The notes beneath the pieces were generated by a model. That model was given only the letters and a program-made list of their open reading frames with translations. It ran no database searches and was not told where the DNA came from. Below, one piece after another: positions 1 to 45,716 of a DNA stretch of 45,716 nt (the stretch's first letter is position 1; every line of letters begins with the position of its first letter). A program made the position numbers and the translations under genes. The DNA lies in contig DASSFZ010000153.1 of the NCBI GenBank assembly GCA_035693785.1, positions 1-45,716 on the forward strand. Reading direction: 5' to 3'. The DNA is from Anaerolineae bacterium. Lineage in GTDB: Bacteria; Chloroflexota; Anaerolineae; Fen-1058.

Positions 1-58
1 CGGCGGCGTATCGAGCCTACTATCGTCGCGCTGATGCTCAGAAGCTGGTCGCGCGGCA

Positions 59-82
59 GTAGGGCGCGTTTCCATACGCGCC
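59..82. repeat. GTAGGG-headed GC stem-loop repeat (copy 1 of 4 in window)
   Basis: gtagg gcgcg tttccata cgcgc c: GTAGGG head followed by a 6-bp GC stem. The same head-plus-hairpin layout recurs near 17676, 19553 and 27455. Confidence 0.45.
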
Positions 83-155
83 GCAAATGGGCGGCTATGG
101 AAAGCCGCCCCACGTTCGGCCTGACATCTTCTGCGTGCACACGTGGAGGGGGGAT

Positions 156-635
156 ATGGACGAAGTCGCCAAAAAGACGGTTCTGCGCTGGTTCACCTAC
201 GGACTGCACGCCGTCACGGCCGCGCACGGCGGTGAGAGCGCCATGATGACGGCCAATTTCATCACGCAGTCGGCGTTCACGCCGCCGCACGTGGCAATCG
301 CGGTCGAGTTGGACAGCAAAACGAATCGCCTGATTGAGGTCAGCCGTGCCTTTGCCGTCAACGTGTTTGCGAGCGACCAGCGCGACCTGGCAGGCCAACT
401 GGGAAAGAAGTCGGCGAAAACGCCCGGCAAGACGGACGGCGTCGCCTGGCAACCCGGCCCGCTCACCGGATCGCCGATCGTCGACTCGTGCTTGGGCTGG
501 CTGGAATGCCGCGTCACAGGCTCAGTACCGTCGGGCGATCACGTCGTGTACGTTGCGGAAGTGGTGGAGGCAGGCGTTCAGCGTGAGGGCGCGCCGCTGA
601 CCATGGCCGAATCCGGTTTCAAGCATTCGGGTTGA
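156..635 (+). CDS. Flavin reductase-like FMN-binding split-barrel protein
   Basis: ORF 87..635. The internal ATG at 156 follows GGAGGGGGG. The sequence (FTYGLHAVTA..MTANFITQSAFTPPHVAIAV..FAVNVFASDQRDLAGQ..GDHVVYVAEVV) resembles the flavin reductase domain family (PF01613-like). Confidence 0.7.
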   Translation: MDEVAKKTVLRWFTYGLHAVTAAHGGESAMMTANFITQSAFTPPHVAIAVELDSKTNRLIEVSRAFAVNVFASDQRDLAGQLGKKSAKTPGKTDGVAWQPGPLTGSPIVDSCLGWLECRVTGSVPSGDHVVYVAEVVEAGVQREGAPLTMAESGFKHSG

Positions 636-643
636 GTGGGCGC

Positions 644-952
644 ATGCCAAACTTCGGCGTGACGGTTGCCGTCATTCACGACCGGCAAGTCTTGCTGACC
701 AGGCGGGAAGACTTCCGAGTGTGGTGTCTGCCCGGCGGGGCGGTGGAGTCAGGCGAATCGGTGGCCGAAGCCGCCATGCGCGAGGTGCGCCAGCATGCTA
801 CCTGGCCGTTCGCGCAAGCCACAACGCGGTCGCAGGTTTACGCTCTGCTTCAGCAAGGGGCCGTGCCAATTGAGCAGTTACAGTCGTATGTCTGCAAGTT
901 GCCCCAGCCGAACGATGAGCTGCTGGAAGTGCCTGGGGACTCGTTGCGCTAG
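644..952 (+). pseudogene. Nudix hydrolase remnant, apparent internal deletion
   Basis: The N-terminus is Nudix-like (VAVIHDRQVLLTRRED..WCLPGGAVESGESVAEAAMREVRQ). The Nudix box breaks off after REV(R)Q, where E-E-T-G is expected, and the product is only about 100 aa. The remaining about 55 aa have no Nudix-fold features. Confidence 0.5.
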
Positions 953-957
953 AATAA

Positions 958-986
958 AGACGCCCGACTGGATAAGTCGGGCGTCT
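958..986 (-). terminator. Intrinsic terminator downstream of ssrA
   Basis: agacgcccgac-tggataa-gtcgggcgtct gives an 11-bp perfect stem. On the minus strand it is followed by TTTATTCT. It lies 3 nt after the tmRNA CCA end. Confidence 0.75.
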
Positions 987-989
987 GCA

Positions 990-1378
990 TGGTGGAGATG
1001 TCGGGAGTCGAACCCGAGTCCGAAGAAGGTGACCACGCATGCCTACAAGCTTAGTCGGTTGCTCGTGTCTCACTCGGGCGACCTCAACCGACAAGGTACC
1101 GTCCGAGCCAGCCGATGGTATCTTTGGCCCGCCCCATCGGCGTCAGGCGGGCCGCATGCCGGCATTGTCACGCCCGGCCCTCGACCCACCGGCGCGAGGT
1201 CGAGGCGGACGGGTCACCCGCAGGCGACCGGGCCTTCTTCCCGCTTATGCAGCGAGAGGAAGAGCCGCGTAGTTGGTGCGGTTGGCACCTATAGTTTGCT
1301 CCGTTGTTGACGAGGTTCAGAGCGCCCCGGCTTGCCACACGTGACTCGACCATTCCCCGTCGAAGCCAGTGCATCCCC
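990..1378 (-). ncRNA. ssrA: tmRNA (SsrA)
   Basis: Minus-strand 5' end is GGGGATGCACTGGCTTCGACGGGG. The 3' end is GGACTCGGGTTCGACTCCCGACATCTCCACCA. The acceptor stem GGGGATG/CATCTCC includes a G3:U wobble. The internal tag frame is GCC AAC CGC ACC AAC TAC GCG GCT CTT CCT CTC GCT GCA TAA (1286..1245), encoding ANRTNYAALPLAA. smpB lies 1 kb upstream. Confidence 0.93.
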
Positions 1379-1389
1379 ATGCAACAATT

Positions 1390-1418
1390 ATTATAGCCCG
1401 GTTACGCCTATTATGCAA
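1390..1418 (-). promoter_or_regulatory. Candidate sigma70 promoter for ssrA
   Basis: Minus strand reads TTGCAT (1418..1413), a 17-nt spacer, then TATAAT (1395..1390), ending 11 nt upstream of the mature tmRNA 5' end. The -35 box overlaps the stop codon of the NYN gene. Confidence 0.6.
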
Positions 1419-2286
1419 TGGCGTGGCCCTCGTTGTTTTGAGGCTGCTCGCCGTTCTCAGTCATGCGGCTGAGGACGAACTTGACCTTAGGGTGTTCCTC
1501 GTTGAGCCAATACGAAGTGACGCTATAGCCCAGGTCGGTATCGATCTCTTCGGGCAGGAGCATTCTATCGGCGACGGCGGCTTCGAGCGCCGTCTTGGCT
1601 TCGTCCAGATCGCCCACGCGGTTCGGATTCCGGTCAGACGCCAGCTTCTCGGCCAGGAAATTGAACGAGCGGTAGCGTCGATCTCGGTGATGGTAGATGG
1701 ACCGGACCAGCCTGATCTCGTCTTCGCCGATATCCATCGTGTCCGGCGCTTCTTCAGGCAGCGCGGCCGGCTCGGGCGCCCGCCTGATTTCTGGCTCTAA
1801 GCCCACCGGCGGCACGAGCGGATCGAGCGCGTCGGCGGCGGCGGCCAGATCGCGACTGACGGTTTCCGGCACGCCCGAGATCACCACGCGCTTGCCGAAT
1901 CGGTGGCGGGCCATCGTCACCAGCCGGATCAAATCGCGGTCGCCGCTCATCAGCATCAGCGTCGAGATGGTCGGCTTGTCCAGCAGCAACTCGAAGACGT
2001 CGAGCACCATGGCAATTTCCGGCGAGGATTTCTTGCTCTTATTCTTGCCCAGGCCTCCCTTGGGAATATCACGCACATCGATGCCGGCCACTTCGAGGCT
2101 GCGTCTGAACTCCAGCGGGTGCTCCGAAAAATCGGCGTAGGCTTTCGCGGCCACGACCCGCCCATACGTTCGCGCTTTCGCCATCAGTTCGCGCGGCTCG
2201 ATTTCCTTGCCGCGCTCGTTCAGCAGGGAATAACGCACATTGTCGAAATCGATGAAAAGAGCGACACCGTCGCTTTCTAACGACAT
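1411..2286 (-). CDS. NYN-domain (LabA/DUF88-like, PIN-fold) protein with an extra C-terminal domain
   Basis: N-terminus VALFIDFDNVRYS..YGRVVAAKAYADF..LMLMSGDRDLIRLV..GKRVVISGV fits the NYN/LabA pattern (PF01936-like). An acidic/proline linker is followed by about 100 aa of unassigned C-terminal domain. GGAGG precedes the ATG. Confidence 0.7.
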   Translation of the reverse strand: MSLESDGVALFIDFDNVRYSLLNERGKEIEPRELMAKARTYGRVVAAKAYADFSEHPLEFRRSLEVAGIDVRDIPKGGLGKNKSKKSSPEIAMVLDVFELLLDKPTISTLMLMSGDRDLIRLVTMARHRFGKRVVISGVPETVSRDLAAAADALDPLVPPVGLEPEIRRAPEPAALPEEAPDTMDIGEDEIRLVRSIYHHRDRRYRSFNFLAEKLASDRNPNRVGDLDEAKTALEAAVADRMLLPEEIDTDLGYSVTSYWLNEEHPKVKFVLSRMTENGEQPQNNEGHAIA

Positions 2287-2382
2287 GCAAAGCCTCCATT
2301 TCTAAAGGATATCAAGAATTCGCAAACAGTGTTACAGTCCAGCCGATTCGGTTGTTAAAGTGCGTGGTTTTCGGATAGGCGC

Positions 2383-2871
2383 TTAGCTGCGCCGCTCCTT
2401 CAGTGAGCGATCGATTTGCCGCTCGGCATCGCGCTTCGCGATGGCCTGCCGCTTGTCGAACTGGCGCTTGCCACGCGCCAGCGCGATTTCGATCTTGAGG
2501 CGCCCGTTTTTCAGGTACATCCTCAGCGGAATGACCGTCCAGCCGCGCTCGCGGGTCCCTGTTTCCAGCCGCGCGATTTCCTTCTTATGCAGCAGCAGCT
2601 TGCGCGAGCGCAACGGATCGTGGCCGGTGCGGCCTGCCGGATCGTACGGCGCGATGTGCGTGTTCACGAGGAACGCCTCGCCGCCGCGCACTTGCACGTA
2701 GCCTTCCCGCAGGTTGGCGCCGCCCTCGCGAATCGACTTGACCTCGGTGCCGAGCAGCGCAATGCCGGCTTCGAATCGCTCGTCGATCGCGTAGTCGTGA
2801 CGCGCCGCGCGGTTCGTCGCCACCACTTTCACGGCCGAGCGGTCTGCAAGGGGCGCTTTGGGCTTTGCCAT
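2383..2871 (-). CDS. smpB: SsrA-binding protein SmpB
   Basis: VATNRAARHDY.I.ERFEAGIALLGTEVKSIREG..L.EGYV..GEAFLVN.HI.PY..RSRKLLLHKKEI..L is the canonical SmpB pattern. Confidence 0.93.
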   Translation of the reverse strand: MAKPKAPLADRSAVKVVATNRAARHDYAIDERFEAGIALLGTEVKSIREGGANLREGYVQVRGGEAFLVNTHIAPYDPAGRTGHDPLRSRKLLLHKKEIARLETGTRERGWTVIPLRMYLKNGRLKIEIALARGKRQFDKRQAIAKRDAERQIDRSLKERRS

Positions 2872-2904
2872 TCCCAGCTCCGAGCGGGCGTGCCGTGCCC
2901 CACT

Positions 2905-4170
2905 CTATTGCCCTGTCCGCAGGAGTTCGATCGCCCGGTCGAGCTGCGGATCGGTTGCCGCATCTTCGCCCGGCTCGACGACGATGTCTGGCTCCAGACC
3001 CTCGCCGTGGATCGCGCGGTCGTTCGGCGTGAACCAGCGCGCGATGGTGATGCGCAGCTCGCTGCTGTCCGACAGCGTGTGGATGCGCTGCACCGATCCC
3101 TTGCCGAATGTCAGCGTGCCAATCAGCGTGCCCCGGTCGCGGTCCTGCACCGCGCCGGCGACGATCTCGCTTGCGCTGGCCGAGCCGCCGTCGACGAGAA
3201 CGATCAGCGGAATCTCCTCGGCCAGGTCGCCGTCGTCGCTGCGGTACACGTCCTCCGCTCCGTCGCGCTCGCGCTCGTACATCACGACCCCTTCGGCCAG
3301 GAACAGGTCGGCCACGTTGATGGCCTCGTCCAGGAAGCCGCCCGGATTGCCGCGCAGGTCGAGAATCAGGCCGTTCGGGTTGCGCGCCAGGAGGGATTCG
3401 ATTTCCTGGGTAAGCTGTTCCGTGGCCGTCCCGTCGAACTGGGTGAGATTGATATAGGCGATGTCCGAGCCGATCATGCGAGATTCGACGAGAGGTATCT
3501 CGATCTGGGCGCGCGTCACCACGACCTCGAACGGTTCCTCGACGCCGGAGCGCACGACCGTCAGTCTGACGTCGCTGCCGGCCGGGCCTCTGACCAGGGC
3601 CACCATTTCGTCTAGGCTCAGCCCGACGATCGAGCGGTCGTCGACGGCGATCACCTGGTCGCCGGCCCGCATGCCTTCCTGCTCGGCGGGCGAGCCTTTG
3701 AAGACGCGCACGAGCTCGAGCGCCTGGCTTTCGCTCAGGTTGACCAGCGCGCCGATGCCGCCGTAGCTCCCCGTTCGCGCCTCGCGGTCCAGCTCGGCGA
3801 TCGACGGTTCCAGAAAAGTCGTATTCTGATCGTCTAGCCGCTGGAGCATGCCTCGGATCGCGCCGTAGACAATCTCGTTATCAGACGGTATCTCGCCGAA
3901 AAACTCGCTCTGGATGAGATCGTATGCTTCTCGAAAGATGCCCAGCTCCTCGTCGATGCTGCCATCGTCCAAGCCGGTCGCTGCCGTTGGCGTGCCGGGC
4001 ACGGGAGTCGACGACGGCGCGTCCGGCGTCGGGCTGATGATAGCGGCGACCGGCGCGGCCGGCTGGCTGCGGCCGGCATTCAGACCGACGACGTACATCG
4101 TCGATCCCACCGCGACGATGACGATCACCATGAGTAACCCATACAGTAAATTACGTGTGCCGCGTTCCAT
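2905..4170 (-). CDS. S41 family C-terminal processing peptidase (PDZ-containing), paralog 1
   Basis: N-terminal TM helix and a PDZ segment (GSPAEQEGMRAGDQVIAVD). S41 core motifs LDLRGNPGGFLDEAI, VDGGSASASEIVAGAVQD and TFGKGSVQ are present. Confidence 0.88.
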   Translation of the reverse strand: MERGTRNLLYGLLMVIVIVAVGSTMYVVGLNAGRSQPAAPVAAIISPTPDAPSSTPVPGTPTAATGLDDGSIDEELGIFREAYDLIQSEFFGEIPSDNEIVYGAIRGMLQRLDDQNTTFLEPSIAELDREARTGSYGGIGALVNLSESQALELVRVFKGSPAEQEGMRAGDQVIAVDDRSIVGLSLDEMVALVRGPAGSDVRLTVVRSGVEEPFEVVVTRAQIEIPLVESRMIGSDIAYINLTQFDGTATEQLTQEIESLLARNPNGLILDLRGNPGGFLDEAINVADLFLAEGVVMYERERDGAEDVYRSDDGDLAEEIPLIVLVDGGSASASEIVAGAVQDRDRGTLIGTLTFGKGSVQRIHTLSDSSELRITIARWFTPNDRAIHGEGLEPDIVVEPGEDAATDPQLDRAIELLRTGQ

Positions 4171-4232
4171 ATAAGTCCTTTCTTAGCTGCTCGGCCCGCA
4201 CGCGCCAATTAAGCTGGGATTTCGCACTCCGT

Positions 4233-5429
4233 CTATGGAAGTATCTGTGTCAGATGCGCTACCGCCGCGTCAAGCGCCGGGTCCCGCCCGGCGGCGCGGT
4301 CATCTTCGCTACGCGCCACTGGAATGTCCGGCCGCAAGCCCTGCCCGTTGAAGTCGTCATGGCCGGGTGTATACCACTCGGCTGTGGTGATGTGCAGCGA
4401 AGACCCGTCCGACAATGCGTAGATGCTCTGCACCGAGCCTTTGCCATACGTCGGCTCGCCGATCAGGATGGCGCGTTGACGATCACGCAACGCGCCGGCG
4501 ACGATCTCGCTGGCGCTGGCCGTGCTGTGATTGACCAGCACGACGAGCGGCATATCTCGGGCGGCGCCGTCCGCGGCGGCCGTGAACTGGCGCTCCATCT
4601 CGTCGCGTTTGCGCTCGATCAAGACGACCCCATCGATGAATTGCCCGGTCACGTCGACGGCCGCATCCAGGAGGCCGCCGCCGTTGTCGCGGATGTCCAA
4701 GATGAGCGCGCGCGCTCCTTGGCCGCGCAGGTCTTCGAGGGCCTGCCGCACTTCGTCGGCCGTACGATCGGTGAACAGACGTATAGAAATATATCCAATG
4801 TCGGGCGTTTCTGCGAGAACTCGCCACATCGTCGAGGGCGGCGCGACATTCGCGCGCTCGACTTCCACGTCGAACGCCTGCCCTTCGCGGACGAGCGTCA
4901 GGCGTACCCGGCTTCCGACGTCGCCGCGCAGCAGCGCTTCGATCTCGTCCAGCCGTGGCAGTTCTGCAACCGGCTTGCCGTCGACTGCCGTCAGTTCGTC
5001 GCCTTCGACCACGCCGGCGCGGGCCGCCGGGCCGTCAGGGTAGGGTGAGAGCAACGTGCGGCCCGCCGCGTCCCGACGCACGTCGGCTCCGACGCCGCCG
5101 AACTCCCCGCGCAACTGATCCGATTCAAGACGGGCAGCCGGCGGCTCGATCAGCACGGTGTATTGATCGCCGAGGGCAGCCAGCATCCCGCGAATCGCCG
5201 CGTAGGTACGGGTCTGTGTCGGCGGGAGCGTGCCGAAGAAATGTCGATCGACGAGCTGCCAGGCCTCCTCGTACAGCGCGCCAGACGGCGCGCCCGTGGT
5301 GGCGGCCGGCTCGCCGGCGACGGGGGTCAACAGCCCTGCGACATAACCCAGCCCCATCGCTGCCAAGACAAACAAAACGCCGGACATCCGGCGGAAGGTC
5401 GTCGTTCTCACGCGAACACACTCACGCAC
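4233..5429 (-). CDS. S41 family C-terminal processing peptidase, paralog 2
   Basis: Same architecture as paralog 1 (LDIRDNGGGLLDAAV, VNHSTASASEIVAGALRD, TYGKGSVQ). The start is uncertain: GTG at 5429 or ATG at 5387. Confidence 0.85.
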   Translation of the reverse strand: MRECVRVRTTTFRRMSGVLFVLAAMGLGYVAGLLTPVAGEPAATTGAPSGALYEEAWQLVDRHFFGTLPPTQTRTYAAIRGMLAALGDQYTVLIEPPAARLESDQLRGEFGGVGADVRRDAAGRTLLSPYPDGPAARAGVVEGDELTAVDGKPVAELPRLDEIEALLRGDVGSRVRLTLVREGQAFDVEVERANVAPPSTMWRVLAETPDIGYISIRLFTDRTADEVRQALEDLRGQGARALILDIRDNGGGLLDAAVDVTGQFIDGVVLIERKRDEMERQFTAAADGAARDMPLVVLVNHSTASASEIVAGALRDRQRAILIGEPTYGKGSVQSIYALSDGSSLHITTAEWYTPGHDDFNGQGLRPDIPVARSEDDRAAGRDPALDAAVAHLTQILP

Positions 5430-5530
5430 CCGTGCTAAATGAGCATTCTAGCATGCTTCAAAGTCGCCGACAAGCAGGAGAGGGATGTGCACGCAAATGC
5501 TGACATCTTTTGCGTGCGCACGGAGAGGGT

Positions 5531-6346
5531 TCAGTTCCGGCGCGCCATCTCCGCTCGCGCCGCGCCGATCACTTGCCGGATGGACGCGACGTCGTCGGTG
5601 TCGGGCGCAAGCCCCAGGTACGACTCAAGCAGGTCGATAGCGCGCCGATACGCGCCCTGGCGGAAATGAATCAGCCCCAGATCGCGCACGGGTTCGCCCG
5701 ACGCCGGGTCCAGCTCGATCAGTCGCTCGATCACCGGTTGGGCTTCGCGCAGCATGTCGCGCTGCACATATGTCGCCCTGAGGTTGTGCAGCATGCGCGC
5801 CAGGATCTGGCGCCGTGTGACGGGAAGAAGCAGGCTCCGGCTGAAGGGCAGGTCGCCTGCCGTTCGTCGCATCAGGCGAGCGCAATCCTCTTCGTCGAGC
5901 ACGCCGCCCTGGTGAAACGGATCGATGAACCAGGTGCGTGATCCTGAGTCGCAGCGGATGATGAAGTGGCCCGGCAGCCCGACGCCGCTCAGCGGCAGCC
6001 CGACGCGCCAGCCGATCTCCAGGTAGATGACGGACAGCGCGATGGGCAGTCCTCTGCGCCGGTCGATGACTTGGTTCAAGTACGAATTGCGCGGATCACT
6101 GTAGTCCGGTTCGCTGCCTTGAAAGCCCAGCCTGTCGAACAGGAGATCGGTCACGATTCCGAACGATGGATCCGATCGGCGCGACTCGACTGCGACTCGA
6201 ATAGAGCCGGCCCACGTGTCGAGCTGTCGCACGTACGCATCCGGATCGATCTCGGGATAAGCGTCGCGCGCGAAGAGCAGCGCGGCCCGCGCCAGATCGA
6301 TCTCGTCGTCGGGTACGGATACGGCGGTCGCGAATTCTGTGGTCAT
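5531..6346 (-). CDS. SirB1/YchA-like transglutaminase-like plus TPR protein
   Basis: DLARAALLFARD.YP..D...Y...LD.W...... followed by RRGLPIALSVIYLEIG.R.GLP..GVGLPGHF and a C-terminal TPR-like tail. This matches the UPF0162/SirB1 family pattern. Confidence 0.65.
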   Translation of the reverse strand: MTTEFATAVSVPDDEIDLARAALLFARDAYPEIDPDAYVRQLDTWAGSIRVAVESRRSDPSFGIVTDLLFDRLGFQGSEPDYSDPRNSYLNQVIDRRRGLPIALSVIYLEIGWRVGLPLSGVGLPGHFIIRCDSGSRTWFIDPFHQGGVLDEEDCARLMRRTAGDLPFSRSLLLPVTRRQILARMLHNLRATYVQRDMLREAQPVIERLIELDPASGEPVRDLGLIHFRQGAYRRAIDLLESYLGLAPDTDDVASIRQVIGAARAEMARRN

Positions 6347-6463
6347 GCGCCCTCGGACGGAACCTGTTCGAGAAATAGCGCGAGCGGGGCGAACCCGCTC
6401 GTGCTATACGCGCCAACACCCATTCGCGTGTGCGTTCGAGATAACATGCGTCTGAACGAGGGC

Positions 6464-6805
6464 CTAGTACAGCCCCCATTCCGCAGGAGGGCCGCCCTCC
6501 ATCATCGACGGCTCCCACATCTCCATGCCCAGCGTGATCTTGACCGGACCTTGCAGATGCTTCTCGGCGGTGCGGCGCGTTTGTTCGAGCAGCGCCGGGC
6601 CGTACGGGCAGAACGGGGTGGTCATGATCATCGTGATTTCAGTCAGATCTGGATGAAAGTCGATCTTGCGGATCAATCCCAGCTCGACGATGCTCATACC
6701 CAGCTCGGGGTCGACCACGTCGCGCAGCGCGTCGCGCAGGCCGATTTCCTGTTCGCTGTACTGGATGCCGGCTTCGGCTGTCGTGTTTTCGGCGATGTCG
6801 GACAT
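6464..6805 (-). CDS. DUF59 (SufT/MIP18-like) Fe-S assembly protein
   Basis: LRDVVDPELGMSIVELGLIRKI......ITMIMTTPFCPYGP is the typical DUF59 (PF01883) motif with its conserved Cys. The gene is adjacent to sufR and the suf operon. Confidence 0.8.
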   Translation of the reverse strand: MSDIAENTTAEAGIQYSEQEIGLRDALRDVVDPELGMSIVELGLIRKIDFHPDLTEITMIMTTPFCPYGPALLEQTRRTAEKHLQGPVKITLGMEMWEPSMMEGGPPAEWGLY

Positions 6806-6814
6806 GTCGTCTCC

Positions 6815-7444
6815 CTACGGATTCCCATCGAGCGCGGGGGCTTTGACGTGGAAGGTGCACACGTTGTCGCCATTCAGAATCCAGGATTGGCGCTCGACCT
6901 CGGCGCCGAGCGCGGTGTTGATCAGTTGCAAGTCGATCGCGCAGATGCTGGGATGCCGGGCGGCGACGTACCGGTACGGGCAGCCGCACTGCGTCAATTG
7001 AAAATCCTGGTCGATCTTCTCAACCCGAGCGAAGAAACCTTCTTCGCCGAGAACCTCGACGAGCGTCTCGATCTTCTCCTCGAGCGATCTGTCTCCAAGC
7101 TCGGCGCCGTGCTCCGCAGTGATGTCCTCGACCATGTGGTTGAATATGGCCTCGATCTGCTGCGCCGTCAGTTGAGACTGCAGCGCGTCGAGCAAGCGGT
7201 CGGCGAGCCGATGCGTCGATTGCGGGAAAAGCTGAAGGGCCGCGCCGGCCAGGGAGTATACGTACTTCGGGCGGCCTACTCCCTGCCGGAGTGGCTCCGA
7301 GACAATCAGGCCCTCGCGCTCGAGCCTGCTCAGGTGATAGTGTGCGTTGACGGGCGTCGTGTCCAGGGCTACCGCAATATCGGCAGCGGTCGCTTCGCCG
7401 CGCTCCCGCAGCAGATTGAGAACAGCGCTTCGATTATCTTGCAT
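6815..7444 (-). CDS. sufR: SufR-like ArsR-family HTH regulator with a C-terminal Cys cluster
   Basis: Winged-helix region VLNLLRERGEATAADIAVALDTTPVNAHYHLSRLEREGLI. The C-terminal Cys cluster reads QCGCPYRYVAARHPSICAIDL...CTFHV. It is divergent from sufC. The ATG at 7444 was chosen because the predicted promoter (-10 at 7484..7489) lies downstream of the longer ORF start at 7504. Confidence 0.65.
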   Translation of the reverse strand: MQDNRSAVLNLLRERGEATAADIAVALDTTPVNAHYHLSRLEREGLIVSEPLRQGVGRPKYVYSLAGAALQLFPQSTHRLADRLLDALQSQLTAQQIEAIFNHMVEDITAEHGAELGDRSLEEKIETLVEVLGEEGFFARVEKIDQDFQLTQCGCPYRYVAARHPSICAIDLQLINTALGAEVERQSWILNGDNVCTFHVKAPALDGNP

Positions 7445-7483
7445 GCGTCGTGAATCCGACTCCCAACTCCCGCATTCGAGTAG

Positions 7484-7564
7484 AGTATACACGGACTTAC
7501 CCAATCTGTCAATATTTCAATTTATTTTATAAGTATTGACAAACTCGAATCGGCGTGTTACAAT
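7484..7564. promoter_or_regulatory. Back-to-back divergent promoters (P-sufR / P-sufC) built on an inverted repeat
   Basis: Plus strand: TTGACA (7536..7541), 17 nt, TACAAT (7559..7564). Minus strand: TTGACA (complement of 7507..7512), 17 nt, TATACT (complement of 7484..7489). Both -35 boxes lie in the arms of the perfect inverted repeat TGTCAATA (7507..7514) / TATTGACA (7534..7541), which are separated by a 19-nt AT-rich spacer. Confidence 0.7.
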
Positions 7565-7619
7565 CCGCACGAACACTGAGCGACCGTGCAAACCGTGCAG
7601 TTGGAGGAAGAAGCGCCTC

Positions 7620-8453
7620 ATGGCCGATAAGCTCGAAATCCGCAATTTGCTTGTGAAGATTGAAGATAAGGAAATTCTCAAGGGCGTGACCCTGACCGTC
7701 GAGCAGGGGCAGGTACATGCCCTGATGGGGCCGAATGGCTCGGGAAAGAGCACGCTCGCCTACGTCATCGCGGGCCATCCTGGTTATCAGGTGATTGAGG
7801 GCGAAGTCGTCTGGAAGGGTCAGAACGTCCTTAATTTGAGCGCCGATGAGCGGTCGCGTCTAGGGCTGTTCCTGGCGTTTCAGTATCCGGTGTCCATCCC
7901 TGGCGTGACCGTCGCCAACTTTCTCCGCACCGCGCTCAACGCTCGCCGGAAGGTGGGGAATGGCGCCAGCGGCGGCTCGAGCGGTCCTCTCGTGGCGACT
8001 CAGGCGGCGGGCAAGAAAGGCATCTCCATCCCCGAGTTTCGCAAGCTGCTGATAGCGAAGATGAAAATGCTGAAAATGGATCCTGCTTTTGCAGGCCGCT
8101 ACCTCAATGAGGGCTTTTCCGGCGGCGAGAAGAAGCGCAACGAGATTCTGCAAATGGCCGTCCTGGAACCGGAAATGGCGATTCTCGACGAGACGGACTC
8201 CGGGCTGGACATCGACGCCCTGAAGCTGGTCGCCGAGGGCGTGAACACGCTGCTCGGCCCGAATATGGGCGCGCTGGTCATCACGCATTATCAGCGCCTG
8301 CTCAACTATATCAAACCGCATGTCGTCAGCATCATGTACGATGGGCGGATCGTGTTGACCGGAGGTCCCGAGCTGGCCCTGGAGCTGGAAGAGGGCGGCT
8401 ACGAATCGATTCGCATGCGGCTGGGACTGCCATCCGTTGCGGAGCCTGCTTAG
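7620..8453 (+). CDS. sufC: Fe-S cluster assembly ATPase SufC
   Basis: [51 protein letters not shown] and [14 protein letters not shown]. The ATG at 7620 follows GGAGGAAG. The longer ORF start at 7536 overlaps the promoter. Confidence 0.92.
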
Positions 8454-8470
8454 GCAGGCAAGGAGAGGAG

Positions 8471-9877
8471 ATGGCGACGCAAGAACAGAATCTGCAGAGT
8501 TTGAAGGAATACAAGTATGGTTTCGTCGATCCGGCCACGCACGTCTTCAAGTCGGGCAAGGGCTTCACGCGTGAGGTCGTCGAAGAAATCTCGGCCATGA
8601 AGGGCGAGCCGGAGTGGATGCGCAAATTCCGCCTGAAGGCGTATGCGCATGCCGTCCAGCGCCCGACGCCGACGTGGGGCGGCGACCTGTCCGGCCTGAA
8701 CCTGGACGAGATTTACTTCTACATCCGCCCCTCTGAAAAGACCGAGGCCAGTTGGGACGAGGTGCCCGAAACGATCAAGAACACGTTCGACAAGCTGGGC
8801 ATCCCCGAAGCCGAGCGCAAGTTTCTGGCCGGCGTTGGCGCCCAGTACGAAAGCGAGATGGTCTACCACAGCATTCAGGAGAACCTCGAGAAGCAGGGCG
8901 TGATTTTCCTGAGCAGCGACGACGGCCTCAAGCACTACCCCGACCTGTTCAGAGAGCATTTCGGCACGATCATTCCGATCCAGGACAACAAGTTCGCCGC
9001 GATCAACAGCGCGGTATGGTCGGGCGGGTCGTTCGTGTACGTGCCCAAGGGCGTGCACGTCGAGATGCCTTTGCAGGCCTACTTTCGCCTCAACTCGGAG
9101 AGTGTGGGCCAGTTCGAGCGCACGCTGATCATCGTGGACGAAGGCGCGCAAGTGCATTACGTTGAGGGTTGCACCGCGCCGGTCTACTCGCGCGATTCGT
9201 TCCACTCCGGCGTGATCGAGATCGTCGTGAAGAAGGGCGCGCGCTGCCGCTATACCACGATCCAGAACTGGTCGGCCAACGTCTATAACCTGGTCACCCA
9301 GCGCGCCATCGTCGAGGAGGACGCGACGATGGAGTGGACCGACGCTAACCTGGGCAGCAAGCTGACGATGAAGTATCCGTCGTGCTACTTGATGGGCAAG
9401 GGCGCCAAGGGCGAGATTCTGTCGATGGCCTTCGCCGGCACGGGCCAGCACCAGGACACCGGCGGCAAGGTCGTGCACGTCGCGCCGTACACTCGCAGCA
9501 AGATCACGTCCAAGTCGATCAGCATGAACAGGGGACGCGCCTCTTACCGCGGCTTGCTCAAGGTGCACAAGGGCGCGGAGGGCGCGCAATCTCACGTGCA
9601 GTGCGACGCGCTGCTGCTTCACGAGGAGAGCCGCACCGACACGTATCCCTACATCGAGATCGATGAGGACCGCGTGACCATCGGCCACGAGGCGACGGTC
9701 AGCAAGATCGGCGACGAGCAGTTGTTCTACCTGATGAGCCGCGGCCTGGACGAGGTGACCGCCCGCTCGATGGTCGTGTCGGGCTTCATCGAGCCTCTGG
9801 TCAAGGAGCTGCCGATGGAGTACGCGGTCGAGATGAACCGCCTGATCCAGCTCCAGATGGAAGGCAGCGTGGGATAG
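8471..9877 (+). CDS. sufB: Fe-S cluster assembly scaffold SufB
   Basis: 468 aa with a typical SufB sequence ([69 protein letters not shown]). Confidence 0.93.
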
Positions 9878-9999
9878 CCGGATAGCCGAGTAGTCATAGG
9901 GCCCGGTGGCCGTGCGGTTTGTGCGCAGCGGAGTGAGCATCATCGTCGGGGCGTGCCTCTCGTCTATGGGGTGCGCCTCGCGCATCGAATAGCAGGAGA

Positions 10000-11421
10000 A
10001 TGGTTTTGACCTCTGTGACGACGTTGAACGACGAAACGACCGCGAGGGCGGTGCCGCTTGCGGCGAGCGAGCCGGTTCGCGAAGCCGAGACCGGCCTCGC
10101 GCCCGCCGCGCTTGGATTTTCCCGCGAATCGCTCGACGCCCTGATCGCCTCTCGTCCTTTCGAGCCGGATTGGATGCGAGACGTGCGTCTGGACGCCTGG
10201 CGCATTCTGCAAGATACGCCTCTGCCAGCCCGAAACGACGAGGCGTGGCGGCGCACCGATTACTCGGCGCTGAAGTTCGAGGAGGTGGCGACGCTGGCGC
10301 AGGACGACGATCTCAAAACCGCGCTCAAGCACACGCCTATGCCGGTGCGCAACGTGCTGAGGGACAAGCATGCTTCCGGCGCGCTGCTTCAGGTCGATGG
10401 TCTCGTCGGCGGCAACTGGCTGGATGAGCCGCTGCGCCAGCGCGGCGTCATCTTCACGGACATGGACGCCGCGCTGCGCGAGCACGGCGATCTCCTGAAG
10501 CGCTATTTCATGACCGAGATCGTCAAGCCCAACGACGGCTACTTCGCGGCGCTGCATGCGGCCTTCTGGCAGGGGGGCGCTTTCCTGTACGTGCCGGCCG
10601 GCGTCGATGTGCCGATGCCGCTGCGCGCGGCGACCTGGCTGTCCGAACACGCGGCGTCGTTTACTCACACCTTGATCGTCGTAGAGCGTGGGGCGCGCGT
10701 CGTGTTCATCGACGAATATGCATCGCGAACGCAGGTCAGGCAGGCCCTCGTGTGCGGCGCGGTGGAGATGCAGGCCGGGCCGGGCGCGCAGCTCGACTAC
10801 GTGAACTGGCAAGACTGGGGGCGCGACGTATTCAACTTCACGCACGAGCGCGCCGCCGTCGAGCGCGACGCGACGCTGCACTGGGTCGTGGCCGGGTTGG
10901 GCGGCCGCCTGACGAAATCCTTCCTCGACTCGCGGCTGGTCGGCGAGGGCAGCACCGCGCTGATGTCAGGCGTGTACTTCGTCGACGGGACGCAGCACAT
11001 GGATTACGATACCGAGCAGAATCACGTCGCCGGCCACGCCAGGAGCGACCTTTTGTACAAGGGCGCGCTCAAAGACAAGGCGCGCGCGGTGTGGCAGGGC
11101 AACATCCGCGTGTATCCCGGCGCGCAGCGCACCGACGCGTACCAGGCCAACCGAAACCTGGCGCTCAGCCACGAGGCGCGCACCGATTCAATCCCCGGTC
11201 TCGAGATCGAGGCGAACGATGTGCGCTGCACGCACGGCTCGGCGGTCAGCCAGATCGATCGCGAGGAAGTCTTTTACCTGATGACGCGCGGTGTCCCGAA
11301 GCCGGTCGCCGAGCAGTTGATCGTCAACGCGTTCTTCCAGCCGGTGCTCGACCGCATTCCACACAAAAGCGTGCGGCGACGCCTGGAAAAGTCGTTTGCC
11401 GCCAAGATGGGGCTGGCTTGA
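10000..11421 (+). CDS. sufD: Fe-S cluster assembly protein SufD
   Basis: SufBD-family C-terminal half (FTHTLIVVERGA.V, DGTQHMDY.T...H...H..SD.LYKGAL.D.ARAVWQG.I.V..GAQ.TDAYQ.NRNL.LS, CTHG.AVSQID.EE.FYLM.RG). Its position is between sufB and sufU. AGGAGA precedes the ATG. Confidence 0.88.
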   Translation: MVLTSVTTLNDETTARAVPLAASEPVREAETGLAPAALGFSRESLDALIASRPFEPDWMRDVRLDAWRILQDTPLPARNDEAWRRTDYSALKFEEVATLAQDDDLKTALKHTPMPVRNVLRDKHASGALLQVDGLVGGNWLDEPLRQRGVIFTDMDAALREHGDLLKRYFMTEIVKPNDGYFAALHAAFWQGGAFLYVPAGVDVPMPLRAATWLSEHAASFTHTLIVVERGARVVFIDEYASRTQVRQALVCGAVEMQAGPGAQLDYVNWQDWGRDVFNFTHERAAVERDATLHWVVAGLGGRLTKSFLDSRLVGEGSTALMSGVYFVDGTQHMDYDTEQNHVAGHARSDLLYKGALKDKARAVWQGNIRVYPGAQRTDAYQANRNLALSHEARTDSIPGLEIEANDVRCTHGSAVSQIDREEVFYLMTRGVPKPVAEQLIVNAFFQPVLDRIPHKSVRRRLEKSFAAKMGLA

Positions 11422-11427
11422 CCCGCG

Positions 11428-11817
11428 ATGGACCGGCAAGAACAGATCGACTTCATACTGGATCACTACGAGAATCCGCGCCGCAAAGGGGCGCTGCCGG
11501 ATGCCGGCGCGTCGGCGCAGGGCAGCAATCCGGGCTGCGGCGATCTCGTGACGATGTACGTGAAGGTCGACCCTCGGACGGGCCGAGCCGATGTGACATT
11601 CGACGGAACCGGTTGTACAATCAGCCAGGCTTCGGCCTCGTATTTGAGTGAGTTTGCCAGCGGTAAGACGCTCGAAGAAGTCCTCACCGTCGACCACGAT
11701 GTTTGGATGGACGCGCTGGGTCGGGAAATCGCGCAGCAAAGGCCGGGTTGTGCGATGCTGCCGCTGGATACGCTGCGAGAGGCGATCGGCAAGCTCGACC
11801 GGCTACAGGCGCTTTAG
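11428..11817 (+). CDS. sufU: SufU/IscU-like sulfur acceptor/scaffold, paralog 1
   Basis: ILDHYENPRRKG, the three conserved Cys contexts (NPGCGD, GTGCTISQASAS, PGCAMLPLD) and a SufU-type long insertion before the third Cys. Confidence 0.85.
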   Translation: MDRQEQIDFILDHYENPRRKGALPDAGASAQGSNPGCGDLVTMYVKVDPRTGRADVTFDGTGCTISQASASYLSEFASGKTLEEVLTVDHDVWMDALGREIAQQRPGCAMLPLDTLREAIGKLDRLQAL

Positions 11818-11830
11818 AGACTAGACAGGA

Positions 11831-13096
11831 GTGACGATCTTGATACCCACGTCCGCGCCTCGCACGCTCGACGTGCAGGCCGTCCGGGCCGACTTTCCCA
11901 TCTTGAGCCAGAGCGTCAACGGCAAGCCGCTGGCGTTTCTGGATAGCGCCGCCTCGTCCCAAAAGCCGCTGGCCGTCATCGAGGCCATGAACGAGTACTA
12001 CCGCACGACGCACGCCAACGTGCATCGCGGCGTGTACACGCTAAGCGAGCGTGCGACGGAGCTGTACGAGAACGCGCGCAAGAAAGTGGCCCGGTTCATC
12101 GGCGCGAAGTCGAGCCGCGAAATCATCTTTACCCGCAATACCACGGAGTCGATCAATCTGGTCGCGCAGGCGTGGGGCAGGGCGAACCTCAGGCCGGGCG
12201 ACGAGATTTTATTGACCGAACTGGAGCACCACAGCAACCTCGTGCCCTGGCAGCTCATCGCGCGAGAGACCGGCGCGAGGATCCGCTACATTCCGGTGGA
12301 CGGGCAGGGGGTTCTGCAGCTCGACGGGCTGGACACGCTGCTGACGGAACGCACGAAGATCGTGGCCTTCACGCAGATGAGCAACATGCTCGGAACGATC
12401 ACGCCGGCGGCGGAGATCGTGCGCCGCGCGACGGCAGCCGGCGCGCTGACGCTCATCGACGCCGCGCAGGGCGTGCCACATCTGCCGACAAACGTGCAGG
12501 CATTGGGCTGCGATTTCCTGGCGTTCTCCGGCCACAAGATGTGCGGGCCGACCGGCATTGGCGTTCTGTACGGCCGGCGCGACCTGCTGGAGGCGATGCC
12601 CCCCTTCCTCAGCGGCGGCGACATGATCCGCCGTGTGACGTTCGAGGGCGCGGAATGGAACGAGCTGCCCTGGAAATTCGAGGCGGGCACTCCCGCGATC
12701 GCCGAAGGCATTGGGCTGGGCGCGGCCGTCGATTACCTTTCGGGCCTGGGGATGGACGCCGTGCGCGCGCACGAGCGCGAGACTATCGCTTATGCCCTCG
12801 AACGGCTGGCCGAGGTGCCGACCGTCGCCATTTATGGCCCTATGGATCCGGACATTCGCGGCGGCGTGGCGACGTTCAATCTAGGCGACATCCATCCGCA
12901 CGACGTGGCCGCCGTGCTCGATACGGAGGGCATCGCCATTCGCGCCGGTCATCACTGCGCGATGCCGCTGCACGAGAAGTTCGGGCTGACGGCGTCGTCC
13001 CGCGCATCGTTCTACGTCTATACGATTCCCGAAGAAATCGATCGGCTCGTCGAGGGGTTGTACAAGGCCAGGTCGATTTACAAGAGAACCAAGTGA
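11831..13096 (+). CDS. sufS: Cysteine desulfurase SufS (group II)
   Basis: FPIL...VNGKPLAFLDSAASSQKP, HANVHRG.Y.LS, the PLP lysine in FSGHKM.GPTGIG and the catalytic Cys in RAGHHCAMP. The start codon appears to be GTG. Confidence 0.92.
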   Translation: MTILIPTSAPRTLDVQAVRADFPILSQSVNGKPLAFLDSAASSQKPLAVIEAMNEYYRTTHANVHRGVYTLSERATELYENARKKVARFIGAKSSREIIFTRNTTESINLVAQAWGRANLRPGDEILLTELEHHSNLVPWQLIARETGARIRYIPVDGQGVLQLDGLDTLLTERTKIVAFTQMSNMLGTITPAAEIVRRATAAGALTLIDAAQGVPHLPTNVQALGCDFLAFSGHKMCGPTGIGVLYGRRDLLEAMPPFLSGGDMIRRVTFEGAEWNELPWKFEAGTPAIAEGIGLGAAVDYLSGLGMDAVRAHERETIAYALERLAEVPTVAIYGPMDPDIRGGVATFNLGDIHPHDVAAVLDTEGIAIRAGHHCAMPLHEKFGLTASSRASFYVYTIPEEIDRLVEGLYKARSIYKRTK

Positions 13097-13121
13097 CCGG
13101 CACCTGAAAGGTGCCGGTCAC
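13093..13121 (+). other. Perfect 12-bp stem-loop at the sufS/sufU2 junction
   Basis: gtgaccggcacc-tgaaa-ggtgccggtcac overlaps the sufS TGA (13094..13096). No U-tract follows. Confidence 0.7.
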
Positions 13122-13134
13122 TTCGAGGCGGTCG

Positions 13135-13533
13135 ATGCAAGACCTCTACATGGAGAACATCCTCGATCACTACGAGAATCCCCGCAACAAGGGGCGGCTC
13201 GAGCATCCGGACATCTCGCACGAGGAAGACAATCCGGTCTGCGGCGATCGCATTCGTATCGACTTGAAAGTGGAAGATGGCGTCATCGCCGACGCGCGCT
13301 TCGACGGACGCGGCTGCTCGATCAGCCAGGCGGCGGCGTCGATGCTGATCGAAGACATCATCGGCAAGCCGCTGGACGAAGTGAAAGGCTACGACAAGGC
13401 GCACGTCCTGGACATGCTGGGTATCCCCATCGGGCCGGTGCGCATGAAATGCGCGCTGCTGTCGCTGAAGGTGCTGAAAGCAGGCGCATACGGCATTCAT
13501 GGCTGGCCGGGGGAAGATGAGGAAGAGAGTTAG
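13135..13533 (+). CDS. sufU: SufU/IscU-like sulfur acceptor/scaffold, paralog 2
   Basis: ILDHYENPRNKG and the Cys contexts NPVCGD, GRGCSISQAAAS and MKCALLSLK. The ATG at 13135 follows GAGGCGG. The C-terminus has an acidic tail. Confidence 0.85.
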   Translation: MQDLYMENILDHYENPRNKGRLEHPDISHEEDNPVCGDRIRIDLKVEDGVIADARFDGRGCSISQAAASMLIEDIIGKPLDEVKGYDKAHVLDMLGIPIGPVRMKCALLSLKVLKAGAYGIHGWPGEDEEES

Positions 13534-13562
13534 AGTGGGGAGTTAGAGTGGCGAGTTAGGCG

Positions 13563-13883
13563 ATGGGTGAGTTTGTGACGGTTGCGAAGACGAGTGAGAT
13601 TGCGCCAGGGACGGTGAAGGTCGTGCGCGTCGACGGCGTGCCGATCGGCGTGGCCAACGTCGATGGCGAGTTCTACGCGTTCGCCGACGTGTGCACGCAC
13701 GACGACGGCCCGGTGGCTGAGGGCGAGCTGGACGGTTGCCAAATCGAGTGCCCGCGCCATGGCGCGCGGTTCGATATTCGCACCGGTGCGGTGAAGCTGC
13801 TTCCGGCGGTCGTGCCGATTCCGGTGTATCCGCTGCAGGTGATCGGCGACGAGATTCAAGTCAGTTCTGTTCCCAAGAGTTGA
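13563..13883 (+). CDS. Rieske [2Fe-2S] ferredoxin-like protein
   Basis: Rieske ligand motifs CTHDDGPV and CPRHGARF. It is the last gene of the suf cluster. Confidence 0.85.
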   Translation: MGEFVTVAKTSEIAPGTVKVVRVDGVPIGVANVDGEFYAFADVCTHDDGPVAEGELDGCQIECPRHGARFDIRTGAVKLLPAVVPIPVYPLQVIGDEIQVSSVPKS

Positions 13884-13887
13884 ATTG

Positions 13888-13899
13888 AGACTTCCGAAG
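13888..13899. repeat. Degenerate solo copy of the AGACTTCCGAAGTCT element
   Basis: agacttccgaag, then g instead of tct. It lies 5 nt after the Rieske stop codon. Confidence 0.35.
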
Positions 13900-13991
13900 G
13901 CACGATGTCGTAGTGATGACTTCAGTCGTCCTTTGAGGCTGGCCTGGTACTGGCTGGCCTTTTTTCTTAATTTATCACGGAGCAAGCATGT

Positions 13992-14762
13992 ATGGAGATG
14001 ATGGACATCGCTATCGCGGCGGCCCGACAAGCCGGCGCGCTGCTGGGCATGTATTGGGAGCGCGGCGTTGTCGCCGAGTATAAGGGCGCGATCGACCTGG
14101 TAACCGAGGCGGACCGCGCGTCCGAGGCGCTCATTCTGGATGTGCTGTCTCGACACTTCCCGGATCACCGTTTCCACGGCGAAGAGACCGGTGCGAACGG
14201 CGCGCCTTCGTCGCACGTGTGGCTGATCGATCCACTGGACGGCACGACGAATTTCGCACACGGCTATCCGCAGTTCAGCGTGTCGATCGCGCTGCGAATC
14301 GATGGGCGGACGGAAATCGGCGTCGTATTCGATCCGCTGCGCGACGAGCTATACACCGCCGGACGCGGGCGCGGCGCGTCCCTCAACGGGCGGTCGATTC
14401 GGGTCTCGGCGACTCCCGATCTGGCGCACAGCTTCTTGGTGACCGGTTTTCCGTACGATCGGCAGACGAGCGGGCACAATAACATTCAGGAACATCGAGC
14501 ATTCCTGATGCAATCGCAGGGCGTATTGCGCGCGGGCAGCGCGGCGCTCGACCTGGCCGCTGTCGCGTGCGGCCGGCTCGATGGCTACTGGGAGTACAAG
14601 CTCAGCCCATGGGACTGGGCGGCGGGTATTCTGCTGGTGGAAGAAGCCAGCGGCCGAGTGACAGATGCGCAGGGTGGGGCGGTAGGCTCGCGGCCGGAAG
14701 GGATCGTCGCAAGCAACGGCAGGATTCATGAGGAAATGCTGGACGTGTTGCGGGATGCGTGA
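13992..14762 (+). CDS. Inositol monophosphatase family protein (SuhB-like)
   Basis: Motifs VTEADRASE, EE, WLIDPLDGTTNFAHG and WDWAAG. Confidence 0.88.
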   Translation: MEMMDIAIAAARQAGALLGMYWERGVVAEYKGAIDLVTEADRASEALILDVLSRHFPDHRFHGEETGANGAPSSHVWLIDPLDGTTNFAHGYPQFSVSIALRIDGRTEIGVVFDPLRDELYTAGRGRGASLNGRSIRVSATPDLAHSFLVTGFPYDRQTSGHNNIQEHRAFLMQSQGVLRAGSAALDLAAVACGRLDGYWEYKLSPWDWAAGILLVEEASGRVTDAQGGAVGSRPEGIVASNGRIHEEMLDVLRDA

Positions 14763-14780
14763 CGGGAGGACATTCACGTG

Positions 14781-17303
14781 TCAGGGCGGGTCACTCATCG
14801 CCCGTCTCACCTCCTCCGCCGACCCCAGCTCGAGCGCGGCCTGAGCCAGTTTGCGCGCCTCACTCGAATCCAGTCCGCGAATGATCTGCTTGGCCTTCGG
14901 GATAGCCGGCGTGTTCATGCTCAGCTCGTCGACGCCCAGCCCGACGAGCAGCGGCACGGCCAGCGGATCGCCGCCCATCTCGCCGCACACGCCGACCCAC
15001 TTGCCCCGCGCGTGCGCGGCTTCCACGACCAACTGAATCAACCGCAAAACGGCTGGCTGAAATCCATCCGCGAGCGCCGCGACGCGCGCGTTGCCGCGCT
15101 CGGCGGCAAGCGTGTACTGAGACAGGTCGTTCGTGCCGATCGAGAAGAAATCAACTTCCTCGGCGAACTGTGTCGCCTGCAGCGCTGCGGAGGGGATCTC
15201 GACCATGATGCCGGTTTCGATCCGGTCCGGCGCAGCCTGGCCGAGATTCCTGACCTCGAGTCTCGCTTCTTCCAGCAGCGCGCGCGCCGCTCGCCATTCG
15301 GCGAGCGTGGCGACCATTGGAAACATCACTTTCACCGGAAAATCTGCGGCGGCGCGCACGATGGCGCGCAGCTGCGCCTTGAACAGGTCAGGTTTCGCCA
15401 GGCACAGGCGAATCGCGCGCCAGCCCAGAAACGGGTTCGCTTCCGCGCCGAGATCCAGGTAGGGTAGGGGCTTGTCGCCGCCTACGTCGAGTGTGCGAAT
15501 GATCAGCGGTCGCCCTTCAAGCCCCTGTGCGGCGGCGCAGTATGCAGCATATTGCACCTCTTCGTCAGGCGCGACCTGCCGATCGAGAAACAAGAACTCC
15601 GTGCGGAACAGCCCGACCCCCTCCGCTCCGGCGTCTACGGCAGCGCGCGCTTCGTCTGGCGATCCAATGTTGGCGACAACCTCGAGGCGGCGGCCGTCGC
15701 GCGTAACGGCCGGCGCTGCACTGGCGGCGCGCGCTTCGGCTTTCGCCGCGCGGGCGTCCCCGGCGCGCTGTGCATAGTGAGCGACGAGGCTGGCTTCCGG
15801 GTCCGGGAAGACCTGGCCGGTCATACCGACGACGATCAACAACGTGCCTTCCGCGATCTCGAGAATGCGCTCGCCCAACCCGACGACGGCGGGAATGTCA
15901 AGACTACGCGCGAGAATTGCGCTGTGCGAAGTCGGCCCGCCGAAGGCAGTGCAAATGCCCTGCACACGCCTCGGGTCGAGGCGCGCTGTGTCCGCAGGCG
16001 TCAGATCGGGAGCGATGAGAATGCCGACCTCCGACATGACGGGCGCCGAAACAGCTTCTCCCAGAAAGTTGAGCACGACCTGTCGACCCACGTCAACCAC
16101 ATCACCAGCGCGAGCGCGCTGGTACTCGTCGTCGAGCGCGCGATACTCGGCGGCGACGTGCTCAGCGGCGCGCTGCCAGGCGGCGGCGGCGTTGAGTCGA
16201 TCGACGAAGATGGCGCGTCGCGCCGGTTCACGCAGCGCCTCGTCGTCCAGGTAGAGCGCGTGCGCCTCGAAGATCGCAGCCGAGTATGCGCCGGCGCGGC
16301 GGTTCACCGACTCGCGCATCCCCGCGATCTGCGCCCGGGTCTTCTCGATCGCCGCCAAGAGTGCGTTCCACTCGCGCTGAGGATCGTCGACGGTATGGGA
16401 GGGAGCGACAGGCATTGCCGGGCGAAACTGGCGCGCTTTGCCCATAGCGATGCCGGGTGAGGCAGGTAACCCTTGCAGGGATGAGAGCTGAGGGATGAAG
16501 GATGAAACGAGTACTTCAGTCTTCGTCGGTGGTTTGATCTCGGGTGCCCGTGGCTCACCGTCTTCGTCACCGAAGTTTGCGTCGGCAAGCGACTGAAAAG
16601 CGGCGAGCGCTGCTTCGACGTCGGGACCGTGCGCGGAGAGCAGGATTTCGTGTCCCTGCCGCACGCCGAGCGTCGCCACGGCGTTGATGCTCTTGGCGCT
16701 CACGGGTCCGCGGCCGGTCGTCAGGTTCTTCACTTCAATAGCTGCGTGGAAACGGGCAGCCGTCTGCACGAAGCGCGCAGCCGGTCGCGCATGCAGACCG
16801 AGTCGATTGCGGATAGGGAGGCGCAGCTCGGCCGGCTCGCCGATCTCCGCCTGCTGCGGCGGCGTGGGCGGCGGACGCATGGCGGGTGCAGCGCCAAGCT
16901 GTTCAGCCTTTGGGGCGAGTGCGCCGCGTGCCTCGGCGGCGACCTGCTCAAGCGTGTTGCCGATGCTCGCCTGTACGGCTGCAGCAATCGCGCCCTCGAT
17001 GAGGGGGGCTTCGCAGAGCACGATCCGCCGGCGCTGCTCGGGCGGCAGCGCTTCGACCGCCATCTCGGCGTTTGGCACGGCGCTGCCCAGGTCCATCAGC
17101 ACAAGCACGCCATCGTCGGAGTACACCTGCTCAATGGCTTGCTGCACCAGATTGGCGTTGGTGCCAAACGGCTTGTCAGGAAAACCGGACCCGCCGGCTG
17201 CTGCCAGCGGCACGTCCCCGCGCCCACCGGCTGCGTCGCGCGCCAGTTCGGCTACGCCCTCGGCGAGTTTGGCGCTGTGCGAGACGATGACGAGACCGAC
17301 CAT
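14781..17303 (-). CDS. dhaM: PTS multiphosphoryl protein DhaM: EIIA(Man)-like, HPr-like and a complete Enzyme I
   Basis: N-terminus VGLVIVSHSAKLAEGV (DhaM/EIIA-Man type). HPr-like GLHARPAARFV. EI region with GGPTSHSAILARSLDIPAVVG (phospho-His) and C-terminal PEP-binding motifs FFSIGTNDLSQY and CGEMGGDP. Confidence 0.85.
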   Translation of the reverse strand: MVGLVIVSHSAKLAEGVAELARDAAGGRGDVPLAAAGGSGFPDKPFGTNANLVQQAIEQVYSDDGVLVLMDLGSAVPNAEMAVEALPPEQRRRIVLCEAPLIEGAIAAAVQASIGNTLEQVAAEARGALAPKAEQLGAAPAMRPPPTPPQQAEIGEPAELRLPIRNRLGLHARPAARFVQTAARFHAAIEVKNLTTGRGPVSAKSINAVATLGVRQGHEILLSAHGPDVEAALAAFQSLADANFGDEDGEPRAPEIKPPTKTEVLVSSFIPQLSSLQGLPASPGIAMGKARQFRPAMPVAPSHTVDDPQREWNALLAAIEKTRAQIAGMRESVNRRAGAYSAAIFEAHALYLDDEALREPARRAIFVDRLNAAAAWQRAAEHVAAEYRALDDEYQRARAGDVVDVGRQVVLNFLGEAVSAPVMSEVGILIAPDLTPADTARLDPRRVQGICTAFGGPTSHSAILARSLDIPAVVGLGERILEIAEGTLLIVVGMTGQVFPDPEASLVAHYAQRAGDARAAKAEARAASAAPAVTRDGRRLEVVANIGSPDEARAAVDAGAEGVGLFRTEFLFLDRQVAPDEEVQYAAYCAAAQGLEGRPLIIRTLDVGGDKPLPYLDLGAEANPFLGWRAIRLCLAKPDLFKAQLRAIVRAAADFPVKVMFPMVATLAEWRAARALLEEARLEVRNLGQAAPDRIETGIMVEIPSAALQATQFAEEVDFFSIGTNDLSQYTLAAERGNARVAALADGFQPAVLRLIQLVVEAAHARGKWVGVCGEMGGDPLAVPLLVGLGVDELSMNTPAIPKAKQIIRGLDSSEARKLAQAALELGSAEEVRRAMSDPP

Positions 17304-17318
17304 GACAAATCCAAAACT

Positions 17319-17933
17319 TCAAACTTCAAAATCCGTGTCCCAGCATGAGGGACAGCAGCCCACCTCTGTCGTGCGTGCCAGGACTGAGGTCGTCAGCGCA
17401 TCGGGCGGGCACGGCTTGAACCCGACCGCGCCGCACTGGCAGGCGTACCAGCCGGGCGCGGCGGCGGCGTAGCAGGGATGCGGCCCAAGCGTCACTTGCT
17501 CCACACCGGAGCCCCAGCGTGCGTTGGTGATCAGTCGCCGGCAGCCTGCGGCCCGCAGCTTCCTGACATAGTCGCCGAAGTGCCGGCAGTGGCGCATGAG
17601 CAGCACGCCGACGGTTATGCCGCTCGGAAATGGTATCGAGAGGGCGTCACCGCGGATCACGGTGAGGTTGTGAGGGTAGGGGCGGGCCTTGCGCCCGCCC
17701 GTCTCGCGTTCGCCTGTGAGCAATTCGCCGTGCTGCTCGATCGCGATCACGGCGCGTGTCTGTTCCGCAGCCCGGCGCGCAAAGCGCAAATCGCCTGCGC
17801 CGATGTCGAGGACGACATCACGCGCCCGGAGGAGCGCGAGCGCCGCGCGGTAGGTGGGTTCGTCGTACGGCGCCCAGGCGGATTCCCAATCCGCGTCGCT
17901 CAGATCTGCTGGGTGATAGTCCAGGTCAGCCAC
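17319..17933 (-). CDS. Class I SAM-dependent methyltransferase-like protein with a Cys-rich C-terminal tail
   Basis: Motif I-like VVLDIGAGDLRFARRAA..AIE. The tail reads CYAAAAPGWYACQCGAVGFKPCPP....GCCPSCW. The start is uncertain: the GTG at 17933 was chosen because the upstream part of ORF 17319..18218 overlaps the sdhD-like gene in another frame. Confidence 0.5.
   Translation of the reverse strand: MADLDYHPADLSDADWESAWAPYDEPTYRAALALLRARDVVLDIGAGDLRFARRAAEQTRAVIAIEQHGELLTGERETGGRKARPYPHNLTVIRGDALSIPFPSGITVGVLLMRHCRHFGDYVRKLRAAGCRRLITNARWGSGVEQVTLGPHPCYAAAAPGWYACQCGAVGFKPCPPDALTTSVLARTTEVGCCPSCWDTDFEV
17676..17700. repeat. GTAGGG-headed GC stem-loop repeat (copy 2), inside the methyltransferase CDS
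   Basis: gtagg gggcgggc cttgc gcccgccc gives an 8-bp perfect GC stem. On the coding (minus) strand it is read in frame as part of ..GGRKARPYP.. Confidence 0.5.
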
Positions 17934-18265
17934 ATCCCGTATGCGACAGTGAATACGCCGACGACGAACAGCACGCGCGACACGGTCGTTTCGGCGCGCG
18001 CGCTCAGGCCCAGGTCGAACAGGATCGAGCGCACGCCGAGCAGCGCGTGCGCCGTCACCGTCACCAGGAACAGGAGCTCCAGCACGACGACGATCGGGTT
18101 GCGCAGAAAGTCTGCCACGCCGGCAAAGTCGCGGATGCCCCCTTCCGCGATGAAGTGTTGTGTAATCATGTGCAGCGCCAGCAGCACGATCAGTCCCACG
18201 CCGGTGAGCGCCTGCCACAGCCAGGCGGTGGTCGGGGCCGGTTTCTGTTCGGATAAATCTTCCAT
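17900..18265 (-). CDS. SdhD-like small membrane anchor subunit (3 TM)
   Basis: 121 aa with three hydrophobic helices and a His in helix 1-2 (LLALHMITQHF). It starts 5 nt after the sdhC-like stop. Confidence 0.6.
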   Translation of the reverse strand: MEDLSEQKPAPTTAWLWQALTGVGLIVLLALHMITQHFIAEGGIRDFAGVADFLRNPIVVVLELLFLVTVTAHALLGVRSILFDLGLSARAETTVSRVLFVVGVFTVAYGMWLTWTITQQI

Positions 18266-18270
18266 CGCCG

Positions 18271-18663
18271 TCAGCTCCCGAAAACCATGATACCCATCAC
18301 GACGGTACCGATCCCCGCGATCAGCATCAACCCGACGAACAGGCTCTTCTGGCTGCGCGTGCCGAAGCCCAGCCCGGTAAGCGTCACGCGAATGCCGTTC
18401 AACCCGTGAATCAGCCACCCGGCGATGAGAATGACGTCGAGCGCCAGGAACAGCGGCGACCGCGCCAGGTTGACGAAGGGATCCCACATATCTGGTCCGC
18501 CTGCCAGCATGCTTAGGACGATTAAGTGCAGGTAGAGATAGACCACCAGCCCGATGCCGGTCACGCGATTGAGTGTGTAAGCCCACATTCCCATCCCGCG
18601 CCGGCGCACGTCGGCCCATTGCGCGGTGCGGCGCAGCCTGGAGCTTTGAAGTCGTGTCGCCAT
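18271..18663 (-). CDS. SdhC-like cytochrome b membrane anchor subunit (3 TM)
   Basis: 130 aa. NRVTGIGLVVYLYLHLIV and WLIHGLNGIRV are typical of SdhC/FrdC-type anchors with His ligands. Its ATG lies 1 nt from the sdhB-like stop. Confidence 0.6.
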   Translation of the reverse strand: MATRLQSSRLRRTAQWADVRRRGMGMWAYTLNRVTGIGLVVYLYLHLIVLSMLAGGPDMWDPFVNLARSPLFLALDVILIAGWLIHGLNGIRVTLTGLGFGTRSQKSLFVGLMLIAGIGTVVMGIMVFGS

Positions 18664-18664
18664 A

Positions 18665-19432
18665 TCACCGTCCGAATAGTTTCCTGATTCGATGCTTGAC
18701 CAGGTCGCGGCGCAGCAACATGATGGCCCCGGCCGGGTCGACCCCTTGCGGGCAGGCTTCGGTGCACTCCCAGCCGCTGTGGCAGCGCCACACTCCGTGC
18801 TCACCATCGGACAGCTCGAGCAGCCGCGCCGATTCCGCTTTGTTCGACGCTTCGAGGCGGGCGCGGTAAATCCCGGCCAGCGCCGCCGGCCCCATAAACT
18901 TATCGCTCGTCGCCGTCGTCGGGCAGGCGCTGATACATATTCCACATTCGATGCAATTCTCGAAGCGGTTCGCGCGCGCCACGCCCTCGGGCAGCGTAAC
19001 GGATCGCGCGTCTTGCGGCCGGCCGTCTGCGGCGCCGGCCGGCACAGGCAGATACGCTTCCGCCGCGCGCGTGATGACCATGCCCGACGTCGACATTCGC
19101 TGAAAGAAGCCGCTTACGTCGACGACGAGGTCGCTGACGATGGGAAAGTTGCGCAGCGGCTCGATGCGCAAGTCGCCGCGGCCGCGCCACACGTCGCGAA
19201 CCGGCGTGATGCACGGCAACTTCTCGCAGCCGTCGATGCGCACGGCGCACGATCCGCACGAGGCGTGGTGGCAGGCATGCCGAAAGGTAAGGCTGCGGTC
19301 GTGCTGCGCCCATGCCGCTTCGATGGCGTCGAGCACGTTGGCCGTATCTGCAACCTGGACGCGGAACGTGTCGTATCGCGGTGGCTGGCCGGCCTTATAC
19401 CGGAAGACCTTGAGCGCGACTTCGAGTATCAC
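18665..19432 (-). CDS. Succinate dehydrogenase/fumarate reductase-type iron-sulfur subunit (SdhB/FrdB-like)
   Basis: [2Fe-2S] motif CHHASCGSCAVRIDGCEKLPC, [4Fe-4S] motif CIECGICISACP and [3Fe-4S] motif CHSGWECTEACP. The start is uncertain: GTG at 19432 fits the family N-terminus (..LKVFRY..), with a TTG at 19525 as the alternative. Confidence 0.8.
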   Translation of the reverse strand: MILEVALKVFRYKAGQPPRYDTFRVQVADTANVLDAIEAAWAQHDRSLTFRHACHHASCGSCAVRIDGCEKLPCITPVRDVWRGRGDLRIEPLRNFPIVSDLVVDVSGFFQRMSTSGMVITRAAEAYLPVPAGAADGRPQDARSVTLPEGVARANRFENCIECGICISACPTTATSDKFMGPAALAGIYRARLEASNKAESARLLELSDGEHGVWRCHSGWECTEACPQGVDPAGAIMLLRRDLVKHRIRKLFGR

Positions 19433-19552
19433 ATCGATCTCACTGACTGGACTCCGGCAATTTGCCGGAGTGCGGCCATCAGGCCGCCATATCTTCGGCC
19501 TCCGCAGGCTGTTGAATGTTAACAATTTAATCCGACACTAAACGCAGGCGAC

Positions 19553-19603
19553 GTAGGGCGGCTTTCGATAGCCGCCTTCAAGGCAGGCATAGAAGACCCT
19601 GCC
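19553..19603. repeat. GTAGGG-headed stem-loop repeat (copy 3) plus a second hairpin
   Basis: First hairpin: gtagg ggcggct-ttcgat-agccgcc. Second hairpin: ggcagg-catagaagac-cctgcc. Both lie in the gap between the glpA-like and sdhB-like genes. Confidence 0.45.
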
Positions 19604-19681
19604 CCCGGATTGTCGGATCTATTTGTTAAGCTGCAAAAGCCTGCACTCCAGACACCAGAGATAGCCGTTGCCAAACTCCAA

Positions 19682-20839
19682 TCACTGATAGAAAAGCCGA
19701 TAGGACGCCAGCGGCGTATCGCGCGTGCGGCACTCGGCTCCGATCCCTAGCTTGTTGCATACAATATCGGAGACCTTCTCGGCCATGGCGCGGGCCGTCG
19801 TCGTCTTGCCGCCGGAAATCGTGACGAAGCCATCTATGCCGTCGCGCTTGTGGTCGAAACATTCGAACGTCCGGCTGACTTCGCGCTCGTCGACGCCGCC
19901 TTTGCTGATGAGGGGACGCGCCGCGGCCATCACGCCGCGCAGCGGCACCTGCCGGATGCCGGGCAGCAGCATCTCGCCCTGCTGGAACATCTTGTCGACG
20001 TGCTCCTGCGGAATCGGAATCAGATCGGGGTCGTCGACGGCCCACGAAGTCGTGCCGATGATCGACGTCGTCCGCTGGGGGACGACGATGTCGCCGTCCG
20101 AAGGCTTGTTCAGGCGGTTGACGACCATGTTGTTCAGCCGCTTGCCGACGGTGACCATCACACCGGCGGTGGGCGATACCGGCACGTCGACACCGGCCAT
20201 CTCCGCGATTTCGCCGGCCCACGGTCCGGTCGCGTTGACGACGATGTCGGCCCCGATGCTTTCCGTCTTGCCTGTGCGGTGATCCACGACGGTCACACCG
20301 GTCACGCTCTGGCCGGAGCGCGTGACTTCCTTGACTTCACAGTACGTGCGCACGATGGCCCCGTTTCGGTGCGCGGTGGCGAGAAACGCCAGGCAGAAGC
20401 GAAACGGCTCGAACACGCCGTCGGGCACCTGCACGGCGGCGAGCGTCTTCGGATTGAGGAGCGGCTCGACCTCGAACGCGCGCTTGAGCGGCAGGTCGCG
20501 CGCCGGGATGTGGCACGCTTCGCAGCCCGCCAGGAACTTCTCCTTGAAGGCCAGATCGTCTTCCGTGATGGCCACGAACAGGCCGTCGTTCAGCTCCAAT
20601 ACATCCGGCATGATCCTGCGCAGAATCATATTTTCGTCGATGCACTCGATCGCCGATTCCTGATCCTTGACACAGTAACGCCCACCGGAGTGCAGCAGGC
20701 AGTGATTCCGGCCGGTCGTGCCGGACGCGACTTCGCCGCGCTCGATCACGGTGACGCGCAAGCCGCGCAGCGCCAGGTCGTGCGCGGTCGCTGCTCCGGT
20801 CGAACCGGCGCCGATGACAATCACGTGAGGGGCAGACAT
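19682..20839 (-). CDS. GlpA-type FAD-dependent glycerol-3-phosphate dehydrogenase, short form without the C-terminal Fe-S domain
   Basis: Colinear with my recollection of E. coli GlpA residues 1 to about 420: VIVIGAGSTGAATAHDLALRGLRV, SGTTGRNHCLLHSGGRY, VPDGVFEPFRF, VVNATGPWAGEIA, KPSDGDIVVP, FVTISGGKTTTARAMAE, CNKLG. The protein ends there at 385 aa. The ATG at 20839 was chosen. Confidence 0.8.
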   Translation of the reverse strand: MSAPHVIVIGAGSTGAATAHDLALRGLRVTVIERGEVASGTTGRNHCLLHSGGRYCVKDQESAIECIDENMILRRIMPDVLELNDGLFVAITEDDLAFKEKFLAGCEACHIPARDLPLKRAFEVEPLLNPKTLAAVQVPDGVFEPFRFCLAFLATAHRNGAIVRTYCEVKEVTRSGQSVTGVTVVDHRTGKTESIGADIVVNATGPWAGEIAEMAGVDVPVSPTAGVMVTVGKRLNNMVVNRLNKPSDGDIVVPQRTTSIIGTTSWAVDDPDLIPIPQEHVDKMFQQGEMLLPGIRQVPLRGVMAAARPLISKGGVDEREVSRTFECFDHKRDGIDGFVTISGGKTTTARAMAEKVSDIVCNKLGIGAECRTRDTPLASYRLFYQ

Positions 20840-20872
20840 AGACTCTCTTGCTCTCGTACCGATATGCAAGAA

Positions 20873-20962
20873 AGCCTGGAAGCCTGCAACCCGGCTTCCA
20901 GGCTTCCGCCAGTGACGTACCAGCTCCAGACTTCGGAAGTCTCTTGAAGACTTCCGAAGTCT
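20873..20962. repeat. Intercistronic hairpin cluster: a 12-bp stem-loop plus the twin AGACTTCGGAAGTCT / AGACTTCCGAAGTCT element
   Basis: agcctggaagcc-tgcaaccc-ggcttccaggct (20873..20904). Then agacttcggaagtct (20928..20942), cttga, agacttccgaagtct (20948..20962). The two 15-mers are reverse complements of each other. The cluster lies between the glpK stop and the glpA-like start. Confidence 0.7.
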
Positions 20963-20972
20963 TCAGCAATCC

Positions 20973-22472
<1,500 letters not shown>

Positions 22473-22553
22473 CTTATGCCTCCATCTGATAGAGCGTTGT
22501 GCCTGTTCGGTAGGCCGCCATGCGTCGTACCAACAGGGCATATTCCGCCGACG

Positions 22554-23210
22554 CTAGCCGCCGTTAGTCCAGGTATCGGCAGCGGCCTTGAGGAGCAAGT
22601 GCGACGAGGTCGCGCCCGGGTCTTGATGCCCGGCGCTGCGCTCGCCCAGGTAGCTGGCGCGGCCCTTCTTGGCGACCAAGGGAATGGTGGCGATCATGCC
22701 CTGCTCGGCAGCTTGGGCCGACTTCACGAGCGCCTCACGCATAGGCGTGCCATTAGCCGCCGCCTCTTTCAGCGTCACCAGCGCGGGCGAGAGCGCGTCG
22801 ACCATCGTCTTGTCCCCGAGGTTGGCCTTGCCGCGCATGACCACACCGTTCACGCCGGCTTCTAACGCGTCGACCCAGTCGGCCAGAGTGAGCTCCAGTT
22901 TGCCCGCGGACGAAGTTCCCATCTGCATGAAGAGCGTGCCGTAGAGCGGGCCACCGGCCCCCCCGACGGTAGAGACCAGCGTCATGCCGACTGTCTTCAG
23001 GATCGCGCCGATATCCTTGTCGGAGACGCCGGGCAGCTTGGTGAGTGCAGCCTGAAAACCGCGATCCATGTTCGCGCCGTGATCGGCGTCTCCGATGGCC
23101 GCATCCAACTGAGTCAGATACTCTTTGTTGTCGGCGATGACGGCCGCGTAGGCCCTGATCCATGCGAGAACGGCGTCCCGCGATACACTGTTGGTCACTC
23201 TGGCCCCCAT
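22554..23210 (-). CDS. dhaL: Dihydroxyacetone kinase ADP-binding subunit DhaL
   Basis: [22 protein letters not shown] and [13 protein letters not shown]. The ATG at 23210 was chosen; the TTG at 23249 would lie inside a 16-bp hairpin. Confidence 0.85.
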
Positions 23211-23217
23211 GAATTGC

Positions 23218-23272
23218 GACGAAGGACGAAAGACGGATGGCGCAAACAACGACCAATCTTTCGTCCTTCGTC
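23218..23272 (-). other. Perfect 16-bp stem-loop between dhaK and dhaL
   Basis: gacgaaggacgaaaga (23218..23233) pairs with tctttcgtccttcgtc (23257..23272) across a 23-nt loop. The 3' arm on the mRNA ends 7 nt before the dhaL ATG. Confidence 0.7.
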
Positions 23273-23290
23273 ATCGGTCACCCGTCGATC

Positions 23291-24292
23291 TTACATCCCC
23301 CAGCGCATGCCGGCCGTCTTGACCGGCGCGTCCCACAGCTTGGTCAGGTTGTCGTCCAGCTTGAGCAGGGTGATGGAGCATCCGGCCATTTCGAGCGAGG
23401 TGATGTACGAGCCGATGAGGTTGCGCACAATCTTCACCCTACGACCGGCGCAGATCTTCGCCAGCTCATTATACACCACGTACAGCTCGATGACGGGCGT
23501 GCCCCCCATGCCGTTGACGAAGGCCAGCACCTCGTCGCCGGACTTGAAGGGCAGATCGTCGAGCACGGGTATGGCGAGCATCTCGGTGATCTCGGCCGCC
23601 GTCTTGAGCTTCATGCGCGTGCGGCCTGGCTCGCCGTGGATGCCAATGCCGATCTCCATCTCGTCCTCCGGCAGATCGAACGTCGGCTTGCCGACATGCG
23701 GCACGGTGCATGAAGTCAGCGCCATGCCCATGCTGCGGCCGTTCGCGTTGACCTTGCGGCAGATGTCGGCCACTTCTTTGAGCGAGCGCTTCTGCTCGGC
23801 GGCCGCGCCGGAGATCTTCTCCGACAGCACGGTGACGCCGACGCCGCGCCGTCCAGCGGTGTACAGGCTGTCCTGCACCGCCACGTCGTCGTTGGTGACG
23901 ACGCTCTCCACCTCGATACCCTCGCCCCGCGCCAGGTCGGCGGCCATCTCGAAGTTCATGATGTCGCCGGTGTAGTTCTTGACGACGTGAAGCACGCCGG
24001 CTCCCCCGTTCACGGCCTTCGTGGCTTCCAGCATCTGGTCGGGTGTGGGCGAGGTGAACACGGCACCTGGGCAGGCCGCGTCGAGCATGCCGGGGCCGAC
24101 GAAGCCGCCGTGCATCGGCTCGTGGCCGGAGCCACCGCCGGAGATGACGCCCACTTTGCCCTTCACCGGCGCGTCGGCGCGCACGATGTAGTTCGGCTCG
24201 AAGAACACCTTGACCAGGTCAGGGTGGGCCGCGGCGATGCCCTGAAGCTCTTCCTTGACGACGTCTTCGGGCTTGTTGATCAGTTTCTTCAT
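23291..24292 (-). CDS. dhaK: Dihydroxyacetone kinase substrate-binding subunit DhaK
   Basis: [43 protein letters not shown] and NYTGD..NF. Confidence 0.92.
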
Positions 24293-24327
24293 CGGTGCCC
24301 CCTGTCAGTGAATGGTTGAGGCTGATG

Positions 24328-25074
24328 CTACATGCCCAGCGCCTGCGCCAGGAACGCGGCCAGCGCACCACCTATGACCGGACCGACTACCGGGATCCAC
24401 GAGTAGCCCCAGTCGCTGCCGCCCTTGCCGGGGATCGGCAGGAGGAAGTGTGCAATACGCGGGCCAAGGTCGCGCGCGGGGTTAATCGCGTATCCTGTCG
24501 GGCCGCCCAGGCTCAAGCCAATGCCCCACACCAGTGCCGCGACTAGGAACGGACCGACACCAGTGGAAGGAGCGCCCTGAGCAGTGGCGGACGCGCTGAA
24601 GATCGCGTAGATCACGAACATCAGCACGAAGGTGCCAATGATCTCGGTGATCAGGTTCCACAGAGGGCTGCGGATGGCCGGGATGGTACTATGGCACGCC
24701 AGCTTCAAGTTGGCATCTGCAGTCTCGCCCCAGTGCTTGTAGTAGGCCAGGAAGACCAGCACCGAGCCGAGGAACGCGCCGACGAACTCGCCCGCGATGC
24801 GGGCCAGCCCCTCGCTGAGTGTCGTCGCTGCACCCCCTCCGGCGCCGCGGATGATCTTGCCGATCGTGACTGCCGGATTGAGATCGGCTTGGCCACTTCC
24901 CGCTGCCTGTGCCGTGAACACGCCCACCATGACTGCAAAGCACCAGCCAGCGGTGATGACGATCCAGCCACTGCCTTGTGCCTTGGACTTGCCGAGCAGG
25001 ACGGCTGCGACCACGCCGTTGCCCAAGAGGATAAGCATCATCGTGCCGAGAAGTTCGCCTACGAACGGGCTCAT
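24328..25074 (-). CDS. glpF: Aquaglyceroporin / glycerol uptake facilitator (MIP family)
   Basis: Two NPA boxes (DLNPAVTIG and AINPARDLGPR). The ATG at 25074 follows AAGGGGGA. The upstream part of ORF 24328..25212 is not MIP-like. Confidence 0.88.
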   Translation of the reverse strand: MSPFVGELLGTMMLILLGNGVVAAVLLGKSKAQGSGWIVITAGWCFAVMVGVFTAQAAGSGQADLNPAVTIGKIIRGAGGGAATTLSEGLARIAGEFVGAFLGSVLVFLAYYKHWGETADANLKLACHSTIPAIRSPLWNLITEIIGTFVLMFVIYAIFSASATAQGAPSTGVGPFLVAALVWGIGLSLGGPTGYAINPARDLGPRIAHFLLPIPGKGGSDWGYSWIPVVGPVIGGALAAFLAQALGM

Positions 25075-25375
25075 GGCATTTCCCCCTTTGATTGGAAAGT
25101 TCGAGCGGATAGACGATGGTGGTCTGATTGGGTTCTGCGAGTTGTTTTGTGGCGACGACCTCCTTTCTACGCTGCATGCAGCATATGCGGTGATGAGCAA
25201 GAAAAACACCATCCGGAGCGATTACTCACAGAACGGTGTTCATCAAGTCACCCCCATAACTCGTCCCTGCAGAGCCACATCCCCGCGATATGGCATAAAC
25301 CGTCGGAGTTGTGTGAATGGGGCATATAATGTTTATATTTCAGGTACCGTTTCTCTGGCTATTTGCAAACTCCGA

Positions 25376-25392
25376 TGTTTCATCTTGAAACA
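25376..25392. promoter_or_regulatory. 17-bp palindrome in the glpF upstream region (candidate operator)
   Basis: TGTTTCA-tct-TGAAACA, about 300 nt upstream of the glpF ATG and about 50 nt downstream of the dhaR stop. Confidence 0.3.
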
Positions 25393-25440
25393 AAGCCGTA
25401 CCCAGGTACTGTCTCAGTTTGAACCATTGCACGCACCTGG

Positions 25441-27435
25441 CTAGTTCGAAGAGCTCGATCGCAAATCATCGACTGACAGACCAAGCTCTTTCATCTTGCG
25501 CCACAGCGTTGTCCGCCCTATGCCCAAGATCTGCGCTGCCTGGCTCAAGTTGCCATTCGTGGCGCGTCCGGCGCAGACGATGGCATCCTTCTCGGCTTCG
25601 ACGAGGCTACGGACAGGCTCGGCAAGCGGTTTGCCTGGAATCACGGCCTGGCGCTGCCGGACGGCGCCAGGCAGGTGCTCTACCCCGATGGGCCTGCCAT
25701 CGGCCAGCAGGGCGGCGCGCTCCAGGACGGATTCCAATTCACGACCGTTGCCCGGCCAGGGATAGGCGGCCAAGATGTCGCGTGCGCTCTGCATCAGCAT
25801 CAAGGGGTGCCCAATCTGAGTACTCAGTCGCTCCAGAATCCGATCAATCGCAACCGGGATGTCGCCGGGTCGCTCTCGCAGGGGCGGAATGTGGATCACG
25901 AACGAGCGCAGCCGGAATAGGAGGTCGGCGCGGAATGTTTCCTCGGCCACGCGCGCCTCGAGGTCGACGGTCGAGGCCGCGATGATTCGCACGTCGACCG
26001 GGATCACGCGCGTGCCGCCCAGGCGGATGACGTCGCCCGCCTCGATGACGCGCAGCAGTGCAGCCTGCATGTCCAGCGGCAGCGATTCGATCTCCTCGAG
26101 CAGCAGCGTGCCGTTGTCTGCCAGCTCGAACTTGCTCGGCCGCCCGCCCGAGGCCGTGCCGTAGGCGCCGGCTTCGTAACCCAGGAACTCGCCCAGCGCC
26201 AGTGGGCGGGGAATCGCGCGGCAGTTCATCGCCAGGAACGGGCCATCGGCGCGGCGGCTGCAGTTGTGAATGGCGCGCGCGAGAACGTTCTTGCCGGTCC
26301 CGCTTTCGCCCAGCACCAGGACACACGCTTTCGCGGCAGCGGCTGCCTGCGCCTGGCGCCGGATGCGCTGCATCGCAGTGCTGGCGCCAGGAATGTCGTC
26401 GAGCGTGAGTCGCGCTTGCGCTCCAACCTGCCGGGTGACGAGCTGACGCACCTGGTCCAGCCGGCGCAGCGTCGCGATATATGCCGTCGGCTCTCCTTCC
26501 AGGTCCCGCACCGGGCGCAGGCTGACCAGGCAGTCGCGCTGGGTTCCGCCGACGCTGAAATGGGTCTCGACGTCGCTCAGCTCCTCGCCGCGCGCGACGG
26601 CTTTGGCCAATCCTTCGGGCAGCGTCACATACTCCGCCAGTGGGCGGCCGACGGCTTCGGTCTGTGACAGGCCGAGCATTTGTGTGGCCCGTTGGTTCAT
26701 GTGCATGATCCTGCCGTCCGCGCTCCAGGCGAGCACGCCGTCGGAAATGGCTTCCACCGTGGCGTTCAGCTCGCTGGCGTGCGCGTTGGCCTCGTGAACG
26801 AACATGTCCGCTTGCAACTGGTTCTCGATCGCGCGGGATGCGGCCACGGCGATCCCGAGCAAATGGTAGCTGTATTGCTCGACCTGCGCCATCAGCCCGA
26901 TCGACCCGACCAACCGGCCGTCGACGGCGTAAATGGGCGCTGCGGCGCTGCCGATCTCGTGCAGAGTCCTGAGATAGTGCTCCGGGCCGACCGTTTGCGC
27001 AGGACACCCTTCGATCAGGGCGGAGGCGAATGCATTCGTGCCGATCCGGCTTTCGTCCAGGAAGGCAGCTCGCCGCAGTCCCAGCGCTGCGGCAATCTGC
27101 AGCATGCTCTTGTCCCCCACCATTTCCAGCACGCACGCCGTGCTGTCGACGAGCACCAAGATCACCCCCGTTCCTTCGACGAACTGGTGAACGTCCTCCA
27201 TGATCGGCCGCGCCATGGCCGTGAGCGAGGCATGCTGGCTCAGCGTGAGGCGGAGCACGTCGCTGCTAAGATAGGCCCACTGCGGAAAGGTAGTCGGATT
27301 CAGGCGCGGCGCGCAGCGCTGCCAGGAGGAGCGTACAAGCGGATCGACATCGGGTCCCAGGCGGCCATCCACTGTAAAGCCAATCCACACCCCCTTCAGT
27401 CGAGCCAAATCGATGTGAGCGTTCGACGATTGCAT
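25441..27435 (-). CDS. dhaR: DhaR-like AAA+ enhancer-binding-type regulator (GAF/PAS sensor, AAA+, Fis-type HTH)
   Basis: Walker A GESGTGKN. Central-domain motifs RVIEAGDV.RLGG, R.DL.FRL and PPLRER. C-terminal HTH NLSQAAQILGIGRTTLWRKMKELG. The GAFTGA position reads GAYGTA (26152..26169). The gene is adjacent to the dha genes. Confidence 0.75.
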   Translation of the reverse strand: MQSSNAHIDLARLKGVWIGFTVDGRLGPDVDPLVRSSWQRCAPRLNPTTFPQWAYLSSDVLRLTLSQHASLTAMARPIMEDVHQFVEGTGVILVLVDSTACVLEMVGDKSMLQIAAALGLRRAAFLDESRIGTNAFASALIEGCPAQTVGPEHYLRTLHEIGSAAAPIYAVDGRLVGSIGLMAQVEQYSYHLLGIAVAASRAIENQLQADMFVHEANAHASELNATVEAISDGVLAWSADGRIMHMNQRATQMLGLSQTEAVGRPLAEYVTLPEGLAKAVARGEELSDVETHFSVGGTQRDCLVSLRPVRDLEGEPTAYIATLRRLDQVRQLVTRQVGAQARLTLDDIPGASTAMQRIRRQAQAAAAAKACVLVLGESGTGKNVLARAIHNCSRRADGPFLAMNCRAIPRPLALGEFLGYEAGAYGTASGGRPSKFELADNGTLLLEEIESLPLDMQAALLRVIEAGDVIRLGGTRVIPVDVRIIAASTVDLEARVAEETFRADLLFRLRSFVIHIPPLRERPGDIPVAIDRILERLSTQIGHPLMLMQSARDILAAYPWPGNGRELESVLERAALLADGRPIGVEHLPGAVRQRQAVIPGKPLAEPVRSLVEAEKDAIVCAGRATNGNLSQAAQILGIGRTTLWRKMKELGLSVDDLRSSSSN

Positions 27436-27454
27436 GGGTGTCGTCTCCGATTCT

Positions 27455-27507
27455 CGTAGGGGCGACTCTGGCGGTCGCCCTGCACAGGCGCGAGGCCTGC
27501 CCCTACG
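27455..27507. repeat. GTAGGG-headed compound hairpin repeat (copy 4)
   Basis: Outer stem cgtagggg...cccctacg encloses two inner hairpins, gggcgac-tctggcg-gtcgccc and caggc-gcgag-gcctg. It lies in the dhaR / cyclase divergent intergenic region. Confidence 0.55.
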
Positions 27508-27609
27508 TTAGTTCGAGATACTTCGCTTGGCTCAGCATGACTATCGAAATTCGATAGGCGGCTTGTATAGAATAGTCGCATCGGCGGCGAAAGTCAAACC
27601 TGAGACAGC

Positions 27610-27638
27610 TTGGCCTGGCGGTGACATCGGGATATAAT
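27610..27638 (+). promoter_or_regulatory. Candidate sigma70 promoter for the response-regulator cyclase gene
   Basis: TTGGCC (27610..27615), 17 nt, TATAAT (27633..27638), about 80 nt upstream of the ATG at 27721. Confidence 0.5.
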
Positions 27639-27720
27639 GCACCTGTCGCCACGCGCGAAGTCGTGCTGCACTGGTCATGTGCAGGTGGGGGCGCAACCCT
27701 TTCCAGCGAGAGTGGATTCG

Positions 27721-28779
27721 ATGATCGAGCCTCAAAAGCCATCCGTGCCAAAATTGTTGATCGCCGACGACCTGATCGACATTCGCCGCTTGCTGCGCGC
27801 CTGGGCGGAAGTCGAAGGATACCAGCCGCTTGAGGCGGGCAACGGCATGCAGGCGGTGGAGCTGGCGCTGAGCGAGAAGCCCGAAGTCATCATCATGGAC
27901 ATCATGATGCCGGGGAAAGACGGACTGACGGCCATCAAGGAGATCCGCGAGGTCGACCCCACGGTCGGTATCGTCGTGCTGACTGCCTACGGCACGGAGC
28001 AGCGCGCGGTGCAGGCCATGCGCGTCGGCGCGGACGACTATATGCACAAACCCTTCGACGCGTCGGAGCTGCGCGTGAAGCTGGCGTCGGTGCTGCAAAA
28101 GCAGAAACTCCGCATCGAGAACGCGCAGCTTCAGACACGCCTGAAGAGCATACTCGACCACTACCTGCCCAGGTCGGTCGTCGAGTACATGATCGGTTCG
28201 CCGGACCTGCCGCACCTGGGCGGCGAACGGCAGACTATCTCGATCCTGTTCGCCGACATCCGGGGCTTCAGCATCTACGCCGAGCAAACGGACCCCGAAG
28301 TGCTGATCGCCACCGTCAATCGCTACCTGGGCGTGGCGACCGACGCCGTCCTGGCGCAGGGTGGCACGCTCGACAAGTATCTCGGCGACGGGTTGCTGGC
28401 GATGTTCAACTCGCCGGTCAAGTACGAGGATCACGCCTGGCGCGCCGCGCGTGCGGCATATGCCTTGGACCGGAACGTCGACGCGCTCAACACCGGCCCG
28501 GACGGGCAGGGACTTCGCTTCGGCGTCGGCGTCCATACGGGCGAGGCGATCGTGGGCAACATCGGCACGCCGGAGTTGATGAGCTTCACGGCAGTCGGCG
28601 AAAGCGTCAATCTCGCCAAGCAAATTGAGGACGTGACCGGCCCCGGCCAGGTGACGCTCAGCCGCGCGACAGTGGACGCCATCGGCGCGCACCGTCTGGA
28701 GTTGAAGAAACGCGCGCCCATGACCGTGAGAGGTCGCACTGAGCCTGCCGAGGTGTACGAGTTACTGGGCTTCAAGTGA
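27721..28779 (+). CDS. Response regulator receiver fused to a class III adenylate/guanylate cyclase domain
   Basis: REC domain: LLIADD....R.L, EVIIMDIMMPGKDGL, VVLTAYG. Cyclase domain: ISILFADIRGFS, LDKYLGDGLLAMF, GVHTGEAIVGNIG, FTAVGESVNLA. Confidence 0.85.
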   Translation: MIEPQKPSVPKLLIADDLIDIRRLLRAWAEVEGYQPLEAGNGMQAVELALSEKPEVIIMDIMMPGKDGLTAIKEIREVDPTVGIVVLTAYGTEQRAVQAMRVGADDYMHKPFDASELRVKLASVLQKQKLRIENAQLQTRLKSILDHYLPRSVVEYMIGSPDLPHLGGERQTISILFADIRGFSIYAEQTDPEVLIATVNRYLGVATDAVLAQGGTLDKYLGDGLLAMFNSPVKYEDHAWRAARAAYALDRNVDALNTGPDGQGLRFGVGVHTGEAIVGNIGTPELMSFTAVGESVNLAKQIEDVTGPGQVTLSRATVDAIGAHRLELKKRAPMTVRGRTEPAEVYELLGFK

Positions 28780-28781
28780 AG

Positions 28782-29798
28782 TTAGAAGTGTCCCCGAGCG
28801 GCGGCGATGATGTCGGCCAGCACGCCGAAGGCTGTCTGCGTAGGAGTAGGCGCGGTTTCGAGAAGGGTGAGCTGATTGAGTGTGTCTGTCCGGATGCTGA
28901 GCGTGCTCGTAGTGCCGTGCAAGCGGTAGGCGATGTCATCCGGGCCAACTTCCTCTGGCGCGACCTGGGTGACGAGTCGGCCCTCGCGCCGTTCGGCGGA
29001 ACACATCAAACGAATCTTGCGCCCCCGGCTGTGCGCATCGCGGATCCTCTCGATCGTCACGTTGCGGATGCCGGCGCGCTCCACCTGCTGCGGGCGGACG
29101 TCGGCGTTCATCATCACGTTGCATAGGACGGATACTTTCACGGCCGAATCCCACCCGTCAATGTCATTGCTTGGGTCCGTCTCGGCAATGCCGATGTCCT
29201 GAGCGTGGCGCACGGCATCCTCGAATGACATTCCCTCTTCCATTTTCGTCAAGATCAGGTTCGTCGTGCTGTTGAGCACACCTCGGAACCCCAGCACGTT
29301 CGTCGCGGGAAGACACTCGCGGTACAAGTTGAATATCGGGAAGCCGTCCATCACCGTTGCTTCGAATAGGAATGCGCGCCGCTTGCGCGCGGCCAGGTCG
29401 CGCAGGCGACGATAGGCGTGCGCGAGCGGTCCCTTGTTCGCAGAGATGGCGTGCTGGCCGGCGCTCAACGCCGCCTCAATGTGGTCGATCGCCGGGCGGC
29501 CCGTGTCGCGGTCGATCGGCGTCATCTCAATGGTCGCTTGGGCGCCGCATTCCCGGATGAGCTTAAGCGCGTCGGACACAATAGGTGATGCGCTCAGGAG
29601 TCGATCCCAATCGTCGAGCGCCGCGCGGGCGTCGATTCCGTCTCGGTTCATGACGATGCCGTGCCGGCCGGTGGCAATGCCGACGATGCGCAGCTCGAGG
29701 TCATAGCGCGCTTTCAGCTCTTCGCGTTTGCGCTCGATGAGCTTGACCAGCTCGCGGCCGACGTTGCCGAAGCCGAGCAAACACAAGTCGAATTGCAT
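28782..29798 (-). CDS. hom: Homoserine dehydrogenase
   Basis: NAD-binding motif LLGFGNVGRELVKL and catalytic-region signature A...GIAETDPSNDIDGWDSAVKVSVL. The ATG at 29798 follows GAGGAG. Confidence 0.85.
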   Translation of the reverse strand: MQFDLCLLGFGNVGRELVKLIERKREELKARYDLELRIVGIATGRHGIVMNRDGIDARAALDDWDRLLSASPIVSDALKLIRECGAQATIEMTPIDRDTGRPAIDHIEAALSAGQHAISANKGPLAHAYRRLRDLAARKRRAFLFEATVMDGFPIFNLYRECLPATNVLGFRGVLNSTTNLILTKMEEGMSFEDAVRHAQDIGIAETDPSNDIDGWDSAVKVSVLCNVMMNADVRPQQVERAGIRNVTIERIRDAHSRGRKIRLMCSAERREGRLVTQVAPEEVGPDDIAYRLHGTTSTLSIRTDTLNQLTLLETAPTPTQTAFGVLADIIAAARGHF

Positions 29799-29877
29799 GT
29801 TCCCTACTCCTCTTCGCGTAGTCACATTGGTTATCTAAACACTATCATTACGACCTATTGCTTCAAGAGCAAAGACA

Positions 29878-31059
29878 CTACGCGAAATTATCGCCCTCGT
29901 GACGGAGCACCTCTATGGCAAGCGCAGCATAGGCTTCCGTCCCGTGCAAAAGTTCCTCCACCTCGATATACTCATCTATCGTATGCGCCACTGCCGGCGT
30001 CGACGGGCCGAAAATCAGCGTCGGAATGCCCATCTCGCACGCGCTCGCCGATCCATTTGCGCAGTACCGCGAGGCAAAGTAGCCGATCGGCAGGCCGGCC
30101 CGCGAGAGCGCGGCCTCAGCACACTTTACCAGGCCGCTGTCACGTGGCGTCACCCAGGCAGGATGGAAATCCTCCATCTCAAGCACCTCGCCGGTATAGC
30201 AGGGGAGGGTGACGCGCAGATAGCGCACCTCGACGTTTTCGATGCCGCGCAGCGCGTCGCGAAACGTCGACAACACGCTCTCGCGCGTCTCGCCGCGCAC
30301 CAATCGCCGATCGATACGGATGCGGCAACCGTCCGGCACGATCGATGTGCCAGGGTAGGGGGACGAGACGATCTCGACCAGCTCCGAGATACCCGGCGTC
30401 AGGACAGGATCGGTCGGCACAGGCATGGCGCGCACGCGCTCGACAACCTCCATCATCCTGTACACGGCGTTGATGCCTTCCTCCGGGCGGGACGAGTGCG
30501 CCGGCACGCCGCGCGTCTCGATCTGGATGCCGGCGCGGCCTTTTTGCGCGATGCCAATCTTGAGTTCTGACGATTCGCCGATGATCACCACGTCGGCCGG
30601 ATTCTCACGCAATATCGCGGCTAACGCAGGTCCCTCCAGCGTCTCCTCGCCGACGCTTGCCGAGACTGCGATCGTGCCATCGAACTGCTCACGTGGCACA
30701 AGCGCTCCAGCGCAGATCATCGCCGCGAGCGGGCCTTTCATGTCCGACGATCCGCGCCCCCAAATCCTGCCGTCCGATAGCTCGCTACCGAACGGATCGC
30801 GACGCCACTTCTCGGGGCTCGTCACTGGGACGACGTCGGTGTGACCGTCGAAGTGAATGGTGCTGCCGGCGCCGGCGCCCTGCCTGCGCCCGACGACGCT
30901 GCCGTAAGGGTCGACCCACACTTCGTGGTAGCCCAGCTCTTTCATCCAGCGCTCGCAGATGACGGCGGCATCGCGTTCCTGACCGGGCAGGCTCTTTGCG
31001 CGCACGAGCTCGCGCGTCAGCGCGATGACCTGATCCTTCTGGCTGTCTGTCAGTCGCAT
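29878..31059 (-). CDS. M20 family metallohydrolase (ArgE/DapE/YgeY-like)
   Basis: LV...S..G.E......., HFDGHTDVVP, W...PF and GRGSSDMKGPLAAM. The start was set by frame arithmetic at the Met of MRLTDSQKD, preceded by GGAGAG. The 89 codons upstream in the ORF overlap the dinB 3' end and look non-coding. Confidence 0.75.
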   Translation of the reverse strand: MRLTDSQKDQVIALTRELVRAKSLPGQERDAAVICERWMKELGYHEVWVDPYGSVVGRRQGAGAGSTIHFDGHTDVVPVTSPEKWRRDPFGSELSDGRIWGRGSSDMKGPLAAMICAGALVPREQFDGTIAVSASVGEETLEGPALAAILRENPADVVIIGESSELKIGIAQKGRAGIQIETRGVPAHSSRPEEGINAVYRMMEVVERVRAMPVPTDPVLTPGISELVEIVSSPYPGTSIVPDGCRIRIDRRLVRGETRESVLSTFRDALRGIENVEVRYLRVTLPCYTGEVLEMEDFHPAWVTPRDSGLVKCAEAALSRAGLPIGYFASRYCANGSASACEMGIPTLIFGPSTPAVAHTIDEYIEVEELLHGTEAYAALAIEVLRHEGDNFA

Positions 31060-31085
31060 TTTTCTCTCCGCATCATTCGACAATG

Positions 31086-32297
31086 TCACATTTTGGAGTT
31101 TGAAGTCTTGCGTTTCCCTTTGCTCGTCTTTACGAGAGACGCCCGCTTGAGCGCATCGTCGCCGTGCCTGGCCCTGATGGCATCCATGGCTTGGGTCAGC
31201 CGCTCGCGCCGATCTTCGGCCGGCTCGAACAGGCTCAACTGGCGCGCCGATGTTCCCAGGTTCCGCGCGGCGACGCCCAGCAGTCGCACCGGCCGGCGCG
31301 TCCACGTCTTCGTAAAGAGCGACCACGCCGTTGCGTAGATCGTCTCGTTGAGATGCGTCGGGGCGGGCAGGGTCGTCTGCCGGGTCAGCGTCGTGAAATC
31401 GGCATAGCGCAGCTTGATTGCGACGGTTCGCGCGTCCACAGCCTCTGCACGCAGGCGCGCGCCCACGCCCTCGCTCAGCTCGAGCAGGACCCGGCGCAGC
31501 CGCTCCTTATCCGACACGTCTCGGGTGAAGGTGATTTCCTGGCTGATCTGCTTGCTCTCGCGCTCGACGGCGACCGGGGAATCGCTAATACCCTGCGCGC
31601 GGCGACTCATGTCGTCCGCGTGGTTCGCGCCGAATCGGCGCGCGAGCCTCTCGCGCGGTGCACCGGCGAGCTGGCCGATCGTCTCGATGCCCATCGCGCG
31701 GAGCGCGGCAGCGCTTTTGGGACCGACTCCGATCAATCGCTCGACGGGCATGGGCGCGAGAAAGGCCGCTTCTTCGCCCGGAGGCACGACGCACAGGCCA
31801 TCCGGTTTGGCGCGCTCGGTCGCCGTCTTGGCGACGAGCTTGTTCGCCGCCACGCCGATCGAGCAAGGGAGATTGAACTGCTCGCGTATGCGCGCTCTCA
31901 GCGTTTGCGCGATCTGTTCCGGCGACCCCCACAGCAGTTCGGCGCCGGTCACGTCGAGGTACGCTTCGTCGATCGACACCGGCTCGACCTGAGGCGTGAC
32001 TTCGTAGAACAGCGCCATGACCTTGCGCGACCACTCGTCATACACGCGATGGCGCGCGGGCAGGATGATCAGGTCGGGACACTTCTGCAGCGCAGTCCGC
32101 ATCGGCATGGCGGAGCGCACGCCGAACGCGCGGGCTTCGTACGAAGCGCTCGACACGACGCCGCGCTCTTCAGGGCGCCCACCGACCGCCACCGGCTTGC
32201 CGCGAAGATCGGGCCGATCCAGCAGCTCGACGGAAACGAAAAAGGCGTCCAGGTCGATGTGGAGGATCGAGCGCTGGGGTAGGGGGGACTGTTCCAC
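31086..32297 (-). CDS. dinB: DNA polymerase IV (Y-family)
   Basis: ILHIDLDAFFVSVE....P.LRGKPV.VGG, SIDEAYLDVT and VA.NKL.AK.A. Confidence 0.92.
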   Translation of the reverse strand: MEQSPLPQRSILHIDLDAFFVSVELLDRPDLRGKPVAVGGRPEERGVVSSASYEARAFGVRSAMPMRTALQKCPDLIILPARHRVYDEWSRKVMALFYEVTPQVEPVSIDEAYLDVTGAELLWGSPEQIAQTLRARIREQFNLPCSIGVAANKLVAKTATERAKPDGLCVVPPGEEAAFLAPMPVERLIGVGPKSAAALRAMGIETIGQLAGAPRERLARRFGANHADDMSRRAQGISDSPVAVERESKQISQEITFTRDVSDKERLRRVLLELSEGVGARLRAEAVDARTVAIKLRYADFTTLTRQTTLPAPTHLNETIYATAWSLFTKTWTRRPVRLLGVAARNLGTSARQLSLFEPAEDRRERLTQAMDAIRARHGDDALKRASLVKTSKGKRKTSNSKM

Positions 32298-32314
32298 TTG
32301 TGACGCCGTGGATC

Positions 32315-32348
32315 AGACCCGTGAGGTCTCCCAAGACCTCACGGGTCT
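32315..32348. repeat. AGAC...GTCT hairpin, variant AGACCCGTGAGGTCT / AGACCTCACGGGTCT
   Basis: agacccgtgaggtct-ccca-agacctcacgggtct gives a 15-bp perfect stem between the start of dinB (32297) and the stop of the hypothetical gene at 32354. Confidence 0.7.
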
Positions 32349-32353
32349 CGTGA

Positions 32354-32785
32354 TCAGCGCCGGCCGTTCTTGCCGGAGATGAGCTTCTGGTGAGCGCCTT
32401 GCCAGAGCGAGGCGGGCTTCGTCATCTGGTTCACCTTAACGTCCGAGAAGCGCACCGATAAGCCGGCCAGCTCGGTCGGGAGCAGTGACCACTCCTCGCT
32501 CAAAACCAGGTCTTCGATGCGATCTGCCGTGGGGGCCAGCCACGCCCACTCGCGGCGAAACTGATCGGCCTTCAGGAAATAGTCTCGCTTCTCCCACGCT
32601 GCGCACGACTTCTCGTTCAGGTCGTCGATCAGCCGCAGCGCGATGGCGATGAACGCGACCATGTCTTTCGTCTCCGCGTCGATCGTCTTCTTCGCGCTCA
32701 GGCGGCGCAGAATCTCGGCGATGATGCGCCGCAGGCGGTTGCGCTGCGATGCAGGCGTTCCGTCGACGTGAGTGATTCGGCTCAT
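32354..32785 (-). CDS. Hypothetical protein, predicted mostly helical, no family recognised
   Basis: ORF 32354..32830. Its composition differs from the R/A/G-rich shadow ORFs (K/E/D/W-containing: AAWEKRDYFLKADQFRREWAWL). The start is uncertain (ATG 32785 or 32830). Confidence 0.5.
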   Translation of the reverse strand: MSRITHVDGTPASQRNRLRRIIAEILRRLSAKKTIDAETKDMVAFIAIALRLIDDLNEKSCAAWEKRDYFLKADQFRREWAWLAPTADRIEDLVLSEEWSLLPTELAGLSVRFSDVKVNQMTKPASLWQGAHQKLISGKNGRR

Positions 32786-32893
32786 ATGAAATCCTGTATC
32801 CTTAATGAGGTGCTCGTGAAACATAACCATGATAGCACGGAAGTTCTAACCAGACAAATTCGTTGAGGCGATCGGGCACAAGGCGCGCTCTCT

Positions 32894-32922
32894 TTGACAT
32901 TATAGCCCATTTGTTCTATAAT
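32894..32922 (+). promoter_or_regulatory. Consensus sigma70 promoter
   Basis: TTGACA (32894..32899), 17 nt, TATAAT (32917..32922), about 34 nt upstream of the small ORF at 32956. Confidence 0.65.
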
Positions 32923-32955
32923 GTTTCCATCTGTAATGTCCTTTTGAGGTGATAC

Positions 32956-33135
32956 ATGGCAAAGCGCATACCATTGTCCCAAGGATATCGTAGGAAGAAA
33001 CGGAATGAGGGACTCTTCGCCATTGTCGATGATGAGGACTATGATTGGCTTAACCAGTGGCGCTGGTGTGCGATTCATACGGGGCGCAGAAGCGGCGGGT
33101 ATGCGATGAGGATGGCGCGAAACGTCGAGCCGTGA
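32956..33135 (+). CDS. 59-aa ORF resembling the N-terminus of phage HNH/AP2-type endonucleases (not in the ORF track)
   Basis: ATG preceded by GAGGTGA. Translation: MAKRIPLSQGYRRKKRNEGLFAIVDDEDYDWLNQWRWCAIHTGRRSGGYAMRMARNVEP. The IPL(S/T)QG...A(I/L)VDDEDY.WL.Q.(K/R)W.A.....YA.R pattern is typical of that family. The HNH part is absent. Confidence 0.55.
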   Translation: MAKRIPLSQGYRRKKRNEGLFAIVDDEDYDWLNQWRWCAIHTGRRSGGYAMRMARNVEP

Positions 33136-33168
33136 ATATGTTTTTCTGGCGCAATACTTTTGAACAGG

Positions 33169-33197
33169 TTGCACGTTACGTTAGATACTGATATAAT
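33169..33197 (+). promoter_or_regulatory. Candidate promoter for the recombinase gene
   Basis: TTGCAC (33169..33174), 17 nt, TATAAT (33192..33197). The ATG at 33208 would lie about 4 nt from the predicted transcription start, so the mRNA would be leaderless or nearly so. Confidence 0.5.
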
Positions 33198-33207
33198 TGC
33201 TGTAGAC

Positions 33208-34263
33208 ATGATCCATGCAGCACAGAGCGATTCCAGAACTCCCTCTGCCCCACCGGGGCAGCCACCGAGACATTCGGCCTCAGAAATCGCGTTCGCCGAT
33301 GCGTTCATCGCCACACTGGCATCCAGCCCAAATACGGTAACATCCTATCGCTATGGACTGGGACGGTTGGCTGAGTTCATTTCACATACGAAGTACATTG
33401 ACCCTCCTTCACCGTATCAGGTCAGACACTTCAAGGACGACCTGTTACTCAAGTTTCACGAATGGATGGCGCGTCGCGGCTACTCAGCGCAGACACGCAC
33501 TAACTATCTGGCTGTGACCAAGCGCTTCCTCATCTGGCTCGACGCGAACGATCGCCTGCCCGCCGGCTTCCAGGTCGGAAAAGCCGTCAACCGGTTGAAA
33601 GCCGCACGCGGCGCGCGCCGCTCGGCGAAGGCCGGGCGCGAGCCTGACCCAGGCATCCCACGCATTGTCACGTTCTACGACTCGATCCCCCTACCCTTTT
33701 CGGATTCGCCGCGCGATCGGCTCGAACGCCTGAAGCTTCTCCGCGCGCGGGCGATCGTCCATACGCTGTACGCGTCGGCGGGGCGTGTGAGCGAGGTCGC
33801 GTCGCTGACGCGCGAGGCGGTGCTTGACGGTCGTCTGAGCGAAGTGCGTATCACGGGCAAAGGCGGCAAGGATCGCGTGCTGCTGTTGACGAAAGACGCG
33901 CAGCAGGCGATTGCGGCATACTGCCGCGAGCGCCACGACGATTTCCCCGGCCTGTTCATCTCACACGGGCGCGGCGCGGGAAGGCCGCTGGGACGCGGAA
34001 CGTTGTGGTCGGTCGTCAAGCATGCGGCGAAGGCGCTGGGACTGTACAAAGGCACGTCGCCGCACGCGTTCCGCCATTACCGCGCGCAGCAGTTGCTGCA
34101 CGAGGGCATGGACCTCGACGTGCTGCAAGCCTACCTCGGCCACGCCGACATCAGCACGACGCGGCGCATCTACGCGCCGTACACCGCGTTGGAGAAAGTG
34201 CGCGACCAACTGGAGACGTTCGGCCGCAGCGCGAAGGAGGCGGCAGACGAGGAGACCGCGTAA
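33208..34263 (+). CDS. Tyrosine recombinase / phage integrase family (XerC/D-like)
   Basis: N-terminal SAM-like core-binding domain (SPNTVTSYRYGLGRLAEFI). Catalytic residues are present: AGRVSEV (Arg), GKGGKDR (Lys), HAFRHY (His-x-x-Arg) and LGHADISTTRRIY (His, Tyr). The alternative start is 33160. Confidence 0.85.
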   Translation: MIHAAQSDSRTPSAPPGQPPRHSASEIAFADAFIATLASSPNTVTSYRYGLGRLAEFISHTKYIDPPSPYQVRHFKDDLLLKFHEWMARRGYSAQTRTNYLAVTKRFLIWLDANDRLPAGFQVGKAVNRLKAARGARRSAKAGREPDPGIPRIVTFYDSIPLPFSDSPRDRLERLKLLRARAIVHTLYASAGRVSEVASLTREAVLDGRLSEVRITGKGGKDRVLLLTKDAQQAIAAYCRERHDDFPGLFISHGRGAGRPLGRGTLWSVVKHAAKALGLYKGTSPHAFRHYRAQQLLHEGMDLDVLQAYLGHADISTTRRIYAPYTALEKVRDQLETFGRSAKEAADEETA

Positions 34264-34277
34264 GACCTGCCAGGTCT
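34263..34277. repeat. AGACCTGCCAGGTCT element (between convergent integrase and UPF0316 genes)
   Basis: The extended form taagacctgccaggtctt overlaps the integrase TAA. Confidence 0.65.
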
Positions 34278-34280
34278 TGC

Positions 34281-34853
34281 CTACTTGCCCTTTCGGCGCG
34301 CGAAGAGGCGCAGGCCGCGAAACCCGGCAGCGGGCGGAAAGACGCCTTCGCGCGCCGAGCGCACTTCCTCGACCGACACGAACGCCTTGGGGCTGACCTC
34401 GTCGACCATTCGCGTCACGGCGGGCAGGTCCTTGCGCATGATGATCGTGTACACGATCTTCACCTCGCCCGTCGCGCCTCTCGCGTCGACGCTCGTCACG
34501 CCGAAGTTCGCGCCGGACAAACGATCGAGCAGCTCCTGCGCGTCCGTCGCCACGATGATGCGCACGGCCAGCATGCCGATCGCGAGCTTGTCTTCGATGT
34601 ATAGCCCGATGTAGGTGCCGGCGGCAAACCCGCCAGCGTAGGCCACGTAGGCGATCGGGGTGTTGAGGTTCTGAATGACCTGGCCGACGACGACGATCCA
34701 GATCAGAATCTCGACGAAGCCCAGCAGCGCCGACTGAAGCCTCCTGCCGCGCGCGACGAAGACGATGCGCAGCGTGCCCAGGCTCACGTCGACGATGCGC
34801 GCGAAGAAGATGAATAGCGGCAGGATGACCCACGCGAAGAGATCTATGCTCAC
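34281..34853 (-). CDS. UPF0316 / DUF2179 membrane protein (YebE-like)
   Basis: Colinear with my recollection of B. subtilis YebE: three TM helices, YIEDKLAIG, and a C-terminal DUF2179 domain (GVTSVDARGATGE....I....KDL......V.E..PKAFV.V.EVRS). Confidence 0.85.
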   Translation of the reverse strand: MSIDLFAWVILPLFIFFARIVDVSLGTLRIVFVARGRRLQSALLGFVEILIWIVVVGQVIQNLNTPIAYVAYAGGFAAGTYIGLYIEDKLAIGMLAVRIIVATDAQELLDRLSGANFGVTSVDARGATGEVKIVYTIIMRKDLPAVTRMVDEVSPKAFVSVEEVRSAREGVFPPAAGFRGLRLFARRKGK

Positions 34854-34867
34854 GATTTGACTCTTTA

Positions 34868-34882
34868 AGACCTGGCAGGTCT
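34868..34882. repeat. AGACCTGGCAGGTCT element (reverse complement of the 34263 copy)
   Basis: The extended form ttaagacctggcaggtctta lies between the UPF0316 start (34853) and the patB-like stop (34882..34884). Confidence 0.65.
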
Positions 34883-36063
34883 TATGAGGAAGCGAGCGCG
34901 CGCTTCATGCGCTCCAGCGCCTCGGCCAGCAGCGCCCGCGAGCATCCGAAGTTCAGCCGCAGGAATCCCTCGCCGCCCGGGCCGAACATCGCGCCATCGG
35001 CCAGCGCAACGCGCGCTTTCTGGAGGAAGAACTCGTAGGGATTGCCGCCAATGCCGGCCTGCCGGCAATCCAGCCAGGCCAGATACGTCGCTTCCGGCCT
35101 GGCCATCGTGATTCCGGGCAGCTCGCTCTGCACGTAGCCGTACAGACGGTCTCGATTCCCCTCCAGGTAGGCGAGCAGTTGATCCAACCAGTCCTGTCCC
35201 TCGCGGTAGGCGACCTGCGCGGCGAGCAAGCCCATCACGTTGACCCAGGGGACCAGCCCTTTACGCGCCTCCTGGTACTTCTGCCGCAGCTCCGGGTTCT
35301 GAACGATTGCGATCGAGCATTGCAGCCCTGGGAGATTGAACGTCTTGGTCGGCGCGATCAGCGTGATCGTGTTTCGGGCGATCTCCGGATCGAGCGCGGC
35401 GATCGGGATATGCCGCTGACCGGTGTAAAGCAGGTCGCAGTGAATCTCGTCCGAGCAGATGACGACGCCGCGCTTCAGGCAGATCTCGGCCATGCGCTCC
35501 AGCTCGTCGGGGCGGAAGACGCGGCCGACCGGGTTGTGCGGGTTGCACAGAATGAACAGCCGCGTCTCGGACGTGATGGCCGACCCGAAGACGTCCCAGT
35601 CGATCTCGTAGGCCCCATCGGAATTGCGGGCCAGCATCGCGTCGTGGCGACGCATATTCGCCTTCTGCGGCGCGTCCAGGATCGGGGGATAGACAGGCGT
35701 TTGGACGAGCACGCCACCGTTATGCGTGGCAACCGCGTGGCACGCCAGATTGGAAGCGACGACTACGCCCGGGATAAAGACGAGGTCCTCCGGCTGAACT
35801 TGCCAGCCATATCGATCCACGAGCCGGTCGACGATCAGGCGGCGGAATTCGGGCAGCTCGTTGGGTTCACCCATGATTCCAGCCGGGTAGCCGTACACGC
35901 CGTGATCAACCCGCTCGCGCAGCGCCTGCACGACGGGCGCGGGCGACGGGAAATCCATGTCGGCGATCCACATCGGCAGCACGTCTGCGTCATACCGGCT
36001 CCACTTGAGGCTGTCGGTGTGGCGGCGATCGGGAGGGGTGTCGAAGTCGTATTGCATGTGCAA
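34882..36063 (-). CDS. PatB/MalY-type C-S lyase (cystathionine beta-lyase, aminotransferase class I/II)
   Basis: DRRHTDSLKWSRY..DVLPMWIADMDF.SP..V..AL.ERV.HG.YGY, CNPHNPVGRVF and LIAPTKTFNLPGL match the family. Confidence 0.8.
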   Translation of the reverse strand: MHMQYDFDTPPDRRHTDSLKWSRYDADVLPMWIADMDFPSPAPVVQALRERVDHGVYGYPAGIMGEPNELPEFRRLIVDRLVDRYGWQVQPEDLVFIPGVVVASNLACHAVATHNGGVLVQTPVYPPILDAPQKANMRRHDAMLARNSDGAYEIDWDVFGSAITSETRLFILCNPHNPVGRVFRPDELERMAEICLKRGVVICSDEIHCDLLYTGQRHIPIAALDPEIARNTITLIAPTKTFNLPGLQCSIAIVQNPELRQKYQEARKGLVPWVNVMGLLAAQVAYREGQDWLDQLLAYLEGNRDRLYGYVQSELPGITMARPEATYLAWLDCRQAGIGGNPYEFFLQKARVALADGAMFGPGGEGFLRLNFGCSRALLAEALERMKRALASS

Positions 36064-36228
36064 GTCCCTATTTGTTTGAAGCAGGGCGGGCTCCCACGCC
36101 CGCGAATCAGCGAGCAGGTGTCAGGCTTCCGATGTATTTTACGAGCATTCACCCCGCCGCGCAAAAAGAGATTGCTCACTGCGTTCGGACTGACACGCTT
36201 CCTCATCTGGCCGGGCGAACCTAGACCC

Positions 36229-36257
36229 TTGACGTGGCACAGTGGGTGTTTTATAGT
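36229..36257 (+). promoter_or_regulatory. Candidate sigma70 promoter for the aminotransferase gene
   Basis: TTGACG (36229..36234), 17 nt, TATAGT (36252..36257), giving a leader of about 88 nt before the ATG at 36352. Confidence 0.55.
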
Positions 36258-36351
36258 TGACCCAACGCCATCCCCTCCCCGACCGTGCTCGTCGGGGGAG
36301 GGCGCCGAAGGCAGGGTTTTGGACTTTGGAATTTGAACTTAGGAGTTTCGT

Positions 36352-37569
36352 ATGAGCCTCAGTCATCTGGCGCAGTCAATCGCCACGTCGCCGACGATGG
36401 CGATGAACGAGCAGGCACGCCTCCTGCGCGAGCGCGGCGAGGCGGTCATCCACCTGGGCATCGGCGAGCCTAAGAACAAGGCGCCGATCAACGCCATCCT
36501 GAGCGGCGCGGCGCGCCTGGGCAGCGGCGACGTCAAGTACTCGCCTGCCGACGGTATCCCCTCGCTCAAGAAGGCGATCATCCGTTACACCGAAGACAAC
36601 TACGGCGTGACCGTCGCGCCGGAGAACGTCATCGTTACGTCGGGCGCGAAGCAGTCGGTCTTCAACATCCTGTACACGATCCTCAACCCGCAGGACGAGG
36701 TGATCGTCCTCGCGCCCTACTGGGTCAGCTACCCAGAGATCGTCAAGATGGTGCTCGGCGCGCCGGTGATCGTCACGCCGGAGGACGGCAGCTTCACCCC
36801 ACGCATGGCGGACATCGAGCGCGCGATCGGGCGTAACACGAAGGCGATCATCGTCAACAGCCCGAACAATCCATCGGGCGCCGTGTACCCGGAGGAGCTT
36901 ATCGCGGCGATCGTCGAGACCTGCGAGCGCAAGGGCATCTACCTCATCATGGACGACATCTACCACAAGCTCGTCTTCGACGGGAAGCATGCGCCGCCGT
37001 GCTACCAGTTCACCGACAAAGACGTCGAGGACTCGCGGCTGATCGTCGTCAATGGCGTGGCCAAGCTGTATGGGATGACCGGCTTCCGCGTCGGCTGGAC
37101 GATCGCGCCCCGGCGGCTCGTCGAGATCATGACGAACGTGCAGTCGCAGACGACGTCGTGCGTATCGGTGCTGCTGCAGGCGGCGGCGGAAGGCGCGCTG
37201 ACCGGCATGCAGAGCCTGGTCGAGAGCCTGCGCCTGACGATCCAGAACAACCGCGACGTGATCATCCAGGAACTGAAAGCATTCGACGGCGTGCGTGTCA
37301 CTCCGCCCGAGGGGACGTTCTACTGCCTGCCCGACTTCCGCGCCTACGACGGCGATTCAGTCGCGCTGGCGAAGTTTCTATTGGAGAGAGCGCTCGTCGT
37401 CACCGTGCCGGGCAAGGAATTCGGAGTGGAAGGTCACCTGCGGCTGAGCTACGCGGGCACAGTGAAGGACGTGACGGACGGCATTGAGCGCATCCGCTGG
37501 GCGCTCGATCCGAATTCGCCCAACGAGATCTACATCGGCGACCGGCGCATGGTGCGCGACTGGATTTAG
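36352..37569 (+). CDS. Aspartate aminotransferase (class I)
   Basis: IHLGIGEP, NSPNNPSGAVY and the PLP lysine context NGVAKLYGMTGFRVGW. AGGAG precedes the ATG. Confidence 0.85.
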   Translation: MSLSHLAQSIATSPTMAMNEQARLLRERGEAVIHLGIGEPKNKAPINAILSGAARLGSGDVKYSPADGIPSLKKAIIRYTEDNYGVTVAPENVIVTSGAKQSVFNILYTILNPQDEVIVLAPYWVSYPEIVKMVLGAPVIVTPEDGSFTPRMADIERAIGRNTKAIIVNSPNNPSGAVYPEELIAAIVETCERKGIYLIMDDIYHKLVFDGKHAPPCYQFTDKDVEDSRLIVVNGVAKLYGMTGFRVGWTIAPRRLVEIMTNVQSQTTSCVSVLLQAAAEGALTGMQSLVESLRLTIQNNRDVIIQELKAFDGVRVTPPEGTFYCLPDFRAYDGDSVALAKFLLERALVVTVPGKEFGVEGHLRLSYAGTVKDVTDGIERIRWALDPNSPNEIYIGDRRMVRDWI

Positions 37570-37570
37570 G

Positions 37571-37605
37571 AGACTTCGGAAGTCTCCAAAAGACTTCCGA
37601 AGTCT
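37571..37605. repeat. Twin AGACTTCGGAAGTCT / AGACTTCCGAAGTCT element (second copy)
   Basis: agacttcggaagtct (37571..37585), ccaaa, agacttccgaagtct (37591..37605). It starts 2 nt after the aminotransferase TAG and lies 27 nt before the pckA ATG. Confidence 0.7.
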
Positions 37606-37631
37606 GAAATTCAAGCTAAGGGTATCGACCT

Positions 37632-39263
<1,632 letters not shown>

Positions 39264-39341
39264 TTTTGGGACGCGGATGAACACGGATGAACGCGGATAG
39301 GATTGATTCCTGCGGAATCTCTATGGAAAGGAGCAGCGTCG

Positions 39342-39914
39342 ATGCCGACCCGGAAAACGGCCCTGACCGGCCCGATCTATCAGCTCAAGATCACGCTTAA
39401 AAACTCTCGACCGCCCATCTGGCGGCGCATTCAGGTGACGGACGATACGACGCTTGCCAAGCTGCACCGGATCCTGCAGATCGCGATGGGTTGGTCCGAT
39501 TACCATCTGCACGATTTCACGATCTACGGCGCCCGCTACAGCGAGCCAAGCCCTGACGACTGGGAACCGGTGAAGGACGAGCGGCGCTACAAGTTGAAGC
39601 AGCTCGTCCCTGGTGAAAAGTCCAAGTTCGTCTATCAGTACGACTTCGGCGACAGTTGGGACCACGAAATCCTCGTGGAAAAGACCGGGCTGCCGCGGGA
39701 GCCAGGCGTGAAGTACCCGCGCTGCCTGGCCGGGAAGCGCGCCTGCCCGCCCGAGGATGTCGGCGGAGTGTGGGGCTACCGTGAATTCCTCGAGGCCATT
39801 CGCGACCCCGAACATCCTGAGCACGATGGCTATCTGGAGTGGGCCGGCGGCGAGTTCGACCCGGAAGCCTTTGACCTGGAGGAGGTTAACCGGGCATTGC
39901 GCTCAATGAGATAA
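39342..39914 (+). CDS. pRiA4b ORF-3-like (PF07929, MM3350-like) protein
   Basis: IYQLKITLKNSRPPIWRRIQV.DDTTLAKLHRILQIAMGWSDYHLHDF is the family hallmark, followed by YDFGDSWDHEI and C..G.RACPPEDVGG. The ATG at 39342 follows AAGGAG. Confidence 0.8.
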   Translation: MPTRKTALTGPIYQLKITLKNSRPPIWRRIQVTDDTTLAKLHRILQIAMGWSDYHLHDFTIYGARYSEPSPDDWEPVKDERRYKLKQLVPGEKSKFVYQYDFGDSWDHEILVEKTGLPREPGVKYPRCLAGKRACPPEDVGGVWGYREFLEAIRDPEHPEHDGYLEWAGGEFDPEAFDLEEVNRALRSMR

Positions 39915-39980
39915 CCGCGCAGGGCTTGGTCCCCCTACCCTATCAGTTGGGGGTTGCGCACCGGATGTCGCAATCTCTTC

Positions 39981-39990
39981 GCGAATTCGC
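39981..39990. promoter_or_regulatory. 10-bp palindrome next to a -10-like box upstream of the TA pair (candidate operator)
   Basis: GCGAATTCGC is immediately followed by agTATACT (39993..39998), 32 nt upstream of the antitoxin ATG. Confidence 0.35.
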
Positions 39991-40029
39991 AGTATACTTA
40001 CAGGTGGACGATCTACCAGGAGGCGTCTA

Positions 40030-40269
40030 ATGATAGCACACAGAAGGTATATCACGATCAAGGATCCCAAACAGGTCGTGCTGTCTGACTTGCCCTTCCA
40101 GCCCGGCCAGCGCGTCGAGGTTGTGCTGATTGCAGAGGAGGACCGGCCCGGATCGCGTCTTCACGAGTTACGGGAAGTGTTCAGGGCGACGCAGGCACTC
40201 CCGCAGGCCCAGGTTCTGAGCGAGGATGAGATCGCGGCTGAAATCGCCGCCTATCGGATGGGACGATGA
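40030..40269 (+). CDS. Putative antitoxin (DUF104/AF2212-like N-terminus)
   Basis: 79 aa. VVLSDLPFQPGQRVEVVLI resembles the DUF104 beta-hairpin motif. AGGAGG precedes the ATG. The stop overlaps the start of the PIN gene (ATGA). Confidence 0.6.
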   Translation: MIAHRRYITIKDPKQVVLSDLPFQPGQRVEVVLIAEEDRPGSRLHELREVFRATQALPQAQVLSEDEIAAEIAAYRMGR

Positions 40270-40676
40270 AAGTCCTGATCGACACCAATGTGCTGGTGTC
40301 GGCGGCTCTGAAGGATAAGGATCCGGAAGCAGTCATCCTGTTTGTCGTTTCTCGCGCCGACTACGAATGGATCGTCTCGCCTGAAATTCTGCGCGAGTAC
40401 AAAGAAGTGCTCAGCCGAGACAAGTTCGGCCTGCCCGCTGAAGTACGACAGAAGTGGTTCGACCTCCTCGACGCGCTTACAACAGTTGTCGAAGTAGATG
40501 TCCACGTTGATTTTCCCCGTGATCAGAAGGACGCCAAGTTTCTGGCGTGCGCCCTGGCCGCCGACGTCGAGTTCTTTGTCACCGGCGATCGAGACTTTGC
40601 GCAGGCTTACAAACTGGTCAACACGACAATTCTGTCTGTGTCGCTATTCAAGAAATTCGTGATGCAGGTAGAGTAG
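40266..40676 (+). CDS. PIN-domain toxin (TIGR00305-like)
   Basis: MKVLIDTNVLVSA..., S.EIL.EY.EVL...KF, D.KD.KFL.CA.AA..... and VTGDRDF carry the conserved acidic residues of a PIN nuclease. Confidence 0.8.
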   Translation: MKVLIDTNVLVSAALKDKDPEAVILFVVSRADYEWIVSPEILREYKEVLSRDKFGLPAEVRQKWFDLLDALTTVVEVDVHVDFPRDQKDAKFLACALAADVEFFVTGDRDFAQAYKLVNTTILSVSLFKKFVMQVE

Positions 40677-40718
40677 GACGCCGCACCTCGTGGACGAGTC
40701 AAATCCACCGATCCGTGT

Positions 40719-40782
40719 AGACCTGGCAGGTCTTCGCGATCCAACCCATGGCTGACACCGGCAGATAAGACCTGCCAGGTCT
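40719..40782. repeat. Pair of AGACCTGGCAGGTCT / AGACCTGCCAGGTCT elements
   Basis: The 15-mers at 40719..40733 and 40768..40782 are reverse complements separated by 34 nt. They lie between the convergent PIN and rnhA genes. The second overlaps the rnhA stop codon. Confidence 0.65.
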
Positions 40783-41221
40783 ATTTTCCGATAGCTGCCT
40801 GCGCCAGTGCGTTGGCTCGTTCGTTCAGTCGATCGCCGGCGTGGCCGGCGACTTTGACGTAGGACACGTCCAGGCGCATCTCGCTGCAGAGGGCCTGGAT
40901 GTTGTCCCTGATGCGCCGAATGTGGGGAAACCTGCACTTCCAGCCCTCGGCCAGCCAGCCGATCACGTTCTCGCTGTCTGTGTAGATGGTGACGATCGAG
41001 CCGGGCACTTTGATCGCGCCCAGCGCCTGCTCGACCGCCCACATCTCCATCTCGTTGTTCGTCGTCCGGTCACGGCGGCCGCTCAGCTCTTTGACGCGGC
41101 CGGTTTCGTCGTGGCGCAGGATGGCTGCCCAGCCGCCCGGGCCGGGATTGCCGGAGCTTGCGCCGTCGGTGTAGATCGTGATGTGAGGCGGCGTGCCTTG
41201 TTTCTTCGTAGGTCCCCCCAC
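40781..41221 (-). CDS. rnhA: Ribonuclease HI
   Basis: I.IYTDGASSGNPGPGGWAAIL, TNNEMEMWAV..AL, I.TDS.... and KV.GHAGD..NE.A..LA. Confidence 0.9.
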   Translation of the reverse strand: MGGPTKKQGTPPHITIYTDGASSGNPGPGGWAAILRHDETGRVKELSGRRDRTTNNEMEMWAVEQALGAIKVPGSIVTIYTDSENVIGWLAEGWKCRFPHIRRIRDNIQALCSEMRLDVSYVKVAGHAGDRLNERANALAQAAIGK

Positions 41222-41251
41222 CCTACTGACCTCCGCAGTTGAGCCTCCCGG

Positions 41252-42328
41252 TCAATTCAGGTAGCCTTGGGCGAGCAGCAGCTCGGCATTCAAAATCGAG
41301 CCGCCGGCTGCGCCACGGATTGTGTTGTGACTGAGGACGACGAATTTGATCTCGAACAGCGGGCAGGGCCGCACGCGACCGACCACCGCCGTCATCCCCT
41401 GCCCTTCATCTCGATCGCGTCGTGGCTGTGGTCGATCGAGCTCGCGCCGCACGACGAGCGTTCGAGCCGGGGCGCTGGGCAAGCTGGGTATTGGGTCGGG
41501 CGCGCGGAAGTGAGTCAGCGCCTGCTCGACCTCTTCCACGCCGGCCTCGCGCTCGAACTCGACTGAAGCGCACACGGTGTGTCCATCGCTCACTGCCACG
41601 CGGTTGGTGTGCGCGCTGAGGCGGAAGTCGGCGAAGCGCACACTGCCACGCTCGGCGTCGAGCTGACCGAGCAGCTTGCGCGGTTCGGTCTCCACCTTAT
41701 CTTCTTCGCCGCCGATGTAGGGGATGACGTTGTCGACGATGTCGAGCGAGGCGACGCCAGGATAGCCGGCGCCCGACAACGCCTGCATGCTCACGACCAT
41801 CACACGCCGCACGCCGAAGGCGATGTGAAGCGGCTTGAGGGCCATCGCCAGCCCGGCGGTGGTGCAGTTAGGGTTGGTGGCGATGAAACCCGGCCAGCGG
41901 CGTTTGGCGCGCTGCGTCTCGATCAGTTGAATATGATCCGGGTTAACCTCAGGTATCAGCAGCGGCACATCCGGTTCCATGCGGAAGGCCGATGCGTTCG
42001 AGCACACGCCGTAACCGGCGGCGGCGAAGACAGGCTCAACCTCGCGCGCCAAATCGGCGGGCAGCGCCGAGAAGGCGAGGCCAGGTCGACGGCTGAAGTC
42101 ACCGCCTGCATGACCGGGTTCGCTTGGGGTGACCATGATGTCTTTGGCGTAATCGGGCATCGGTTCGGTGAGCACCCAGCGACAAGATTCGCCGTAGGGT
42201 TTGCCAAGCGTTCGATCCGATCCGGTAAGGCCTACCACCTCGAACCACGGATGGCGTTCCAATAACTGCACAAAACGCTGTCCGATGGCGCCGGTTGCGC
42301 CCAAAATGATAACAGGAAGTCGATTCAT
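41252..42328 (-). CDS. asd: Aspartate-semialdehyde dehydrogenase
   Basis: ILGATGAIGQRFVQLL and the active-site Cys in NPNCTTAG. SGAGY is present. The C-terminus reads HNTIRGAAGG. Confidence 0.9.
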   Translation of the reverse strand: MNRLPVIILGATGAIGQRFVQLLERHPWFEVVGLTGSDRTLGKPYGESCRWVLTEPMPDYAKDIMVTPSEPGHAGGDFSRRPGLAFSALPADLAREVEPVFAAAGYGVCSNASAFRMEPDVPLLIPEVNPDHIQLIETQRAKRRWPGFIATNPNCTTAGLAMALKPLHIAFGVRRVMVVSMQALSGAGYPGVASLDIVDNVIPYIGGEEDKVETEPRKLLGQLDAERGSVRFADFRLSAHTNRVAVSDGHTVCASVEFEREAGVEEVEQALTHFRAPDPIPSLPSAPARTLVVRRELDRPQPRRDRDEGQGMTAVVGRVRPCPLFEIKFVVLSHNTIRGAAGGSILNAELLLAQGYLN

Positions 42329-42338
42329 AGCTCCTTCT

Positions 42339-43745
42339 TCATTCGATCAGTGCGTGAATGCGCCGTACCGCCTCATCGGCATCCTTCGCGTCGACCACCA
42401 GACTGATGCTGCACTCCGACGAGCCTTGCGCGATGGCAATGATGTTGATACCCGCCGCGCCCAGCGCACTGAATATGCGCCCGGCCACGCCCGGCGTCTT
42501 CTGCATGGCCGTGCCGACGGCAGTTATGATCACGACCTGATTCATCGCCCAAATCGTTTCGATGTCGCGGCGCGCCAGCTCGCGCTCGAACTCTGACCGC
42601 AATTCGGTCTGCACATGCTCTGCCGCCGAGTCCGGCACGAGAAAACAAATGCTTTGCTCTGATGACGCCTGAGAGATCATCGGCACGCTGGTGCGCGTGC
42701 GCGCGACTGCGCCGAACGCCCGCGCCGCAATGCCGGGCACGCCCAGCATACCCCGCCCTTCGATCGTGATCAAGCCCTGCTGCTTGATGGCGGTGACCGC
42801 CTTCAACGCGCCGGAGGCATCGTTCGATTCGGCCAGCACCAGTGTCCCGGTGTGCGTAGGGTTGAAGGTATTCTTGATGCGCAGCGGAATGCCGCGCTCG
42901 ACGACGGGCAGGATGGCTCTGGGATGCAGCACCTTTGCACCGAAGTAGGCCAACTCGGACATTTCGCGGTACGAGAGCGTCGCCATACTGCGCGCATCGT
43001 CCACCACGCGCGGATCGGCTGTCATCACGCCGTCCACGTCGGTGTAGATCCACACCTCAGCGCAGTCGAGCGCGGCGCCAATGATGGCAGCACTGTAATC
43101 GCTTCCGCCGCGCCCGAGCGTGGTCAGGATGCCGCTCTCGGTCGCGCCGATGAAGCCGGTGACGACCGGGACGATGCCTTCCGCAAACAGATCCGACAAG
43201 CGTCGCTGCGCTTGCAAGCGCGTCGCGTCCATCAGCGGCGCGGCGGATTGAAACACGCCGTCGGTGCGAATCACCTCGGTCGCGTTGACGGCTTGGGCCG
43301 GCACGCCGATCTGCTGCAATCGGCTGGCGACTAAATGATGGCTCATCCGCTCGCCAAGCGAAGCGACGGCGTCGAGTGCGCGTGGCGTCGCTTCGCCCAA
43401 CACCGCCAGCGCATCGCACAAACTATCGAATTCCCGCAACCGATGCTCGATCCGATCCAAGATGGCGCTTCGCTCGATCTCGGATTCGATCAGCCCGTAG
43501 GCAGCTTCAAGATGCTGTTGTTTCAGTTGATTCGCGATCCGGCCAGCCACTCCCCGATCGCCGCGCGCGGCGGCCTGCGCGCCCTGCAACAACGTGTCCG
43601 TCACGCCGCTCATCGCCGAAACGACGACGGTGACCTGAGGCCACGCCTTGCGCTCATCCCGCACGATCTCGGCCGCCTGCGCAATCGCCGCCGCGTTCCC
43701 GACTGAAGTCCCTCCGAACTTGATCACGAGTGTTCGATTGCTCAT
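42339..43745 (-). CDS. lysC: Aspartate kinase with tandem ACT domains
   Basis: LVIKFGGTSVG, VVVSAM.GVTD.L and TLGRGGSDYSAA, with a C-terminal ACT pair. Confidence 0.9.
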   Translation of the reverse strand: MSNRTLVIKFGGTSVGNAAAIAQAAEIVRDERKAWPQVTVVVSAMSGVTDTLLQGAQAAARGDRGVAGRIANQLKQQHLEAAYGLIESEIERSAILDRIEHRLREFDSLCDALAVLGEATPRALDAVASLGERMSHHLVASRLQQIGVPAQAVNATEVIRTDGVFQSAAPLMDATRLQAQRRLSDLFAEGIVPVVTGFIGATESGILTTLGRGGSDYSAAIIGAALDCAEVWIYTDVDGVMTADPRVVDDARSMATLSYREMSELAYFGAKVLHPRAILPVVERGIPLRIKNTFNPTHTGTLVLAESNDASGALKAVTAIKQQGLITIEGRGMLGVPGIAARAFGAVARTRTSVPMISQASSEQSICFLVPDSAAEHVQTELRSEFERELARRDIETIWAMNQVVIITAVGTAMQKTPGVAGRIFSALGAAGINIIAIAQGSSECSISLVVDAKDADEAVRRIHALIE

Positions 43746-43785
43746 AACTATCCTGACTTCGCCAATTGTAAAAGCAGCGGCCCAA

Positions 43786-44688
43786 CTAGCGCGTACCGAT
43801 CACAGTGCCTCTCCGATCCGCCGCCAATACCAGCGTTCGGCATTTCACTCCATTTGCTTCAAATGCTGCTTTCATCGCCTCGGCGATCTCGGCGTGTCCG
43901 CTGGGCGCGAACGCAGCCATGCTCGGCCCCGCACCCGATAAGGCGACCGCCGCCGCGCCGGCTTCGCGCGCGGCCTGCTTCGCCGCGTCGAAGCCGGGAA
44001 TGAGCGGGCGGCGGTATGGCTCGTGCAGCCGATCGACCATCGCACGCTCCAGCCGCTCATAATCACCCGATTGCAGCGCGCGTGCGACAAACAGTGCTCG
44101 CCCGATGTTGAACGTCGCATCGCCCAGCGGCACCTGCGCGGGCAGCGCGGCGCGCGCCGCGCGTGTCGAGAGCTGCACACCCGGTATGGCGAGTGCTACG
44201 CGCAGTGGCGGCACGTCGATCGTATCGACCAGCACCTCGTCACCGTCCGCGCTGACGACGACCAACCCGCCGTACAGCGCCACCGCCGCGTTATCGGCGT
44301 GACCTTCCAGTCGATACGCCAGGCGCAAAATCTCCGGCCGGGAAAATGGCTCGCCAATGAGCGCGTTCGCCGCGACCAGCCCGCCGAGGATCGCGGCTGC
44401 GCTCGACCCCAATCCCATTCCTGGCGGGATCTGGTTAGTGATTCTGAGGCGAAAGCCGGCCGGCCGGCGCCCGGCCTGCCGCCACAGGTGATCGGCGGCG
44501 CGTGCGACGAGGTTGGTGCCATCTCTCGGCAGCCACGCCGCACCCTCGCCCTCGATGGTCACTTCGAGGCCGTCGTCGAGCGCCGTCAGCTCGACGATGT
44601 TATGCAGCTCCAAAGCGAGACCGAGGCAGTCGAAGCCTGGGCCAAGATTAGCCGTAGACGCCGGGACGGTGACGTGAGCGCGCAACAT
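43786..44688 (-). CDS. thrB: Homoserine kinase
   Basis: VPASTANLGPGFDCLGLAL and the GHMP kinase motif PPGMGLGSSAA. Confidence 0.9.
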   Translation of the reverse strand: MLRAHVTVPASTANLGPGFDCLGLALELHNIVELTALDDGLEVTIEGEGAAWLPRDGTNLVARAADHLWRQAGRRPAGFRLRITNQIPPGMGLGSSAAAILGGLVAANALIGEPFSRPEILRLAYRLEGHADNAAVALYGGLVVVSADGDEVLVDTIDVPPLRVALAIPGVQLSTRAARAALPAQVPLGDATFNIGRALFVARALQSGDYERLERAMVDRLHEPYRRPLIPGFDAAKQAAREAGAAAVALSGAGPSMAAFAPSGHAEIAEAMKAAFEANGVKCRTLVLAADRRGTVIGTR

Positions 44689-44750
44689 AGATAAGCCCGA
44701 ATGCAGACTGCAGCACGTTGAATGCAGGAGCCGGAGGAGGCTCTTACTCC

Positions 44751-45716
44751 TTATTCTCGAACGACATCCTCCAGAGCGCGAAGCTCCGCCGGGATGACGC
44801 CGACTTCCGGCGCGCGGCCGGTGACGGCGTCCGGGTCTTTAAGGCCATGACCGGTGAGCACGGCGACGATGAGGCGGCCTTTGGGATCGAGCCGGCCTTC
44901 GCGCGCTTCCTTCGCCAGCGCGGCCACGCCCGCCGCCGACGCAGGCTCGACCCATATTCCTTCGCGCGCCAATCGCCGCCACATCGCCAGAATCTCGTCG
45001 TCGGTCACGGCCAGAATGCGGCCGTTCGATTCTTCGACGGCGGCGAGCGCTTCGTCGCCGCGGGCGGGCCGCCCGATGCGGATCGCGGTCGCGACCGTTT
45101 CGGGATGATCCACCGCATGGCCGAGGACGAGCGGCGCAGCGCCGGCCGCCTGCGCGCCGAGCAACTGCGGATGCGAAGCGGATTTCCCGGCGCTGCCGTA
45201 GTGCTTGAAACCGAGCCAGTAGGCGGTGATGTTGCCGGCGTTGCCGACGGGCAGGCACAGCCAATCTGGCGCGCGGCCCAGCGCATCGCAAGTCTCGAAC
45301 GCGGCGGTCTTCTGACCTTCGAGGCGGTAGGGATTGATCGAGTTGACGAGCGCGATCGGGCGGCGGCTGGACAGTTCGCGCACCAGTGCGAGCGCGTCGT
45401 CGAATGAGCCGCGCACGGCGACGACCTGTGCGCCATACGCGAGCGCGCCGGCCAGCTTGCCCGCCGCGACCTTGCCTTCCGGCACGAGGACAATGCAGCG
45501 CATATCCGCCCGCGCCGAGTAGGCCGCCGCCGACGCGGCCGTGTTGCCGGTGCTGGCGCAGATCGTCACGCGCGCGCCCTCGCTCGCGGCGTGCGTGATG
45601 GCGGCGGTCATGCCGCGGTCTTTGAACGAACCGGTTGGGTTCAAACCTTCGAACTTGACGTATAGCTCAAAACCACCACCCAACTCCAAGGCCAGGCGCG
45701 GCAAAGGGATGAGCGG
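44751..45716 (-). CDS. thrC: Threonine synthase (N-terminus beyond the window edge)
   Basis: PLP-lysine motif NPTGSFKDRG and STGNTAAS. The reading frame stays open to the window end (..PLIPLPRLALELG..). Confidence 0.88.
   Translation of the reverse strand, partial: PLIPLPRLALELGGGFELYVKFEGLNPTGSFKDRGMTAAITHAASEGARVTICASTGNTAASAAAYSARADMRCIVLVPEGKVAAGKLAGALAYGAQVVAVRGSFDDALALVRELSSRRPIALVNSINPYRLEGQKTAAFETCDALGRAPDWLCLPVGNAGNITAYWLGFKHYGSAGKSASHPQLLGAQAAGAAPLVLGHAVDHPETVATAIRIGRPARGDEALAAVEESNGRILAVTDDEILAMWRRLAREGIWVEPASAAGVAALAKEAREGRLDPKGRLIVAVLTGHGLKDPDAVTGRAPEVGVIPAELRALEDVVRE

Follow-up and report, generated by a model that had tools for sequence, protein, structure and literature searches.

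A short GlpA-type flavoprotein encoded beside SdhB-, SdhC-, and SdhD-like genes in an Anaerolineae bacterium: a candidate glycerol-3-phosphate:quinone oxidoreductase

Genes and features of the locus

The window analyzed here is the whole 45,716-nucleotide stretch of contig DASSFZ010000153.1 from an Anaerolineae bacterium. A four-gene module on its reverse strand (17900-20839) encodes a short GlpA-type flavoprotein, an SdhB/FrdB-type iron–sulfur subunit, and two small membrane anchors (Table 1). The features named in a preliminary description of this DNA were all found in place, including the glycerol kinase gene glpK, recognized by its FGGY_N and FGGY_C matches 133 nt upstream of glpA, and HMM searches assigned the four module proteins as GlpA-type, SdhB-type, and two PF01127 anchors. 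As also described, the last three genes are tightly spaced, with 1 nt between the stop of the iron–sulfur gene and the start of anchor 1 and 5 nt between the stop of anchor 1 and the start of anchor 2. The first 34 nt of a methyltransferase-like gene are shared with the end of anchor 2. By tblastn, over half of 80 related loci contain a relative of this gene, located downstream of anchor 2 or in the interval from glpK to glpA, with full-length ORFs recovered in 42 of the 80, and a PDB search returned no relative of its product. It is a conserved neighbor of the cluster encoding a putative methyltransferase.

Table 1 Features of the module and its immediate surroundings
Feature	Position	Strand	Remarks
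Methyltransferase-like protein, 204 aa, Cys-rich C terminus	17319..17933	-	weak Methyltransf_25/11 matches
Membrane anchor 2, SdhD-like, 121 aa, 3 TM	17900..18265	-	PF01127 50.7 bits
Membrane anchor 1, SdhC-like, 130 aa, 3 TM	18271..18663	-	PF01127 44.7 bits
SdhB/FrdB-type iron–sulfur subunit, 255 aa	18665..19432	-	TIGR00384, Fer2_3 + Fer4_8
Intergenic spacer between glpA and iron–sulfur gene, 249 nt	19433..19681	-	GC-hairpin-rich, unusually long
Short GlpA-type FAD flavoprotein, 385 aa	19682..20839	-	G3P dehydrogenase catalytic domain only
Glycerol kinase GlpK	20973..22541	-	FGGY_N 283 bits, FGGY_C 180 bits

The flavoprotein matched the DAO family (PF01266) at 172 bits and the GlpA model TIGR03377 at 461.9 bits over profile positions 1-377 of 530, and it covered positions 10-387 of 548 in NF008313, which corresponds to the N-terminal DAO-type FAD/glycerol-3-phosphate (G3P) oxidoreductase domain of GlpA. 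The BFD-like [2Fe-2S] domain is missing: the protein ends at residue 385, TIGR03377 positions 378-530 are unmatched, and no Fer2_BFD match was obtained. Absence of this C-terminal third accounts for a TIGR03377 score below the curated cut-off of 552.8; the protein has neither the BFD domain nor the score of a full GlpA. Colinearity with E. coli GlpA had been described as extending over about 420 residues; the halt ahead of the BFD domain was borne out, but both models place it at ∼385-390. Over the catalytic domain, GlpA models scored 392-462 bits and any other family at most 97 bits. The nearest solved structures are G3P dehydrogenases or oxidases (3da1, 2rgh, and 2qcu), and the G3P dehydrogenase motifs GRN..HSGGRY, ARPL, and SGGKTTT are conserved. 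Hydropathy analysis detected no hydrophobic segment, and the C-terminal dimerization and membrane regions of GlpD are likewise absent. A structure model of the monomer was of low confidence (pLDDT 59.8) and counts as no support for an interface between GlpA and the iron–sulfur subunit.

The iron–sulfur subunit scored 176.9 bits against TIGR00384 (cut-off 88) and, like SdhB of complex II, carries ligand sets for [2Fe-2S], [4Fe-4S], and [3Fe-4S] clusters; the three cysteine motifs listed in the preliminary description are all present. The 11 cluster cysteines are invariant, each being found in 75-77 of the 77 orthologues. No CCG domain is present, and in the PDB the subunit most closely matches E. 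coli FrdB (1kf6_B) and M. smegmatis 6lum_B. Following the first [2Fe-2S] cysteine, the canonical SdhB/FrdB pattern is C-R-x-x, whereas the subunit from the window reads C-H-H-x-x-C-G-x-C, with H55 retained in 75/77 and H56 in 77/77 orthologues. Among the top 150 representative clusters, 51 have C-H-H and most of the others C-R-x-x, and by this sequence signature C-H-H marks the iron–sulfur clade of the short-GlpA module.

Both anchors exceeded the PF01127 cut-off of 25.8, and each contains three hydrophobic segments by hydropathy. The profile of anchor 1 matched chain C of M. smegmatis Sdh2 (6lum_C) at 1.5e-21, aligning H46 and H86 with histidines C47 and C87, and that of anchor 2 matched 6lum_D, aligning H32 and H73 with D65 and D107. 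These residues are invariant (75/75 for His46 and His86 of anchor 1; 74/74 for His32 and His73 of anchor 2), and anchor 2 has an additional invariant His37 and Asp84. The two histidine-containing stretches quoted earlier hold the TM1 histidines, found here to be invariant; further invariant histidines lie in TM2 of the anchors. All four map to the ligands of hemes bP and bD in 6LUM, consistent with the Sdh_cyt fold and bis-His ligation of complex II anchors, with heme binding itself predicted. His46 and His86 are predicted axial ligands of the distal and proximal heme b, respectively, and His32 and His73 are likewise predicted heme ligands. The heme-ligating histidines expected of the proposed heme-b anchor are thus present, but alignment to 6LUM predicts two hemes rather than one, that is, a diheme anchor pair.

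The spacer between glpA and the iron–sulfur gene is predicted to fold strongly (RNA fold z = -4.1), and searches within its 249 nt revealed neither a terminator or promoter signal above chance nor a credible Rfam match. A terminator plus promoter uncoupling expression of the two genes, raised as a concern at the outset, was accordingly not detected. The corresponding gap is ∼45 nt in a 96%-identical relative (L001) and 11 nt at the family median; the 3′ part of the spacer also occurs on another contig (L150) of the L001 MAG. Rather than a conserved element of the module, the spacer is an insertion specific to this lineage.

Conservation of the module in related loci

The gene neighborhood was surveyed in 80 related loci, 79 of which include DNA downstream of the short glpA. 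An SdhB-like gene lies directly 3′ in 79/79, so the adjacency on which the preliminary description depended is conserved, down to 52% GlpA identity and across five phyla including archaea. Both anchors are present in 73 loci, six loci end at contig ends, and one has a CCG fusion. Median gaps along the module are 11, 13.5, and 11 nt, and nine glpA/iron–sulfur pairs overlap, implying cotranslation. Short GlpA orthologues span 385-418 aa in 78/78 loci. Representatives were found in Chloroflexota, Verrucomicrobiota, Actinomycetota, and Thermofilaceae archaea, with or without glpK; most lie within a glpF-dhaKL-glpK cluster with GlpK as the upstream neighbor, while in Verrucomicrobiae, Nitriliruptorales, and other genomes the genes flanking the module are unrelated to it. 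The four genes thus travel as a unit, in several genomes without glpK. Across 71 loci, the pairwise identity of GlpA tracks that of its partners (r = 0.85-0.90), a correlation also expected from shared ancestry alone.

Natural variants delimit the core of this unit. In Solirubrobacteraceae (L076), the short GlpA is encoded beside a 532-aa Fer2_3 + Fer4 dicluster + CCG protein, and a spirochaete pair (L084) comprises a short GlpA and a C-H-H iron–sulfur protein with no anchors. The short GlpA and an SdhB-type [2Fe-2S] protein are the constant core of both, which makes it plausible that the iron–sulfur protein replaces the lost BFD cluster together with GlpB and GlpC. Natural fusions join the iron–sulfur protein to one or two anchors (P0257 and P0252); none of GlpA to SdhB appeared among the top matches.

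No SdhA was found in the window by tblastn with E. coli SdhA (best E 1.8), in agreement with the preliminary description, and the 80 related loci gave no match at E<=1e-3 to a probe that recovered 1nek_A at 1362 bits. The SdhA/FrdA subunit of complex II is therefore lacking from the window and all 80 loci, and in those with enough flanking DNA none lies within ∼6 kb (4-5 kb for archaeal and spirochaete loci). As previously noted, glpA is followed by the SdhB-like and anchor genes rather than glpB or glpC; the Pfam-scanned ORFs of the window, a set that left out several shorter ones, contained no FAD_binding_2-type or CCG-domain protein, and glpA is not encoded with glpB and glpC among them.

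Relation to known respiratory systems

Schmerling et al. (2025, Commun Biol, PMC11962113, Fig. 9b) used synteny to predict a "GlpA-SdhBCD" type of G3P dehydrogenase for Thermofilum pendens and its relatives. [quoted passage not shown] The earlier statement that no characterized complex of this composition was known holds in that a literature search found no biochemical study of any member, archaeal or bacterial, but the architecture had already been predicted in Thermofilum. The window has the same gene order, which is kept in 73 complete related loci. Our comparison with Thermofilaceae covered loci L081-L083 rather than T. pendens itself; these share order and architecture with the window (glpK, a 389-aa short GlpA, a C-H-H iron–sulfur protein, and two Sdh_cyt anchors) but are archaeal, whereas the window is bacterial and Anaerolineae-like. 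The glpK-glpA-sdhB-anchor-anchor cluster of Infirmifilum (L082) retains the same C-H-H motif and histidine pattern at identities of 48.6% (GlpA), 35% (iron–sulfur subunit), and 29-32% (anchors). By these sequence features, the window module is orthologous to the Thermofilaceae cluster.

E. coli GlpABC shares a homologous catalytic domain (GlpA ∼1-385 by TIGR03377) and feeds G3P oxidation into the quinone pool downstream of GlpK, a role predicted for the window module as well. In contrast, the window module lacks the BFD [2Fe-2S] domain, GlpB, and GlpC, and in place of the CCG protein GlpC has an SdhB-type three-cluster subunit with integral, predicted diheme anchors. Among solved structures, that of M. 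smegmatis Sdh2 (6LUM; PMC7447783), a diheme succinate:menaquinone oxidoreductase, is nearest to both anchors and one of the nearest to the iron–sulfur subunit, its heme histidines aligning with the invariant residues described above. The module differs from Sdh2 in having no SdhA, with a DAO-fold flavoprotein as the proposed donor, in its C-H-H motif, and in that no SdhF was identified. Saci_2032/2031 of S. acidocaldarius similarly pairs a GlpA-clade flavoprotein lacking the iron–sulfur C terminus with a downstream partner other than GlpBC; however, that partner is a small CoxG-like membrane-association protein without redox cofactors, as opposed to an iron–sulfur wire and predicted heme anchor. 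TfrB/GlpC-type proteins have CCG domains, absent from the window subunit with its separate transmembrane anchors; the 532-aa protein of L076 bridges the SdhB and GlpC architectures.

A candidate G3P:quinone oxidoreductase and its alternatives

We consider it likely, with a probability of roughly 0.78, that the four genes encode one membrane-bound G3P:(mena)quinone oxidoreductase. GlpK would supply G3P, which the short GlpA would oxidize to DHAP on its FAD. From FAD, electrons would move first to the [2Fe-2S] cluster in the SdhB-like subunit, standing in for the GlpA BFD cluster, GlpB, and GlpC, and onward via [4Fe-4S] and [3Fe-4S] to a two-subunit anchor (2 × 3 TM) that, like the one in M. smegmatis Sdh2, would be type-A-like with two b hemes and would reduce menaquinone. 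The reading of a DAO-family G3P dehydrogenase joined to an SdhB-like wire and heme anchor was supported, and none of the refutation tests that were run spoke against it. We infer the docking of GlpA on the iron–sulfur subunit, menaquinone as acceptor, the choice of quinone site (proximal or distal), and the heme content of the anchors. The failure to find a GlpA–SdhB fusion among the top matches counts against a single complex, as do the structured 249-nt spacer, which could affect coexpression of the flavoprotein and iron–sulfur gene, and the predicted diheme anchor, which is thermodynamically unneeded for exergonic electron transfer from G3P to menaquinone.

The same spacer would fit an improbable alternative in which the short GlpA functions on its own as a peripheral dehydrogenase or oxidase of the GlpD or GlpO kind, with the iron–sulfur subunit and anchors forming a separate redox module served by another donor. 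DAO-fold G3P dehydrogenases without iron–sulfur partners do exist (GlpD and GlpO), and the truncated GlpA of S. acidocaldarius uses only a CoxG anchor (PMC11962113). However, an SdhB-type subunit, lacking a substrate site, depends on a flavoprotein for its electrons, and the only neighbor conserved beside it is the short GlpA; the pair is kept in the anchorless L084, the overlapping genes imply cotranslation, and the GlpD membrane regions and any hydrophobic segment are all absent.

There is a still smaller chance that the SdhB-, SdhC-, and SdhD-like genes form a true succinate:quinone or quinol:fumarate oxidoreductase with SdhA/FrdA encoded elsewhere, the neighboring glpA reflecting genome organization. 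The proteins pass generic SdhB and Sdh_cyt models, source annotations name the iron–sulfur proteins succinate dehydrogenase/fumarate reductase iron-sulfur subunits, and the SdhA search covered the window and locus flanks. Against a separate complex II, short glpA adjoins in all 79 loci, the stop codon of one gene often overlapping the start codon of the next, and continues to do so in anchorless and CCG-fused variants; no sdhA occurs in the flanks searched, and the iron–sulfur clade has its own C-H-H instead of C-R. Moreover, the sole solved canonical Chloroflexota succinate:quinone oxidoreductase (Chloroflexus 9lay) relies on one b558-type anchor, and its SdhB matches the window protein at 2.3e-13 as compared to ∼1e-32 for FrdB and 6lum_B. 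An equally slight chance attaches to a different DAO-family:quinone oxidoreductase acting on another 2-hydroxy acid or an amine, to which the sub-cut-off TIGR03377 score and several stand-alone modules that lack glycerol genes, glpK included, within 6 kb might point, but the truncation explains that score, GlpA models far outscore other families, most loci lie in glycerol clusters, motifs common to solved G3P dehydrogenases are invariant, and GlpD, GlpO, and G3PDH head the structural matches.

As a probable G3P:quinone oxidoreductase, the window module represents a bacterial member of the GlpA-SdhBCD type earlier predicted for Thermofilum, and it is probably an uncharacterized respiratory enzyme that is common in bacteria.

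The four-gene module and its glycerol cluster

Profile searches confirmed the module observed in the window, in which a short GlpA-type flavoprotein is followed on the same strand by an SdhB-like iron-sulfur (Fe-S) protein and two membrane anchors (see table). The flavoprotein was matched by the GlpA equivalog profile TIGR03377 with 461.9 bits, missing the cut-off of 552.8 and covering profile positions 1 to 377 of 530, and the next-best family, GlpD, scored 97 bits. This coverage, together with the far lower GlpD score, indicates a catalytic domain of the GlpA clade that lacks the BFD-like [2Fe-2S] cluster domain, as the preliminary description had proposed; the colinearity with Escherichia coli GlpA that it reported also held, although the correspondence ends at about residue 385–390 and not at about 420. 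The Fe-S protein and both anchors passed their family profiles, each anchor with three hydrophobic segments, and gene start and stop positions gave gaps of 1 and 5 nt between the last three genes, all as initially described. The two absences noted at the outset were likewise upheld. tblastn with E. coli SdhA found no SdhA in the window (best E-value 1.8) or in 80 related loci, using a probe that was checked as 1nek_A (1362 bits) and that picks up even Wolinella FrdA at 1e-106, and no GlpB, GlpC, or FAD_binding_2-type flavoprotein was found when the other large ORFs of the window were scanned with Pfam. A PDB sequence search returned no GlpABC or GlpA-SdhB structure. The AF2 monomer of the short GlpA, built on an alignment of close homologues only (at least 76% identity), was poor (pLDDT 59.8); its best fold matches, which may be used at the level of fold only, were GlpD, GlpO, and G3PDH.

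Features of the window, with profile matches and setting
Feature	Position	Strand	Remarks
tmRNA gene	990-1378	-	Rfam RF00023, 179.6 bits, full length
501-codon ORF	5948-7450	+	no Pfam match
dhaM, EIIA-HPr-EI fusion	14781-17303	-	840 aa; last of cluster order
Methyltransferase-like gene, 204 aa	17319-17933	-	after anchor 2
Anchor 2, SdhD-like, 121 aa	17900-18265	-	PF01127
Anchor 1, SdhC-like, 130 aa	18271-18663	-	PF01127
SdhB-like Fe-S protein, 255 aa	18665-19432	-	TIGR00384 176.9 bits (cut-off 88), Fer2_3 and Fer4_8
Spacer, 249 nt	19433-19681		between glpA and Fe-S gene
Short GlpA-type flavoprotein, 385 aa	19682-20839	-	PF01266 172 bits
glpK	20973-22541	-	glycerol cluster, before four-gene module
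dhaL	22554-23249	-	glycerol cluster
dhaK	23291-24292	-	glycerol cluster
glpF	about 24328-25077	-	glycerol cluster
Sigma-54 activator with PAS domain	25441-27435	-	glycerol cluster
Y-family DNA polymerase (IMS/DinB-like)	31089-32312	-	few kb from glycerol cluster
Tyrosine recombinase/phage integrase	33136-34260	+	few kb from glycerol cluster

The glycerol setting initially reported was also recovered, with glpF, dhaK, dhaL, glpK, and dhaM around the module. DhaM joins EIIA-Man and HPr to an entire Enzyme I, PEP-binding domain included, indicating that the DhaKLM dihydroxyacetone kinase is equipped with a PEP-dependent phosphoryl relay of its own; the window showed no gene for glycerol dehydrogenase. 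The methyltransferase-like gene, whose start runs 34 nt into the end of anchor 2, encodes a class-I methyltransferase-like protein with a Cys-rich C terminus (CQCG...CCPSC) and weak Pfam and NCBIfam matches, for which no PDB relative was found. Its homologues were detected by tblastn within the glycerol cluster of more than half of the 80 loci (42 full-length ORFs), located downstream of anchor 2 in some and between glpK and glpA in others. Kinase content also varies, with a tandem glpK pair upstream of glpA in the Anaerolineae loci L007, L008, and L014 (about 2600–5800; 79–84% identical to the window GlpK) and a second, divergent FGGY kinase (43–46% identity) upstream of glpF in L009, L010, L057, and L069. 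A scan for the sigma-54 promoter consensus returned 18 matches versus 19 expected by chance, and nothing above chance was found for sigma-70 promoters and terminators across the cluster. Outside the cluster, the polymerase and integrase region (31089–34260) may mark the border of a mobile element, and the 501-codon ORF, with its atypical codon-position GC (GC1 0.77, GC3 0.67), may not be a real gene.

Conservation of the module across related loci

Short GlpA homologues of 385–389 aa number in the thousands. The 80 loci compared were drawn from a one-genome-per-species scan, with GlpA identity down to 52%. Most are from Anaerolineae and other Chloroflexota (Ktedonobacteria, Thermoflexales, and Ardenticatenaceae), and the remainder from Verrucomicrobiae, Chthoniobacterales, Nitriliruptorales, and Solirubrobacteraceae; the bins labelled Flavobacteriaceae and Syntrophothermus, sources of two loci, may be mis-binned. 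This neighborhood survey, suggested in the preliminary description, found the SdhB-like gene on the same strand after glpA in every locus with DNA downstream (79/79). Both anchors follow with order kept in 73 loci, a contig end cuts six, and one (L076) has a different partner. GlpA orthologues are 385–418 aa long (78/78), and the intergenic medians within the module are 11, 13.5, and 11 nt, with overlap in nine glpA/Fe-S pairs. Across 71 loci, the pairwise identities of GlpA correlate with those of the three partner proteins (r = 0.85–0.90), a relationship that shared ancestry would equally produce. The module occurs without glpK or dha genes in L015, L016, L020, L022, L023, L033, and L034, and in the three of these scanned with Pfam its neighbors are unrelated (a V-type ATPase, a P-type ATPase, and a cyclase). 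Since the module stands alone in several loci, the constant unit is the four genes, not the glycerol cluster.

The spacer between glpA and the Fe-S gene has an unusually stable fold (z = −4.1), with GC hairpins that lack U-tracts. A terminator and promoter at this point, raised initially as a means of uncoupling downstream expression from glycerol, were sought, and neither a terminator nor a sigma-70 promoter rose above chance in the spacer; Rfam gave no credible match to it. In locus L001, whose GlpA is 96% identical, about 45 nt separate the tblastn matches of glpA and the Fe-S gene, compared with the family median of 11 nt, and a related insertion is shared by L002 only (L002 7159–7442). 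The 3′ part of the spacer, 'CAGCCTGCGGAGGCCGAAGAYATGGCGGCCTGA...GGCCGCACTCCGGCA', recurs near-exactly on another contig of the L001 MAG (L150, about 1700–1850). A genome-wide scan for the spacer motif yielded ∼109 matches, nearly all of them chance matches in unrelated taxa, and the only real ones were L113, which is the L002 locus, and L150 from the sister MAG. The spacer resembles a dispersed, REP/MITE-like hairpin repeat that is specific to the lineage and was inserted between glpA and the Fe-S gene, and is outside the conserved module.

Cofactor sites and the predicted diheme anchor

All 11 cluster cysteines of the Fe-S protein are invariant (C54, C59, C62, and C74; C160, C163, C166, and C170; C217, C223, and C227). 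Its best PDB match is FrdB, a menaquinol enzyme subunit, and it lacks the Trp-rich stretch that follows the 4Fe-4S motif in ubiquinone-type SdhB. Asp84 of anchor 2 is invariant and lies 11 residues past His73, which we take to be the same spacing as that between His71 and the quinone-site Asp82 of E. coli SdhD; the alignment of 'HAWIGMWQVLTDY' with 'HALLGVRAILLDL' agrees with this. Mycobacterium smegmatis Sdh2 (6LUM) was the closest solved relative of both anchor profiles (SdhC, 1.5e-21), E. coli FrdC and SdhD ranking behind it. Sdh2 is a diheme succinate:menaquinone oxidoreductase in which His D107 and His C87 serve as the ligands of heme bP, and His D65 and His C47 as those of heme bD (PMC7447783). 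Counted along HMMER alignments, His C47 and His C87 correspond to His46 and His86 of anchor 1, and His D65 and His D107 to His32 and His73 of anchor 2, and all four are invariant among 74–75 orthologues. The two His-containing stretches quoted in the preliminary description hold the distal-heme ligands, and the proximal-heme ligands lie in TM2. The alignment of these ligands with 6LUM and their invariance predict a type-A-like diheme anchor, which would fit the menaquinone-using Chloroflexota. Bearing indirectly on a possible SdhA encoded elsewhere in these genomes, the one canonical SQR of Chloroflexota whose structure has been solved, that of Chloroflexus (9lay), has a different, single b558-type anchor, and its SdhB is more distant from the window Fe-S protein. 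Anchor 2 also carries an extra invariant His in TM1 (His37, H-x4-H; 74/74 orthologues and the archaeal locus L082) that matches none of the four heme ligands in 6LUM.

Iron-sulfur clade, module variants, and relation to known work

The window Fe-S protein has at least 4500 matches among database proteins at E ≤ 1e-10, and 104 clusters were found at E ≤ 1e-30 among 1.84 billion cluster representatives. The motif C-H-H-x-x-C-G-x-C occurs at the first 2Fe-2S cysteine in 51 of the top 150 representatives, most of the others exhibiting the canonical SdhB/FrdB pattern C-R-x-x-x-C-G; among glpA-linked orthologues, His55 is present in 75/77 and His56 in 77/77. One representative with this CHH motif (P0258) was traced to Thermofilaceae archaea, where Infirmifilum (L082) encodes glpK, a 389-aa short GlpA (48.6% identical to that of the window), a CHH Fe-S protein, and a pair of Sdh_cyt anchors whose starts overlap. 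Another (P0288) was traced to a Spirochaetes MAG (L084, 2018–4681), in which a 388-aa short GlpA is followed after 3 nt by a CHH Fe-S protein with no anchors, a pair that may be a soluble form of the system in a fermenter. In the Solirubrobacteraceae MAG L076 (5977–8775), the short GlpA precedes a single 532-aa protein comprising Fer2_3, a Fer4 dicluster, and a GlpC-like CCG domain, with no transmembrane anchors. A flavodoxin-like gene with 4Fe-4S motifs lies just upstream of the L084 pair, and pyruvate formate-lyase and its activase are encoded nearby in L076. Natural fusions join the CHH Fe-S protein to one Sdh_cyt domain (P0257, 373 aa) or two (P0252, 571 aa), and the 120 + 150 top homologues included Fe-S+anchor and Fe-S+CCG fusions only, with no GlpA-SdhB fusion. 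As the variants differ in output module, the invariant core consists of the short GlpA and an SdhB-type protein with an N-terminal [2Fe-2S] domain. A constant core with varying output is the pattern expected if the SdhB-type [2Fe-2S] domain stands in for the BFD cluster that GlpA has lost.

These comparisons strongly support the hybrid complex initially proposed, of GlpA, an SdhB-like protein, and anchors, in which we infer contact between GlpA and the Fe-S protein. The literature found contains no characterized member of this type, in line with the preliminary description, but the architecture had already been predicted. The single relevant source found, a study of the Sulfolobus acidocaldarius GlpA-CoxG enzyme, notes from synteny that counterparts of sdhB, sdhC, and sdhD come after glpA in Thermofilum-related species ('GlpA-SdhBCD', Fig. 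9b; Schmerling et al. 2025, PMC11962113). A paper on T. uzonense is silent on whether sdhA is lacking. The window module thus represents, on the bacterial side, an orthologue of the architecture predicted for archaea. The same study states that bacterial glpA is consistently alongside glpB and glpC (PMC11962113), which the 79 glpA-linked loci contradict; the bacterial distribution, CHH signature, diheme prediction, and CCG-fused and anchorless variants go beyond it.

With a probability of roughly 0.6, the C-H-H SdhB-type clade is a dedicated adaptor of DAO-fold G3P dehydrogenases, defining a widespread respiratory class with swappable outputs that spread by transfer and whose bacterial members are mis-annotated. 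On this reading, the SdhB-type Fe-S subunit may serve partners other than SdhA/FrdA, the outputs may comprise a two-subunit diheme anchor, a GlpC-like CCG domain in fused form, or no anchor, and transfer may span Chloroflexota, Verrucomicrobiota, Actinomycetota, Spirochaetota, and Thermofilaceae archaea. The module is present in a MAG classified as Ktedonobacter racemifer (L024); should the cultured type strain carry it as well, that strain would offer a test system in bacteria, and Thermofilum species, according to PMC11962113, would offer one in archaea. If the complex assembles as inferred, the complex II Fe-S/anchor chassis takes electrons from a flavoprotein of different fold, a clear case of modular evolution in respiratory enzymes. 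Bacterial members of the class may be wrongly labelled as succinate dehydrogenase subunits, and among the close relatives listed, the window Fe-S protein's homologues are labelled 'succinate dehydrogenase/fumarate reductase iron-sulfur subunit'. In reconstructions of Anaerolineae and other uncultured lineages, glpA-linked members would pass for TCA-cycle or fumarate-respiration capacity, when they more likely report glycerol respiration.
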